A stretch of 64,000 nt of DNA from Candidatus Latescibacterota bacterium. GTDB taxonomy: Bacteria > Latescibacterota > UBA2968. The translations under genes and the position numbers were made by a program. Location: assembly GCA_965205975.1 (NCBI GenBank), contig OZ242195.1, positions 1,536,001 to 1,600,000 of the forward strand, read 5' to 3'. Below the pieces are notes generated by a model that saw only the letters and a program-made list of their open reading frames with translations, was not told the DNA's origin and ran no database searches. Shown in pieces: positions 1-64,000 of the stretch (position 1 is the stretch's first letter; each line of letters opens with the position of its first letter).

Positions 1-2
1 AA

Positions 3-437
3 CTCTCCCGGATTCATATGAGGGCGGGAGAAGGCGGTCCATTCGGTGCGGTTATCGTCAAAGATGGAAGAATTATTTCGGAGGGGTATAATGAGGTGCT
101 CTCCAGCAAAGACCCCACAGCCCACGCGGAGATCATGGCCATCAGAAAGGCTACATTCAAGCTCGACACCTTCCACCTCCAGGGATGCGAAATCTACACC
201 AGTTGCGAACCCTGCCCTATGTGTCTCGCCGCCATCTACTGGGCCAGAATCGAGAAAATTTATTTTGCCAATACCGCTGAAGACGCCAGAAATATCGGCT
301 TCGACGACCAATTCTTTTACCAGGAATTGCAAATGCCGCGAGCCAAACGTCAAATCCCCTCCCAGCAGTTGCTGCGCGATCAGGCATTAGCGGTCTTCAA
401 TGAGTGGCAGGAAAAGGTGGATCGCATTGAATACTAA
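3..437 (+). CDS. Nucleoside/guanine deaminase (cytidine deaminase-like, Zn-dependent); probably 5'-truncated by the window edge
   Basis: GGPFGAVIV, HAEIMAIR and CEPCPMC zinc-binding motifs; frame is open back to the window start. Confidence 0.85.
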   Translation, partial: LSRIHMRAGEGGPFGAVIVKDGRIISEGYNEVLSSKDPTAHAEIMAIRKATFKLDTFHLQGCEIYTSCEPCPMCLAAIYWARIEKIYFANTAEDARNIGFDDQFFYQELQMPRAKRQIPSQQLLRDQALAVFNEWQEKVDRIEY

Positions 438-529
438 GGCGACTTGAGGACTTTACACTTTCCTTCAAAAGCGATACCTTAAGCGAGAAACGGATGAGCA
501 GAACGGACTGACCACTAACAATTCACCAC

Positions 530-1627
530 ATGAACGACCTTACAATCTATTTCACCACAAGCCTTTGTGCTGTGTACATCACGCTGATCGCCATTTTTTT
601 ATTCGGTCTTTTTCGCAGATCGCGGCAAGTAAATGGACGGTGTCTATCTGTTTCCGTTATTGTGCCGGCTCGCAATGAAGCCGCCAACATCGATGCGTGT
701 TTGCGGGCATTGGCCACACAGACCTATCCTGACGACCATCTGGAAATTATCGTTGTAGATGACCGCTCCACCGACAATACCGCCGCTCGAATCGACAAAT
801 GGACGCGCTGTTTACCCAACCTGAGTCGCGTATCTGTCACACAGCAGGACTATATTTGCCCCAAAAAAAACGCCCTGTGGCAGGGCATCAAACACGCGCG
901 TGGAGATATTATTTTTACAACAGACGCCGATTGTCGGCCCGGTCCCAATTGGATTGTGTCAAACCTCGCGCACTTTGCGCCCAACATCGGCATGGTCATC
1001 GGCCACGCCCCCCTCTTGAAAAGCGAAAAAGCCCTATCGGGCCTGCTATCTCTCCAGGCACTCATTGTCTCAACTCTCGCAGCGGGCAGCGCGGGCATTG
1101 GATTTCCGCTCACCTGTTCGGGGCGCAACATGGCTTATCGCAGAAAAGCCTTTGATGAGGTCAACGGTTTTAACAACGTCGGGCATATCATTGGCGGTGA
1201 CGATGTATTGCTCATGCGCCAATTCGCGCAAAAAAGCGCGTGGAAAATTCGGTTCAACACAGACGCCGATGCATTTGTCCCCTCAGCGTCTCACCCGGAC
1301 AATCTTATCAATCGACAGGTGCGCTACCAATCCAAAACCATTCACTACGGCATTCCCACCTTGATTCTGGCTCTTGCGGTGTATATATTCCATGCCATTC
1401 TGGCGACGCTGCCCATTTTGTTCTGGGTCAACGCCGAATTATTTTATGTGGTCGGCTCTTGCCTGGGGATCAAAATAATCGCCGATGCCATTTTTTTGCT
1501 CTTCGGCAGTATCCAATTCAAAAACCTGAAATTGCTCCTGTGGTTTCCAGTTCTCGAAATCCTGATCATACCCTATATTGTCATCTTATGCGCGCTCGGC
1601 ACATTTTCACCGTTCAAATGGAAATAA
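530..1627 (+). CDS. Glycosyltransferase family 2, membrane-anchored
   Basis: IVPARNE, VVDDRSTD, TTDAD and GDDVLL motifs; N- and C-terminal TM helices. Confidence 0.9.
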   Translation: MNDLTIYFTTSLCAVYITLIAIFLFGLFRRSRQVNGRCLSVSVIVPARNEAANIDACLRALATQTYPDDHLEIIVVDDRSTDNTAARIDKWTRCLPNLSRVSVTQQDYICPKKNALWQGIKHARGDIIFTTDADCRPGPNWIVSNLAHFAPNIGMVIGHAPLLKSEKALSGLLSLQALIVSTLAAGSAGIGFPLTCSGRNMAYRRKAFDEVNGFNNVGHIIGGDDVLLMRQFAQKSAWKIRFNTDADAFVPSASHPDNLINRQVRYQSKTIHYGIPTLILALAVYIFHAILATLPILFWVNAELFYVVGSCLGIKIIADAIFLLFGSIQFKNLKLLLWFPVLEILIIPYIVILCALGTFSPFKWK

Positions 1628-1628
1628 T

Positions 1629-2687
1629 ATGTTATCAATCAAACTCCTGCCCGAAACCTTCATGCGATACCATCGCGCAATCACGCTCCGGCGGCTATGG
1701 AATGCCTCAAAAGTGGTTGCCTCCTACACCCTCTCCAATCTGTTTCGTCGGGATATTCGCATGGGCAAACCCTTTGTGCTCATGGTCGAACCCACCAATT
1801 TCTGCAATCTCAAATGTCCGCTCTGTCCCTCTGGCAATGGCGACATGACCCGCGAGCGCGGCATTATGCCGTTTGAACACTTCAAACATGTCTTCGAACA
1901 ACAGGCCGATCATCTCCTGCTCCTCATGTTGTGGAATCAGGGTGAACCCTTTATCAATAAGCATCTCACCGACATGATTCGATTGGCCTCCGCGCACAAT
2001 GTCCCCACACTGACCAGTACCAATGTCCACTACATTAAAAACCTGGAAACCGCCCGAGACATCGTCGATTCCGGCCTTTCCGAACTCGTGGTCTCTCTGG
2101 ACGGCGTCACATCCGAAAGCTATGTCAAATACCGCGTAGGCGGCAATTTTGATCGCGTGCTCGAGGGCATCCGTCTCCTTGTTCAGGCCAAAAGCGACCT
2201 GCAAAGCAGCTATCCCCTGATCCACCTGCAATTTATAATTATGAAACACAACGAACACGAAATTGAAGCCGCGCGCAAATTCGCTCGGGAGTTAGGCGTA
2301 GATCGCCTCTCGCTCAAAACAGCCCAGGTTTATACCGAATCCGATGCGGAGGCCTTCTTGCCTTCTGAAGAGAAATTCAGCCGCTACGATTACAATGCAG
2401 ACCATCTTTCTACCAAAAGCAAAATCAGCAACACCTGTCGCCACCTGTGGTACAGCACCGTCATCAATTGGGATGGCGCGGTGTCGCCCTGCTGCTTTGA
2501 CAAAGATGTTCACTACGGACTCGGCGACGCCCTCAATGAATCGGACTTCGACCAGATCTGGACCGGTCAAAAATACAAGGACTTCAGAAACGCCATCCTC
2601 AAAGACCGCAAATCTGTACCAATATGCAACAACTGTTCAGAAGGCGTGAAGGGAATGTTTTACGATATAGAAAAAGTCGAGCACTGA
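1629..2687 (+). CDS. Radical SAM protein with C-terminal SPASM/twitch domain
   Basis: CNLKCPLC (CxxxCxxC), WNQGEP, C-terminal CRHLW...PCCFD...CNNC; ATG at 1629 directly after the upstream stop. Confidence 0.9.
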   Translation: MLSIKLLPETFMRYHRAITLRRLWNASKVVASYTLSNLFRRDIRMGKPFVLMVEPTNFCNLKCPLCPSGNGDMTRERGIMPFEHFKHVFEQQADHLLLLMLWNQGEPFINKHLTDMIRLASAHNVPTLTSTNVHYIKNLETARDIVDSGLSELVVSLDGVTSESYVKYRVGGNFDRVLEGIRLLVQAKSDLQSSYPLIHLQFIIMKHNEHEIEAARKFARELGVDRLSLKTAQVYTESDAEAFLPSEEKFSRYDYNADHLSTKSKISNTCRHLWYSTVINWDGAVSPCCFDKDVHYGLGDALNESDFDQIWTGQKYKDFRNAILKDRKSVPICNNCSEGVKGMFYDIEKVEH

Positions 2688-2775
2688 GGAATTAAAAATT
2701 AAGAATGGTTTGGCGGTGTAATCACTTCACAGCCCCTCTTTTTCATCTGCGTCCATCTGCGGATCACACTTCTAA

Positions 2776-3891
2776 ATGGATATTATCCTTCACTTATTGC
2801 TGCTCTTTACAGTCCTCTACGCCCTCGTCGCACTGTGTTTTTTTTTCGGCTTATTCCGCCTGAACAATCAGCCGCGCACCACTGAAACGCCATTTATATC
2901 CATTGTTATTGCCGCGCGCAATGAAGCGGATTATATCGGTCTGTGCCTCAATTCCCTGAAACAACAGACCTATCCATCTGACCGTTTTGAAATCCTCGTC
3001 GTTGACGACGACTCGACAGATAACACATCCGAAATTGTCGCCTCCACGCGCCTGGACAACCACCACCTTTTATCTGTCGATAACAGCTTTCCAGAAATGG
3101 TGGCAAAAAAACGACCGATGTCCGTTGGTATTCACCGTGCCAGGGGGGAATGGATCCTCACCACCGATGCCGACTGCACAGTGCCACCCACCTGGATCGC
3201 CAGCATGGCGTCTTATATGGCGGCTGATACTGGCGTTGTCATAGGATTTTCGCAACTTACATCGCGCTCGTTTTTTGATCGATTGCAGGCTTATGATTTT
3301 CTCACCCTCATGGCCGCAGCTGCCGGTGCGGCTGGGACAGGTATCCCCCTGGCTGCTTCGGGACAAAATTTCGCCTATCGCAAATGTCTTTTTGAAAAAG
3401 TCGGCGGTTTCCGCGCCATAGCACACCGCCCATCTGGCGACGATGTGCTATTGCTCCAATTGCTGCGCCGGGCATGGGATGGACGCATCGCGTTTGCCGC
3501 TGATCCTGACGCTTATGCAACCACCCATCGCCCAGAAACCCCATTATCGCTGTGGCAACAACGCAAGCGATGGGCATCTAATGCTGCGTATCAACTGCGT
3601 CTCAACCCCGTTTTTTTTTCCTATATTGCCGTGGTCTTTTTGACCAACGCGCTCATTCCCATTGCTTTTCTCATCTCAATAACAGACGGCACATACACCC
3701 TGCCCCTGATCTGCTGGGGCGCGAAAATACTGGTAGATCTGCTCGTGGCGGGAAAAGGCGTTTACACCTTCAAACGCACGAATCTGCTCATCATGTTTCC
3801 ACTTTGGGAGATCGTACAAATCCCCTACACCATTCTCATCGGCCTCGCGGGAACCCTGCGCGGATTTACGTGGAAAGGCCGAGATCATTGA
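2776..3891 (+). CDS. Glycosyltransferase family 2, membrane-anchored (paralogue of 530..1627)
   Basis: IAARNE, VVDDDSTD, TTDAD, SGDDVLL and QRKRW motifs. Confidence 0.9.
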   Translation: MDIILHLLLLFTVLYALVALCFFFGLFRLNNQPRTTETPFISIVIAARNEADYIGLCLNSLKQQTYPSDRFEILVVDDDSTDNTSEIVASTRLDNHHLLSVDNSFPEMVAKKRPMSVGIHRARGEWILTTDADCTVPPTWIASMASYMAADTGVVIGFSQLTSRSFFDRLQAYDFLTLMAAAAGAAGTGIPLAASGQNFAYRKCLFEKVGGFRAIAHRPSGDDVLLLQLLRRAWDGRIAFAADPDAYATTHRPETPLSLWQQRKRWASNAAYQLRLNPVFFSYIAVVFLTNALIPIAFLISITDGTYTLPLICWGAKILVDLLVAGKGVYTFKRTNLLIMFPLWEIVQIPYTILIGLAGTLRGFTWKGRDH

Positions 3892-3892
3892 T

Positions 3893-5050
3893 ATGAGGTA
3901 TCTCATGACTACCAAAATCCTATTCTCCCTCCTCAGCCTGCTGCTCGCAATGCCATCCTATGCCCAGCGGCCACGCGCCCGGGATCTCGGCATTCAGATT
4001 GGCACATTGCCCACAGGCACATACAACGCCATTACCGATGTCAAAGGCGTTCTCGTCGGTCACGTCACCTTAATCGAAGGCAGTGGCGAACTCGTCGTGG
4101 GCAAAGGACCCGTGCGAACGGGTGTCACAGCTATTGTCCCGCACGGCGAAGATATCTATCGAAATAATATATTCGCCGCTGCCGAAGCTCTCAATGGCAA
4201 CGGTGAAATGACGGGGATGGCCTGGATTAATGAACGCGGACAACTCGAAGTGCCCGTTGTACTTACGAATACGCTCTCTGTGGGAGAAGGCTATAGCGGC
4301 GTGGTCGAATACATGCTCAAGCAGGGCACCGGACGGGTCCCTCTGCCTGTAGTCGCCGAATGTTATGACGGCGGCCTCAACGATATAGCCGGACGACACG
4401 TCACAGTCGATCACGTTGTCGAAGCCATTGAAACCGCCACGGATGGTGCAGTGCCCGAAGGCTCGGTTGGCGCGGGCACGGGCATGCGCTCGTATGGATT
4501 CAAAGCGGGCATCGGCACAGCCTCGCGCGTTGTCCCAGACGGACATACCGTAGGCGTGCTCGTCAATGCCAACTGTGGGCGCAGGCGGGAACTCCTCATT
4601 GCCGGCGTTCCCGCAGGACGCGAATTACCCGTTCAGACTTCGCCAACGCGCGATGGCTCGATCATTGTAGTCATAGCTACCGACGCGCCCCTGGTGCCGC
4701 ATCAATTGCGCCGCCTGTGCAAACGCGCTGCCATAGGCATTGGTCGCACGGGCACGGTTTCCCGCACCAGCAGTGGGGATTTTGCCCTTGCCTTTTCAAC
4801 CGCCTACCGCGTGCCTCGCACCCGCGCAGACCGCGATACAATTACCACCCTCCGCGATGGCCGGCTAAACGCCATCTTCCAGGCCACCATTGAAGCTACC
4901 GAAGAAGCCATTGTCAACGCCATGTGCGTGGCAGAACCCATGACGGGCCGAGATAATCGCACAATGCCCGCTTTACCACATGACAAATTGGTCGAGATAC
5001 TCAAAAAATATGGTCGGATGAATCAACACAACGATGTACAACAGCGGTAG
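3893..5050 (+). CDS. DmpA/P1 family (S58) aminopeptidase with signal peptide
   Basis: RPRARDLGI, NAITDVKGVLVGH, GSVGAGTG, the autoproteolysis site GS in DGSIIVVIATDAP, SSGDF, EATEEAIVNA. Confidence 0.88.
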   Translation: MRYLMTTKILFSLLSLLLAMPSYAQRPRARDLGIQIGTLPTGTYNAITDVKGVLVGHVTLIEGSGELVVGKGPVRTGVTAIVPHGEDIYRNNIFAAAEALNGNGEMTGMAWINERGQLEVPVVLTNTLSVGEGYSGVVEYMLKQGTGRVPLPVVAECYDGGLNDIAGRHVTVDHVVEAIETATDGAVPEGSVGAGTGMRSYGFKAGIGTASRVVPDGHTVGVLVNANCGRRRELLIAGVPAGRELPVQTSPTRDGSIIVVIATDAPLVPHQLRRLCKRAAIGIGRTGTVSRTSSGDFALAFSTAYRVPRTRADRDTITTLRDGRLNAIFQATIEATEEAIVNAMCVAEPMTGRDNRTMPALPHDKLVEILKKYGRMNQHNDVQQR

Positions 5051-5122
5051 TAGTTCATGCTAATATCTGAACGTTTATCCTGAAAATCCTTTCATCCTAA
5101 AAATCCTGATCCGAGGTGCTCT

Positions 5123-6598
5123 ATGTCTCAAATACCCATCATCACTGCCCTTTGTGCCTATGTTTTCCTCACTCTATTGGTTGGCGTCTATGCCGGCAGG
5201 CGCGTCAAAGATTCCACTGATTTTGTCGTTGCAGGCCGGCGTCTGGGCATCTTGCTGGCAACGGGCACGCTTTCCGCCACATGGTTTGGCACGGGCACAG
5301 TACTCGGCGCGGCAGGCGCGGCTTATGAAGGTGGTTTTTTAGCCGTTATAGCCGATCCCTTTGGCGCAGCCCTGTGTCTGTTTCTCGCAGGCCTTTTTTA
5401 CGTACGAATGATGCGACGCATGGGTGTTTCAACCATTGCCGAATTTTTTGAACGAAGATTTGGCAAAACAGCCGGTGTGGTCGCTGCTGCATGTACGATT
5501 CCGGCTTATATCGGCTGGGTCGCATCGCTGATGGTGGGGTTTGGAAAAATTATCCACGCGCTCACAGGATTGGATGCGGTATTAGGCACCTGCCTGGGCG
5601 CTGCTATTGTACTGATCTATACAACAATAGGCGGCATGTGGGCGGTGACGCTGACTGACTTTATTCAGGTGGCTGTCTTAACCCTGGGGCTGATCTTTAT
5701 GACCCCCGTTCTCCTGAGCGACATGGGGGGATGGGCAGCCATACGAGCACAACTACCCGATGACCAATTTTATCTCTATCCCCGCGATGCGGATATGACC
5801 ACATGGTTTAATTATGCGCGTGCCTGGTTGGTAATTGGCCTGGGCAATCTCGCCGGACAGGACCTTTTGCAACGCAGCTTATCCAGCCGAAACGAAGCCG
5901 TCGCGCAAAACAGCGCATATCTTTCTGGTATTATTTATCTGACCGTAGGTCTCTTGCCCGTTTTTCTGGGCATTGCAGCCACCCTCACATTTCCCAATCT
6001 GACCGACCCCGAGCAGGTGATGATGAAACTCGCGGAAACCTATCTTCCCCCACTCGGCATGGCCGTTTTTATCGGCGCTTTGATCTCCGCACTGATGAGT
6101 AGTGCGGACAGCGCTCTGCTCGCTCCTGCCAGTGTAATTGGCAACGACCTGATCCGCTACCTGCGCCCCGATATTGACGCGCGAACCCAACTGCGCCTGT
6201 GCCGCCTGAGTGTCCCCATCCTCGGCATTATCGCGCTCTATCTCGCCCTTTCGCACGACACGGTCTATACGCTGATGGTCGATTCCTGGTCCATCTTGCT
6301 GGCGACCCTTTTTGTACCCCTCACCGCGGGTATCTGGTGGCCTAAAGCCAATCGCTCTGGCGCACTCTGGTCGATGATTTCAGGTGCTATCGCCTATCTC
6401 ATCCTGCTTCAAATTGCGCCCGATCAACCCGCCGATCTCCTCGCAGTACCCATCGGCTTTCTCGCACTTGTCATCATAACCAAAGCGACCACAAAAATTG
6501 ATCCACCCTTGCCCTTGAGCAATACATCAGGAACACCCCTTGCTTACGACAATCGCCTGGGTGCTCTCAATCCGCTTCGAGGTTCATCTAAAAAGTGA
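5123..6598 (+). CDS. Sodium:solute symporter family protein
   Basis: ~13 TM helices; DFVVAGR, YTTIGGMWAVTLTDFIQ, SALMSSADS motifs. Confidence 0.9.
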   Translation: MSQIPIITALCAYVFLTLLVGVYAGRRVKDSTDFVVAGRRLGILLATGTLSATWFGTGTVLGAAGAAYEGGFLAVIADPFGAALCLFLAGLFYVRMMRRMGVSTIAEFFERRFGKTAGVVAAACTIPAYIGWVASLMVGFGKIIHALTGLDAVLGTCLGAAIVLIYTTIGGMWAVTLTDFIQVAVLTLGLIFMTPVLLSDMGGWAAIRAQLPDDQFYLYPRDADMTTWFNYARAWLVIGLGNLAGQDLLQRSLSSRNEAVAQNSAYLSGIIYLTVGLLPVFLGIAATLTFPNLTDPEQVMMKLAETYLPPLGMAVFIGALISALMSSADSALLAPASVIGNDLIRYLRPDIDARTQLRLCRLSVPILGIIALYLALSHDTVYTLMVDSWSILLATLFVPLTAGIWWPKANRSGALWSMISGAIAYLILLQIAPDQPADLLAVPIGFLALVIITKATTKIDPPLPLSNTSGTPLAYDNRLGALNPLRGSSKK

Positions 6599-6629
6599 GG
6601 CGCTAAATTCCTTGTCCTAAAAAACAAAG

Positions 6630-6657
6630 GCGCAGTTCCGTAATACAGGAACTGCGC
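6630..6657. terminator. Putative bidirectional intrinsic terminator between convergent genes
   Basis: GCGCAGTTCC-N8-GGAACTGCGC stem flanked by A- and T-rich tracts. Confidence 0.7.
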
Positions 6658-6683
6658 TCATTTTATTTATATGCAAGCAAACA

Positions 6684-7442
6684 TCACCTCACCCGCACCC
6701 GATTGATCTTGCTCGCGGCGACACCTGCCCCAAATCCATTGTCGATATTGACCACAGTCACGCCCGACGCGCAACTGTTCAACATGCCCAGCAATGCTGC
6801 CAAACCCTTGAAACTCGCCCCATATCCCACGCTGGTCGGCACGGCAATAAGCGGCACATCAACCAGGCCACCAACCACACTGGGCAGTGCCCCCTCCATA
6901 CCGGCCACCACGATAATCACACGCGCATCCAATAGACTTTCCTTACACGCCAGCAGACGGTGAATCCCGGCAACCCCCACATCGTAAAGTGTTTCAACCT
7001 CATTACCCATCACCCGCGCGGTTTCCACAGCTTCTTCTGCCACGGGCAAATCGGATGTGCCCGCAGACACAACCAGAATTTTGCCGACTGTTTCTGCAGC
7101 GGGAATCTCCCCTGCGACAACCACTGTGCGAGCGAGTGCATTGACATTTGCTTCGGGATATTTTGCGACCAGAGCATCGCGCATCTCAGCATTTGTGCGC
7201 GTTGCCAGCAGTGTCGCACCCGATGACACAATGCGGTCTGCTATGGCGATCACTTGCTCAACCGTCTTTCCCTCACAAAAAATAACTTCGGGAAACCCCT
7301 GCCTCAGCGTGCGGTGGTGGTCAATCCGCGCAAAACCAAGCTCTTCAAACGGCAAGTGCGCGAGGTGTGCAAACGCCTCATCCACATCTGTTTGACCCTG
7401 TGAAACAGCCTCTAACAACGCGCGTATGCGTTCCGGTGTCAC
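6684..7442 (-). CDS. larB: Nickel pincer cofactor biosynthesis protein LarB (AIR-carboxylase-like)
   Basis: [76 protein letters not shown]. Confidence 0.92.
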
Positions 7443-8419
7443 GCCGCCCCCCCCGCTTTGATCTGTCCCAGCAAATCCATGAGACGATTCGGATCGTCTT
7501 CTGTCATCAATGTGCGGCGATAAGGAGTAGCGCCGGTCACACCCTTGATATATGCCGCGAGATGCCGGCGCATTTCCAGGACGCCATAGCGCAAACCCTT
7601 AAACGCGATGGACGCCTTGAGATGGTGAACAGCCATTTCCAGGCGGTCTCCCTCCGTTGGCTCAGGCAATAACTCCCCTGTATTCAGAAAGGCCTCCATG
7701 CGCTTAAAAAGCCATGGATTGCCAATAGCCCATCGCCCCACCATCACCAGATCGCAACCTGTTTTCTGCATCATCTCCTTTGCAGCCTCTGGACCGCGCA
7801 CATCGCCGTTGCCGATTACGGGAATCGAAACCGCGTTTTTGACTTCCGCGATAATATCCCAGTCTGCTCTGCCCGCAAATTTCGCCTCGCGCGTGCGCCC
7901 ATGCACGGCAATTGCCGCTGCACCAGAATCTTCAGCAATTCGCGCAACTGCAACTGCCTGATCGGCTTGTGCCCATCCACTTCTAATTTTCAGCGTCACG
8001 GGAATATCCACAGCACGCACCATTGACGCAATGATCTGTCCCAATCTATCAGGTGTATTGAGCAGAGCCGCGCCCGCGTTTTTCGTCACGATTTTTTTTA
8101 CCGGGCACCCGCAATTGATGTCGATAATATCCGGATTGCGCTCTGCCACAACCCGGGCACCTTCGGCCATGACCTCGGGTTCTGATCCGAACAACTGCGC
8201 GGAAATCGGGAACTCATCGGGTTCAAAATCGAGATATTGATTCGACCTCTCACTGCCCTCTGCCAGTCCCTTAGCACTGACCATCTCCGTGACCGCAAAA
8301 CTCGCGCCCTGTTGCCTGCACAGCATGCGGAATGACCGGTCTGTAATACCAGCCAATGGCGCCAGTGCTGTCCGCCCGGGAATATTTACATTGCCGATTT
8401 TTACGCTCATATCATTCAT
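7439..8419 (-). CDS. dusB: tRNA-dihydrouridine synthase DusB
   Basis: [42 protein letters not shown]. Confidence 0.9.
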
Positions 8420-9264
8420 TCTGATGTTTCTCGCGCCTCTAACAACACTTTTGACAATTGCTCGGCAAATTTCACCTGACTGTTGTCCTCGGGTTCATAG
8501 CCGATCTTCTTTCGCGCATTGGAAATCGTCCAGAAATTGTGTGAATTGCCGCTGATACCGTAAAAAATTTGAAATGGAATACCATATTCATCTTCGATAT
8601 TTTCAGCCTCAATGCTCTTCACAATCAACTGCACCTGATCCCGAATGCTCAAATACGCGCCCAAACCCCGATGCATGCTTTTCAAATTCGTGGATTTTGC
8701 GCGATCCATATCGGTCTCGCGCGGCCCACCTATTCGAATCTGCACATTTTCCAGCTTCTTGCCGCCGTTCATCAATCCCGTTGCAAAGGTGAAACCCAAC
8801 AATTCGTATTGCGCCTTTGCCCAGCCGTAATAATTGTCGGAAAGCGGGTACATCTCTGGCGTTACAAATTCCTGCTTACCCGCCCAGATCAGATTTTCAT
8901 AATAATCTGCCGCGTGATTTGAACTGATGATCACGGCGCGTCGAACATTTTCCTCCACACACGTCTGATACACATTGTACGCCATATCGATATTCGTCAT
9001 CTCTGCCCAGAAGCGATCCGCCTCGTCTTTTGCCCGCACAAATCCGCAGTGGATAATCGCATCCTGCCCACTGAAATACTCCCGATACGCATCCCGATCC
9101 CGATTCGTCAAATCCGCAATCACCACATCGCGTACTTCCTCGCCTTCGCGATTGGTCGTCTTCACGTCCAAAATCGTCAGGTCATATCGCTCGCGCAATA
9201 CAGGCAACATCCGCCCGGCAACATAACCCGTCCCTCCTGTAATAAGCACTTTTCTCTTTGACAT
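8416..9264 (-). CDS. NAD-dependent epimerase/dehydratase (uronate dehydrogenase-like SDR)
   Basis: ITGGTGYVAG Rossmann motif, SSNHA, YGWAK (YxxxK). Confidence 0.8.
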   Translation of the reverse strand: MSKRKVLITGGTGYVAGRMLPVLRERYDLTILDVKTTNREGEEVRDVVIADLTNRDRDAYREYFSGQDAIIHCGFVRAKDEADRFWAEMTNIDMAYNVYQTCVEENVRRAVIISSNHAADYYENLIWAGKQEFVTPEMYPLSDNYYGWAKAQYELLGFTFATGLMNGGKKLENVQIRIGGPRETDMDRAKSTNLKSMHRGLGAYLSIRDQVQLIVKSIEAENIEDEYGIPFQIFYGISGNSHNFWTISNARKKIGYEPEDNSQVKFAEQLSKVLLEARETSE

Positions 9265-9280
9265 ATCTGCTCCTCAAATC

Positions 9281-9422
9281 GTAACTGTTTAGGTCATTTG
9301 AATGAATAGCCACAAGATGCACAAAAAACACAAAAGGATGCTGTTGGAGCGGCATCCTTGCCGCGATCAAGGTCGGGAAAAGGATTTCCCTCCTACGCAA
9401 CCACAAGAACCTAAATAGTTAC
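9281..9422. mobile_element. 142-bp MITE with 14-bp terminal inverted repeats and 8-bp target-site duplication
   Basis: TIRs GTAACTGTTTAGGT (9281-9294) and ACCTAAATAGTTAC (9409-9422, 1 mismatch); CTCAAATC duplicated at 9273-9280 and 9423-9430. Confidence 0.8.
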
Positions 9423-9440
9423 CTCAAATCAACTGTTGGA

Positions 9441-9968
9441 TCACGCGCCCAACATACGATGTGCTTCAACCCTCGCACCATTCTCCAACCACTCAATCGG
9501 CTTTTCATTATCACACGTCGGATTTACCCACACAATTTGCTTCAATTCGTTCACCCCATTCGATGTGTTCTTAAAGGCCCTGCGTGCGCTTCCATCCTTA
9601 GAAGTAACCAGCCGATCCGTTGCAATTGCCGCTTCAATGAGATGAACATCTTTGGCAACAATCGCCCTTTGGTCCCTATGCACGGCCTGATCAATTCTAT
9701 TTCGCAAATTGTTATCGCGTTCCTTATCGTTCTCAATGCGATAAACTCGCTTACGGCCGTACATTTGCCTGCGCCATCTTCTCGAATATCTGGACATGTG
9801 GTGATGCCATTCTGCCAGTATCGCATCTGTTATCACAACATGGTGTCCAACATCTAATACTGTCTCTAAAAATCTCCGACACGCACTTGAAATCGGATGC
9901 ACTGTTTCACCCGCAGAATGCACCACATCGGCATCAATCACCAATCGCCGAGAACCCTGATTCGCCAT
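9441..9968 (-). CDS. PIN-like domain protein (putative ribonuclease) coupled to the upstream ATPase
   Basis: LVIDADVV...ILAEW...KDVHLIEAA..DRLVTSKD acidic PIN pattern; ATG overlaps the ATPase stop at 9968. Confidence 0.6.
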   Translation of the reverse strand: MANQGSRRLVIDADVVHSAGETVHPISSACRRFLETVLDVGHHVVITDAILAEWHHHMSRYSRRWRRQMYGRKRVYRIENDKERDNNLRNRIDQAVHRDQRAIVAKDVHLIEAAIATDRLVTSKDGSARRAFKNTSNGVNELKQIVWVNPTCDNEKPIEWLENGARVEAHRMLGA

Positions 9969-11308
9969 TATTTGCTCCGCCCTTCCACCGCATCCAGATA
10001 GACACCCTCTGCCTTCAATTCGACATCGCAAAAGTCCTCTGGCCAATCTCCAAAAGCACCATTTTTATCCAAATCAGCACTTTCGATTGACGTCGTTCCA
10101 TCTTCATCACTACGCGAAAACCAGTGCAACTTCACAAAATTGGGATCAAGATCACCCTTCGCTACCAATGTCTGCACCTGCAGTAACAACAATGCGCTAT
10201 GTGTCTCTACGACCAACTTCACACCACGCTTTGCCGTCTCTGCCAAAATTTTTGCCAGTGCATATTGTGATCTCGGATGCAGGTGCAATTCCGGCTGCTC
10301 GATATACACCAGTTGCCCCGGCTTTGCAACCAAAAGTGCGACAAGCACGGGCAATACTTGTGAAACACCAAATCCAACGTCTGCGATACTTACGAAGTCT
10401 CCTCCACCTCGCTTTGCTTTCGGTAGCCGTCCAATCTGCAACTCAATTTGTGCATCATTAACGACTTTGGCAAAAATTTTCCATGTTAGGCCAAGGTCAG
10501 TAAGCATTGTCTCAAGTGCTCTTAGACGGTTATCTTTTTTTCTTTGCCAATCAGCAATAATCGTGGCGACATAATTTTCAAATGTACCAGGGAAATCAGG
10601 ACCTGTAGCTGTCTTGGGATAAATACGCTCGGGGTTGCCGCGTAAACCAGGGACGTGAACTATATTGTGCAGTTCTTCCTGAAAAACAAAAAAAGAAAAT
10701 ATTCCTGGCTCGTAAATTTGAAGTATCGGTGAGAACTTAACTCTTGCCTCATCGTTGAGGGCCTCATACGCGACATTGAGAAAACACCGATTTCTGAAAA
10801 CCGACCACTTTAGGCCTTCAAGTAATTTTTTCTGCCTAACTATTGATATAATCTTTTCTAACTCACCGGAACTTTGGTTTGGCCTTAAAGAAAAAGAATA
10901 ATTGCCGAATCCAATAATCATATCTCGGATTTCAAGTGTTTGATTCTCGTTAAGAGAAAACGTAATTTTAAGCGTCGGAAATATCGCGTGGTTTATTTGG
11001 ACACTGAATTCCTGAGAATTAGAATCTTTCTGCATACGCGAAATGAATTGGTTGGCGGATGTAAATTTCGCATTTGGACCATTCAACAAAAGGGGTCCGG
11101 GATCATAACTCGCCTCAAGGGTTTGCTTCATCAGCAACAAGGGTTGCATGATGCTCGATTTGCCAGAACTATTCGCACCTGATAGGATCGTCAGTGGACG
11201 AATTTCAATTCGACTCTCATTGGCAAGCGACTTGAACCCCTGCACAGAAATCGCAGTGATTCCCTTATTCTTATCATTTTTTGATATTTGCTGCTTTGCC
11301 ATCATCAA
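9968..11308 (-). CDS. ABC/SMC-like ATPase (AAA_15/AAA_21 type) with DUF3696-like C-terminus
   Basis: GFKS, GANSSGKS Walker A, DVGFGVSQVLPVLV signature, IEQPELHLHP Walker B/D-loop, ETHS, C-terminal WPEDF. Confidence 0.85.
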   Translation of the reverse strand: MMMAKQQISKNDKNKGITAISVQGFKSLANESRIEIRPLTILSGANSSGKSSIMQPLLLMKQTLEASYDPGPLLLNGPNAKFTSANQFISRMQKDSNSQEFSVQINHAIFPTLKITFSLNENQTLEIRDMIIGFGNYSFSLRPNQSSGELEKIISIVRQKKLLEGLKWSVFRNRCFLNVAYEALNDEARVKFSPILQIYEPGIFSFFVFQEELHNIVHVPGLRGNPERIYPKTATGPDFPGTFENYVATIIADWQRKKDNRLRALETMLTDLGLTWKIFAKVVNDAQIELQIGRLPKAKRGGGDFVSIADVGFGVSQVLPVLVALLVAKPGQLVYIEQPELHLHPRSQYALAKILAETAKRGVKLVVETHSALLLLQVQTLVAKGDLDPNFVKLHWFSRSDEDGTTSIESADLDKNGAFGDWPEDFCDVELKAEGVYLDAVEGRSK

Positions 11309-11317
11309 GTTCCTTTA

Positions 11318-12076
11318 TCACGACAATGGAAACGGCATCCCGACCTTAGGAAAATGTCCAAATTGATCTTTCCCTCGCAGTACAATGGGCTGCCACGCTT
11401 GCTTATGTGAATTGAGCGTGGTCTGTTTAACCTGCGGGGGGATAAATCGCACGGTCAGCCCACACCGCCGCCGGTTTGATCGATTGGGATTGCTCGCGTG
11501 AAATAATTGCCCGTCGTGAACCGACATCTGCCCGGCCCTCAACACAATATCGACCGCCGCGCTATCATCCACATAGTCATCTGGAATCTCCTGATTAATA
11601 CTCAGCAAATTGCCTTCGCGCGCTGATTTGTCGTGTACTGCAATCCCATTTTTGTGCGATCCCGGAATAAAACGCATACACCCATTCTCCACATCCGCAT
11701 CGTCAATGGCGATCCAGGCCGTGTGTGCGATGGGCGGTTTAAGCCCCCAGTACGTAATATCCTGATGCCACGCCACAAATATCTTTGCCTCTGGATCGGG
11801 ATATTTGCAAAAAAAATGGGTGGATAATAGCATCACATTGTCGCCCATCACGGCCTGCATCACGTCTAAGATCCGCTTATCCGTTGCCAGTTGCCAGATA
11901 AACACCTCGTCAAAATGCCGCCCCTGCAAACCGATCTGGCACTTCTCCTTGCCCTCTCGCGCTTCCAAATCGTCAAATAACGCGCGAAAATGCCCGATCT
12001 CGCGTTCTGAAAACACATCGACCTCTGTCAAAAATCCCTGCGTCTCATAAGTTTCGACCATAGAATCTAAAGACAT
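11318..12076 (-). CDS. Phytanoyl-CoA dioxygenase family (Fe/2-oxoglutarate) protein
   Basis: WHQD, WIAIDDADVENGCMRFIPGSH, HAS.PN.SNRRR motifs; start taken at MSLDS. Confidence 0.88.
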   Translation of the reverse strand: MSLDSMVETYETQGFLTEVDVFSEREIGHFRALFDDLEAREGKEKCQIGLQGRHFDEVFIWQLATDKRILDVMQAVMGDNVMLLSTHFFCKYPDPEAKIFVAWHQDITYWGLKPPIAHTAWIAIDDADVENGCMRFIPGSHKNGIAVHDKSAREGNLLSINQEIPDDYVDDSAAVDIVLRAGQMSVHDGQLFHASNPNRSNRRRCGLTVRFIPPQVKQTTLNSHKQAWQPIVLRGKDQFGHFPKVGMPFPLS

Positions 12077-12238
12077 GGTGCGTTCCTTTCGTGAGCAATG
12101 GCGAACTGTATATAAAATATTAGGAATATCCCGCACGCGCAACCCGTTTTCCAAATTGATTAAAAAAGAACCGGTTCAAAAGCGATACAATGCATAGTGC
12201 TCGCTATCAAACCGGCTTCTAACCGTTTTATCACCTGC

Positions 12239-13111
12239 TCAGACGCCGATCTCGCGCAAAAAAGACGGACTCAGCGTGCCGCGCGCTACTTCTGCCACAG
12301 GTCCCGCCATTGTCAGATTAAACGCTTCATCCACATCAATCATCAACGTGCCTCCGGGCGCATCTACCGTCACAGGTGATGCCACCAGTCCCAAACGCAC
12401 CGCAGCGCTTGCCGCAGCACATGACGAAGATCCCGACGCCTGAGTTTCACCTGCACCGCGTTCCCAGATCAAAATGAAAATTTTTTGATCCCCCGTGGGC
12501 ACGACCAACTGCACATTGGTTCGCCTCGGAAAAATCTCGTGGTTCTCCAACTCAGGTCCCAGACGCAACAAATCATCGCGCGACCACGCCTCGCCCCTCG
12601 GCTTAAACACCACACAGTGGGGATTGCCCACGCTCACACCCGTAAACACCATATCTTCGCCAGCAGCAGTAATCGGCTCTTCAATCAGTTCTTCCACCTC
12701 GAGCGAACAGGGCAATGCCCCTGGTTCAAACGTCGCCTGCCCCATCTCCACAGTCGCCGCACTCGCATCGCCCCATTCGTCGATATGCAAATCAATATGA
12801 ACCAGTCCCCCCGGCGTATCGACTGAGAATGACGTTTTGTCCAACTTACCAGTAGCATGCAAATACCGCGCAAAAATCCTCAGCCCATTGCCCGATTTCT
12901 CTGCCTCACTGCCATCTGGATTCCATATCCGCAACCCGAAATCCGCGCGGCCAGACGCTTCCAATGTCAAAATGCCATCACTCCCCACCCCCCAATTGCG
13001 ATCACAGATTTTCTCAATGCGCTCTGGCGTCAATTCAAATGTCAATTCTTTTGGATCCATCACCAGATAATCATTGCCCAATCCATGACCCTTAAAAAAT
13101 CCGTTCTCCAT
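12239..13111 (-). CDS. dapF: Diaminopimelate epimerase
   Basis: KGHGLGNDY, GVGSDG, NPDGSEAEKSGNG, SVGNPHCV, WERGAGET; the usual catalytic Cys positions read as Ser (KSGNG, ASGSS). Confidence 0.8.
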   Translation of the reverse strand: MENGFFKGHGLGNDYLVMDPKELTFELTPERIEKICDRNWGVGSDGILTLEASGRADFGLRIWNPDGSEAEKSGNGLRIFARYLHATGKLDKTSFSVDTPGGLVHIDLHIDEWGDASAATVEMGQATFEPGALPCSLEVEELIEEPITAAGEDMVFTGVSVGNPHCVVFKPRGEAWSRDDLLRLGPELENHEIFPRRTNVQLVVPTGDQKIFILIWERGAGETQASGSSSCAAASAAVRLGLVASPVTVDAPGGTLMIDVDEAFNLTMAGPVAEVARGTLSPSFLREIGV

Positions 13112-13131
13112 AATTGCTCCTGTTTTTTATC

Positions 13132-14427
13132 CTAACTAACAATCACCGCGACCCGATGCATCGAATTGTTGAGATACCCCTTCGGATTCCATACAATGGC
13201 GTGTGGCTGACTGACACCTTGCGAATCGGTCGCCCTTGCCCAGATTTCGTAATATCCCGCTTTGGGAAACGCAATCTCCGCCCGCCAGTTCTGCCACGCA
13301 TACGCATTCACTGGCTCATCGAGCTCCGTATCAATCCATGTTGCACCAAAGTCGATGGACAGATGGACAGAATCGACCTTCCGATCTCCCGCCCAAGCAT
13401 GCCCGCGCACTTCCAGAGTCCGCTCGCTCATCTTGTGACCAGTAGCTGGATTTGTAATTAACGACTTAACCTTCATGGCGTGGATAATCTCGAAGTCCTT
13501 CTCATCTACTTTTTCTCCGGGCACTATCATCCGATTGGGTATCCGATAATCGATTCCCGTCATCTTCGGTCCATCGTGAACCTGATCTCGCAACCAGATG
13601 CGAGTCAGCCACTTCTGCGAACACGACCCCGACCAACCGGGAATGATCAAACGCAACGGCGCACCGTTCATGGGATGGATCGGTTTGCCATTCTGGGCGA
13701 AAGCAATGAGATTGTGCTCGTCCATCGCCTTCTCAATCGGCACCCCACGCGAGATGGGAAGCCGGCCTTCCTCACCAGAAACATGGGTATCGGCACCCAC
13801 ATGTGCGGTATAGACCACATTGTCTTGTACCCCAGCAGCCTTGAGAACATCAGCCAGACGAACACCAGTCCACTCGGAACACGCCACAGCGCCATAGGTC
13901 CATTGACTACCATCCGCAGGAGGCTCAAAAAAGGCGCGTCCATTGCCGCCACACTCCAGTGTCAGTGCTCTGGTCACGGCTTCAAATCGCTGTTTGAGAT
14001 CGTCAATACTGAGTGTCATGGGATTATCTACCAGACCATCAATCATCAGCTTCCAGCCCACCGCTTCCGTATTCTCTGGTGGAATGCCATTGTTGCGGAT
14101 AAAATGCCTCTCTGTCGGAGTAATAGCGTCATCGAGCAAATGCGGAGGCGTTTCGGCATTCAATGGCCGATCATTGAGCACGGTCAAGCCGTCCTTCCCT
14201 TGAATCATATCCTCCGAAGCGAGCGCGACAGGAATAAAATGAGCCGGAATATTCCGATGAAACGGAATCGCCGCCCCGACCATGGCGCCCATCATCGCCA
14301 GCCCGGCCTTCTTCAAAAATCCACGCCTGTCGGGATGCGTCTCACGGCCAAATAATAAGTAGTCAGCCTCATCGGGGTTGTTCTGATAGAGTTCAAACAA
14401 TCCTTGCTCTGTGTGTTTTTTGTTCAT
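13132..14427 (-). CDS. Sulfite oxidase family molybdoenzyme, Tat-exported
   Basis: DRRGFLKK twin-arginine motif, NAETP, FIRNNG, LECGGNGR, GAPLRLIIPGW, C-terminal dimerisation domain WNPKGYLNN. Confidence 0.88.
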   Translation of the reverse strand: MNKKHTEQGLFELYQNNPDEADYLLFGRETHPDRRGFLKKAGLAMMGAMVGAAIPFHRNIPAHFIPVALASEDMIQGKDGLTVLNDRPLNAETPPHLLDDAITPTERHFIRNNGIPPENTEAVGWKLMIDGLVDNPMTLSIDDLKQRFEAVTRALTLECGGNGRAFFEPPADGSQWTYGAVACSEWTGVRLADVLKAAGVQDNVVYTAHVGADTHVSGEEGRLPISRGVPIEKAMDEHNLIAFAQNGKPIHPMNGAPLRLIIPGWSGSCSQKWLTRIWLRDQVHDGPKMTGIDYRIPNRMIVPGEKVDEKDFEIIHAMKVKSLITNPATGHKMSERTLEVRGHAWAGDRKVDSVHLSIDFGATWIDTELDEPVNAYAWQNWRAEIAFPKAGYYEIWARATDSQGVSQPHAIVWNPKGYLNNSMHRVAVIVS

Positions 14428-14432
14428 TGTTA

Positions 14433-14660
14433 CTACCTCTTTTCCGCTGCCAGCATCAGCCGCTCGCCCTTGGGTTCCGGTATTGGGTCGCCAAATTCCT
14501 GCGCGGTATCAATCCAAAGAGCTATCGCTTGATTAACGTTCTTGAGAGCAGCTTCTTGCGTGTCGCCATGAGCCATACATCCTGGAAGCTCGGGCACTTC
14601 AGCCACAAAAACATCATCCCCGTTGCTCCAATAAAGAATGATTTCGTACTTATATATCAT
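14433..14660 (-). CDS. HicB family antitoxin
   Basis: YEIILYWS..D..FVAEVPELPGCMAHGDT.E.AL..IALWI....E.GDPIPEPKG. Confidence 0.88.
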   Translation of the reverse strand: MIYKYEIILYWSNGDDVFVAEVPELPGCMAHGDTQEAALKNVNQAIALWIDTAQEFGDPIPEPKGERLMLAAEKR

Positions 14661-14689
14661 TCATACTTCTCCACATTCACCGCGGCGGT

Positions 14690-15331
14690 TCAATCTTTAC
14701 TCCCTAACGACTCTAAGCGTGTCACCCAGCCGCTAAACCGAGGGCATTTAGCGCGAATTGTTTCCAATCCTATCTCCATTGCTATAAGGGGACCATAAAC
14801 TTTCTTTTGATACTGAGGTATAACCTTCACAATCCGTTTGCTCGGAGCCGTTTCACTGTTGTCGTTAATGTCCTCAGGAGTCAAAAACCTTACGCGGATA
14901 CTCCGCAATTCCTCAATAGACTCTTCCGGCGCATCAATCGCATTTGCAAAAGCATTTACATTCGAGAATAACAGCCCCTCGAATTCATGTTTTTGGATAT
15001 AGGGAAACACCTTTTCTGGATGCCAATGGCGACCGAGTTTCCTGCTAATCTGTTGATTCATATCTTCTTCTAAATCATCAACCGTCTTATTGCCTTTGCG
15101 ACGAAACCCGTAGAAATCGACGAATGATGTCACTGCATCAAAGGAGCGAAGTAAATAGGCCATTTCTGACACGAGTCGATCCAACGAAACATTTCCGCCA
15201 TTAGATCCACCGCGGGCGCGACCAAGCAGAATTGGTGTCGTATAGATTCCAATTCTCGACAGATAGTCTGCAAGCACATTTTTGACAAATTCCTCTTCAG
15301 TTTGGCCCTCCACTGATATGGCGAGTCGCAT
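14690..15331 (-). CDS. DUF4276 family protein (TOPRIM-like)
   Basis: VEGQTEEEFV, VDFYG, PYIQKHEFEGLLFS, PEDIND..TAPSKR, CPRF motifs; start overlaps the ATPase stop. Confidence 0.85.
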   Translation of the reverse strand: MRLAISVEGQTEEEFVKNVLADYLSRIGIYTTPILLGRARGGSNGGNVSLDRLVSEMAYLLRSFDAVTSFVDFYGFRRKGNKTVDDLEEDMNQQISRKLGRHWHPEKVFPYIQKHEFEGLLFSNVNAFANAIDAPEESIEELRSIRVRFLTPEDINDNSETAPSKRIVKVIPQYQKKVYGPLIAMEIGLETIRAKCPRFSGWVTRLESLGSKD

Positions 15332-16476
15332 CAAGGACGTCCTCCGAGCAGATTCTTCTGCCAAAGTTCACCTGAGGTAAAGCTTTCCTCAAGCCATACT
15401 CGATAATCATCCGGTGCCAATTTGCGAAATTCAGTACGACCATCCTCCATATCCAACACAAAGATCTCATCGAGATCGAATGCGTCAACAAGCAAGGGCG
15501 ATTGCGTTGCTACAATGACCTGCCTTTTCTTAGACAGGGCCTTTATCATACCCCCAATCAAGGCAATTGCTGCCGGATGCAAGCCCAATTCTGGCTCATC
15601 TAACAGAAGAACATCGGGCAACATCTCCAGTGGAAGATTGAGGAGTGTCACCAGGGCGAAGAACCGCAGTGAGCCATCAGATGTGAGATGTGCGCCAAAG
15701 GTCTTGTCCATTCCTCTGGCCTTCCAGCGCAACAACACTTTTCCATAGCTCTCCTCAATTGCAAAACGATCAAAGCCCGGTAGGATCCGACCAATGTGCT
15801 TACAGATCAGTTCAAAGCGCTTGATGTCTTCCCACTCCAACCGATGCAGTACAGCAGCCAAGTTCCCTCCATGACTAAGAAGCTGATTGTTGTCCTCCAC
15901 ATCCCAACTCGTTTTGAAGTTCGAGGCATAGGAAGTATCGTGAAACTGATATACCGAACAACTCCGTAACAAGCTGACAATGAACTGGGTGGTAAAACGA
16001 TGATTCGCCAGAGGCGCGTGAGGTGGTATATCTTCGACTATCTTGGCCTCTGAGTGACCTCTTCCGAGATATTGCCAGTCTGCGGCGGTGCGGCGGAATG
16101 CCTCTTCCGTGAATATAAAACGGTCAGGCTGAGCATAAGCGAGTGAGATATGATAATCATACTGGGCTTCAGTGGGTTGCATGGTTACCGTCTCGATAGC
16201 TGTTGTTCGCATAGTTATCGTGGCTCTCATTTCCGGACTACGCTTGCTACCGCCAAACAACTGATCATCGGCCCCTCCTTGCATCGCGGCAAATTCACCG
16301 AGTCTGCGAGGACCGAGCATCCAGCTCAGCATTTCAAAAAAGCGAATAAAATTGGACTTGCCAGAACCATTGGCACCAATTAAGACCGCCGCTTTGGGAA
16401 TACCCAAAAGCTCGACATCTGCTAATGATCGGAATCCCTGAATACGGACCTGATCTATGAAGGTTGTTTTATTCAT
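15331..16476 (-). CDS. ABC/SMC-like ATPase (AAA_21 type)
   Basis: GFRS, GANGSGKSN, YQFHDTS, SDGSLRF, LLDEPELGLHP, ATQS. Confidence 0.88.
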   Translation of the reverse strand: MNKTTFIDQVRIQGFRSLADVELLGIPKAAVLIGANGSGKSNFIRFFEMLSWMLGPRRLGEFAAMQGGADDQLFGGSKRSPEMRATITMRTTAIETVTMQPTEAQYDYHISLAYAQPDRFIFTEEAFRRTAADWQYLGRGHSEAKIVEDIPPHAPLANHRFTTQFIVSLLRSCSVYQFHDTSYASNFKTSWDVEDNNQLLSHGGNLAAVLHRLEWEDIKRFELICKHIGRILPGFDRFAIEESYGKVLLRWKARGMDKTFGAHLTSDGSLRFFALVTLLNLPLEMLPDVLLLDEPELGLHPAAIALIGGMIKALSKKRQVIVATQSPLLVDAFDLDEIFVLDMEDGRTEFRKLAPDDYRVWLEESFTSGELWQKNLLGGRP

Positions 16477-16548
16477 CGCATATTCTCCATACACGGAAGC
16501 CTCCAGCAGCACATCGGTCAATGAAAAATCTCATTGCTCATCACTCCA

Positions 16549-16845
16549 TCAAACCGTTGGATGTAGTTCATAGCGATTAACCCGGATCTGATCTTCTCTC
16601 TTACGCGCTTGCACCAGATTATAGGCGGTCTGACGACGCAGCCAGAATTCGGCGTTGGACCATCCAGCCTTTTCCAACCGAATAGCCATCTCCGGAGAAA
16701 TAGCCGCGTGACCATTTAATACGCGTGAAAGCGTATGACGGGCTACCCCCAAAACCTTTGCTGCTTCGGTAATATTCAGACCGAGGGGTTCCAGACAGTT
16801 CTCTTTGATGCTAAGGCCCGGATGTAGTGGATTCTTCATAGCCAT
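16549..16845 (-). CDS. HigA family antitoxin (HTH_3)
   Basis: MKNPLHPG...[47 protein letters not shown]. Confidence 0.88.
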
Positions 16846-16878
16846 CGATATCTCTGATCTTCCTTCAACGGGTATTCA

Positions 16879-17199
16879 CTATTGATTCAAGCTTTTCTGG
16901 ATAGTTCCCAGGTCTCGATTGAGGTCTTCGAGATCGTATTGGGCTGGTACTTTTCTGGCACGCGCATAGTCCATCATCTCCCATAAGGAAACACCAGCAT
17001 CACGAGCAGCGCGTGCAAGTGTGAGCTTTCCATCCCCGTATAGACGGGCGTAGTGCTCCAACTTCCATTGCTGGATTGCTTTTGCCAGCAGGCGCCTCAC
17101 AGTAGTCGAGCGGTCAGACTGCTCGACATCCTCAATGAGTTCCAATTCACGCACTAATTCCAAAGGGAGCCTGGTACTTATCATACGTTCCTTTTTCAT
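16879..17199 (-). CDS. UPF0175 family protein (antitoxin-like, N-terminal ribbon-helix-helix)
   Basis: ISTRLP..L RHH-like start; LY.DGKLTLARAARDAGVSLWEM; YDLEDL..D. Confidence 0.75.
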   Translation of the reverse strand: MKKERMISTRLPLELVRELELIEDVEQSDRSTTVRRLLAKAIQQWKLEHYARLYGDGKLTLARAARDAGVSLWEMMDYARARKVPAQYDLEDLNRDLGTIQKSLNQ

Positions 17200-17261
17200 A
17201 GCTTCGCCTCCCGTGCTCCTGCTTGACGTTCTGGCTATAGCCTACTCTATGTTCTCCACTG

Positions 17262-18161
17262 CTACTGCACTCCGAACAGCGCGAAGGAGAAATTTGGTGC
17301 TGGATCGACAAGGTCGCTTCTGTCTTGTAGATAACGGTGTTTTTGCGCCTCGGACGGAATGGTCTCTATCTCCACAAAGCCAATGCGCGACATCTCGTCA
17401 TTCAATTCCTCGGGCGTAAACACAGACAACATCGGCTCCCCGCGGCGAGCTACAAATCGGTCCAACCTATCGGCGAAAGGCAAGCTCTCTTCGGGGATAA
17501 GATGCCTGGCGAGCTTATAATCGAAAACAATGCGGCTGCCCGGCCCGGCAACATCTGCAACGCGACCAAGCGTCTCCTGTATCGCATCCTTTGTGAGATA
17601 ATAGGTCGTTCCCAACCATGAAAAAAAGGCGGGCTTCTCTGGATCGAATCCCGTCCGGATAAGTGCCTCATTTAGCTGGTCGGTCTCAAAATCAATGGGA
17701 ACAAATACCAGATTGGACGGAACATCGCCGTTGACCGCGCGCACCTGTTTCTCTTTTGTCGCCTGAGTCGCGGGATGATCCAACTCGAATATCCGCACGC
17801 TATCCACAAGCTCCTTGTGGCGCATGGAAAACGTATCGAGACCCGCACCGAGGATCACATATTGTCCAACACCCTCCGATATCGCCTCCATGAGACGGTC
17901 TTCGGCATATCTGGCCCGCAGGATAACCTCGGTGTGTACGGGACGAAAAGACTGGAAAACTTTGTGGACAACGAACCAGCTAAGCAGTCTATTCTTGGCG
18001 ATCACACGCCAGATAAACGGTATCATGTCAACCGCATAATCATCGGCAAAAACCGGGGATTTGCTCTGCTGTTGATGATACGCACGTACACTTGCTGCGA
18101 GTGCCGCCGTCTTGCTCGTCCTGTGCTTGTGAGCGGATATTCCAGATTGAAGTGAAGACAT
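17262..18161 (-). CDS. Class I SAM-dependent methyltransferase (LCM/TIGR00027-like)
   Basis: TAALAASVRA, RARYAED, QYVILGAGLDT, FELDHPATQ, SWLGTTYYL. Confidence 0.85.
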   Translation of the reverse strand: MSSLQSGISAHKHRTSKTAALAASVRAYHQQQSKSPVFADDYAVDMIPFIWRVIAKNRLLSWFVVHKVFQSFRPVHTEVILRARYAEDRLMEAISEGVGQYVILGAGLDTFSMRHKELVDSVRIFELDHPATQATKEKQVRAVNGDVPSNLVFVPIDFETDQLNEALIRTGFDPEKPAFFSWLGTTYYLTKDAIQETLGRVADVAGPGSRIVFDYKLARHLIPEESLPFADRLDRFVARRGEPMLSVFTPEELNDEMSRIGFVEIETIPSEAQKHRYLQDRSDLVDPAPNFSFALFGVQ

Positions 18162-18190
18162 ACTAATCCTTCTTTCGTCGTCAGCCCTGC

Positions 18191-18583
18191 TCACACTCGC
18201 TCTTCTACCCATCGGACGACAGTTTCTGCGATCTCCACGGCATCCATGTATTCCTGTTCTTCAACCGGATTGGACAATCCCGGATAGCGTGTATCCACAG
18301 CATATGGAGTGAGTCTTGCAGCGCGGCGGACCGGATTCGGAACCGTCTCTCCATCATCTTCAAGTATGGACAATAACAGGGCCAAGTTGTGTACATAAGG
18401 GAAATCGATGTCACGCGAAATCATCACAGCCTTGATGGCTTTCTCAGCAGCCTGCTGAGCTTCAAAGCACAAATCCTCCAGGTAGGCATCGGGCACGCGG
18501 TTCCTCGCCATAGCGAGATTGCTTCTGGCACGATTCAACCACTCTCGTGGATCATCGGGTGAAAAACGCTCAGGTGGCTTCAT
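18191..18583 (-). CDS. HEPN domain protein (toxin of an MNT/HEPN pair)
   Basis: WLNRARSNL, CFEAQQAAEKAIKA, PYVHNL, TRYP; overlaps the MNT gene. Confidence 0.88.
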   Translation of the reverse strand: MKPPERFSPDDPREWLNRARSNLAMARNRVPDAYLEDLCFEAQQAAEKAIKAVMISRDIDFPYVHNLALLLSILEDDGETVPNPVRRAARLTPYAVDTRYPGLSNPVEEQEYMDAVEIAETVVRWVEERV

Positions 18584-18893
18584 ATACTACCCGTCCTTCC
18601 TGCAGGGCAGGCTTGATGACCAAAGCATGGCTATTCTTGTAGCGTTCTACATCCGCTGGCGAGACCAGAATCGCATCAACCGCGACGCTCACACCGTACA
18701 GATTTTCGTAAATACGAGCCCTGAGATCCGCGTCTCCTCCCTCTTTGACGATGAGCAGATCGACGTCACTATGCCGCGTCATCGCGCCTCGCACGGCGGA
18801 TCCAAATAGGATAATCAGCTGCGGCTGCGCAACCTCCACGACGCGCTGAATGATGTCATCCAACGTATTCTGGTCAAGTCTCTGTTTCCCCAT
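18570..18893 (-). CDS. Minimal nucleotidyltransferase (MNT) antitoxin
   Basis: ILFGSAVRG....SDVDLLIV motif, EGRVVYE C-terminus. Confidence 0.88.
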   Translation of the reverse strand: MGKQRLDQNTLDDIIQRVVEVAQPQLIILFGSAVRGAMTRHSDVDLLIVKEGGDADLRARIYENLYGVSVAVDAILVSPADVERYKNSHALVIKPALQEGRVVYEAT

Positions 18894-19025
18894 GGCGTTT
18901 CCTGTCTTATCAAACCAACATTGCCCATTTGCTCCGTTCCCCTCGCCCGCAACGGATTGAGAATGCGTTTCGAATTCTCTGATGCCGCGTAAGCATCTAT
19001 CGAAGGGAGCCCCTCTCTGATTACG

Positions 19026-19997
19026 TCAATCCTTCCAGATCATCACCACAGCCATTGTTTCATCAAGACGCGTGTACAACAAATCAAATGCTTCAGCAGC
19101 GTCCTCAAAATCAAAACGATGGGTCACCATTGTCCGCGTCTGGATCTTATCTTCCATCAACAACTGGATCGCCGTATCCGACCCCTGTGGCCGGTACGCG
19201 CCGTCCAGATATCCTCCAATCAGGCGTTTGCCCTGAATTTTTGACGAATCCAGAGGCAGTGGCTCACCCTCATACAATCCCACAACCTGCAACAACCCAC
19301 CCCCACGCACCATATCTTGCGCCTGTGCAAATGCCTGTGCGCCCGCGCGTCCCCCCACTGCTTCAACCACAACATCCGCACCCCGACCATCAGTAAGCTC
19401 TTTCACCGCTGCAATCGGATCGGTATCGCCCGCATTTACCACAGCACTCGCACCCAACTGTTCGGCCAAATCACAGCGCAGGGACAAGGCATCGACCGCA
19501 ATCACCCGGCAATCGTGCAAATGCCGCGCAACCTGCATACAGCAACTCCCCACCAGACCTTGTCCCAAAATCGCCATGGTATCGTCTGGACCAGCCCCAG
19601 TGTCCCGCATCCACAGCACCGAACTCGTAGCCAGGGGCCAAAAAGTCGCCGCCTCGGATGTAACCGCATCGGGTAGCGATACCACTGCTGGTTTATGGCG
19701 CGAATTGACAACCTCAACAGCCACGTACTCGGCATGCGGTGCCAGAGCCGCTACCCTTTCTCCCATCGAAAAATCATCTACCTGCGCCCCCACCTGCACA
19801 ATCGTTCCAGCGAGCGAATATCCCATCATCTGGTGATCAATCGCCTCTTCTCGCACATACCGCCGCCAGATCTCAGATCCCCTGCTAATCAGCGTGCGTT
19901 CCGTTCTGATAAGCACCTCTGTCTGTCGAATCTCTGGCAAAGGCACATCTTCAATCTCGACATGGTACGCGCCTTCGGGTTTAATCACGCGTTTCAT
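19026..19997 (-). CDS. Zinc-binding (MDR) dehydrogenase
   Basis: ISRGSE, GYS..G, GQGLVG Rossmann motif, GADVVVEAVG, VTHRF. Confidence 0.85.
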   Translation of the reverse strand: MKRVIKPEGAYHVEIEDVPLPEIRQTEVLIRTERTLISRGSEIWRRYVREEAIDHQMMGYSLAGTIVQVGAQVDDFSMGERVAALAPHAEYVAVEVVNSRHKPAVVSLPDAVTSEAATFWPLATSSVLWMRDTGAGPDDTMAILGQGLVGSCCMQVARHLHDCRVIAVDALSLRCDLAEQLGASAVVNAGDTDPIAAVKELTDGRGADVVVEAVGGRAGAQAFAQAQDMVRGGGLLQVVGLYEGEPLPLDSSKIQGKRLIGGYLDGAYRPQGSDTAIQLLMEDKIQTRTMVTHRFDFEDAAEAFDLLYTRLDETMAVVMIWKD

Positions 19998-20027
19998 GAA
20001 GACCTCCCGATGGTAGGTAGCACTCCC

Positions 20028-21947
20028 TCAGTCCCCAGCCCTCAGCATTACCCAATCATACATCGCCCCAGCACGCTCCACAACGCGATCCACATCTTCG
20101 CGCAACATCAATCGCTCCCCCACCAGACCTCGTGCTGCTTGTGCCACACAGTCCAAATACGCTTCGCGGCTGCCATAGCGTTTAGCAATCGATAGTCGCG
20201 AATCACCATCGCGCCCATCCTCATCGCGCGCAAATGGCACCCACATCCCATCCAGGCCAACAAGCGCATCGGTCGCGCCGCGTTGTCGATACCGCCACCC
20301 CGTAAATGTACCCAAAGGCGCGACCACCTCGGGCATACGAATACCAGCAATCTCATTGCCATCTTCATCGACCTGGGGCACGCGCACCCCAAAAGGACAC
20401 CCTTTTTCAGGCGGCTCGATATCGATAATCCCATCATCCCATCTGTCCCCCCAATTCAATCGCAAAGGTCGCCGCATACGCCTGGGACTTTGTAAGTCGG
20501 GAATAGTGGGAAATTTTAAATCGTCTGCATCTACCAGAGAACCATCCGCAATGCGGCCATACCTGCTCTCAGGTGGGACAACGCCCTCGCGCACCCAGCG
20601 GTCTAACGCAACGAGAAGCGCGCGCTCTGCATAGCGAAAATTCACGGGATTTGGGGGCACTGTTAGACGCGGCTTTTTGGGCACATCACCCGGACCGTGT
20701 TTTGTACTTGCAAAATGATAAACGCGGACCGACGGATGAACCTCCACATCCTCTTGCCCGCGTACATCTGTGTGAATCAAAGACGCACCGCGATTCCAGT
20801 ATTCGGTTGAGGTATTGGTATAAAAAATGCGAGGTGTCACCCCCGCAGCATCACAGCGATCCAACAAGCCACCCTTCTCCTCGGTTTCGGGATCTGTTTG
20901 CGGTAAATCCGTAAACGGAAACCACTCCGTGGGATACAACGCATCAAAATGCGCGCTGGCATGCCGCGAAGGCTGTGCAAACCGATGATTAAACGATCCC
21001 CGCGCGCCGCCTGCAACATTGGCAAACACCCCATCGAAAACCTTTCGCCCAGCTTCATCCCCATTAAAGCCTTCATACAATAGATGCCGCAAAAAACGCC
21101 CACTTTGCGACGACCCAAAAGCATAAGCCCGCTCAATCGCATTGCCCAGTGGATTGCCATCTGTTCCGTACTTCAAAAACGATATAAAATCCCGGGTCGC
21201 GGCAAAACCCATTCCCATCACAGTTGGATTTTTGCCCGTATAAACCAGATTGTAAATGCGCCCCGGTTCAAATCCCTGTGGAAATCGGATCGCAGCGCGC
21301 CCATCTCCCAACCGATCAAACGCCCATTGATCGCGCCCAATTTCCTCGGCTTCATCATACGGATACGCCCGCACAGTGAGCACCGCATCGCCATCTTCCA
21401 CAGGTTCATAGGGATCGTGATAGCGACTCCCCAGAGAATGCAAATCCGTCTCTGCATCAACGACAATCTCACACGACACAGGACCCGTAACATCGACCAC
21501 TGGTGCGTCCAATGTCATCAAATTGGCAGCACCCTCTGCTTCAGGCGGCACATCGGCCTGCCACCCACACGCGGCAAGCGTATAACCCTGCCGCATCAAA
21601 AAGCCATCGCCAAAATGTGCGGCAGCCTCCGGCATATTCGCCCCCGATGCCAGATTAAACATCGGCAAAATATTTTTCCGCCCGCGATTGACCACATTGT
21701 AAAACACAGTACGGTTGCCCCGGGCGACATCAACCGGCTTGAGCAAATGCACATCGGCTCGAAAGATCACCCACCCGCTCTCGTCAACGGGCGCGAGATT
21801 TAAATCGACAATCGCCTCGTTTTGTTTGTGATTGGGATCAAGCGCGAACCACGCACTGCCACACAGCGCCTCATAAGCACCCACAGCACCGTATAACTTG
21901 CCATCGAGCACAGTTTTCCGAGAAGTAATTTCCAATTGCGTGAGCAT
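20028..21947 (-). CDS. Alpha/beta hydrolase domain protein
   Basis: VVNRG, GWQ.D, G.G.AATRD, nucleophile GSSQSG, GFN.DE.GRKVFDG, NTSTEYW, VD.DGNE.AGIR.P. Confidence 0.8.
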   Translation of the reverse strand: MLTQLEITSRKTVLDGKLYGAVGAYEALCGSAWFALDPNHKQNEAIVDLNLAPVDESGWVIFRADVHLLKPVDVARGNRTVFYNVVNRGRKNILPMFNLASGANMPEAAAHFGDGFLMRQGYTLAACGWQADVPPEAEGAANLMTLDAPVVDVTGPVSCEIVVDAETDLHSLGSRYHDPYEPVEDGDAVLTVRAYPYDEAEEIGRDQWAFDRLGDGRAAIRFPQGFEPGRIYNLVYTGKNPTVMGMGFAATRDFISFLKYGTDGNPLGNAIERAYAFGSSQSGRFLRHLLYEGFNGDEAGRKVFDGVFANVAGGARGSFNHRFAQPSRHASAHFDALYPTEWFPFTDLPQTDPETEEKGGLLDRCDAAGVTPRIFYTNTSTEYWNRGASLIHTDVRGQEDVEVHPSVRVYHFASTKHGPGDVPKKPRLTVPPNPVNFRYAERALLVALDRWVREGVVPPESRYGRIADGSLVDADDLKFPTIPDLQSPRRMRRPLRLNWGDRWDDGIIDIEPPEKGCPFGVRVPQVDEDGNEIAGIRMPEVVAPLGTFTGWRYRQRGATDALVGLDGMWVPFARDEDGRDGDSRLSIAKRYGSREAYLDCVAQAARGLVGERLMLREDVDRVVERAGAMYDWVMLRAGD

Positions 21948-22000
21948 TAACCCGCTCCAATTCTCAAAAATTCTCTGCCAGTTCCGATAAACCCCACGAC

Positions 22001-22936
22001 CTAAAGCGCAGTGAGATCAAAGGGATTGGACCACGCCTTGTCGCCATTTGGTGCAATAATCTCAAAACGCACGTATTTTGAGTCGGGCCGCAGCTTGAAA
22101 GTGGCGGTCTCAAACAGCTTACCGCCCTCATAGTATTCGGTCCCCCTCGAATCTAATACCGCGGCAATGCGCTGTGCAGATGAACATTTTACCGTGACTT
22201 CAACCGTGCGCCCTTCCCCACTATGCAACCGAATATCAAAAATCTGTGGACCCGTTGACGCATAACCCGCGCCAGATTCCAGTGCTTCGACAATGGCTTC
22301 GGGAGATCGTTCCTTCACACGCACCATAGTCCAGCCCTGATACGTATCGCGATCTTCTGAATCAGCCGCGTGAGAATCGTCATTGCCCAGTGCCGGGAGC
22401 AACTGTCCCGACAAATCCATCCAATCGTCCCAGTGCACAGAAGACTCACCCCGCCCGGCGCACCGACAGGTCGTATTAAAAACTTCTATCCCCGCCAAAC
22501 CCGTCAGCGGCATTGTATCGCGCAAAATATTGACCCCACTCCAGTGCGGATGTGCGAGCCAGATCGAGCCGCCCTGCTTTTTTACTTCATCAATCACATG
22601 TTGCGGGGGCATCGCCCGAGCATCCATATCCTCCAAAATATTAAGTGCCACAAAATGATGGCGGTCGCCACCAAAGGGATTATCGGGATGCAATTCAGCA
22701 CCCTGAATAAGCGTAAAATTTTCAGGACAGGTCAGCGTTTCGACAAATGTGATATTGTTGTGATCGGATACGCATAAATAATCATAACCCTGATGGACAT
22801 ACCCATCCACGCGTTCTTGGGGGGAAACCTTCCCATCCGAATTTGTCGAATGGCTGTGCAAATTTCCCTTCAGCCACATATAACCATCGCCATCAGATAA
22901 AACAAACGGATTTACCAACCCATTTTTATCGGGCAT
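22001..22936 (-). CDS. PHP-fold metallohydrolase (CehA/McbA-like)
   Basis: KGNLHSHSTNSDG, SDHN, AHPHWS, IEVFN, DDSH, AWSNP. Confidence 0.85.
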   Translation of the reverse strand: MPDKNGLVNPFVLSDGDGYMWLKGNLHSHSTNSDGKVSPQERVDGYVHQGYDYLCVSDHNNITFVETLTCPENFTLIQGAELHPDNPFGGDRHHFVALNILEDMDARAMPPQHVIDEVKKQGGSIWLAHPHWSGVNILRDTMPLTGLAGIEVFNTTCRCAGRGESSVHWDDWMDLSGQLLPALGNDDSHAADSEDRDTYQGWTMVRVKERSPEAIVEALESGAGYASTGPQIFDIRLHSGEGRTVEVTVKCSSAQRIAAVLDSRGTEYYEGGKLFETATFKLRPDSKYVRFEIIAPNGDKAWSNPFDLTAL

Positions 22937-22959
22937 AACAAACTCCTTGAGTTAATTAT

Positions 22960-24093
22960 TCACTCCTGCCACCAGATCTTCCCATTGCGAACAGACGCGC
23001 GACAAACCAATCGCTGCTCCCCCATCAACACCTGCTGCATCGAATCGGTCAACTCAAATGTCCCATTTTCCAATTCAAATACAGAGACATCACCCGCAGC
23101 ACCAAGACCCAGGTGCCCGAGATCATCCTCTCGATCAATCACCTGTGCCGGTTCAATGGTTGAGCGTTGAATCACTTCCTTGAGCGACATGCCCAAATTC
23201 AGAAACTTGGACATCGTCGTCGGCAAATCGTAAACGGGACCATTGATATTATACGAATGGATATCACTGCTGATGGTATCGGGCGGAAAACCATCTTCCA
23301 TAGCTGCGCGTCCCACATCGTAACTAAAACTGCCCAACCCGTGACCAATGTCAAAAATCACCCCGCGATCGCGCGCATCCCACGCCTCAGAAATCACCTT
23401 TCCCCGATTGTCGATAATCGACGCGGGCTGTGTCCCGTGAAAACAATGGGTCACAATATCGCCCGGGCGCAAAGGCTGAATCAGGTCACGCAAAGGCACA
23501 TCGGCATTGCTGATATGAACCATCAGGGGTTTTTCGCACCGATTGGCAGCCTCCAGGGCAATTTGCAACAAATCGCGTATATCCGCATCGCCGCCCACAC
23601 CTTTGTACAAACGCACCTTAACGCCCAATGCTGTTTTCGGGTGATTCAAAACCACTTGTGCGCACTCGCTGGCCGACACATAGCCTTCATACACCATCTC
23701 GCCGCGCCGCCAGGGCAAACCAACACCCGACAGATTGACATAGGCCAAAATGCGCGTTGAAGAAGGCTCGATCACATAGCGTTCCAATCCGCGATAATTA
23801 ATCCATCCCGCTGTCCCCGTATCCACGCTCGTTGTCACACCCGTGCGCGGGCACAAATCATCGGCCTCTATGCCAAAACTCGATACATCTTTGTACACAT
23901 GGGTATGCAAATCAATCAGCCCCGGCATTACGAGACACTCGCTTGCATCAATTACTGAATCGGCCTCACACATATCGCGCCCAATAGCTGCCACCACGCC
24001 ATCCTTCAACGCCACATCCAATGCGCCATGCACGCCATTAGCCGGATCTATCACCGTACCACCAGTTATCAATACATCGTATTGATCAGCCAT
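22960..24093 (-). CDS. Amidohydrolase/deacetylase family metallohydrolase (dihydroorotase-like)
   Basis: PGLIDLHTH, GVTTSVDTG, MVHI, LRPGDIVTHCF, FDIGHG.GSF, ISSDIH. Confidence 0.87.
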   Translation of the reverse strand: MADQYDVLITGGTVIDPANGVHGALDVALKDGVVAAIGRDMCEADSVIDASECLVMPGLIDLHTHVYKDVSSFGIEADDLCPRTGVTTSVDTGTAGWINYRGLERYVIEPSSTRILAYVNLSGVGLPWRRGEMVYEGYVSASECAQVVLNHPKTALGVKVRLYKGVGGDADIRDLLQIALEAANRCEKPLMVHISNADVPLRDLIQPLRPGDIVTHCFHGTQPASIIDNRGKVISEAWDARDRGVIFDIGHGLGSFSYDVGRAAMEDGFPPDTISSDIHSYNINGPVYDLPTTMSKFLNLGMSLKEVIQRSTIEPAQVIDREDDLGHLGLGAAGDVSVFELENGTFELTDSMQQVLMGEQRLVCRASVRNGKIWWQE

Positions 24094-24101
24094 ATCTATC
24101 C

Positions 24102-25100
24102 TCACGATCGCTCTGCAATATACGTTTCGGCATCAATTTTTTCCGCAGCAATCAATTCGCGAAACAGCGCCACAGTTTCGGCCACGCCTTCTGTCAGCGG
24201 CTTGTGAGTCACTGTGCCAATCGCAGCCTCTAATCCACTCCCATCGACTTCCTGAGGAAACGGCAACTGGATATCTTCAAATGTGATCTTATCCGCTGCC
24301 TCGGGTGCTACCCGATCAATCGCATCTTTCACATCCTGCATATCGGGAGCAAATCCACCCAAATTAAACGCCCCAGCACCAGCGTAATCAGCCCGTGCAG
24401 CCTGAATAAACGCGCGCGCCGTATCATCGGCATATTGAAAAACCGTGCGCCCGCCATAAGAAATGTGATAGGGCAAGTTCGCAGCGGCTGCGAGCATGGC
24501 CGTCGTTGGCGTTGAAGTAATACCCTGATCGCGCCCCACCCCATAGACCACATAGGGCCGAAAACCGATAGAAGACACCTCTTCATCGAGCCAATACACA
24601 TGCGCGGTTCCCTCATTCGCCTGTTTGTACACGCCGTAATGCGTATGGGGCATCAGCGAGGAATCGTCTTGCATCACAGCACCCGGTTCGTAGTCTTCGG
24701 GCGCGCCAAAAACAGCGACAGAGCTTGCATAGACCACTTTGCCAATGCGCTCTTGCCGGCGTTTCACAGCTTCAAAAACATTTGCAGTACCCACCACATT
24801 GACGCGCGCGCCGAGCGGAGGATCGGCTTTGCAAAACGGCACTTGAAGCCCAGCCAGATGAATGACATGCGTAATCTCATTATCGTCTAACGCCCGTTCA
24901 AAAGCGGGCAAATCCGCAATATCGCCTGCGACAAAATTTACCTGCGCCAGTTCGTCATCTGACAGCAACAATTGCAACCGCTGAGGCTCTGTCGCCAGAT
25001 CAAATACCGTGACCGGCACCTCTTCGCGCACGAGGTTATGCACAGCCCAGGCACCAATACACCCCAATGCACCCGTAACTAAAAAACGATCATCAGCCAT
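24102..25100 (-). CDS. NAD-dependent epimerase/dehydratase
   Basis: VTGALGCIG, IHLAGLQ, ASSVAV, YGVYK (YxxxK). Confidence 0.85.
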   Translation of the reverse strand: MADDRFLVTGALGCIGAWAVHNLVREEVPVTVFDLATEPQRLQLLLSDDELAQVNFVAGDIADLPAFERALDDNEITHVIHLAGLQVPFCKADPPLGARVNVVGTANVFEAVKRRQERIGKVVYASSVAVFGAPEDYEPGAVMQDDSSLMPHTHYGVYKQANEGTAHVYWLDEEVSSIGFRPYVVYGVGRDQGITSTPTTAMLAAAANLPYHISYGGRTVFQYADDTARAFIQAARADYAGAGAFNLGGFAPDMQDVKDAIDRVAPEAADKITFEDIQLPFPQEVDGSGLEAAIGTVTHKPLTEGVAETVALFRELIAAEKIDAETYIAERS

Positions 25101-25110
25101 AATTCCCTCT

Positions 25111-25151
25111 AAAAAAAAATCCGCTGGCATGCACAACCACCAACGGATTTT
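25111..25151 (-). terminator. Putative intrinsic terminator of the membrane-protein cluster
   Basis: Minus strand AATCCGTTGG-N12-CCAGCGGATT followed by a T tract, ~25 nt after the 25177 stop. Confidence 0.6.
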
Positions 25152-25176
25152 CGTTATTAAAATAAACCCTTTGCGA

Positions 25177-27621
25177 TTAGAACAATAAGACCGATACCGA
25201 CTTCTGGATCATGGCAATAGACACCGATGCCATGCCCACGAGGGCCATACCCACGGAAAAGCCGACCATCAACACCGCTGCATAAATGCGCCATTGTTGC
25301 TTGCCAAAACGCTTCCAAAAATAGTAGCGAGCAATTAGCGCGCCAATGATCTCAGTGATCATAAAATGCGGAATACTGGTCAAACTGCGTATATAACCAA
25401 AGATGAGCAAAATGGGCAACCCAAATATGGACAAAACAATGAAGAATATAAGTCCAACGGCAAATCCGGTGCCAATAACCCAGGGTTTCAGAGCCTCGAA
25501 CAAAATGGGCTTATCATCCGACGACTGCAAAAATGCCCCGTCAAAAGAAGGCACCTGATCGATCTCGTATTGATAGAACAATTCTCGATCCTGAGGATCC
25601 ATCGCCCGGGAAATGACCATTTCTGGATTGGGCGTATTCAGGTGCGCGCCATCGTCCGCACTGCGTATTTCTGGTGCAAAAGGCAACCCCTGGGTCAGAG
25701 CATCGGAAATATCGGGCGGAGCGCGACTCAGCGTTGCGGGCGAGTATGGCGGGCGCTGTACATCATCAAAATTGGTATAAAAATAGGCAGTTTTAGACCA
25801 CGGGCCATACCTGCGCTCTTCATCGGGTACACTATCCGGATCATCAGACGTTGCCCGCACCCGCCAGTACCACCACGCATTATTCGACAAATTCGCCGGC
25901 GTCCACGTCACAGTGCCCTCTTGAGAATAGTCAACTTCCCCGCGCATGGTACTCGTAATCCACACACACCGCTGGAGGGCGTTCAACGGCCAGAACAATT
26001 GCACATAAGGATATGCGTCGGAAGGAATGGGTGCGAGTTTCCAGATATAGGACCAGTACATAAAACTGGTTAGAAAAACCAGAGGCACCATAAAGATCTC
26101 GGCCTTCAAAATGCTCGTAAATTTGGTACCCGTCAACTCGATCTCTCTGAAGCGCTGCGCCGCCGCGCCATAGTTGTCCAGGCCAAAATCCACAAACCAG
26201 ATCTCAATCCCCCGGAAACCACTCAAAAAAATGGTAGCTTGCTTAATGTACGGGATACTCACGTTTTGCCCCACCATACCGTCTAAACGGGCGTTGACAA
26301 ATGAAATGAGGGGCGTGTACACAAAAGCAAAGATAAAGAAAAAGATAAGCAGGGTGATGGTGACCAGTTGCGGAAAAAGAATTTTTGACAGAACAATAGT
26401 GTACAAACTCGCTATACAAAACAACACCACGCAAATCCAAATCCTGAAATCGCCCCGCCCAGGTGGTGTCTCCCACGATCCCGTCTCTGTCTTTTCAATC
26501 CGGGCGGTTCGCACCCCGCGCCACACCTGATAAAACCCGATAACAGTAATGGCAAATGTAATGCCAATGCCAAAGCTCATCCAGAAATCAATGCCCGTCA
26601 CAAAGTGCGTCTGGATAGTATCCATCCCCATAAACCAGTGGGGCATAAATCCATAATGGTGTAAAATGGGGCTTGCAATTGTATGGATCATCACCCCAAT
26701 AAAGGCTCCCATCACGGCCCAGAATGGGGCGAGAAAACCCGCAAAAATGGGTCCCAGATGCAGGGTGAAGCCCAGCGGGGTAGCGGGCAAAAAATATCCC
26801 GTATATTGCGTGAAATCGACAAATGGAATCGGGATAAGCTGTACGGGTTGTTCCATAAACGCACCCGTAATAGCCGGCACAGCTACATAAAGCATTCCCC
26901 ACACCAGGCCGATCACCGCACCAACAGAAAACATGCGCCAACGCCATGTAATATCCCCACTGCTTTCTTCTGCCAATGCCATAGCCCCCTGTGCGGCAAT
27001 GGGTGCAAATGGAAAAGGCAACTTCTCGTAATCGGACGTAATGCGGAACAGCACATAACTGGCGGAAAACCAGGCAATGCGTCCCATAATCGTGCCCAGT
27101 ATCAGCAATGCAATGGGCCAAAACCAATCAGCGTGTAAAAACGTGCGCTCGATCAGCGCCTCGGAATTTGCCTTTGGCGCGAACCACCACAATTCGCCCA
27201 ATGCCTTTTGTATGCCAAATTGCACAACTGCGGGCGACTGCACAAAATACTGATTCCACAATAGACCTTCAAAGGCATTGGACTCCCGGTTGACCAGCGC
27301 AATCGTCACATAATACAGCAGATAAATTTCCTGTCGCTTGAGTACAGTAAACGAGCGCTTTGCCAATTCGATGAACAAAATAATCGTGACCCACTGCGCC
27401 GCCGCGCCAATGGAGCCGCCGATCATCAGTTCCAGATAAATATTGCCGGGTACCATCACAATCGACACAAATAATGCACCCACAATGGTCTTTGCATTAA
27501 AGCCATCGGCAAATTCGTCGGGCGTTTGGAGCAGATCGCGGTACTCTTCGATCTCTTCAAACTGCGTATTTTTCTTTGGTGGTTTGTCTTTGTTGCGTCT
27601 TAAAAGATTGCCTAAAGCCAT
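25177..27621 (-). CDS. OPT-like ('peptide transporter') polytopic membrane protein with a soluble beta-rich insertion
   Basis: >15 predicted TM helices, EKLPFP motif, PIPS..YP; hydrophilic insert around aa 560-710 (WYWRVRA...YQYEID). Confidence 0.65.
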   Translation of the reverse strand: MALGNLLRRNKDKPPKKNTQFEEIEEYRDLLQTPDEFADGFNAKTIVGALFVSIVMVPGNIYLELMIGGSIGAAAQWVTIILFIELAKRSFTVLKRQEIYLLYYVTIALVNRESNAFEGLLWNQYFVQSPAVVQFGIQKALGELWWFAPKANSEALIERTFLHADWFWPIALLILGTIMGRIAWFSASYVLFRITSDYEKLPFPFAPIAAQGAMALAEESSGDITWRWRMFSVGAVIGLVWGMLYVAVPAITGAFMEQPVQLIPIPFVDFTQYTGYFLPATPLGFTLHLGPIFAGFLAPFWAVMGAFIGVMIHTIASPILHHYGFMPHWFMGMDTIQTHFVTGIDFWMSFGIGITFAITVIGFYQVWRGVRTARIEKTETGSWETPPGRGDFRIWICVVLFCIASLYTIVLSKILFPQLVTITLLIFFFIFAFVYTPLISFVNARLDGMVGQNVSIPYIKQATIFLSGFRGIEIWFVDFGLDNYGAAAQRFREIELTGTKFTSILKAEIFMVPLVFLTSFMYWSYIWKLAPIPSDAYPYVQLFWPLNALQRCVWITSTMRGEVDYSQEGTVTWTPANLSNNAWWYWRVRATSDDPDSVPDEERRYGPWSKTAYFYTNFDDVQRPPYSPATLSRAPPDISDALTQGLPFAPEIRSADDGAHLNTPNPEMVISRAMDPQDRELFYQYEIDQVPSFDGAFLQSSDDKPILFEALKPWVIGTGFAVGLIFFIVLSIFGLPILLIFGYIRSLTSIPHFMITEIIGALIARYYFWKRFGKQQWRIYAAVLMVGFSVGMALVGMASVSIAMIQKSVSVLLF

Positions 27622-27642
27622 AGATTGTCCCGTGTATAGATA

Positions 27643-30600
27643 CTATGCATTGACCACTGCTGTGGGTGCTGCCAGCAACTCTCGCCCTTTTTCTGTGTAT
27701 TTGGCGCGATTCGTTGGATCAACTGTTCGCCAGATCAAAAACTGTTTGCGAAGGGCGTTCATAAAACCCTGATTGCCCCGCCGCCACGATGCCACATCAC
27801 CCGAAATCCGATCTATTGTCAGCGTCATCGCAAAAATATTGTGCTCACCTATGGGCACGGCTTCAAAATGCACCTGTTGACTCACCCCCAAATCATAAGG
27901 CGCTAACCAGATTGTCGTATCAATCGTATAGCCCGACCCGGTTTCTGCTTCAACAGAACCAAACCGCGCACCATCTGTATAAAACGCGCCCATGGACTCG
28001 CCCATGTGCGACTCGAAATAATCCACCAGAAATACCGACAGCCCAAACACGTCTTTACCACCTACGGTAAATGGAAACTCAAAATGCCAGTGATCGCCTT
28101 CCGGATCGGGCAACCTCCAGCGGCGCGTCACATCGGGCACAGCCATAAGTGCCGCCTGACGCGCGGGATAGAGCGACGAAATCAAAACCACGACCATCAC
28201 CAGAGCTGAAGAAATAACCGTTGACAATGCCGAGTAATTCACATTAAGCCCTTGCAACCACCCCTGCCACAACAAAACTTTGATCACTCCTTGACCGAGC
28301 AAATACCCCGATACAGTACCCAATACAGCGTAAACGCACGCTTCGGCAATAAACAAAAAAGAGATGTGTACAGGTGCCAACCCCACGGCAGAATAAATAC
28401 CAATCTCGCGGAAGCGCTCGTACACCGACCCCATCATCGTATTCAGCACAATTAGTGCAGCCACCAGAATGGGAACAAACAAATTGGCAAGGCCGGGCAA
28501 TGGCCCCCATCCCAGCGAACTGTAAATTGACACCTCGATTTTGCCGTCTTCCCCTGGAATACCCGCGTACACAACCACCGACAACCGCGACACGTATTCT
28601 TTGACCTGTTCTTCGACATTTACATCTTCGTGCAAACGAATTGCCACAGATTGCAGTGGACTGCCCACTTCGCGCAATATCTTATAGGGAATAATGGCAA
28701 TATCGTCCGGATCTATATGCTCGAATGGCATGTTCTCGAGCTGAGGCTGTTCCAGACCCTGTTTTTCGCGACTCTCCCGCTGAGTCATCTGAGAGATAAT
28801 TTCATCATCCGTCAGCTTAAAATCTGCCGGACTCAATATCTCGCCATCCAGGTCCTTGAGATCGCGCATTTTTTCCGCATCGATCAAACCCACGACTTTC
28901 AACTGTTTGCCAAATAAGCGCACGCTCTTTTTGCCGACATCTTCAGGTTCCACTTTGAGCAATCCGGCTATTTTGCCAGGCAAAATACACGCGATCTCAC
29001 CCTCTTCAAACCACCGCCCATGGCTCAACAAGGTATCGATCCCCGTGACCGCGGGTTCATTGACTGATAGTCCCACTATTCCCAGCACTTTGGTCGTTTT
29101 TTCCGGCGTTTCAATAGGCGTCTTTTTCAGGTCCCGCGTAACATACCAACTGCGCGGCGCGATCTCACCCTGATCAAAAAAATTGATGCGGGCATAATCA
29201 TAAGCCGTATCCTCCAGCGGCCCCCAGAATTGGCTGCGGATCAACAGCCCCGGATACTTGCCTTCGGTATCATCCAGCGGAAGTTGATGAAAATCGAGCG
29301 TCGTCTTAATCGACGTAAAGGACAACACCGTAAATGTCAATAAGACCAGCGTGACAAATGTCAGGCTGGTGCGCATTTTGCGCTTTTTCATATTCGCAAT
29401 ACCCAACTGAAATGCTGCCACTGAAGCACTTATACGCCCCACATCCGTATCGTGCAACAACACCTCTTCTGTGCGCAGTTGACGGATATTGTCGTGAAAC
29501 CGCCCCGACACAATGGAAATCACAAAAACCGCCAGTGCCAGAATCACAAAAGCCAGCAAAATCACAAATGGATTGGAGAGATCAAAAGCGGGATGCACCT
29601 GCGCGAGAACGGTCCAGATCACCACAAAAACCACGCTAAAACCGCCGATTTGCACCCGGATATCGGAAAAGGTAAAAAGCAACCGCTCGACAAAAAACGC
29701 ACACGGAATAACCAGCAGCATAAAGAAAATCACGCCTCGAATTACATCGTTTTGCGTTGATTTTACGTCTGGATAGGCGCGCGATTCGAGGCCCATGCCC
29801 GCGCGCGTGTGTTTGACAAACAAATCCCATTTCCTATCTTTCATCGCTTCTTCGGCCAAATCCAGATGGTATTTGGCCTGATCGTGCAAATTGGTCATCC
29901 GCTGGTTCTCAATCGAATACTTCTCCAATTCGCGCATCCGCGCCTCGTTCAGTGTCCACATATCTTTTGCGGCCTGAAACGAAGAGCGAATAAACGCCCC
30001 CCCGTGTTGCAAAATCTGAAACCCATCGCCGCGCGCGACTTCCACACTTTCCGCGCTCTTTGAGTTCAACAACAAATAGCGCACGCCGATCTCTCGCTCC
30101 CGCATCACAATTTTGATTCGTTCGCCCGGCGTTGTAAAAATGGTTCCCACCGGTTCTTCTGGACCAAAACCAATGGCATAGCCGTATTCCTGTGGCGCAG
30201 TATTGCCGGGACCGAGCACACTGATGCTCGACAACTTGGTGAGATAACGGGGATCGACTGTATCGTAAAAATCCGTTGCAACACACGGGAACAAAATCCG
30301 CGTGCGCTTGGATATCCACCAGTCCATATTAAACTCGCCCCGGTATATGCGCGCCTGGCGGCCGTGATTGGGTGCGTATGTGATCTCGCCGCTTTCTGGA
30401 TCCATATAAAAAGCCTTCACATCCACACGGCGTTCGGCAATGCCCGGCATGTAAAATTCGCCATTTTCATCGGCAATATCGTAATAGACGCGGCGCACGC
30501 CTTTAATCGATTTGTCATTGCCCATTCGCAGCGAAGCCACAGCACCGGGACGGGGGCGATCAGGTGTAATGCTCAGGCGGGGAAATGTGCGCACGAAACC

Positions 30601-32160
30601 CTGCAACCCGCGCATGCGATCGTCGGGATCCAGCTTGTAATCGGGCAAAAAATCTTCGGAATTTAACCCGAGGTCAAGCACGCCGGCAAGCAGGCGTATC
30701 TGCCCGGTGAGATTTTTGAAATTCACATGTTCGGGTTTATCCAGCGGAGTATCTACTCTAAAACGCGCATCGTTGACCGTAATGAGCGATAGCGCTGGCG
30801 TGCCAGCTTCCAAAACGACCTCACCATCTGTCTTCAGGACTTTTCCCGGAATATACATATCCCAGTTCATGCCGCCTTTGGGATTGATTCCATCGATGAG
30901 GGCATCGGCGGGGTCCAGGTCAAAGCGCTCGGCTATCGCCTCTGAATAATGCACAAGCGATTTGCCAAATGGCGTGAAGAAACGCTTGTAATAATAATTG
31001 CGCGTGCTGTTCCAAACCCCGATTTCATCTGTCTGACTCGTCAAATCCAGAGAAATGAACAGCGGCAATTCGAGAGGTTCAGTCATCAATGCGGCAAAAT
31101 GCTTTTCTTTCCGCGAATGTCTGCTCAAAAAATCGCAAATACCTCTAAAGCCGAGATGATGCCCAGAAGATGCGAGAAACAAAAGCGTGTGTTTGGGCGG
31201 GTACTTGCTGAAATATTCGGCCAACTTCATCAGGCCCACAATCCCACCTGCCATCTCAGCGCCTGGCGCGAGTGCTGGTACTACAGACATCGCATCGTAA
31301 TACGTATTGATCACCACGATTTTTTCGCTCAATACGGGATCGATTCCGCGAATCCAGCCCAAAATATTCCGGGTCTCTTTCTTTTCCCAATCCATTCGCG
31401 CCTTCAAAGTGACATTGACCTCATCCTTTTGCGCAATCAATTCCTTCAGCTTTTCGCCACTTGCCTTATCGATCCAAAAACGCTCAACACTATTGGGCAC
31501 CTGCAAAAATTTGGTCTCTGCCTGCGCGGTAAATGTGGAATCGGGTTCGATAAATACAATCTGCTGTGCGCCGAGCATGGCGGCATTGAGCCAGTTGTTC
31601 CACGAATTAAATTCCATCAACACCACCGCGCCCTCTATATCGCGCCCATTAAATTCCGACACATCGCCAGTGCCTCCCCACAAGAGATGCCCCCGCACGC
31701 CACCTGCGGGCAAGGTGGTCGTCTTGACCAGATTGGGCCACAAACCGTGAATGGTAAAAACCTCGCCTGTATCTTCCACCATTAAGCTGCCGCCCTGGTC
31801 TATGGGCACGGCCACGCCATACGTCTCGGCTTCTACGTCTTCCATGCCAAAACGCCGAAACTCAGATTCTATAAAATCCGCGGCTTTTTCATGGCCGGAA
31901 TAACCCACTACGCGTGAATCGTAGCGCACAAACTGATCCATCAGCGTGCGAATCCCATCTTCGCGCACAGCATCCAAAACCCGTGTACCCACTTCTTCTG
32001 CACGAGGAACGGGTACGGGCGGAACCTCGCTGGGCACTTCCAATCCCAATAGAGCAGCTATATGGGGATTTACGCGATAGGGACCGGCAATCAGGAGTGC
32101 CGTAACAAAAATCCCCAGGACGATAAGACTCCAGGTGATGTGCTTATAATATTTATCCAT
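27643..32160 (-). CDS. Large membrane protein: M28-like peptidase/PA domain fused to a MacB/FtsX-like permease
   Basis: SRVVGYSGHEKAADFI, NILGWIRG, YYDAMS..PALAPGAE (M28-like); C-terminal NTMMGSVYERFREIGIYSAVGLAP and YPARQAA (FtsX permease). Confidence 0.75.
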   Translation of the reverse strand: MDKYYKHITWSLIVLGIFVTALLIAGPYRVNPHIAALLGLEVPSEVPPVPVPRAEEVGTRVLDAVREDGIRTLMDQFVRYDSRVVGYSGHEKAADFIESEFRRFGMEDVEAETYGVAVPIDQGGSLMVEDTGEVFTIHGLWPNLVKTTTLPAGGVRGHLLWGGTGDVSEFNGRDIEGAVVLMEFNSWNNWLNAAMLGAQQIVFIEPDSTFTAQAETKFLQVPNSVERFWIDKASGEKLKELIAQKDEVNVTLKARMDWEKKETRNILGWIRGIDPVLSEKIVVINTYYDAMSVVPALAPGAEMAGGIVGLMKLAEYFSKYPPKHTLLFLASSGHHLGFRGICDFLSRHSRKEKHFAALMTEPLELPLFISLDLTSQTDEIGVWNSTRNYYYKRFFTPFGKSLVHYSEAIAERFDLDPADALIDGINPKGGMNWDMYIPGKVLKTDGEVVLEAGTPALSLITVNDARFRVDTPLDKPEHVNFKNLTGQIRLLAGVLDLGLNSEDFLPDYKLDPDDRMRGLQGFVRTFPRLSITPDRPRPGAVASLRMGNDKSIKGVRRVYYDIADENGEFYMPGIAERRVDVKAFYMDPESGEITYAPNHGRQARIYRGEFNMDWWISKRTRILFPCVATDFYDTVDPRYLTKLSSISVLGPGNTAPQEYGYAIGFGPEEPVGTIFTTPGERIKIVMREREIGVRYLLLNSKSAESVEVARGDGFQILQHGGAFIRSSFQAAKDMWTLNEARMRELEKYSIENQRMTNLHDQAKYHLDLAEEAMKDRKWDLFVKHTRAGMGLESRAYPDVKSTQNDVIRGVIFFMLLVIPCAFFVERLLFTFSDIRVQIGGFSVVFVVIWTVLAQVHPAFDLSNPFVILLAFVILALAVFVISIVSGRFHDNIRQLRTEEVLLHDTDVGRISASVAAFQLGIANMKKRKMRTSLTFVTLVLLTFTVLSFTSIKTTLDFHQLPLDDTEGKYPGLLIRSQFWGPLEDTAYDYARINFFDQGEIAPRSWYVTRDLKKTPIETPEKTTKVLGIVGLSVNEPAVTGIDTLLSHGRWFEEGEIACILPGKIAGLLKVEPEDVGKKSVRLFGKQLKVVGLIDAEKMRDLKDLDGEILSPADFKLTDDEIISQMTQRESREKQGLEQPQLENMPFEHIDPDDIAIIPYKILREVGSPLQSVAIRLHEDVNVEEQVKEYVSRLSVVVYAGIPGEDGKIEVSIYSSLGWGPLPGLANLFVPILVAALIVLNTMMGSVYERFREIGIYSAVGLAPVHISFLFIAEACVYAVLGTVSGYLLGQGVIKVLLWQGWLQGLNVNYSALSTVISSALVMVVVLISSLYPARQAALMAVPDVTRRWRLPDPEGDHWHFEFPFTVGGKDVFGLSVFLVDYFESHMGESMGAFYTDGARFGSVEAETGSGYTIDTTIWLAPYDLGVSQQVHFEAVPIGEHNIFAMTLTIDRISGDVASWRRGNQGFMNALRKQFLIWRTVDPTNRAKYTEKGRELLAAPTAVVNA

Positions 32161-34144
32161 AGCGATGTACCCAATGTCCGCGTTCAGGGAACCAGATCAT
32201 GTCGATACCCAATGACAAAGCCACGCCGAGAATATATCCGACGAGCAAACCGATGAACAGGGGTCTCGATTTGCGATAAACCGTTGGCCCGCCTACTTTT
32301 ATGATTACAAACTTAATCAACCAAGCCAGAAAAGTTGTAAAGCTGGTGCGTCGGGCCAGATAAGAACCCGAAATCGCCAACCCCACGGGATGCAGCGGCC
32401 ACCACACAAAGCGATAGCGCATATAGATCAATCCAGCCATCAGCAGACCGCCAATGCCCAAAAATACCGCTTGTTCGGGATGTTCCTCATAAAATGGCGG
32501 CTCGTCAGGTTTTTTGATCGCATCAACCGTGCTCTGAAAATGGCGTTCGGCTGCCCGCGTGATCTCCCAACTGTTGAAATTATAAGCCCCTTGATCGTAA
32601 CCCAACCACACGGTAAACAACATATTAAACAGCAAGCTGACCATAAATACCAGTCCAAGCGCCCCCATCAACCGCCGCCGCTGATTGCCGGGAACACCCT
32701 CGGAAACACGCCCGGCATGGGAAAGCGCGGGCATAAACAAGCCCTTAAAATTCTCGTTAATCAGTGCAGAAAAGCGAAAAGAGACGAGGGTGGAAAGCGA
32801 GATATTGCGCCTTCCATAAAACGATGCGACCATACTCCATGACCCAATGGGTTTGCTCGCAAATGGCATGCCGGTATCGGCGAGGATCTTCGCCATACCC
32901 GTATAGACAAAAATCGCTGCCAGAATATATAAAAATCCTTTAAACGGATCGAAATTCATCTGCGTCAGCCAGATAAACAAATACGCTATGCTGCACAGCA
33001 AACCGATACAAGCGGCGCGATAGGACATCAATTCCTGGGAGTCATCCACTGTGGGATCCCTCCCGAGAGCCTTCATCAACACATCGCGCAAATGTTTTCT
33101 CGCTACCCAGAATGTCGAACCCACAAAAACGACAAAGGCTCCAAAAGTCTGCCAGTAATACACTCCCGTGCGATAATAAGGCGTGGTGGCTTTATAGCCC
33201 CACTTAGTGAGCTGGCCACCTTCAAAGATGAACACCAGATCAAAAAACCAGATGGAAAACAGAACATCCAGGCTGGCAAAATAAGAAAAAAGAATGGTAA
33301 AAATGCCAAAGTATCCCCTGATAGGCGGCAATTGGCGATCTATCCAGTACCAGCGCGACCGATAAATGGGAAAACGCGGAAAGCCCGGCAAAAAGTAATT
33401 GATACAATTCCAGGCCAGCACCCCAAACGCAATGGCAAATCCGATCCAGAACAAGCGATTGCGCATAAACTCGGGCAACCATCCCTCACCATCGCCCGGT
33501 TCAGAAGCCATATCGATCAACGGCGCCATTGCGGGAAAAACCAGGCGTTCGTTTTGCACCCATTGTTTTCTAAAAACAGTGGCCACACAGGCCAGCATTA
33601 AAAAAGCCGCCGCCACAACCGTCGTCCACCAGAACAGGGGCAATATCCACACGCCCCAGGGGATAGTAGCACCACTCGGCAAGCCTTCGTAAAACCACGC
33701 AACGGCATTGCCCTCGTGGCTCGGCAAGAGCCAGTTGGGCAAATGCGGGTGCAAGTGCTCAGCCCACTGATTTTCTTCCGTCGCAAAATAATAAGGTGCC
33801 GTAATATAGCCGATCAAATAACCCGTCATTCCAAAACACGGCAGTGCTGCGCCCACAAGGCCCATCGCCAATATTGCATGCCATTCGCCTTTTGAAAGAA
33901 CCCAGCCGGTCATTTTGGCAACAATGGCAAGCCCGATCATCAGAATCATCAAAATGATCAGCATGGCCATTGGAATGTGGCTATACGTCATCAGCGAAGC
34001 GTGCAAGACATAGCGTACATACATAGCCAACAGATCGAGGGCAATGACGAGAAAAACGCCCAATCCCACAGCGCGCAGTGTTACTGCGGGTTGTGAACTC
34101 GCATCATCTGCTTCTGTCTGAATATTTTGTATATCAAGAGCCAT
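32153..34144 (-). CDS. DUF6785/DUF6784-like polytopic membrane protein
   Basis: PYYFATEENQW, WFYEGLP....PWGVW..P, FRKQWVQNERLVFP, WWPLHPVG, GG..YRKSRP.FIGL..G. Confidence 0.75.
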   Translation of the reverse strand: MALDIQNIQTEADDASSQPAVTLRAVGLGVFLVIALDLLAMYVRYVLHASLMTYSHIPMAMLIILMILMIGLAIVAKMTGWVLSKGEWHAILAMGLVGAALPCFGMTGYLIGYITAPYYFATEENQWAEHLHPHLPNWLLPSHEGNAVAWFYEGLPSGATIPWGVWILPLFWWTTVVAAAFLMLACVATVFRKQWVQNERLVFPAMAPLIDMASEPGDGEGWLPEFMRNRLFWIGFAIAFGVLAWNCINYFLPGFPRFPIYRSRWYWIDRQLPPIRGYFGIFTILFSYFASLDVLFSIWFFDLVFIFEGGQLTKWGYKATTPYYRTGVYYWQTFGAFVVFVGSTFWVARKHLRDVLMKALGRDPTVDDSQELMSYRAACIGLLCSIAYLFIWLTQMNFDPFKGFLYILAAIFVYTGMAKILADTGMPFASKPIGSWSMVASFYGRRNISLSTLVSFRFSALINENFKGLFMPALSHAGRVSEGVPGNQRRRLMGALGLVFMVSLLFNMLFTVWLGYDQGAYNFNSWEITRAAERHFQSTVDAIKKPDEPPFYEEHPEQAVFLGIGGLLMAGLIYMRYRFVWWPLHPVGLAISGSYLARRTSFTTFLAWLIKFVIIKVGGPTVYRKSRPLFIGLLVGYILGVALSLGIDMIWFPERGHWVHRYG

Positions 34145-34304
34145 TGGCGTGATTTTCGCAATACAAGGTAAAATCCCTTAAAAAATGTGCGGGGATAATT
34201 AACCCTTGCCCCTTGCATTTGTCAAATGGTTTATATGTTTATAATTGTAATCCTGCACATAGCGCAACATCATTTCTGTTTGAGAAAAAACGTAAGCAAG
34301 AACC

Positions 34305-34333
34305 TTGACACCAATTAGTCGTTTTGTTAAATT
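34305..34333 (+). promoter_or_regulatory. Sigma70-type promoter of tRNA-Phe
   Basis: TTGACA (34305-34310), 17-nt spacer, extended -10 TGnTAAATT (34325-34333), 25 nt upstream of the tRNA. Confidence 0.7.
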
Positions 34334-34358
34334 TGGTCGTCTTATCGAGAAAGATGAT

Positions 34359-34434
<76 letters not shown>

Positions 34435-34484
34435 TTTTTTTTAACCATATACAGACGTAATTTTTCAGTACAAGTTCCAATAAT

Positions 34485-34525
34485 AAAAGGGTGTGAACTT
34501 TCAGTGTTCACACCCTTTTTGTTTT
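34485..34525. terminator. Bidirectional intrinsic terminator after tRNA-Phe
   Basis: AAAAGGGTGTGAAC-N7-GTTCACACCCTTTT perfect 14-bp stem with T tracts. Confidence 0.85.
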
Positions 34526-34548
34526 TTCACTGGATTAATAATATCATC

Positions 34549-34574
34549 GTAGGGGACGGTCCCTGTGCCGTCCC
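34549..34574 (+). repeat. GTAG-type REP element
   Basis: GTAG + GGGACGG-TCCCTGTG-CCGTCCC hairpin; related copy at 41664-41688. Confidence 0.6.
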
Positions 34575-34610
34575 GAACAGTCAGCATAGCAGGTTGCTTT
34601 TAAATTCGCA

Positions 34611-35402
34611 TTACAAACTCTGTGCAACCCGAAACCCCACATAAAGGCTCCCGGCAAAGGTTCTGTGTTGATCGCGAGCAGCCGAGCGAAGGAAATATCC
34701 TTCCAGGTACCAGGCACCGCCGCGCACCACGCGCGCAGTAGAATCGCCGACCTCCCACGCAGACCCGTCATTGGGTGCGCCCACATATCTATTATTATAA
34801 CGATCCTGAGTCCATTCCCACACATTGCCGTGCATATCGTGAAGGCCCCAGGCATTGGCCTCGAACGATCCCACAGGTGCTGACATCTCGTTATCCCACT
34901 GACTGCCGCACCCATTGCAGTTGGCGCGGTTGTGACCAAGATTATGCCCCCAGCTATACCTCGTCACTGTTCCCGCGCGCGCCGCATACTCCCACTCTGC
35001 TTCGCTTGGCAAACGATAATTCTTTCCCGTCTGCTTCGATAACCACGCTGTGTACGCCACCGCATCATCCCAGGTGATATTGACCACGGGACGCTGCCCC
35101 CGGCCGAAACCCCGGTCGTCTGCTCGCTCGCGCCCCGTCGCATCCGTGAAGAGATCGTACTCCTCAAATGTCACCTCGTACTTCGAAAGCGCGAACGACT
35201 CAATCGTTACTTCATGCACTGGCCTCTCGCTATTATTACAACTTCTTCCCGATACGCACCCCATCTTAAAACTTCCCGCAGGAATCACCACCATCTCCGG
35301 CGGCTCAAAAGTAGCCTCTTTCTCCTGCGAAACCTGAGCGGATGTACCTGTGGAAAATCCCAACAAAAATAGAACGGAAAAGCTACTGATGATTCCCCGC
35401 AT
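34611..35402 (-). CDS. Formylglycine-generating enzyme (FGE/SUMF1) domain protein with signal peptide
   Basis: MVVIPAGSFKMG, KYEVTFEEY, RLPSEAEWEYAARAG, GLHDMHGNVWEW, RGGAW, GFRVA. Confidence 0.9.
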   Translation of the reverse strand: MRGIISSFSVLFLLGFSTGTSAQVSQEKEATFEPPEMVVIPAGSFKMGCVSGRSCNNSERPVHEVTIESFALSKYEVTFEEYDLFTDATGRERADDRGFGRGQRPVVNITWDDAVAYTAWLSKQTGKNYRLPSEAEWEYAARAGTVTRYSWGHNLGHNRANCNGCGSQWDNEMSAPVGSFEANAWGLHDMHGNVWEWTQDRYNNRYVGAPNDGSAWEVGDSTARVVRGGAWYLEGYFLRSAARDQHRTFAGSLYVGFRVAQSL

Positions 35403-35485
35403 GATATCTCTCCTGTCATTGATCATCTGTAAATGCTCATGACATAAAAAATAAGACAACTTCTTATGCATGAGAAACATATTTT

Positions 35486-36214
35486 TTACCTCCCGATAGT
35501 CACATTGACCAGGGCGCCGGGTCTGACATGCTTTCCCGCATTTAAAAAAAGACCCGTTACTTTACACGTCCCATTTTCCGGATCAATAACAGGACTGATC
35601 CCGACAATGCGCCCGGGCAGCGCGCGCTTTCCGCCAGCGGTCAGCACGGCAGACAGCGGCATATTCTTATGAATCGCGTTCAGCCTACCCTCGGGCACAA
35701 ACATAAACACCTGAAGATCCACAGGGTCAATCACCCGCGCGACCGCGGTGTAAGCCAGTACCCAGTCACCTGCCTTTACATTGACCTCGACCACCATCCC
35801 GTCCTGGGGTGCGATGATTGCGGTTCTGTCCAGTTCCATACGCGCGGCGACCCAGTTATAGTGTGCGACCTCGGCATCGAATCGGACATTTTCGAGCTGC
35901 TGGTCACTGATCAGCTTCTTATCGTGCAACACTTCCAATCGCGCTTGCAGAGTCTGGGCCTTCTTCAGTGCAATTCGAGCCGCGACTTCCTTCACGCGCA
36001 AATCTCGGCGGGATAATACCATGAGGGTATCCCCTTTGACCACCCGGTCTCCCACCTCGAAATTGACCTGCTGCATCCGCGCGTTCATCCCAGCATAGAC
36101 AGTTGCCGATCGCGCAGATACTAAAGGTGCTCTCAACATCAATTCTTCTGCATTGGCCCTTGCGGCAATGAACATGAGGAACAGACCGCACAGAAACATC
36201 GCGTTGTATATCAT
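35486..36214 (-). CDS. RND/MFP periplasmic adaptor subunit-like protein
   Basis: Signal peptide, lipoyl half-motifs (EVGDRVVKGDTL; IIAPQDGMV....KAGDWV), coiled coil, ISPVIDPENGT, PGALV. Confidence 0.8.
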   Translation of the reverse strand: MIYNAMFLCGLFLMFIAARANAEELMLRAPLVSARSATVYAGMNARMQQVNFEVGDRVVKGDTLMVLSRRDLRVKEVAARIALKKAQTLQARLEVLHDKKLISDQQLENVRFDAEVAHYNWVAARMELDRTAIIAPQDGMVVEVNVKAGDWVLAYTAVARVIDPVDLQVFMFVPEGRLNAIHKNMPLSAVLTAGGKRALPGRIVGISPVIDPENGTCKVTGLFLNAGKHVRPGALVNVTIGR

Positions 36215-37404
36215 AGTTGATCTCCTATCAGGCGAATACGTAACACACCCCAGAATCGTACGTTTTTGCGTTTCAGAGCCTCAATCTCTTTCTCCTTATC
36301 CGCCAGTTCTCTCTCAACTTGTTCCAGTTTCAGATAGTGAACGGGCGGATAAGCCATTTTCAGGTCCTCCAGTTTTTCAAAAACCTCTTGCTTCTGCCTT
36401 AACAAATCTTTTATGCGTTGTGAAAGGCCTCTTAAAATAGGCTGAAACCGCAAAATCTCCTTTTTTTGGGCAAAATTGAATTCAATTTTTCGGGTAGTGA
36501 AACTGACGGCACTGCTCGGAGCGTCTTCCTCCTCAACTTCAAAAGAAGCATCTGCCTCGAGCAGTCCAGAGACAAAACTGTTTTCCTGGATCTGATCCAC
36601 CAGTTCCCGATAGGTCTCGCCTTTCAACCGGAGCGCCTGTATTCTCACGGGGCGATCCGTCTCCTCCACGCGCACCTTATCCGGCAAAATCGCACCGTGT
36701 TCTCCGCACGTCAGAACCCGCCCATCGAAAAAGATCCAGAACCACGCGGGCCTGGCATCGAGAATCAGAGCTTTTCCACTTACCTTCTCCCGCGTGTGTC
36801 GCCATTGTCCTTCAAAATTCAAATAGGTTTCTGTATTGGCGCTCCGATAATCTGCATAAGCAGCCGAAGGCGTCGCCATCAGATATCTGAACGACCGCCA
36901 GATACCGCCCATAGTCGATATGGGCATGAACAATAGGAGCAGTATGACAAACACAGCCAATACAGTACCCTCCCCCAGGAGGGATCCGGTTTTGACCCTG
37001 TACTTCGCACTGCCTGGAAAAACACAAACCGCGGGATGGGGATAAAACAAAGGCACGCCGCTTTTGGTTGCACTATCGGCGATCAGGTGGCTCATATACC
37101 CTAATAGTATGGCTGTATAACATGCGGTTTGCCAGACAAGCAAGGGCAAGGTGACAACCGATAGAGCGAGCATACAGAGCATCGAATGCGTAATCGTCCG
37201 GTGCCCCCATCGTCGCTCAATCGGAATAGAAGCAAAGGGCATCACCCGGCCAATATAACTTCTCGGCGAATCTACATCCGGAAGCAGACTCCCTATGATC
37301 GCGCATGCAATCGCGGGAAGATTGCGGTGGATGGACATGGAAAAGAGCGAGAAGGAGCTCGCCACAGTGAGCAGCCCAAATGCGATGTGTGTAGGTGCAG
37401 TCAT
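36211..37404 (-). CDS. YdjM/DUF457-like membrane metal-dependent hydrolase with long C-terminal extension
   Basis: THIAFG, GSLLPDVDSP.S, GHRTITHS, GYMSHLIADS.T.SGVPLFYP; C-terminal coiled coil. Confidence 0.8.
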   Translation of the reverse strand: MTAPTHIAFGLLTVASSFSLFSMSIHRNLPAIACAIIGSLLPDVDSPRSYIGRVMPFASIPIERRWGHRTITHSMLCMLALSVVTLPLLVWQTACYTAILLGYMSHLIADSATKSGVPLFYPHPAVCVFPGSAKYRVKTGSLLGEGTVLAVFVILLLLFMPISTMGGIWRSFRYLMATPSAAYADYRSANTETYLNFEGQWRHTREKVSGKALILDARPAWFWIFFDGRVLTCGEHGAILPDKVRVEETDRPVRIQALRLKGETYRELVDQIQENSFVSGLLEADASFEVEEEDAPSSAVSFTTRKIEFNFAQKKEILRFQPILRGLSQRIKDLLRQKQEVFEKLEDLKMAYPPVHYLKLEQVERELADKEKEIEALKRKNVRFWGVLRIRLIGDQL

Positions 37405-39071
37405 CGGTTGAACCTGTACATGAAAAATCGAATGCCCACCAAAAGCGCACTGCCAATACCTGCCAGCACATAGCCCTCCATGCTTCCGATACCGCGCATG
37501 AAGAATCGCGCTGCGACCACAGCCAGCAGAAGCAGCACCACGGCGAACGTAAGATCGATCTGGTTTCGCGCGCCCGTATGCAACACATCTCGCACCACGG
37601 ATCGGGTTACCGCCGGTTCTTTGCGAAACCGTTCCACAATCTCAATAATGGCGCGCGGATTGCCAGCACTCTGCTGCAAGATATTCGTCTCAGTCATTCG
37701 GTAGTCTTCTATATTGGCGCCAGCAGTACACAGACGGATGAGTTTTTTCGCGTCCGCAGTAGATAAGCGCTCTATTTCTACGCGGTCGAACTTCCAGAAG
37801 TGTTTCTCGTAGGACCTCCGTACTTCTGGCAGGGCCGCGATAATGGTAAACTTGCGGTTGAGTTTGTCGATCAACCGCCCGACGGAGGCGGTCATATCGG
37901 ATAGATCATCCACAATCAGCACGAACTCATTTTTCTTCACCGAGCCGAGCACCATATCTGTCCAGCCCTGGATGGTCGTGCGGGTGTGTTGCTTTTTGAT
38001 TGTTTCAAAGGGAATGGATGCCCCGGGCGCGATATTGGGAACTGAATGATCTGTTTCAATAGCATCACCTCCTTCGGCTATGTGTGATTGATTGTTGTCT
38101 TGATCTGCCCCAACATCAGCAATCAGAGTCTCCCCCTTCATCTCTTCTTGCCGTTGCCGTGCCCGGGGCCTCTCCCCTTCCTCTTTGTCCGGACCGTCCG
38201 GACATAGCCTTCCTATTTTGTGCAGCTCCTCTGCAATATTTATCAGGCTCTCTTTCGCCGGTGAAAGCGTCTTCACCACGAGCGCGTTTTCAGCCTCGAG
38301 CAGTGCGAGCAAATGACTTTTGCCCACGCCGATCGGGCCGAGCACCAGCGTATCAATACTCTTACTCAAGTTGTCTTTGAGCTGGCGCAATTCTTTGTCG
38401 CGTCCCACTGTCTGTAGGACCCCGATATGCAACTGCTTTCTCGGCTGAACAAAAAATCTGTAATCGCGGTTCTTCTGCCGCGACCACCACCGCGACAACC
38501 ACGACCTGCGGTCGATGCGGTCAACAGAATGTCGCTTTTGTTCGGCACTCACAGAAATGTAGATGGACGACGTCTCGATGGACGCATGCCCCATCAGATC
38601 TTTGATGCGCTCGACCGGTACATTTCGATCTGCCAGGTCCGTGCCGAAAGTGTGCCTGAGCATGTGCGGATGAACGTGGCGGATCCCCGCGCGCTGCGCG
38701 TAGGTCTTCATGGCTGCCCACACGGTCTTGCGGCTGAGACGTTGTCCGTTGCGGAGATTGCAAAAGACATAAGGAGAATCCGAAAAATGACGGGACTCCA
38801 GCCACTCGCGGAGCACGTCCTGCACCTCGAGGTTCATCGGGACAACCCGCTCTTTGTTGCGTTTGCCCGTGAAGCGAAGGCTCGGTGTGCCCGTTGACCA
38901 ATGGATATTGTCAACCGTGAGTGAACACGCTTCGGATACGCGCAGTCCACACCGCGAGAGCACGGCGATAAGCGCGCGATCGCGCGGGTTCATGCGTACG
39001 GATTGGAGTGCTTCAAGCTCGTCTTGCGCGAGCGCTTTGGGGAGTTTCTGTATGGATGATCGTGATGTCAT
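37401..39071 (-). CDS. Tyrosine recombinase catalytic domain fused to a P-loop ATPase and a C-terminal two-TM anchor
   Basis: R (GLRVSE), K (GKRNKER), HxxR (HMLRH), H (MGH), Y (SSIY); then GPIGVGKS Walker A, LIVDD Walker B, SAGNPRAI, two terminal hydrophobic helices; single uninterrupted ORF. Confidence 0.85.
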   Translation of the reverse strand: MTSRSSIQKLPKALAQDELEALQSVRMNPRDRALIAVLSRCGLRVSEACSLTVDNIHWSTGTPSLRFTGKRNKERVVPMNLEVQDVLREWLESRHFSDSPYVFCNLRNGQRLSRKTVWAAMKTYAQRAGIRHVHPHMLRHTFGTDLADRNVPVERIKDLMGHASIETSSIYISVSAEQKRHSVDRIDRRSWLSRWWSRQKNRDYRFFVQPRKQLHIGVLQTVGRDKELRQLKDNLSKSIDTLVLGPIGVGKSHLLALLEAENALVVKTLSPAKESLINIAEELHKIGRLCPDGPDKEEGERPRARQRQEEMKGETLIADVGADQDNNQSHIAEGGDAIETDHSVPNIAPGASIPFETIKKQHTRTTIQGWTDMVLGSVKKNEFVLIVDDLSDMTASVGRLIDKLNRKFTIIAALPEVRRSYEKHFWKFDRVEIERLSTADAKKLIRLCTAGANIEDYRMTETNILQQSAGNPRAIIEIVERFRKEPAVTRSVVRDVLHTGARNQIDLTFAVVLLLLAVVAARFFMRGIGSMEGYVLAGIGSALLVGIRFFMYRFNR

Positions 39072-39216
39072 AAGCAACTCTATGGGTTAATGGATTAACA
39101 CATTCTTTCTACGGTATTGGGGACGTACCTGACATAATTCGTATTGGGTTGTTCGCGGCGGAATCTATCGGTGGGGTTAAAACCCCGTGCTCAGTATGGG
39201 AAAAAAACACCGCCGC

Positions 39217-39534
39217 TCACGGAAAACGACGATGCTTCGCATCCTTTTTGTTCGACCTCCGACCGAGACAAAAAGTCACCCGCTTTGCGGGCGGTCGTTT
39301 ACTCATCAGCGTCTCGAGAAGCGGTGCCAGGAAGATCGCCGCGATGAACGTTATCCAAAACCCGTTGTCGGCAATCATCGCCGGCGCAGAGAGACCGAGA
39401 ACGCGCTGAAAGTGCGCCCGAATCACATTGTCTCTGGATCCGAAGACATCGAGGACGTCGGGTGTGGGATGGGTTTCTGGTGGGACTGTACGGGACGGTA
39501 CTGCTGGACGGGTTGCGAGTGACTGGTGAACCAT
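39217..39534 (-). CDS. Small hypothetical protein (105 aa) with one hydrophobic segment, first ORF after the sigma54 promoter
   Basis: AGGAGG RBS 9 nt before the ATG; FWITFIAAIFLAPLL segment; overlaps a strongly structured region, so coding status is uncertain. Confidence 0.35.
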   Translation of the reverse strand: MVHQSLATRPAVPSRTVPPETHPTPDVLDVFGSRDNVIRAHFQRVLGLSAPAMIADNGFWITFIAAIFLAPLLETLMSKRPPAKRVTFCLGRRSNKKDAKHRRFP

Positions 39535-39595
39535 GAGAAACGCCCTCCTGAATGGGTTTGGAACTGAAAATTTTGATCTCGTGCCCTGTATATAG

Positions 39596-39611
39596 TGCAA
39601 AAATCGTGCCA
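39596..39611 (-). promoter_or_regulatory. Sigma54 (-24/-12) promoter
   Basis: Minus strand TGGCACGATTTTTGCA, consensus match. Confidence 0.85.
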
Positions 39612-39685
39612 AACAAGCCGAAAAATTCGTAAGTGCTTGCAGGAGAGCGTGTTTTTAAAAAATGACGAAAAACAGACATGCCGAA

Positions 39686-39745
39686 AACTGTTTCATTTGA
39701 AACAGTTGGTGTGTCATATGACACAGTTAGGATAGAAATGAGACA
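39686..39745. promoter_or_regulatory. Putative upstream activator sites for the 39596 promoter
   Basis: Palindromes AACTGTTTCA-TT-TGAAACAGTT and TGTGTCA-TA-TGACACA plus a half-site TGAGACA, ~21-bp periodicity. Confidence 0.6.
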
Positions 39746-39771
39746 GGGGGATTACAGAGAAATTCACACAA

Positions 39772-39800
39772 AAAATGCCCTGAAGAACACAGGGCATTTT
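39772..39800. terminator. Putative intrinsic terminator
   Basis: AAAATGCCCTG-N7-CAGGGCATTTT, downstream of the 39990..41567 gene. Confidence 0.7.
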
Positions 39801-39989
39801 GGTAGGTATTTATAGTGATGGTGCTCAGATGAACACTATATTGTAAATGTCGCGGTCGTTCAAAGTAACAGCCAGCGGGCGCAATAAATAAAACAAAACG
39901 ATTTTCTATTAATTGATAATGTCATACACCAGAGCGGGTCAAGTCCAATTCTGGTGAACGGACCATATCTGCGATACAGGCCGAAGCTA

Positions 39990-41567
39990 TCACATGCCCC
40001 ATACGTCAATCTCTACCCCGCTGATAGATGTTCGGCGGAAGTGGAACACCTTGTCGTCCCAACGCCTGTCTTCACGCCGATCAAAAATCACCAGATGACC
40101 CGCCTCCGCATCGCAGCGATCCATGTATTCCGCGGTCTGTTCCAGACCCTCGGCAATGGTCTGTTCCAGACTCTTGTGGAGCAATTTGCACTCAATCACA
40201 ATCTTGCGCGTCTGATTGCCCTGTGGCCATAAGATCAACAGATCGGTGCGTCCACGTCCCAAACCATACTCCCGTTCAATACGCCCACCGCTGTTGACAA
40301 TGCGCTGCAAAAACGCCTGCAACAGCAACTGAGGACCCGCCTCCTGGTATTGGAACCGCGTCACCCAATGCTCTGAGTGTTCGCGGAAAAAGGTCTGAAA
40401 CTCGGTCAGCAGTGCAACCACGTCCAGGCTACCATCAGCAGTGACATACCAGGCAGTTTCCTGCTCAAACTCCTCCTGGACCACCCACGTCAGTTCGCGG
40501 GGAACGACCTCGGCGTAGATGGGATTGGCGATACGCACGGGACGATCCTGAGCCACCAGGCCGAGATCGCGCACATACTCTATGTCGCGGTCAATGAAGC
40601 GGCGCTCCTCGGCTCCGCTCAAGAGTGGCTCGACAACGCGCCGCACGCGGTCTTCCTTGAGCTTGTCGGCCAACTGATCCAGGTGTGTCTCTCGGCGCAG
40701 GATGAGTTGCTCTTGCGCTTCTCGGATGGCCTCGGCGGTGATCGCGATACTGCGGTCTTCTGCTGCTTCCCCATAGAAACAGGTCTCATCCGCCAGCGCA
40801 TTCACCAGATAGGGTTGCCCTTGTGTCTGCGTCCAGACCGTCTCCAGCGCGGCGGCGGTGAACGCCTGTCCCGTCTCCTCCGTATGCTGCCCGAGCAGGG
40901 CAATTACCTCATCTTGCGAGAAGTCACCGAGGCGCAGGGATCGCGCTTTGATATTGAACGCACTGCCACCGGCGATGAGGGCGTTCTCTGCAGTTGATTG
41001 GATGCGGTAATCGCGCACATCGCGCACCCCGCACAGCACCACACTCTGTGGAAATCCCTCCGGGCGGCGGACATAGCCAGCCCGCAACTGCCGCAGCACA
41101 GACAGCAGCGAATCGCCAATCAGAGCATCGATCTCATCAATAAGCAGTACCAGGGGTTTTGAGTTCGCCTCGGTCCAGCGCGTCAACGCTTCGCGCAGGG
41201 CGCCGTGGGGTCCGTATTTTGATAGAATGTCGGGCCAAATATCGTCCAGAAATTCGTCGCCCAGTGTCGAACGCGCCCAGGAGGCCAGTTCGCCCAGAAT
41301 GGTACGCATCACCTGTTCCACATCTTCGCGTGCGGCCTGCCCACCTTCGATATTGACGTACACACACCGATAGGCGTCTTCGGCATTGAGCAAATCGCGC
41401 AGCGCCAACAATGCCGAAGTCTTGCCCGTCTGCCGGGGCGCGTGCAAGACAAAGTAGCGTTTGTCGCGGATAAGCCGGCGCACATCGGCAAGGTTCAGCC
41501 GTTTTAGGGGCGGGATACAGTAATGATCTGCTGCCACCACAGGACCGCTCGTATTGAAGAAGCGCAT
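39990..41567 (-). CDS. AAA ATPase (AAA_35-like) with C-terminal PD-(D/E)XK nuclease-like domain
   Basis: FFNTSGP, HAPRQTGKTS Walker A, LLIDEID Walker B, GQPYLVNAL, GRGRTDLLI...VIECK. Confidence 0.85.
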   Translation of the reverse strand: MRFFNTSGPVVAADHYCIPPLKRLNLADVRRLIRDKRYFVLHAPRQTGKTSALLALRDLLNAEDAYRCVYVNIEGGQAAREDVEQVMRTILGELASWARSTLGDEFLDDIWPDILSKYGPHGALREALTRWTEANSKPLVLLIDEIDALIGDSLLSVLRQLRAGYVRRPEGFPQSVVLCGVRDVRDYRIQSTAENALIAGGSAFNIKARSLRLGDFSQDEVIALLGQHTEETGQAFTAAALETVWTQTQGQPYLVNALADETCFYGEAAEDRSIAITAEAIREAQEQLILRRETHLDQLADKLKEDRVRRVVEPLLSGAEERRFIDRDIEYVRDLGLVAQDRPVRIANPIYAEVVPRELTWVVQEEFEQETAWYVTADGSLDVVALLTEFQTFFREHSEHWVTRFQYQEAGPQLLLQAFLQRIVNSGGRIEREYGLGRGRTDLLILWPQGNQTRKIVIECKLLHKSLEQTIAEGLEQTAEYMDRCDAEAGHLVIFDRREDRRWDDKVFHFRRTSISGVEIDVWGM

Positions 41568-41663
41568 GGATCACACCCTCTCTGTAGAAATCCATGTGAA
41601 ACAGAGGTAGATGTCAAAAGATATATCTGCCCAGAAACATTGTCAAATGCCAACCCTACAATC

Positions 41664-41688
41664 GGGCAGGCACAAGACCTGCCCCTAC
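41664..41688 (-). repeat. GTAG-type REP element
   Basis: Minus strand GTAG + GGGCAGG-TCTTGTG-CCTGCCC hairpin. Confidence 0.6.
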
Positions 41689-41698
41689 GGACCAATTT

Positions 41699-41809
41699 TC
41701 ACGGTGCTCTGGAACCAGGCCGTTCACGAGACGGATGCTGTCCCCGGTAGGGATGTGGAGCCACCGCCATCGTCCGTGCAACCCGAAAACCGATATAATT
41801 CCGCCGCCA
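41699..41809 (-). pseudogene. 3' stub of an FGE/SUMF1-domain gene
   Basis: Translates WRRNYIGFRVART..., the GFRVA terminal motif also seen in 34611..35402; no 5' part. Confidence 0.5.
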
Positions 41810-41988
41810 AGTAGCGGTAGATCATGACATTCCAAGTTTACTAATGGTAGCGAGATCTCCGTTCCACGGTCTTCTACCAATTGTACCCAGGGAGATGTAT
41901 CAGGTTGCTTTTGAGTACCCCACAGGACATGGTATTCTGTTAGTGCATTGGTCAGGCCTTCCGTTCTCAGACAACGGCTTTGCCAACG
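41810..41988 (-). pseudogene. Internal fragment of a Csx19-like type III-D CRISPR protein
   Basis: Translates RWQSRCLRTEGLTNALTEYHVLWGT...WVQLVEDRGTEISLP...LPL (LWGT and EDRG motifs); directly after the RAMP fragments. Confidence 0.55.
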
Positions 41989-42490
41989 GGATGTTCAGGA
42001 GGAGATTGGGCTTTTTTCACACAACATTCGAGGAATGAGGCATCACCACTACACCCGACAAGAGTCATACCGCTATTATACTGCGAAAACTCCCACTCAG
42101 TCTTTGACGATTTGCGCCGCTTCAATTGCAACTCAGCTTTGACACCCTGGAGAGTTCCACGACCATTGCTCGTTTCTCCGCCCAGAGCAGCATGCCCATG
42201 CCAGAAGTCGCGCAAAGTCAAGAACAACAAGCCATTGTGTTCTAATTGCAAGAGACGTTCCTGATCAAGTGTTTTTTCAGCCTTAAACACAAAAACACTA
42301 CCAGAGGCGATAGCGGGCCATTGCTGACGCGGGAGGCGCAGGTGGGAATTATATCCGCCAATTATCTCAGTGCGGGTATAGCTACTGCATAGTTTGAGTT
42401 CCGAGGTCTTCAGCCCCAGATTGTCAGCCAACTTACGCTCGGGAAAACACGCCTCCGGGTGTCCGTAATCGTTGACAGTCAGCAAAATTG
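41967..42490 (-). pseudogene. Fused fragments: Csx10-like C-terminal part joined to a Cas7/Csm3-like C-terminal part
   Basis: IGGYN.HLRLPR...AIASGSVFVF (Csx10/Cas5-like), then GLLFLTLRDF...LGGETSNGRG (RAMP G-rich loop). Confidence 0.65.
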
Positions 42491-42990
42491 AGTAGCGCAT
42501 TGCCAGGAGGCTCAAAGAACCTTACTCGCGCTTGAAATACCAGATCTGCTTTCAAGGTACGGGTGAGACGGAGTGTATTCTCAAGTGCTGCGCCTGTCCT
42601 GCGGTCAATAGCGGTCTGGGCACGCACGGAGGCAAAATGCTCCACAACATCGTCTGGGGAAAGTTTTTTATGGTGCTGTAAATATCTCAACCATTCTCTT
42701 AAAGACGACGCCTCTTGTAATTCAGCATTGGCAATATATAGACAAGCATCCCCTTGTCCTGAATTACCGAAAATATGCTCCACTGGCATAGGGAATTCAC
42801 CGCATAACTTCCACGCATCGGCAACATCGCGATAGGCTTCGCGCCATAACCCTTTGATTCGCCTGCCAGGGAGAATGGGTAATCCTAAGTCGTCAAAGGC
42901 TATATCGCGATCAACCACGCCCACACGCCCTTCACCAGCGGCAGAGGTTAGCGGCGATTGCAGTGTGATTTGCAAAAAATACTCAGTCAT
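42490..42990 (-). pseudogene. 5' part of a RAMP (Csx10-like) type III CRISPR effector gene, truncated
   Basis: ITLQSP, DRDIAFDDLGLPILPGRRIKGLWRE, IFG, RAQTAIDRRTGAALENTLR; lacks its own G-loop. Confidence 0.75.
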
Positions 42991-43045
42991 TCTTGATCTC
43001 CTTCCCTGTACTCTCGCCATCTTTTACTGGTTTCTTCACTTCTAA

Positions 43046-43209
43046 AAGGAAGCGCGGTTGGCTATCTTCTCCTACATTGAAGGATGGTATAATCCGCATC
43101 GCAGGCATTCTTCCATCGCCTACTATGCGCCGATAGCTTATGAAAAGTTGCATCTATCACAGGCTTGATACACAAGCCCTAAACTCTCCACCGAAGCGGG
43201 GTAACTCCA
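43046..43209 (+). mobile_element. IS3-family remnant: transposase C-terminus plus right end
   Basis: Translates KEARLAIFSYIEGWYNPHRRHSSIAYYAPIAYE* (43046-43168); ends TCCACCGAAGCGGGGTAACTCCA with terminal CA. Confidence 0.8.
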
Positions 43210-43901
43210 CCCATCAAGGATGTGTTATCCTGGAGCCACAAAACCTCAAGATTGGAGAGTTTACCCAATGCTGCTGGAATCGCACCCTCCAACTGATTGC
43301 TACTGAGGTCCAGGTAAGTGAGACTGGGAAGGCTGAACAATTCGGAAGGAATTGTCATCAGTTGATTATCTCTCATATAGAGCCTGCTGAGCACGGTCAG
43401 ATCATCAAAGAGGCCATCGGGCAGACTACTGAGTCGATTCTCTTGCAGGTTGAGCTTTGTCAGACAAGTCAGACCAGATAAATCCCCTGCCTTCAGTTCT
43501 GTGAGACGTGCATCAGATAGACTCAGAGAATCTATGGCTGATAGATGTGCCACTGTCACATCGCCGCAAGTGCTTACAGGCACTTGTGCCATAATCGAGT
43601 CGCGTACGGCAACTGTGCGGTCGCATACCGATACGCCTGGTGGAGGGACTTCTGTGCCAAATGAATCCACAAATACCAAAAAATCTGAAAATTCAATCAC
43701 ACCATTGCCATCCAGATCATATTGGGCTTGATATGTCTCATCGCCTTGACGCGCTCCAAACTTCTCCACAAACGCCAAAAAGTCGGAAAAACCTACGAGA
43801 CCATCTCCATCAAAGTCCGCAGAACGTGTCGTGTTCGCAGAGGCATAACCCATACATACCAATACCGCTAAAGCGGTCATAAGCACCCATCTCCTTCTCA
43901 T
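43210..43901 (-). pseudogene. Secreted EF-hand/dockerin-like + LRR protein, truncated by the IS3 end
   Basis: RBS GGAGG, signal peptide, ADFDGDGLVGFSDF...YDLDGNGVIEFSDF, VCDRT..VRD, LRRs; ORF runs into the IS3 terminus at 43209. Confidence 0.75.
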
Positions 43902-44187
43902 ACTATTACACCCTCCTTCAATAAATGTGACCCAAATGGGGTCAAGGCCGATCAAAAACATTTCTACTCCTTTAGCACCAAGTAGAACAATGCAACTTGA
44001 TTTTATGCTTGCGGGTCAAGTCCACACCAATCACACCATTTTCATCCGTCCTGATTAGGAGAGGACAACCCGAAGGGAGTTCGCTGATGGTCATCACTCA
44101 TCAGCCGAAATTAAAGGTTGCCCTCCCATTTTCTTGAGTCTTGTATCCAGATTTCGGTTATGATGATGGCATTAGGACAGTATTTAA

Positions 44188-44203
44188 TGCAAAAAGCGTG
44201 CCA
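44188..44203 (-). promoter_or_regulatory. Sigma54 (-24/-12) promoter
   Basis: Minus strand TGGCACGCTTTTTGCA; divergent from the activator gene. Confidence 0.85.
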
Positions 44204-44315
44204 ATGCGAGCGTTGTTCCGAAGAGCTTATTCGTAAAGGGTTGTTTTCTATAAAGAAAAAGAGCCAATCTGACTATATCATAGCGTCGCAGAATAGTCGG
44301 ATTGGCTCTTATACA

Positions 44316-44370
44316 AGACCTTATATGGTCTTATAAAGACGTATTATAGTTTTTAGACCATAATACGTCT
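44316..44370. promoter_or_regulatory. Putative upstream activator sites for the 44188 promoter
   Basis: Three AGAC-N8-GT(C/T)T units at 44316, 44337 and 44355. Confidence 0.55.
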
Positions 44371-44480
44371 CCGTTGTTATTTCTGTTTTCAAGTGTGAAA
44401 TTTAATATTATGTTTCTTTTTCAAGTGTGAAATTCAATGTATAAACCCGTTTTTTTTACCCATATCACAAGGTTCTTCCT

Positions 44481-47400
44481 ATGACCAAACCACTTGACCG
44501 CACGGGTACCTATCGGACTTATTCTGTGACCAATGGCCTGGCCGGAATGCGTATTGAACACATTGCCGAAGATAGCGAGGGGTGTATCTGGTTCGCCACC
44601 TGGGACAATGGCGTTAGTCGCTTTGATGGAAATGAATTCCAGAATTTTACCAAACAGGACGGTCTTATTGATGATCGTACTTATTTTGTTGCACAAGACA
44701 GTCAGAATCGAATGTGGTTCGGGACAGCAAATGGCGTCTGCTGGTACGACGGAGCTAGATTTCACCATTTGGATGACGATGGCATTGTAGACCGAGACGT
44801 GCGGTGCATCTACGAAGACAGGGAAGGCCGTGTATGGTTCGGTGGTACCCGTACTCTGGGGTATTGCGATGGCACTGCTTTCCACGACATGATTCCGCTC
44901 TACCTTCAGCACCACGAAAAGCCACCTTCTCCGAGGTGGAATCAGTGTTGGGGTATTACTCAGGATCCGCAAGGTCAGATGTGGTTTGGCTTCAACTACC
45001 TCATCCGCTTCGATGGTCAATCCTTCCACCGCTATGATAAGAGAGACGGTTTTATCCAAGATGGAACCGCCTATGCCTTAGATAAAGACCATACCGGCAA
45101 AGTGTGGATCGGTCGTTTCGATAAACGAGATGAACTCTGGTGCTATGCCGATGGCACCTTCCAGTCTATTCAGGTGGATTTAGGTGGCGCACTGCGCAAA
45201 ATACAGTGTGACCGAGAAGGGCGGATGTGGTTTAGCACTTCGGAAGGGGCATGGTATCAGGACGGTGATGGGTTCAGCAGATTTACCCCTGCCGATGGCT
45301 TGCCCCAATCCGCAGTCAAAGCCGTGTTCCAGGATCGCGATCATCAGTTCTGGTTTGCCACCTGGAGCGGCGTCGGTCTTTACGATGCACACAGTATCAG
45401 TGTATTTGACCTCAATAAGGCTTCTCCCAAAGACAAAAAGCCGAACGAGGTCTCGCAGATCGTACAAGACCGGCAAGGGGATATATGGATCGGACGTGTG
45501 TCTCCTGTTTTCAACTATTTGGACAAAAGCGTTTTTCGCTTCGATGGCGAGCACTTTGCAGTTTTAGACTCCGAGCAAGATTTTGATATCGATAACTGTT
45601 TCTCTATGTACAAGGATCACGAGGGGTATCTGTGGTTTGGCGGTCTCAACGGCCTGTTCCGCTACGATGGGCAGAAGCTGAAAAAGATGAAAATAGCCGC
45701 GGGTTTAGGCGACAGGAGTATCAGTGCAATTACCCAGGATTCGCAAGGTCAATTCCTTTTTGGCTATTGGGAAAAGGGCACCTATAAAACCGAATTTAAA
45801 AAAGAAGTACTTTCGGCCAGTCCATTAAAGATCATTTACCAGCGGGACGAGCAGTTCCAAACCATTTTTGTGCAGAAAAAAAACAAAGATGTATTAGACC
45901 GTATTGGCACTATAATTGCCGGTCGCAACAGCGAGGTCTATTTTCATTTGGCCTGCCACACTGGCGGCTGGGGCCTGGCGCGGTGGCATCCCGAGGATGG
46001 TCTCAAATTTTATGGGATTGAAGATGGACTGATCGACGACAGAGTCACAGATCTTTTGGAAGACCGCGATGGCAACCTGTGGATCGCTACTCTAAGTGGT
46101 CTTTGTCGCTTTGATGGCAGCACCTTCCAGATCTTCACGACGGAAGACGGGTTGCCGAGCAACCGCATCCGTTGCGTGTTTGAGGATCGAAAAGGCCATC
46201 TATGGCTCGGTACAGACCAGGGTGTGGCGCACTGCGATGGTCAGCTTTTCCAGACCATCAACTCACCGCATATAGGACCGGTTTGTCGGATACTCGAAGA
46301 TCGAGATGGAACGTTCTATTTTGGCACTATTATGGGTTCTATCATACGCTACCGTCTGCGGCAAACTGCGCCTCGGATTCGCTTGCTTCAGGTGATTGCC
46401 GATAAGGTCTATGAGAACTCGGAGGAAGCCATCGTATCGAAGACAGGCCAGCAGGTGATTTTCGAGTACAAGGGCCTGAGTTTTTCCACCCATCCCAGCG
46501 ACATGCTCTATGTCTATCGCTTGAAAGGCTATGACGCCGACTGGCAACCAGCAACTCGAAGGATGCGAGCCTTTTACCGGAACTTGCCACCGGGCGATTA
46601 CACCTTTCAGGTCAGAGCGATAGATCGCGATCTGAATTACTCAGAGATAGCGCAAGCGCGACTCTCGATCACAGAAGACCCGCGTATCGAAGCATGGACC
46701 GACGTCATCAACCGTCGAGAAAGCCAGAAGTTTATCGGGCATAGCGCGGCTCTGCGCCAATTTCAGATCAATCTTGAAAAAATAGCATCTACCAATATGA
46801 CCGTGCTGATTATGGGTGAGACAGGGGTGGGTAAGGGATTGGCTGCTCGGACACTACACGCGCTGAGTGCCCATAACACTGGGCCTTTGATAGAGGTGAG
46901 TTGCGGTGCATTGCCCGGGACATTGATCGATAGTGAGTTGTTTGGTCACGAGAGAGGGGCTTTTACTGGCGCAGTTTTCCACAGATTGGGCAGGGTGGAA
47001 CTGGCAGAAGGTGGCACACTCTTTCTGGATGAGATCGGCGATATGGCGCTGGAAACGCAGTCCAAGCTGTTGCGCTTGCTGGAAGAAGGCACGTTTGAGC
47101 GGATTGGGAGCAGTGAGACGCGGATGGCAAAGACGCGGATTGTGGCCGCGACGAATCGCAATCTTGAGGAGATGGTCAGCAGGGGTGATTTTAGGGAGGA
47201 TCTCTATTACCGCCTCAATGCCTTTCCGATGTATTTGCCGCCGCTACGCGAGCGCAAGGAGGATATACCACACCTATCCGAGTATTTCAAGGATCGCATG
47301 GCATCACATTTAGGCAAGCAAATTATCCCCTTGGCGCCAGAAATTATCGAGGTGTTGCAAAGCTACGATTGGCCGGGCAATGTGCGGGAATTAGAGCATA

Positions 47401-47702
47401 CCATACAGCGGGCAGTGGTTTTGTGTACTGACTCTCAAATCGTAAAGAGGGATCTGGGACTGTATGGTTCTCGAATCGAAGATACAACTCAGGACCTTGA
47501 GAGGCGCACCTTATCGACTTCTCAAAACCGAGAAGTCGTGCCTTTGGCAGAATTGGAGCGGCGCCACATCCTCGATGTGCTCGAAGCCGCCAACTATCAG
47601 ATAAAGGGACCCGAGGGCGCGGCAACGCTGCTGAAAGTACCGCCTTCTACGCTGTATGGAAAAATGCAAAGACTGGGCATTGAAATAAAACGCGGTGTTT
47701 GA
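44481..47702 (+). CDS. Sigma54-dependent enhancer-binding protein with N-terminal Reg_prop beta-propellers and Y_Y_Y domain
   Basis: Repeated (E/Q)D..G..WF.T..G motifs, YVYRLKGYD...YRNLPPGDYTFQVRA, GETGVGKG, GAFTGA, FLDEIG, FREDLYYRL, WPGNVREL, C-terminal HTH. Confidence 0.92.
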   Translation: MTKPLDRTGTYRTYSVTNGLAGMRIEHIAEDSEGCIWFATWDNGVSRFDGNEFQNFTKQDGLIDDRTYFVAQDSQNRMWFGTANGVCWYDGARFHHLDDDGIVDRDVRCIYEDREGRVWFGGTRTLGYCDGTAFHDMIPLYLQHHEKPPSPRWNQCWGITQDPQGQMWFGFNYLIRFDGQSFHRYDKRDGFIQDGTAYALDKDHTGKVWIGRFDKRDELWCYADGTFQSIQVDLGGALRKIQCDREGRMWFSTSEGAWYQDGDGFSRFTPADGLPQSAVKAVFQDRDHQFWFATWSGVGLYDAHSISVFDLNKASPKDKKPNEVSQIVQDRQGDIWIGRVSPVFNYLDKSVFRFDGEHFAVLDSEQDFDIDNCFSMYKDHEGYLWFGGLNGLFRYDGQKLKKMKIAAGLGDRSISAITQDSQGQFLFGYWEKGTYKTEFKKEVLSASPLKIIYQRDEQFQTIFVQKKNKDVLDRIGTIIAGRNSEVYFHLACHTGGWGLARWHPEDGLKFYGIEDGLIDDRVTDLLEDRDGNLWIATLSGLCRFDGSTFQIFTTEDGLPSNRIRCVFEDRKGHLWLGTDQGVAHCDGQLFQTINSPHIGPVCRILEDRDGTFYFGTIMGSIIRYRLRQTAPRIRLLQVIADKVYENSEEAIVSKTGQQVIFEYKGLSFSTHPSDMLYVYRLKGYDADWQPATRRMRAFYRNLPPGDYTFQVRAIDRDLNYSEIAQARLSITEDPRIEAWTDVINRRESQKFIGHSAALRQFQINLEKIASTNMTVLIMGETGVGKGLAARTLHALSAHNTGPLIEVSCGALPGTLIDSELFGHERGAFTGAVFHRLGRVELAEGGTLFLDEIGDMALETQSKLLRLLEEGTFERIGSSETRMAKTRIVAATNRNLEEMVSRGDFREDLYYRLNAFPMYLPPLRERKEDIPHLSEYFKDRMASHLGKQIIPLAPEIIEVLQSYDWPGNVRELEHTIQRAVVLCTDSQIVKRDLGLYGSRIEDTTQDLERRTLSTSQNREVVPLAELERRHILDVLEAANYQIKGPEGAATLLKVPPSTLYGKMQRLGIEIKRGV

Positions 47703-47721
47703 AATAGCCCACGCTTGTATA

Positions 47722-48063
47722 TCACCCGGCGGATTTGTAGAGGGTGCGTCCAAGTTTGAAAATTTCCTCGAGAAAGGGATCAAAGTTTTGCAGATGGGTT
47801 TGAATTTCTTCAGGTGTACGCACGACAATATCCATCGCAACATATTTGGGACGACAAATGCGAGCAATTGCGGCACTTCGCGCTGTTGGACGCAAATCTG
47901 TATCCATAATGACGAGCAAATCTAAATCGCTATCGGTCTTTGGCTCGCCATAAGCATAAGAGCCAAAGAGGATGATCTGATCTGGTGGATGAAAGTGTTC
48001 AACAATTTTATTTGCGATCTCATCCAAAAGCGATTCTGTTATTTTTTGTTCTTTTACATTCAT
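47722..48063 (-). CDS. Minimal nucleotidyltransferase (MNT), no intact HEPN partner
   Basis: ILFGSYAYGEP..DSDLDLLVI, DIVVRTPEE, GRTLY. Confidence 0.85.
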   Translation of the reverse strand: MNVKEQKITESLLDEIANKIVEHFHPPDQIILFGSYAYGEPKTDSDLDLLVIMDTDLRPTARSAAIARICRPKYVAMDIVVRTPEEIQTHLQNFDPFLEEIFKLGRTLYKSAG

Positions 48064-48115
48064 CTAAGCATTTCCTACTTTTGGCTAAAGATTTCGCCCT
48101 ACCCCGTACGTTCAG

Positions 48116-49551
48116 CGGTGTTGTCCTTATATTAGTTGAAATAGTAGAGGCTCCAATGTAAATTGGAGACAGCAGATTCAAACCGTGAAAACGCTGTGTC
48201 CACAACCAAAGGAGCCCGTGATGAAAAAAGTATCGCACAAAGCCCCCAAAGTCAAGGCAATCCACAAAGGCGATGCAACGTTTGATACACCCGTTGAAGA
48301 GGAACTGGGCGCACTGGATACCCGCATCGCGCTGATCCAGGCCTTGATCCCATTAGGATTAGACGCCGTGGCAGAAGAATTGCAGGAGGAAGTGAGCCGC
48401 TTGGCCGGGGACAGATACAGTCGCAAAGACACCGAAAACCCCAATCGTCGGTGGGGCAGTCAACAAGGGTCTGTGTATCTGGCCGATCAAAAAGTGCCGA
48501 TCTCTGTACCGAGGGTACGTAATGTGGAGAGGGATGAGGAAGTCTGCCTTGAGACCTATCATCACCTCCAAGTTCCCAGACGTATGGATGAAGGGCTGCT
48601 CCTTCGCGTGATCAAAGGCATTGCGACTCGGTCTTATCAAGCCTGCGCTGAGGCGATCCCGAAAGCCTTTGGGCTGTCCTCATCAACGGTATCGAGACGT
48701 TTTATCAAGGCGTCGGCACAAAAGCTGAAGCAGTTCCGTGAACGCTCTCTATCGCAGTATGACTTGGTTGCCCTCTTTATAGATGGCAAGACCTTTGCAG
48801 ACCAAGAGATGATCATTGCTCTGGGCGTGACGATAGAAGGGCACAAAATCCCAATAGGCTTTGTCCAGGCTGCCACTGAGAACGAACGCGTCTGTCGGCA
48901 GTTTATACAGTCTCTCATCAATCGTGGCTTGGTCTATCACAAGGGCCTGCTGTGTCTTATTGACGGCTCAAAAGGCTTGTATGCTGCCCTTACAAAGGCA
49001 TTGGACGGTTACGTGGTCATCCAACGTTGTCAGTGGCACAAGAGAGAGAACGTGCTTTCCTATCTGCCTAAAAATAAACAGGATCAGATCAAAAAGGCCC
49101 TACAAAATGCCTACGACCAGCCCACCTACAAAGATGCTAAAATGGCACTCTTATCCCTCAAAGCGGAATTGGCCTTGATCAACGAAGACGCGCTCTCCAG
49201 CCTTGAAGAAGGAATAGAAGAAACCCTTTCCTTGCATCGCCTCGGACTGATGCCGCACTTGAAGCAGTCCTTTCGTACGACAAACTGCATTGAGTCCATA
49301 AACTCAATGGTCGCACAAATCACACGAAATGTGAAGAGATGGACAAACTCGAATCAACGCAGGAGATGGTTAGCCACCGCTCTGCTGGACATTGAACCCC
49401 GATTGCGAAGGGTCAAAGGTTACAAAAGCCTACCCAGGCTCAGGCGCGCACTGCACAAGCACTTGAAACTCGATACAGACTGGCAAGACGCAATTGCTGC
49501 GGATTGAAAACACCGGCCTCAATTATTTCAACTAAATATAGGACTTGACCC
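48116..49551 (+). mobile_element. IS256-family insertion sequence
   Basis: Imperfect terminal IRs (left CGGTGTTGTCCTTATATTAGTTGAAATA; right, reverse complement, GGGTCAAGTCCTATATTTAGTTGAAATA) around a transposase. Confidence 0.8.
48221..49507 (+). CDS. IS256-family (mutator-like) DDE transposase
   Basis: VPRVR, LFIDG, IDGSKGL, QRCQWHK, TTNCIESIN motifs. Confidence 0.92.
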   Translation: MKKVSHKAPKVKAIHKGDATFDTPVEEELGALDTRIALIQALIPLGLDAVAEELQEEVSRLAGDRYSRKDTENPNRRWGSQQGSVYLADQKVPISVPRVRNVERDEEVCLETYHHLQVPRRMDEGLLLRVIKGIATRSYQACAEAIPKAFGLSSSTVSRRFIKASAQKLKQFRERSLSQYDLVALFIDGKTFADQEMIIALGVTIEGHKIPIGFVQAATENERVCRQFIQSLINRGLVYHKGLLCLIDGSKGLYAALTKALDGYVVIQRCQWHKRENVLSYLPKNKQDQIKKALQNAYDQPTYKDAKMALLSLKAELALINEDALSSLEEGIEETLSLHRLGLMPHLKQSFRTTNCIESINSMVAQITRNVKRWTNSNQRRRWLATALLDIEPRLRRVKGYKSLPRLRRALHKHLKLDTDWQDAIAAD

Positions 49552-49877
49552 ACTCTATCTGTTGCAGTTGTATTGTCGTCATCTACGACGGTTAGACGAA
49601 ACACCAACACCTGGTATCCTTTGACTTTGGGTGCTACAAAAGATGCAGATGCCTGATTCGCGTTTGAGATCGACACAGAAGGACCCTCAACCTGTTCCCA
49701 ACGATAGGCCTGAATCGTGCCGTCCGGATCCGATGCACTGCCGCGGAGCCTCACTTTATCGCCTGCGGCAACCATCAGATCGGGGCCGCTGGCTTTTACA
49801 TTGGGCAACTGGTTTAACTCACAGCCTGCGAACAGGGCAACCGTCGCAATCAACATGAACATGTTGTTGTGTCTCAT
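49552..49877 (-). pseudogene. Lipoprotein with PKD/REJ-like Ig domain, truncated by IS256
   Basis: Lipobox LFAGC; GPDL.V..G..V.L.GSASDPDG.I..Y.WEQ..GP...F.LTVVDD; frame runs into the IS256 right IR. Confidence 0.75.
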
Positions 49878-50101
49878 TTTACTCCCTCCCCTGAGAGAGG
49901 TGTTCCAAGCCGTTATACTCGTATTCTCTAATCGGAGTGATGTAAAAGTGTGCCGATAGGGGTAAGCAAGCGGTCCATATAACTTGATACCCCTATCAGC
50001 TTACGCCGGGAAAAGGTATTATGGGAGGACCAAAACCCGGCGTGTGCTTGCGTGATAGAGCTGCATTATCGCAACCCTGCACGTTATTTCAACAGCCGCC
50101 G

Positions 50102-53100
50102 CTACCAGCCTATTGTGGCGCGTCCAGTAACCCCGTTATCCGCACCGATAGACAACGGACTCGCGCGCCGATGGGCATCGAGGTTCAACTCAAACCTCAA
50201 ACCCTCGCTAACGAGTGTACCGATGCCATAACCAACGCGGTAATCCCGACCTTGAGCCGAGGTCGCAAAGCCCAAACGCGGCGTGCCCACAAAGCGCCTG
50301 CCCAACGCCAAACCATACCCCAGATCCGCATCGAGACGGTTGCCCGTCGCATAACCACCACCCGCTATGCCCGACATCGTGGGCCGACCCCACAACGCCT
50401 CGGCTCCGCTCGTCGCCTGACCGCCCCACGAAGGCGACATACGCATCGTCAAACCCAATGGCGTCGATGGACTCGGATTGTAACGCAAAGACACCGCCAT
50501 ACCGCGCTCACGGTAGCCTTCCGCCTCGTGGATCAGCAACGTCCGCACGCGCATATCTACCTCCAGACCCGTCAAAGGATCCGAAACGACCAGACCCCCT
50601 GCGATATCCAGACCCGATCCTGTCTCGGCATCGCCCCCATCGTGACGAAGACCAACCATCACGCTCGGAGATAGAGACAATCGGCTCCGGAACGTCAGGG
50701 CATGAGATCCCTCAAGTGCTGTGCGCACACGGCTTACCACTGAACGCGTCGCTGCCAGATTGCCCGAAGAACCAGATACTGCCTCGCTCGACGTACCTAC
50801 CCACAACGCATCGGCCTTATACGACAACCTGAAACCGTCTGCGCTCCTGCCGATCAATTCGCCGCGCGTGCCCACCGCCGCCAGCGACATCGACAGACCC
50901 GCCGACAGTTGCGAGGCGCCTTCTTGACTCAGCAGCATACCACCCACACCGTAGCCACCTACTGCCCACACCGTCATCCGATCCGTCAAACGATAGCCCA
51001 GCCACGGATAAAGACCCGTCACCGACGAAGCCACACGACCACCACCCACCCCACCCGTGTAACTGCCCAATCCCCAACTGCGAGACAAAGACAAGCCCAC
51101 CAGAAAAGGTCCCTTCGCGTAGTCAGTACCGAGCATCGCCGTGCGAACAGTGCCATCCAGACCCAGATCATCTTCGCGACCAAAAAAGGACGACCGCGCA
51201 CCACGGCTCCAGAAAGAGAACACGCCTCCCCGATCCATCTCACGGTTAAGCGTAAACGACGAACCCGTCAGCACATCGCCCATCCTGAAAAGCGACCTCA
51301 GCATGCCTGCAAGACCAAAGGAAGAGCCAGACGACGCCATCCCTACATCGCGCCGCCCCAACGACGGGTTGTGTGACCCATACCCGCCGAGGCCATACAC
51401 AAAGCGATTCGCCACATCCCTGACCATATCCTCAGCACGACCCAACTGATGACCCGCCAAACGCCCCTCAAAACCCGACTCACGCCGTGCCTGCAGACGC
51501 TCCTCCACATATTCCACCACCTGCAACGCCGCCGTCCGACCAAACCGCGCAAGCAGGCCCTTAGGCATTGGATCGATGTTCTCAATGGTGCCAGTTGCAT
51601 CCGCGTCGGAGAGATACGCGTTGCCGCCCGACGCGTTGGAGAGCGTCAGCGTGAACGTCTCTGAACCCTCGTCAATGGCATCGTCGAGCACTGGCACCGA
51701 AATTGTCTTCTCTGTCTGTCCCGCATCGAACGTCAGCGTACCCGACGTAGATGTGTAGTCCACTCCGACCGTTGCCGTGCCGTCAGAGGTCGCATAATCC
51801 ACTGTCACGGTCTCCGACAAAGCCCGACTCAGCGTCACTGCAAAATCGACTGTCGCATTGGCAGCCTCCTGCACGCTCGCATCCGCCACAGACAACCCCG
51901 GCGGCCCCTGAACTGTCGCCGATACTGCCCCCTGCAACTGACGACCATCGGACGTCTCCACGGCGCCAGCCGGCAGGCTGATCGTCACCGCATCATACGT
52001 ATCCGGCGCCACCGTGATCTCCCAACCCTGGTTGTTGCCCGACACGAGACGCCCCGCCTTCGTCACCGCACCCCCCGTCACCGTGAAGGCATTATCGCGC
52101 AGCGTCCGGTAGCTAAGACCCACCACATCCTCACTGAAATGCAATTCGAACTTGAACGCACTCGACCCGTCGTGGGACGACGGCACATTTCCGAAACTCG
52201 CTGTCAACGGCTCGGGTTCCGTATCGGGCGGCTGATTCTGGACGGTCTGTGCCACCGTCGCCGAAACCGTCTCCGAAACTGTCGCCGACAACGGGCGGTT
52301 ATCCTCGGTGCAGATCGCACCGGTCTCCCCACAGTCTGCCGCAAGCAGTGTGATCGTCACATCCTGATCATTGTCGGGCGTAACCGTCACATTCCACGCC
52401 TGATTCTTCCCCGTTTCCTGGCGCCCTACCCCGGTGAGTTCCCCATTGGTCACCTGCAGCGCGTGATCGCGTAGCGTCCGGTAGCTCAGGTTGAACTCCT
52501 CGGAGAAGTGCAACTCAAAGGTGAACGCGGATTCGCCGTGGGAAGCCGGCAGTCCCTGGAACTCCGCCGTCAACGGCTCGACCGGATCGTTGTCTGGTGG
52601 GTCGTTAGTTGGGGGAGACCCTGCGACGGTGATGGTGGCCTCGCCGCTCCAGCCTCCGGAGGTGCCGCTATATGAGGCGCGTATCTTCACCTTGTATTCT
52701 TCTCCGTCCTCCAGACCCGTGATGGTGTAGGAAGGCTCGGTGGGATAGGCATTGCCAGTGTTGTCGGTCCAGGTCTTGTAACCCTCGTCCTGCTTTGCCC
52801 ATGTTATGCGGTAGTTGGCCGGAGCCTCCGTTGGTGCTTCCCAGGAGGCCTGGATGGTTCCGGGCGTGTCTGCCGTCAGGGTAATGGTTCCGATGTCGCG
52901 GGCACCGCGCGGTTCTTCCGGTTCCAGCACGACGGTATTGCCCGAAGGTGGATCGGCCGAATCGTCGTTGTTAATGGTCCCGGTCGCAGTCGCATCTGAG
53001 AGATACGCATCGCCACCCGATGCGTTGGAGAGCGTCAGCGTAAACGTCTCTGAACGCTCGTCAACGGTATCGTCAAGCACCGGCACCGAGACCGTCTTCT

Positions 53101-56100
53101 CCGTCTGTCCCGCATTGAATGTGAGCGTCCCGGACGTAGATGTGTAGTCCTCCCCAGCCGTCGCCGTGCCGTCCGAGGTGGTATAATCCACCGTCACCGC
53201 CTCGGTAGCCGCCGGGCTGAGGGCGACGACAAATTCTGCCGAGGCGTCGGTCCCCTCCATCACCGTCACGTCCGCCACAGAGAGTTCGGGTGCGTTCCCG
53301 AAGGCCACATCCGCCACCCTGCCATCAGTATCCTGAATGGTGACCCCATTCAGCGCGATCTCATTTGACACGATCCTTACCTGCTGCGACCCGTCGTCCG
53401 AGGCGGTCACCGGGTATTCAAATCGCAGGATATCGGTTGCGGAACCACTCACAAACGCCGCCTCGCGGCGCGTGCCGTCAAGGGCGATGCCGACGGTGGC
53501 CTTCGCGTTGGAGGAACTCTGCACCTGCACCGGGCGGATGAACCGGACCTCCACGACCACAGTCTCGCCGGTGTCCCAGGTGCCGTTTGCGCCAGGCTCG
53601 GAGGTCACTGTTGCGCTTATCGCGCCCGAAGGCTCGTCGTCCAGGATATCACCGGTTACATGTGCTTCCGCAAGGTATGCCTTTGCTCCCGAGTGGTTCG
53701 ACAGCGTCAGGGTAAACGACTCGGCATGTTCGCTCACCGAGTCGTTGAGCACCGGCACCGAGACCGTCTTTGAGGTCTCCCCCGGGACAAAGGTGAGCGT
53801 GCCAGAGGTTTCCTCATAATCTTCCCCAGCCGTCGCCGTGCCGTCCGAGGTCGCATAATCTACCGTCACTGTATCTGCCACCGCCCGGCTCAAGGTCACC
53901 TCGAATGCCGCCGTGGCATCTGCCGCCTCGGTCACTTCGGTATCCGCCACCGAGAGCACGGGCGGACCCTTGATCCGTGCGAAAAGCCGGTTCGACAGCT
54001 TCCGTCCGTCTTCTGTACACACCGCACCCTCGTCATTGCAGTTCTCGGTCGGGTTAATCGTAATGGTGAAGTCCTCGGTCGCGTATTCGGCATCGGATTT
54101 CCTGCGTTCCACCACGACCCCCCAGCGCTTCCCACTCGGCGGATCGAGCTTGTACCCCCTTTTCGCATTGTAGGCGCGCGGACCGAGCCGCATAATCAGC
54201 GTCTCTAATCGCAGCGTCATATAGTTGTAGCTGCTTGCGGGTTCCTCGCTGAACACAATACGGAATTCGATCGGGCCGACGCCGTCATGGACCTTCGGGA
54301 GGCTGCCCTCCTCGAATTTTACCGTGAACTTCGGTGCGGGGATCTTCGCCGTGATCGTCGCCGAGGCCGCGCGGTTGCCCGCCCTGTCCTGTATCGGGTT
54401 CTCCGAAGGCACCGCGTAGCTCACCCTCACAGAATCGCCGGGTGCCGCCGCCGAGGCAAACCTCAGCATCACGGTCAATCCGCTCACCACGACCGGATCG
54501 CTCGACGCCAGATCCCGCGTCTGACCGCCCACCGTCACGGTGAACGCATCCACCCCCGGCGTGGAGGTCTCGTCAAGCGCTTCGCTATACGTCAGCACCA
54601 CCGAGTCCCTTCTCGCCACGGCAGCCTCGAACGCCGGCGCCGTGGTATCACTTTCCGGTGTGTGGTTGGTCACTGCCTGATCGCTCAACGCCACCACCGC
54701 GTTGCCCGCCCTGTCCTGTATCGGGTTCTCCGAAGGCACCGCGTAGCTCACCGTCACAGAATCACCAGACGCCGCCGCCGAGGCAAGCCTCAGCATCACG
54801 GTCAATCCGCTCACCACGACCGGATCGCTCGACGCCAGATCCCGCGTCTGACCGCCCACCGTCACTGTGAACGCATCCACTCCCGGCGTGGAGGTCTCGT
54901 CAAGTGCTTCGCTATACGTCAGCACCACCGAGTCCCGGCGCGCCACGGCAGCCTCGAACGCCGGCGCCGTTGTGTCACCTTCCGGTGTGTGGTTGGTCAC
55001 TGCCTGATCGCTCAACGCCACCACCGCATTGCCCGCCCTGTCCTGTATCGGGTTCTCCGAAGGCACCGCGTAGCTCACCCTCACAGAATCGCCAGACGCA
55101 ACCGCCGAGGCAAGCCTCAGCCTCACGCGCCGCCCATCTACTGCCACCGGATCGCTCGACGCCAGATCCCGCGTCTGACCGCCCACCGTCACGGTGAACG
55201 CATCCGCGGCCGGTGTGGCGTCCTCGTCGAGTCCATCCCTGTACAATAGTACCAGTTGCGCGCCATCCACCTCCGCACGCAAAAACGCCGGCGCAGTCTC
55301 ATCTACTGCGTTCGGATCACTCGGCATAATATCCCAAAACGCCCTGTTCGACAGGGGTCGCCCGTCCTCGGTGCAGATCGCCCCTTCCGCGTCGCAGTCG
55401 GTGGTGGGTAGCAATTCGACCCGAATCGTCTCGTTGTACAGCGGCTTGATCCAGAACACCCAGGTCTTTGGCTGATTATCTTTGGGGAACGCGTTCGTGA
55501 CCTCGCCGTTGGTACTCCGGACCGCATCCCGCATGGCCTCGCGCGAGGTCGTCACCGGATAGCTGAACTCGGCGTTGAGCGCGAACAGCTTCGAGCCGTC
55601 GTGCCCGTCGCCGTACCTCTGCCACTGAACCGTAAGCGGAATGCTCGCCGGTCCCTTCACGCGGACTTCCGCACCCGACGACAACTTGCGCCCGTCCGTC
55701 GCGCACAGCGCGCCCGAGTCGCCGCAGGATTCGGGTGGTGCGACCGATAGAACCACGTCCTCGATCGAGGACGGCGCCACCGTGAGCCGCCAACTGTGGC
55801 GGAGTCCGATCTCGTGCTCCGCCGACCGTACCCGACCGCCGGTGACGGCAACCGCCCTGTTGGCCATCATCCACTTGCTCAGGTCGGTCGCCCCGTTGAA
55901 ATTGAGCCACACCGTAAAGTCTTCCGAGCCGTCGTGCGCCTCCGGCGTGTCGAACTCGGCCGTCAGCGGCGGCACGGTCCCCTGAGAGATCGTCGCCGTT
56001 ACCGCTTCCTCCAGGGGCCGGTCGTCCTCCGTACACACCGCGTCCTCGGCGTCGCAGTCTGTCGTCGCTGGCAGTTCAACTGTCACGTCGCCGCCCGTCG

Positions 56101-59100
56101 GCTCGAGCGTGACCTCCCAAGCCGCGTTCTCTGGACCCTCGCCATTCAACCGGCGCGCCCGCGTTAGCTGGCCGTTTGTCACGCTCAGGGCGTGGTCGCG
56201 CATTGCAGTCCACGACACAGCGGTCGCCTCGCTGAAGCGCACCTGCAGCACGAATGGCCTGCCCGCGTGCGCCTCCGGCGCGCCCTCAATGGTCGCCGTC
56301 AACGGCAGCAGCGACGATGATAGGACAGTCGCCACGACCGCGGCAGAGAGCGGGCGGGCGTCCTCCGTACACACCGCATCCTCGGCGTCGCAGTCTGCGC
56401 TCGTCGGCAGCGTGATGGTGACGTCTTCATCGACGTCCGGCGTAATGGTGATCTCCCAGTTGTGGTTCTTATTTGACACCAGCCGGCGCGCCGCCGTGAC
56501 CTCGCCGTTCGTGACCGAGAGCACATCCGACTGCCCGTTGCTGCCCATGATCTTCTGATGGCTCACCGAGACGTTCTCATCGCTGAACACGAGCTCGAAC
56601 TTGAATGGATTCCCGCCGTGTATCGCCGGCAGTTTCCAGAACTGCGCCGTCAATGGCGCGGACTGGCTCGTTTCCAGTTGCGTGCCGACCCGGCTCACTG
56701 GCTGACTGAAACTCTCGGCATCGACGCCTGCCCGGTTTTGCAGTGCAAGTTCGTCGTCGCCTGCGGTGGGATCGCTATAGGTGACGGTCACAGTTTGCGC
56801 GGACGCGGGAATCGCGGGCGAAATGTCCAGCGCGATGGCCCTATAATCCGAACCCGAGCCACGCACGCCAGTGACCGTTGCCGACGCGCTGTCGTAGGTC
56901 ACCGCAAACGCCTCCAGCGCGGGAAGCGCGTAGAAATCAATCGCCCGGGTGAAGCGCAGGGAAAGCTCGTCGCCTGCGGCGTTGAGTTGCACCGGACCCA
57001 CCAGCACCGGTGCGGCCGGGTCCGACACCGTCGAGCCGTTGATCGCCGCAAATCCGGAAAAACTCTCCGCGTCTTCGCCGCTGCGGAGTTGCAACGCGGC
57101 GTAGTCATCGCCATCGGTCGGGTCGCGGTAACTCACCGTGACTGTCTGATGCGCTTTGATGGGGAGAACGAACGACAGCCGTATCCATTGGTCGGAGGCC
57201 GATGCCTCGATGCTGGACACGAGATGCAGGACGCCGTCGGCGTTCACGATAAAGGCACTTTTCGGCGGTGTCCGCCCCGTTCGGTTGTCGAATGCCCGGT
57301 CGAAGAACAACTGGAGTTGGTCGCCTGCCGACGGTATCGTCGCCGACTGCGGAGCCGGCGGCTGGAGGCCGATGACCCTATCCGTGACCGCCGCCGACAG
57401 CGGCCGGTCGTCTCCGGTGCATACCGCGCCTGTGGCGTCGCAGTCCGTCGTCTCGGACAACGCGACTGTCACGTCGTCTTTTCCGTCCGGCGTGACAGTG
57501 ATGCTCCACGTTCGGTTTTCTCCCGCGACGACGCGGCTCGCCGCGGTCACCTGACCCCCCGTGACCGACAGCACGCCCTGCTGCCCATCGCTGCCCGTAA
57601 CGTCATCGAGGCCGAGCGAAACTTCCTCGCTGAAGCGCAATGTGAATGTGAACGCATCCCCGACATGGTGTGCCGGCATCCGCACAAATTCTGCCGTCAG
57701 CGCCGTCACTTGCGTCGTTACCGGCACGGGGTCGTCGTTGAGGATGGTGGCGATGCCCCAGGCGTCGGCAATGTACGCGTTGCCGCCCCGGGGATTCTCC
57801 AACTTCAGCCTGAAGGTCTCGCCGCTGTCTTCGAAAAAGTCATCGAGCACCGGTACCGAGATGTTCCTGGTGGTCTGACCGGCGTTGAAGGTCAGCGTGC
57901 CCGAGGTGTGCGTGTAGTCCTCCCCCGGGGTCGCGCTGTTGACCGGGACGGTCTCATAATCCACCCTCACCTGCGCCGTCGCCGCCGGGCGCAGCGTGAC
58001 CTCGAAGTTTGCCCTGGCTCCCCTGGCTTCCCGCACCGTCGTGTCCGACACGTAGAGCGCGGGCGCATTGGGATTGGGCACATGTATGGCCTCCAGGTTG
58101 AAAAAAACGGGCGCCTGGTTGCCATCCTGATCCAACACGCCGGGCGGCCGCGGACTGACCACCTGTGCGCGGTCGTAGGTCACATACAGACTGGCCCCAT
58201 TGCGCACGTCCTGATCGGAAACACCGCTCCCCAGTCTCAGTTTCACCACCCGGGGCCTGCCCAGGTAATCGTCGATGATGCTGATTTCGTCAACCGCGAA
58301 GCCCGAGGATTGCGAGCCTGTAAAATGCACGTCATACAGGTACTGCGCATCGCTCAGTCTCGAGTTCCGGTCGAGGTCGCGGTTGTAGTGGACGTAGATC
58401 TCGACTCTTCCCGAAACCTTGCGCCAGGTGAGGGTCTCGCCCCACTGCGCCAGCGGATAACCCGGGCGCGCAGAATACGACCACGCCCCGTTACCGATCG
58501 GATTCTCCCAGCGCACCCGCACATCGTAGGCCAGCCCCTGTGTCACCGGCGCGGAGGTCACCGAGTGTCGCTCATCCGGCCCCTTGCGCCGCCAGTTCCA
58601 GAAATCTCTCGCCTGCGACCACCTGTGGTCGGACAGCTTGTATTGCAGGCGGTACAATTTTGCCTCGTTGGTGCCAGCAAAGGACACCTGCAGCCGATCC
58701 GCGCCGCGCTCCTGCACGGTTTGCACCATCAAATCGGCCGGTGCCGACGGCACACGGCGGATGCCGCGCACCCGGTGGACCGTCCGCTCCCGGAGACCGC
58801 TGCCGCTTACTTGAGAGCACAATGACCCTAATGTATTGCAGGGCAACGGCTCCAGCGTCAGGGTCAGGTCTTCGCGACTCGACGGCTCGATCTGCAGCAC
58901 AAACAGTGTATTATCGGAGAACGTCTCGATCGAGGACACCCGTCCACCGACCACCCCGATGGCGCGGTCCGGGCCGATCAGGTCCGTCAACATCGGTCCG
59001 GAGAGATAGAGGGTCCTGTTTCTCGGACCGGTGAAATCATCTATCCGCTCGTGTACGCGGATGTTATCCGTGAACCGTATGCGAATTTCGAACGACTCGC

Positions 59101-61582
59101 CGAAGTGGACGCCCGCCGGCGTGCCCCCCGGCACGTTGGCGTCGGGGTAGAAAACCGTCGCGCCGACCGTGCCCGTGTTCGTCGCATCCGACACCTGGCC
59201 CCGCACGCGGCCCGTGCCCGGCTCCGACCAGTCGGTCGTCACACCGGTGGTCACCATCCGGACCCGCACCTGGTATTCTGCACCCGATCTCAGCGACTCG
59301 ATCAGCCTGAACGGATCGAGTCCGGTATCCGGATGGCGTGTCCACGAGCCGCTGGTGCCCCGTCGATATTCCACCTCGAAGGCGGTAATCTCATCCCCGG
59401 TACTTCGAACACGCCAGCGCGCCACCAGGCTGTTCGTCAAGTACCGCGGCGCCACGACCGACGGCGTCTCCAGGGGGTCCCGCGGCTCGTCCACGTTGAC
59501 CACCTCGATGGTCACGTCGATCCGGGTTGCTCCGCCGCTGCGCCCGTCGTCGGCCTTGACCCTGACCGAATGGGTCGTCTGCATCTCGTAATCGAGCACC
59601 ACCTTCGTCCTGATCTGGCCGGTGGAGGAGTTGATGGTGAAGTTGCCTTTGTCCGGTCCTTCCAGCGAATAGGTCACCTCGTCGCCGTCCGCGTCCTCCG
59701 CCACGAAGGGCTCGCCGACATCCTCGTTCGCCGGCGTGTTCTCGACCACGCTGCGCGTCAGAATCGGTTCCCCGAAGTCCGGCGCATTGTTGATCGTCAG
59801 CTTTACCGAGGTGATGTCTCCCCATGCCCAGTCCAGGCCTGCCGGCCGCGGCCACGCATAACACTTCGATTGCGGGGACTGAGTGCCGAGCCTGCGGCCA
59901 TCATCGAAGTCGAATTCATGACCGTCAACGTCCAGTTCCAGCCGGTTGCGGACGTCATCGTTTGGTGCTCTGGCTCCGAAACAGAAGGCGACCGTCTCGG
60001 CGGTGAAAAACGACGTGGGCGCGTCGCCGACGACAAGTGCGGCGGCGATGTCGTAGGTCGTGCCGCCGACCCGAAAATTCGAGGGGGCTATCGCGCCCCA
60101 ATCGGTGGCGAAGTCGGCATATCCGAGGGTGCCGGCGCCCTCACCCACCGTCACGTTGGCGGTGAGCACGGCATCCGGGTCGGCCGGCGGCGATGCGGCC
60201 TCGCGCACGACCGTTACGTCGTAGGTCAGCGTTGTAAACATGTCTTCCGCCGTCACGCGCGCCGAACCGGCGTTGCGGCCCGGGCTGAGAGAGAGATTCC
60301 TGCCCTTCGGGTAACTGACCGTGGCGTCGTCGTGGTTGGGTGTCGCGCTCAGCCTCACCCCAGAGACGCTGTTCCGCACCCAGGCGCGGTAGGAGGTGAT
60401 GTCGTTTGCAAACGGCGGGTCCAGCGCAACCGCATTGCCCCCGGCGGTCAGCCGGAACCTCTCCAGGGTCGCGTCGTCGGAGGGCGGGAGGCGGCTGCCG
60501 TCCACCAGATGACCGGACTGTATGCCCAGTTCGTCGTGGGTGAGCACAGCATCGACGCTGCCGAGGTTGTCGGTGATGCGCTCGCCGCTGCCGAGCTTGA
60601 TGGTCTGGGATTGATCGCCGGCCCAGATGCCGTCCATGTCCCAGTTGCCCTCCACCACCGTGTACGCGAACACGAGCGAATCCGTGTCCGCGCCTTCTAC
60701 GAGCGCCGCCTGCTTGGTGGCCGTGTTGCCGCTTGGCCCCAGCTCGAACTCGAAATGCGGCTCGCCCGTCAACTTTACCGGGACACTGAATTTCACCGAG
60801 AACTTGATCTGTTCGCCACGCCAGTAGGTGTTCGCGTGCGTGCGCGGCCTCGAGCTTACCGCCACGGAAGTAATCACCGGAGGGGGGACATCGCCGTTTA
60901 TGCGCACAAGTAATGGACGGAAATTAGCAGCTCCCGGCGGGGCGATAGAAAAGGAGCCGTCTGAGTTGGCAGGCCTCGAGTGAAGCTGGTTGTGCAAGGA
61001 CCAGCCGGAAGCCGCTCCCGGATCATCACTACCGGTCCCGGTCGAACGCAGCCAGATTCTTCCCGTTGATCCAGGATGCTCCAGCCGAACGTAGTAGGTG
61101 GTGTTCGGTTCGAGCGCGGTGTTTGCCGGCGCCCTGAATGTCTCCGTGGAATGGTTTGCATTTTGACCAGGACCGAAGGTACCACCCGAGTGGGTTAGCG
61201 TCGCCACCGTAGTCCCCCTCGGGTTGCCCTCGCGTACCGTGACGATCGGAACCGTGCCGGTGGTGCCTAGCAGCGCAAGAATATCGACGCTCGTCAGCGT
61301 GAACGTTCCAGAGGCTGGACCGGTCTTGAAGCGCTGAGCGATGTCAGCGAGCAACAGGTTATGGAGGGTAAAGGTGTTTGGGATGTGTGAAAAGTTGCTG
61401 ACCAGCACCTCCGCGTGCGCGAGGCCGGCGGTGCCGAACAGGCCGGCGGCGAGCGCAACGGCCCGGAGGCCGGGCACCCGCGGGCGCATCAGGCCCCTGA
61501 TGCGGCGTGAGATTTCTCCAAAAACCGCGTTGATCCATATCCTTCTCGTATGACCCGTGTTGCCTACCAATGAAGTTCCCAT
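50102..61582 (-). CDS. Giant (3826 aa) autotransporter-like adhesin: cadherin-like, FN3, Calx-beta, SwmB-like and Cys-bridged Ig repeats plus C-terminal beta-barrel
   Basis: RBS GGAGG; signal ending LAHA; cadherin (DADGD..YSL...LDYE), Calx-beta (VDYATSDGTA..G.DYT..SGTLTF), SwmB-like repeats; LARFGRT helix, GLRHDGGDAETG and terminal aromatic W. Confidence 0.88.
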   Translation of the reverse strand: MGTSLVGNTGHTRRIWINAVFGEISRRIRGLMRPRVPGLRAVALAAGLFGTAGLAHAEVLVSNFSHIPNTFTLHNLLLADIAQRFKTGPASGTFTLTSVDILALLGTTGTVPIVTVREGNPRGTTVATLTHSGGTFGPGQNANHSTETFRAPANTALEPNTTYYVRLEHPGSTGRIWLRSTGTGSDDPGAASGWSLHNQLHSRPANSDGSFSIAPPGAANFRPLLVRINGDVPPPVITSVAVSSRPRTHANTYWRGEQIKFSVKFSVPVKLTGEPHFEFELGPSGNTATKQAALVEGADTDSLVFAYTVVEGNWDMDGIWAGDQSQTIKLGSGERITDNLGSVDAVLTHDELGIQSGHLVDGSRLPPSDDATLERFRLTAGGNAVALDPPFANDITSYRAWVRNSVSGVRLSATPNHDDATVSYPKGRNLSLSPGRNAGSARVTAEDMFTTLTYDVTVVREAASPPADPDAVLTANVTVGEGAGTLGYADFATDWGAIAPSNFRVGGTTYDIAAALVVGDAPTSFFTAETVAFCFGARAPNDDVRNRLELDVDGHEFDFDDGRRLGTQSPQSKCYAWPRPAGLDWAWGDITSVKLTINNAPDFGEPILTRSVVENTPANEDVGEPFVAEDADGDEVTYSLEGPDKGNFTINSSTGQIRTKVVLDYEMQTTHSVRVKADDGRSGGATRIDVTIEVVNVDEPRDPLETPSVVAPRYLTNSLVARWRVRSTGDEITAFEVEYRRGTSGSWTRHPDTGLDPFRLIESLRSGAEYQVRVRMVTTGVTTDWSEPGTGRVRGQVSDATNTGTVGATVFYPDANVPGGTPAGVHFGESFEIRIRFTDNIRVHERIDDFTGPRNRTLYLSGPMLTDLIGPDRAIGVVGGRVSSIETFSDNTLFVLQIEPSSREDLTLTLEPLPCNTLGSLCSQVSGSGLRERTVHRVRGIRRVPSAPADLMVQTVQERGADRLQVSFAGTNEAKLYRLQYKLSDHRWSQARDFWNWRRKGPDERHSVTSAPVTQGLAYDVRVRWENPIGNGAWSYSARPGYPLAQWGETLTWRKVSGRVEIYVHYNRDLDRNSRLSDAQYLYDVHFTGSQSSGFAVDEISIIDDYLGRPRVVKLRLGSGVSDQDVRNGASLYVTYDRAQVVSPRPPGVLDQDGNQAPVFFNLEAIHVPNPNAPALYVSDTTVREARGARANFEVTLRPAATAQVRVDYETVPVNSATPGEDYTHTSGTLTFNAGQTTRNISVPVLDDFFEDSGETFRLKLENPRGGNAYIADAWGIATILNDDPVPVTTQVTALTAEFVRMPAHHVGDAFTFTLRFSEEVSLGLDDVTGSDGQQGVLSVTGGQVTAASRVVAGENRTWSITVTPDGKDDVTVALSETTDCDATGAVCTGDDRPLSAAVTDRVIGLQPPAPQSATIPSAGDQLQLFFDRAFDNRTGRTPPKSAFIVNADGVLHLVSSIEASASDQWIRLSFVLPIKAHQTVTVSYRDPTDGDDYAALQLRSGEDAESFSGFAAINGSTVSDPAAPVLVGPVQLNAAGDELSLRFTRAIDFYALPALEAFAVTYDSASATVTGVRGSGSDYRAIALDISPAIPASAQTVTVTYSDPTAGDDELALQNRAGVDAESFSQPVSRVGTQLETSQSAPLTAQFWKLPAIHGGNPFKFELVFSDENVSVSHQKIMGSNGQSDVLSVTNGEVTAARRLVSNKNHNWEITITPDVDEDVTITLPTSADCDAEDAVCTEDARPLSAAVVATVLSSSLLPLTATIEGAPEAHAGRPFVLQVRFSEATAVSWTAMRDHALSVTNGQLTRARRLNGEGPENAAWEVTLEPTGGDVTVELPATTDCDAEDAVCTEDDRPLEEAVTATISQGTVPPLTAEFDTPEAHDGSEDFTVWLNFNGATDLSKWMMANRAVAVTGGRVRSAEHEIGLRHSWRLTVAPSSIEDVVLSVAPPESCGDSGALCATDGRKLSSGAEVRVKGPASIPLTVQWQRYGDGHDGSKLFALNAEFSYPVTTSREAMRDAVRSTNGEVTNAFPKDNQPKTWVFWIKPLYNETIRVELLPTTDCDAEGAICTEDGRPLSNRAFWDIMPSDPNAVDETAPAFLRAEVDGAQLVLLYRDGLDEDATPAADAFTVTVGGQTRDLASSDPVAVDGRRVRLRLASAVASGDSVRVSYAVPSENPIQDRAGNAVVALSDQAVTNHTPEGDTTAPAFEAAVARRDSVVLTYSEALDETSTPGVDAFTVTVGGQTRDLASSDPVVVSGLTVMLRLASAAASGDSVTVSYAVPSENPIQDRAGNAVVALSDQAVTNHTPESDTTAPAFEAAVARRDSVVLTYSEALDETSTPGVDAFTVTVGGQTRDLASSDPVVVSGLTVMLRFASAAAPGDSVRVSYAVPSENPIQDRAGNRAASATITAKIPAPKFTVKFEEGSLPKVHDGVGPIEFRIVFSEEPASSYNYMTLRLETLIMRLGPRAYNAKRGYKLDPPSGKRWGVVVERRKSDAEYATEDFTITINPTENCNDEGAVCTEDGRKLSNRLFARIKGPPVLSVADTEVTEAADATAAFEVTLSRAVADTVTVDYATSDGTATAGEDYEETSGTLTFVPGETSKTVSVPVLNDSVSEHAESFTLTLSNHSGAKAYLAEAHVTGDILDDEPSGAISATVTSEPGANGTWDTGETVVVEVRFIRPVQVQSSSNAKATVGIALDGTRREAAFVSGSATDILRFEYPVTASDDGSQQVRIVSNEIALNGVTIQDTDGRVADVAFGNAPELSVADVTVMEGTDASAEFVVALSPAATEAVTVDYTTSDGTATAGEDYTSTSGTLTFNAGQTEKTVSVPVLDDTVDERSETFTLTLSNASGGDAYLSDATATGTINNDDSADPPSGNTVVLEPEEPRGARDIGTITLTADTPGTIQASWEAPTEAPANYRITWAKQDEGYKTWTDNTGNAYPTEPSYTITGLEDGEEYKVKIRASYSGTSGGWSGEATITVAGSPPTNDPPDNDPVEPLTAEFQGLPASHGESAFTFELHFSEEFNLSYRTLRDHALQVTNGELTGVGRQETGKNQAWNVTVTPDNDQDVTITLLAADCGETGAICTEDNRPLSATVSETVSATVAQTVQNQPPDTEPEPLTASFGNVPSSHDGSSAFKFELHFSEDVVGLSYRTLRDNAFTVTGGAVTKAGRLVSGNNQGWEITVAPDTYDAVTISLPAGAVETSDGRQLQGAVSATVQGPPGLSVADASVQEAANATVDFAVTLSRALSETVTVDYATSDGTATVGVDYTSTSGTLTFDAGQTEKTISVPVLDDAIDEGSETFTLTLSNASGGNAYLSDADATGTIENIDPMPKGLLARFGRTAALQVVEYVEERLQARRESGFEGRLAGHQLGRAEDMVRDVANRFVYGLGGYGSHNPSLGRRDVGMASSGSSFGLAGMLRSLFRMGDVLTGSSFTLNREMDRGGVFSFWSRGARSSFFGREDDLGLDGTVRTAMLGTDYAKGPFLVGLSLSRSWGLGSYTGGVGGGRVASSVTGLYPWLGYRLTDRMTVWAVGGYGVGGMLLSQEGASQLSAGLSMSLAAVGTRGELIGRSADGFRLSYKADALWVGTSSEAVSGSSGNLAATRSVVSRVRTALEGSHALTFRSRLSLSPSVMVGLRHDGGDAETGSGLDIAGGLVVSDPLTGLEVDMRVRTLLIHEAEGYRERGMAVSLRYNPSPSTPLGLTMRMSPSWGGQATSGAEALWGRPTMSGIAGGGYATGNRLDADLGYGLALGRRFVGTPRLGFATSAQGRDYRVGYGIGTLVSEGLRFELNLDAHRRASPLSIGADNGVTGRATIGW
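54374..55300. repeat. Near-identical 327-bp (109-aa) intragenic tandem repeats, ~3 copies
   Basis: TTGCCCGCCCTGTCCTGTATCGGGTTCTCCGAAGGCACCGCGTAGCTCACC recurs at 54375, 54702 and 55029. Confidence 0.9.
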
Positions 61583-61696
61583 ACAGCGATTCCTCCCTTT
61601 TGGTTTAAAATTACCTCACGTTGTGCAAGGCATCCCCCGTCGCTGCCACGCGCTTCAGAGATGCCCTTTTGAGGCTCTGACAAACTTTTATATATA

Positions 61697-61712
61697 TGCA
61701 AAAAGCGTGCCA
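61697..61712 (-). promoter_or_regulatory. Sigma54 (-24/-12) promoter of the giant adhesin
   Basis: Minus strand TGGCACGCTTTTTGCA, 115 nt upstream of the ATG. Confidence 0.85.
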
Positions 61713-61810
61713 CTGTGAATAGAACCCAAAATGATACTCGCAACACATTGTTTTAAAAGAATATAGAACTGTAAATAAAAACAAAAAACCAGACTGAATT
61801 TTATACCCAG

Positions 61811-61929
61811 GGACAATGTATCGCCCCTGATATAATCAGTCTGGCTCATTTTCTACTTATTATTACAATGATTTATGGCTTTAGGGCGACTATTCGCCCT
61901 AAAAAGCGTTATCGGGCTACTATTCGCCC
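61811..61929. promoter_or_regulatory. Putative upstream activator sites for the 61697 promoter
   Basis: GGGCGA-CTAT-TCGCCC (61884), GGGCTA-CTAT-TCGCCC (61914), GGACAA-TGTA-TCGCCC (61811). Confidence 0.55.
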
Positions 61930-62012
61930 CTGAAAGCGTTTAATGCCCAGCCTTTTTATTTTTCTAAAAAGAGTAGAAGTCTGACCAGGGACCTCCATAG
62001 CATTTCGACGCA

Positions 62013-64000
62013 TCATTCATAACGCACATCAACCTCTCTCTCCTCAAGGGTTGGAATGTGCGTGTTCAGTGATGTGTCACTCAATGAGTTGTTCCTCAAG
62101 TCAACAGAATCGCCACTACCCAATCCCGTATTTGTGACCAATGACAAAATATCCGAGATGCTGTTGCCGCTGAGATCCAGCCATTCCAGGTACGTCAAGC
62201 CCGATAGTGACGAAATATCCGAGATGCTGTTGCCGCTAAGAAACAGCCATTCCAGGTTCGTCAAGCCCGATAGTGACGAAATATCCGAGATGCTGTTGCC
62301 GCTGAGATCCAGCCGTTCCAGGTCTGTCAAGCTCGATAGCGAGGAAATATCCGAGATGCTGTTGTCGCTAAGAAACAGCCATTCCAGGTTCGTCAAGCTC
62401 GATAGTGACGAAATATCCGAGATGCTGTTGGAATAAAGGTGCAGCCATTCCAGGTTCGTCAAGCCCGATAGCGACGAAATATCCGAGATACTGTTGTTGT
62501 CAAGCGTTAGCTTTTCCAGACGGGTCAAGTTTGATAGCGAGGAAATATCCGAGATGCTGTTGCCGCTAAGAAACAGCCGTTTCAGATTCGTCAATTCTGA
62601 TAGCGAGGAAATAGCCGAGACGCTGTTGTTTTCAAGTTGCAGCGTTTCCAGATTCGTCAATTCTGATAGCGAGGAAATATCCGAGATGCTGTTGTTGTAA
62701 AGTTGCAGCCGTTCCAGGGCCGTCAATTCTGATAGTGACGAAATATCCGAGACGCTGTTGTTGTCGAGTTCCAGCCATTCCAGATTCGTCAATTCTGATA
62801 GTGACGAAATATCCGAGACGCTGTTGTTGTCAAGTTGCAGCCGTTCCAGGGCCGTCAATTCTGATAGTGACGAAATATCATCGATGCTGTTGTTGTAAAG
62901 TACCAGGTCTGTTAGACCGGTGGCAAACTCCAGCCCGGTCAAATCCCCAATGCTCACACCTGTTGCCTGAAGAGTAGTTAAGGTTGACATCTCTTCTTCG
63001 GTGATTGGCGCACCGGCTGTCTTTTCCAGACTGCTCTCAATAGCAGTGCGCAGGTTTGGATCGGGAATGTTCACCCCTGAAATCTGCTGCTGTTGCCGTG
63101 ATATTGGTGGCGTCGGGTCGTTCACAGGTGGTGGCGTCGTAACGTCGCTCCCACGACTGCCACTATCACTGCCACTGCCACTGCCACCCGGTATGACCTT
63201 CAATTCAGAGGTCTTCCACTCACTCGATTCAGACCATTCACTCACACCTTCCTCATTCGTCGCCCGCACCTGTATCGCATAGCTTGTGGTCGAAAACAAT
63301 CCCGTCAAGCGCACCCGCCTTTCCGTGCCGTCATAATTCGCATCTGTGAACACATCGCTGTCGGCTTGCCGGTATTGCACATCGTAGTCCGTGATCTCAG
63401 GACCCGTGTTTACAGGCTCTTCCCAGACTACGGTCAGGCTCGTCGAAGCAATCGCCGAGACACTCGGCGGGGCAGGCTGCAGAGGCGGTTCGTCGATGTC
63501 AGTGATGGTAATAGCTACAGCAAGACGCGTCTCGCCGCCTTCGCCATCACTGACATCGACGGTGACGGAATACATATCCTTTTGCTCAAAGTTATACGTG
63601 CCTTTCGCCTGAATTTGTCCCGTGCTCTCATCTATAGCAAAACTGTCTGCATCGGCACCGCTGAGGCGATAGGTGAGGGGATCACCATCGCCATCGGTTG
63701 CAACTATCGGTTCGCCTATCGCCTGTCCAGGTGCGGTGTTCTCATTCAGGGAGAGCGTCACAGGAGGTTCTAACGTGAAGACAGGTGGGCGATTGACTAC
63801 TTTGCCAAAGTTATCCATAAAGAGCAGAAAATCGGGAATCCCAATCTCGCCATCCCCATTTAGATCGTATTTTGCCTCATAAGTATCTTGACCTTCCTTT
63901 GATCCGAACACATCGATAAAGAGCAAGAAGTCCGGGATACCAACCGTGCTACTCCTGTCAAAGTCTGGAGATGGCAGTTGGGCGAGCCTCAAGGTAGCAC
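62013..64000 (-). CDS. Surface protein: EF-hand/dockerin-like + cadherin + FN3 + internalin-type LRR; 5' end outside the window
   Basis: DFDRSSTVGIPDF...YDLNGDGEIGIPDF, cadherin DGDGD.LTY.L, FN3, IPDPNLR cap, ~12 22-aa repeats L..L.L..NSISDISSLS.LT. Confidence 0.88.
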   Translation of the reverse strand, partial: ATLRLAQLPSPDFDRSSTVGIPDFLLFIDVFGSKEGQDTYEAKYDLNGDGEIGIPDFLLFMDNFGKVVNRPPVFTLEPPVTLSLNENTAPGQAIGEPIVATDGDGDPLTYRLSGADADSFAIDESTGQIQAKGTYNFEQKDMYSVTVDVSDGEGGETRLAVAITITDIDEPPLQPAPPSVSAIASTSLTVVWEEPVNTGPEITDYDVQYRQADSDVFTDANYDGTERRVRLTGLFSTTSYAIQVRATNEEGVSEWSESSEWKTSELKVIPGGSGSGSDSGSRGSDVTTPPPVNDPTPPISRQQQQISGVNIPDPNLRTAIESSLEKTAGAPITEEEMSTLTTLQATGVSIGDLTGLEFATGLTDLVLYNNSIDDISSLSELTALERLQLDNNSVSDISSLSELTNLEWLELDNNSVSDISSLSELTALERLQLYNNSISDISSLSELTNLETLQLENNSVSAISSLSELTNLKRLFLSGNSISDISSLSNLTRLEKLTLDNNSISDISSLSGLTNLEWLHLYSNSISDISSLSSLTNLEWLFLSDNSISDISSLSSLTDLERLDLSGNSISDISSLSGLTNLEWLFLSGNSISDISSLSGLTYLEWLDLSGNSISDILSLVTNTGLGSGDSVDLRNNSLSDTSLNTHIPTLEEREVDVRYE
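62150..62900. repeat. 66-bp tandem repeats encoding the LRR array
   Basis: GAAATATCCGAGATGCTGTTG recurs with 66-bp period. Confidence 0.9.

Follow-up and report, generated by a model that had tools for sequence, protein, structure and literature searches.

A recombinase-ATPase membrane fusion of Latescibacterota is part of a mobile-element ATPase-YdjM module that may export DNA

Introduction

A gene that joins a tyrosine recombinase, an ATPase and a membrane anchor in one chain raises the questions of whether such a protein is real, to which system it belongs and what it may do. The gene lies in a 64,000-nt stretch of a Candidatus Latescibacterota contig (OZ242195.1), hereafter the window. 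A preliminary description of these letters presented it as the leading gene of a sigma54-controlled host operon with a YdjM-like hydrolase, a membrane-fusion protein (MFP) and an FGE-domain protein, and suggested recombination at the membrane, possibly linked to DNA export/uptake or envelope phase variation. No description of the module reported here was found in the openly accessible literature searched. The features of the locus are as follows.

34359..34434, plus strand: tRNA-Phe(GAA), edge of the variable region, missed by the preliminary description
34611..35480, minus strand: FGE-sulfatase-domain protein, downstream neighbour in the operon, absent from the second copy
35486..36214, minus strand: membrane-fusion (periplasmic adaptor) protein, 242 aa (TIGR01730 above cutoff)
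36211..37404, minus strand: long YdjM-type membrane metallo-hydrolase, 397 aa, core ATPase partner (domain and structure data)
37401..39071, minus strand: catalytic-only tyrosine recombinase, linker, ATPase and two TM helices (domain, structure and dN/dS data)
39127..39154, no strand: broken dif-like 11-6-11 site, matrix score 5.3
39146..39302, no strand: about 157 bp unshared with the second copy (comparison of the two copies)
39217..39534, minus strand: Rce1/CPBP intramembrane protease remnant, 105 aa, internally deleted (comparison with intact copies)
39596..39611, minus strand: sigma54 -24/-12 promoter consensus (conserved sequence motif)
39689..39725, no strand: two palindromic enhancer-like boxes, at 39689-39704 and 39710-39725

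Results

The fusion protein

Counted from its ATG, the fusion ORF encodes 556 aa, and domain searches returned a Phage_integrase match at residues 14-176 (E 5e-41) and an AAA_16-like match, below the cutoff, at residues 222-404. The motifs read earlier from this ORF are all present, namely the catalytic set R44-K70-H136-R139-H162-Y171 and, in the ATPase, Walker A (GPIGVGKS), Walker B (VDD) and GNP; the R-K-HxxR-H-Y set and the DNA_BRE_C fold place the protein in the tyrosine recombinase superfamily. The recombinase (residues about 10-190) is followed by a disordered linker, a STAND/AAA+-like ATPase (about 221-500) with an unstructured insert at 295-350, and the two C-terminal membrane helices already described, at 508-528 and 531-555 (hydropathy peaks 2.5 and 1.7). 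The reported lack of an N-terminal core-binding domain extends to the family, since the N-terminal extension has a median of 6 aa in 141 fused relatives. Structure prediction, proposed earlier as a check, gave an ATPase model that resembles AAA+/STAND folds, with matches to RFC and NRC2, and an Atlas search with the ATPase part returned unnamed AAA clusters only. The ATPase also shows a STAND-like GxP motif and weak nSTAND/NB-ARC matches. Compared with seven other copies, dN/dS of the fusion gene was 0.02-0.20.

Prevalence and age of the fusion

The fused architecture was found in 156 of 231 retrieved relatives, comprising 69 of 81 homologues and 87 of the best 150 representatives; the other 63 of these best 150 carried the ATPase without the recombinase, some of them being fragments. 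A second copy of the module, at 94% identity, lies in the same genome. Together with the 69 fused homologues, this copy rules out the assembly chimera that the preliminary description had allowed for. The fusion is thus real and conserved; it is also old, and such a single-chain recombinase-ATPase-TM protein was previously undescribed.

All six catalytic residues are canonical in 108 of 141 fused relatives, R44 and H162 are lost in about a dozen, and the recombinase domain is deleted in several genus relatives. A site-specific origin of these deletions was ruled out, as their left breakpoints are spread over 39372-39572. Distances of the recombinase and ATPase domains are correlated (rho 0.81, n=142), a figure inflated by relatedness. 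A midpoint-rooted ATPase-domain tree without outgroup (98 domains: 75 fused, 23 unfused) required six changes between fused and unfused labels, compared with a mean of 20.8 after shuffling, and fits a single fusion with losses and several fusions alike. A pattern scan gave at least 120 rows, mostly unrelated STAND proteins, so that the family range and prevalence given here are lower bounds; a metagenome scan added three short loci. A phage origin of the module found no support, as no relative was confirmed in IMG/VR (12 pattern matches, all <31 bits) or found among 50,697 phage records of INPHARED.

The conserved module and its carriers

Judged by its recurrence in sequence, the conserved unit is the ATPase-2TM together with a long YdjM-type membrane metallo-hydrolase, and not a sigma54 operon. 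Gene order, a check suggested earlier, places YdjM within seven ORFs of the ATPase in 38 of 42 loci, and in the window the coupling noted before is present as 4-bp ATGA overlaps (fusion gene/YdjM and YdjM/MFP), followed by a 5-bp gap from MFP to FGE. The long YdjM has invariant residues H6, D43, D45, H68, R69, H73, H106 and D110 and consists of five hydrophobic helices and, after these, an SH3/Sm-like barrel, another beta domain and a hairpin of helices. Its C-terminal part gave no Atlas match and no Foldseek match at E<=0.001, and a profile comparison with the window MFP showed no similarity; the VIA list for this part is mostly hairpin, the N-terminal and second beta domains being barely covered.

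The usual further partners are an MFP and/or a single-repeat "half-TolC". The MFP is a separate gene in the window and is fused to YdjM or placed after it in other lineages; MFP-type tails or genes occur in loci L210-L217, L250, L251, L271, L273 and L274, those of cyanobacteria and Thermus being weakly supported by Pfam. Single-repeat OEP proteins exceed the Pfam cutoff in L213, L215, L187, L123, L271 and L274, and a custom half-TolC profile matched strongly in 18 of 45 loci, eight of which are its own training rows. One lineage (L119, L192) has a Poly_export (Wza/OPX-like) protein instead. In the window's genome, three TolC-like ORFs of full length are present and no half-TolC was found.

Across many phyla, ranging from Bacteroidota to cyanobacteria and Thermus, plasmids and integrated elements carry the module beside genes for replication and partition and for a recombinase. 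HTH/DnaA_N rep, DnaC/IstB-like, DprA-like, CoiA and SymE genes are present in addition on fuller elements, and a 14-kb plasmid with little else still carries the module. Plasmids with the ATPase were typed non-mobilizable in 11/11, 16/16 and 49/50 PLSDB matches, a label that MOB-suite may assign by default to plasmids of these hosts. In two cyanobacterial plasmids, a DUF87/TrwB-like ATPase lies 3' of YdjM.

A dif-like site beside fused genes

Using a regex drawn from six of the seven loci that it finds, a dif-like 11-6-11 bp site was detected beside 7 of 27 fused genes, compared with 0 of 34 unfused ATPases. The pattern has three matches in the whole 5.56-Mb genome, and the site ranked first in its own locus in six of seven leave-group-out tests. 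Further top-ranked sites lie upstream in L249, L250, L190, L070 and L042, and a matrix search gave no good site at L034, L035, L039, L188 and L128. The second genomic copy has an intact site (G000:C1:2795573, matrix score 26.7); in the window, one arm (39127-39137) and the spacer (39138-39143) match that copy and the other arm has been replaced. Candidate Xer-type 11-6-11 sites, recognised by sequence, therefore stand beside many fused genes, and the one in the window is broken. The preliminary description had missed this site.

Decay of the window copy

Its gene content and sites identify the window copy as a stranded, partly decayed copy of a mobile element, rather than the host operon first proposed. 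It has no rep genes and has lost one arm of the dif-like site, because of which it is probably immobile, with its three core ORFs intact. The unshared segment 39146..39302 takes the place of this arm and of the 3' portion of the CPBP protease gene. Both L016 and the second genomic copy have this gene intact (212 aa). What had been taken for a long structured leader is coding debris of this gene. As the CPBP remnant is the first gene after the promoter, the recombinase does not lead the operon. The FGE gene, formerly counted as a component, lies outside the module, since it is missing from the second copy and present at the same tRNA-Phe locus in a genome without the module (G009). A 19-nt inverted likeness between the tRNA-Phe and 39147-39165 is one of 155 inverted pairs.

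As motifs, the sigma54 promoter and palindromic activator sites of the preliminary description are real and appear phylum-specific: they are conserved in 10 of 10 aligned copies, and five of six genome-wide enhancer-box matches fall at the two module copies. However, the upstream consensus was found in own-phylum loci only, and sigma54 control as a defining feature, as assumed earlier, is therefore not supported.

Discussion

Comparison with known systems

According to the sections of PMC8152469 consulted, known tyrosine-recombinase-like relaxases also have no core-binding domain, and the MOB_M relaxases (TcpM of pCW3, MpsA of SGI1, MobK of pIGRK) resemble the module in placing such a catalytic domain on a mobile element. 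The fusion shares this MOB_M feature, a catalytic domain free of core- or arm-binding domains. In pCW3, tcpM also adjoins FtsK-type membrane ATPases, and a short YdjM-like protein annotated as a metal-dependent hydrolase is encoded in the same locus. However, TcpM scored 33 bits against the recombinase-domain profile (little similarity), our recombinase is fused to its ATPase on elements without a T4SS, and its putative site is a symmetric 11-6-11 core, whereas described oriTs span 125-151 bp with several repeats. More generally, the module loci differ from type IV secretion and conjugation in that no VirB4, coupling protein or known relaxase was found among recurring neighbours or in the complete plasmids viewed.

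The closest systems to the recombinase domain in sequence and fold are Xer/dif with FtsK (XerCD, XerH, XerA), which share the dif-like site with a 6-bp spacer and the coupling to a membrane ATPase. In contrast, the module has one element-borne chain, no N-terminal core-binding domain and an AAA+/STAND-like ATPase with a C-terminal anchor. The best profiles (XerA/C/D) gave 133-151 bits, below their cutoffs of 220-335, with matches starting at about profile position 91-106, and the domain does not qualify as a Xer protein. With type I secretion and other MFP-TolC tripartite exporters the module shares the adaptor and the TolC-family outer-membrane protein; it differs in a TolC of one repeat instead of two, and in an inner-membrane unit of ATPase-2TM and YdjM in place of an ABC, RND or MFS transporter, no ABC transporter gene recurring among its neighbours. 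The YdjM family is placed in the PLC/P1-nuclease/Het-C superfamily in the consulted part of PMC8557891. The module YdjM has the N-terminal domain and metal ligands of this family, and departs from it in its fixed linkage to the ATPase and in about 230 additional C-terminal residues (SH3-like barrel, beta domain, hairpin).

A possible DNA-export machine

We propose, at a little under an even chance, that the module is a DNA-export machine that works without a relaxase, its recombinase processing the element's DNA at the membrane. The plasmid or integrative element would encode its own trans-envelope machine, with ATPase and YdjM as the presumed inner-membrane unit, the MFP as a periplasmic bridge and, as the outer pore, the half-TolC or, in the window's organism, a TolC of the host. 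The recombinase may bind and cut the dif-like site, tethering the DNA to the ATPase at the membrane, either by nicking as in MOB_M relaxases or by Xer/FtsK-like resolution to a monomer circle. The ATPase would then drive export, during which one strand may be degraded or processed by the metal site of YdjM (PLC/P1-nuclease fold), and recipients could take up the DNA via competence or contact. In the window's phylum, expression may have come under sigma54 control. Somewhat more tentatively, this could represent a widespread and overlooked means of horizontal transfer. Elements devoid of relaxase and T4SS would send out their DNA via a type-I-like channel made of AAA+ ATPase-2TM, YdjM (nuclease/channel), MFP and a hexameric half-TolC; in many lineages, the recombinase fused to the motor would combine the roles of relaxase and coupling protein, with the dif-like site serving as origin of transfer. 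Support for the earlier suggestions of a DNA-export link and of an Xer/FtsK analogy comes from the presence of this site and of partners of the channel type. Against export count an ATPase that is AAA+/STAND-like and not a DNA pump of the FtsK/HerA or VirD4 kind, and a host copy without half-TolC; TolC-type pores are not known as DNA conduits. The recombinase is, moreover, dispensable, considering the common unfused ATPases, the catalytic losses and the domain deletions.

The main rival, unlikely on present evidence yet with an appreciable chance, is that two jobs are combined in one gene: a plasmid dimer resolvase, perhaps ATP- or membrane-gated, at the dif-like site, and an ATPase-YdjM-MFP-half-TolC apparatus for protein secretion (e.g., of neighbouring nucleases) or entry exclusion. 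The complete plasmid pA5BP1 has one dif-like site, which suits plain dimer resolution and export equally well, and the 6-bp spacer and XerA-like profile, the separate full-length recombinase encoded elsewhere in unfused systems and the thermonuclease or non-specific endonuclease genes recurring near the module all fit this rival. However, the fusion is retained across phyla with correlated divergence, more than convenience predicts, resolvases normally keep the core-binding domain (PMC8152469, sections consulted), and no secreted substrate common to all loci recurs among the neighbours. The single site bears as well on the envelope phase variation proposed earlier, which was not supported. A sigma54-induced invertase switch would agree with the catalytic-only domain shared with FimB/FimE and with the promoter and enhancers of the ten aligned copies, but is very improbable: invertase profiles gave 52 bits against a cutoff of 221, the ATPase is fused, sigma54 is limited to the own phylum, and instead of an inverted pair there is one site. 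The inversion search suggested earlier, run on four contig sets in which rare variants are dropped, gave no joints inside the module and no invertible segment.

Two further readings are improbable, both to the same degree. An anti-phage or addiction function, in which sensing by the STAND ATPase sets off either DNA cutting or a phospholipase of the membrane (YdjM), would draw on the STAND-like motif and matches, on the proposal of YdjM as a phospholipase toxin domain (PMC8557891, part consulted) and on the defence genes common on module plasmids. Unlike STAND defence proteins (Avs and kin), however, the fusion has no sensor repeats, none of the three window proteins matched a PADLOC profile, the MFP, TolC and OPX partners indicate export, and replication genes accompany the module. 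Alternatively, the module could extrude a filamentous-virus-like or vesicle-borne particle. Filamentous phages are assembled with the same layout of membrane-anchored ATPase and outer-membrane pore, and in Thermus plasmids the ATPase and TolC genes are separated by small ORFs without annotation, but no relative was confirmed in IMG/VR or the phage records and no coat-like gene is conserved across loci.

Implications

How plasmids without known transfer genes spread is an open question, and the module marks a defined set of them. Because it occurs on plasmids of culturable hosts (Thermus, Synechocystis 6803, Picosynechococcus 7002, Flavobacterium), the question is directly testable. The module further places the uncharacterised YdjM family and single-repeat TolC proteins in a context, and it offers a natural example of recombinase and motor in one chain, for which a target site is predicted. 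Should the main rival hold, the module would still be a plasmid secretion system not described before, its resolvase tethered to the membrane.

Proteins and regulation of the window operon

All four open reading frames claimed in the preliminary description were recovered at their positions on the minus strand:

37401-39071, minus strand, recombinase-ATPase (556 aa)
36211-37404, minus strand, YdjM
35486-36214, minus strand, MFP
34611-35480, minus strand, FGE-sulfatase protein

Domain searches placed Phage_integrase at residues 14-176 of the 556-aa ORF, with a sub-cutoff AAA_16 match at 222-404, and identified its neighbours as YdjM, MFP and an FGE-sulfatase protein. In an AlphaFold model (mean pLDDT 78; 43 sequences), the recombinase domain is accompanied by a P-loop domain that bears a helical lid, by an insert without structure and by two paired helices at the terminus; Foldseek ranked XerH/XerA top, followed by RFC and NRC2-type AAA+/STAND folds. 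The 4-bp overlaps are real, as are the palindromic boxes, two in number, and the sigma54 consensus at 39596-39611; promoter and boxes are kept in 10/10 aligned copies. By itself the consensus is frequent (58 in the genome); of the six genome matches to the palindromic box, five belong to the two module copies. The supposed structured leader proved to be a 105-aa remnant of a CPBP (Rce1/CPBP intramembrane protease) gene. FGE had been counted as a module component; because a relative (G009) has an FGE gene without the module, and because sigma54 consensus sequences occurred upstream of the module only in own-phylum loci among those compared, we consider FGE and sigma54, on sequence comparison, to be local features.

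Elsewhere in the window, we noted three large membrane genes (27643-34144; DUF6785/DUF6784 and partners) conserved next to tRNA-Phe, and an AAA + PD-(D/E)XK gene (39990-41567) that appears to behave like a mobile solo gene (six more genome copies, 66-86% identity). Two RAMP/Cmr-like CRISPR gene fragments (41967-43020; RAMPs E 8e-9, weak Cmr3) lie in no evident full operon. The stretch 43179-47702 contains a secreted-looking EF-hand/LRR gene with its own sigma54 consensus (44188-44203) and, transcribed divergently, a propeller-Y_Y_Y-sigma54 activator; paralogues of each are numerous in the genome.

Age and conservation of the fusion

The recombinase-ATPase fusion is, as judged from its homologues, old. 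A second intact copy (G000:C1:2793850-2795517) shares 94% identity. Querying with the non-recombinase part returned 81 homologues and, in a clustered search, 510 clusters at 50% identity, and the fusion is not unique to this assembly, a possibility raised earlier: the recombinase domain is present in 69/81 homologues and in 87 of the top 150. Of 141 fusions that are nearly complete, 139 retain the nucleophile Y, all have the Walker A lysine, and 108 are canonical at all six catalytic positions; R44 and H162 are gone in about a dozen. The ATPase was found in 22/168 genomes of the source phylum, 15/20 genus relatives and 11/401 genomes of the phylum of G050 (seed counted). Values of dN/dS for the three core genes were 0.02-0.30 in the copies compared, which may reflect selection during the element's mobile phase.

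Two homologues (P0113, P0152) join the same ATPase-2TM to N-termini resembling, by eye, helix-turn-helix rather than recombinase. At loci L119, L192, L193 and L194, a subfamily has a recombinase missing catalytic residues, possibly turned DNA-binding regulator; L119, L193 and L194 have 5' direct repeats instead of the palindrome described below, and a Poly_export gene after YdjM.

A conserved unit on mobile elements

In 38/42 loci (plasmids, MAGs, relatives), no more than 7 ORFs separate a long YdjM from the ATPase; the others are two contig ends, one plasmid with YdjM 5.6 kb off, and L209. The metal ligands of YdjM do not vary across 32 aligned sequences. In the YdjM model (pLDDT 88), a hairpin and a second beta domain accompany an additional SH3/Sm-like barrel, which matches the TrmB C-domain (Z 11.2, rmsd 1.7, 75 aligned). 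PMC8557891 groups YdjM with phospholipase C, Het-C and S1-P1 nucleases. Third components differ between loci, yet all are predicted envelope-channel parts: single-repeat OEP proteins, which bear a TolC annotation in plasmids of Thermus and Picosynechococcus; Poly_export proteins; and MFPs (separate genes or YdjM tails). The 5' genes in Methylobacter, Allochromatium and Desulfocapsa are half-TolC-like by eye only, with no Pfam match.

Mobile elements carry the module. Plasmids carry fused forms (Flavobacterium, 14 kb; Spirosoma, Haliscomenobacter, Thiospirochaeta, Flammeovirga) and unfused forms, i.e., ATPase-2TM without recombinase (Nitrosococcus, Methylobacter, Allochromatium, Thermus, cyanobacteria, Desulfocapsa, a fusobacterium); as a raw count, 49/50 ATPase-bearing plasmids were typed non-mobilizable. 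In the source phylum, the fuller element L016 reads CPBP, recombinase-ATPase, YdjM, MFP, receiver and HTH/DnaA_N rep, followed by DprA-like, CoiA and SymE genes; other fuller elements there have rep and DnaC-like loaders instead. A conserved integrated element (L207-L217) combines half-TolC, a PolX thumb protein, a YdjM-MFP fusion, a RadA-like fragment, unfused ATPase and a tyrosine or serine integrase.

A candidate dif-like site

Flank comparison revealed a palindrome common to fused genes (11-bp arms, 6-bp spacer), which we take to resemble E. coli dif. The strict pattern, shaped by six of the seven loci it matches (L189 and the second copy took no part), occurred in 7/27 fused loci versus 0/34 unfused, the 20 misses including six genus copies with upstream deleted and four with degenerate recombinase. 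All seven matches are close to the gene, at most 250 bp away on its upstream side and 35 bp on its downstream side; genome-wide, the pattern occurs at three places only, one being the second module copy. When scored with a matrix, the site came out on top in 6/7 leave-group-out tests, and further top-ranked sites appeared 5' of five more fused genes (L249, L250 and L190, 15-19 bits; L042 and L070, weaker). No convincing site emerged at L034, L035, L039, L188 or L128, and scores in 19 unfused loci did not exceed 12.8. On the complete plasmid pA5BP1 the site occurs exactly once (<0.1 expected after shuffling).

State of the window copy

Of the window site (39127-39154), one arm survives together with the spacer; in place of the second arm and the CPBP 3' part stand about 157 bp of sequence foreign to the second copy. 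Relatives show a deletion series sparing promoter and start codon, two deletions of which segregate in public contig sets.

Relatives at the tRNA-Phe locus (window 34359-34434, plus strand)
CPBP alone deleted: G006, G002, G008, G003
Recombinase deleted: G013, G014
Nearly all deleted up to MFP: G016, G019, G020, G004
FGE gene present, module absent: G009
Neither FGE gene nor module: G001, G017

Because one site arm is lost and no rep gene follows the module, the window copy is probably immobile. A REP-like palindrome with many genome copies occurs at 34540-34585 and 39484-39501, one inverted copy lying within the CPBP remnant. A third, heavily deleted module remnant (G000:C1:4478100-4478770; YdjM pieces only) adjoins a pyrK-like gene; at this place, relatives still have YdjM and an unfused ATPase, both intact.

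Possible functions

Comparative analysis establishes the module's domain content, linkage, mobile-element context and candidate site. We tentatively favour a DNA export machine, at a little under even chances. Analogy backs this reading, since TcpM, MpsA and MobK, relaxases according to PMC8152469 and PMC6414798, likewise do without core-binding domains; such MOB_M proteins are described as systematically overlooked in bioRxiv 10.64898/2026.01.13.699239. Against DNA export, the recombinase domain is nearer Xer than TcpM in sequence, many lineages manage without it, and the ATPase does not belong to the known DNA pumps. A resolvase combined with protein secretion or exclusion is rather unlikely, but comes next.

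Envelope phase variation had been suggested, and an inversion switch is now very improbable: public contig sets showed no inversion joint inside the module. Defence and particle extrusion are each improbable, if less so than a switch. By the membership tests applied, the module falls outside the Xer, FimB/E, T1SS, T4SS and PADLOC systems, and it may still belong with MOB_M. Searches of the open literature turned up no description of it. Under the DNA-export reading, the ATPase, YdjM and channel proteins would make up one channel, the recombinase would act on the dif-like site, and the cargo would be DNA.
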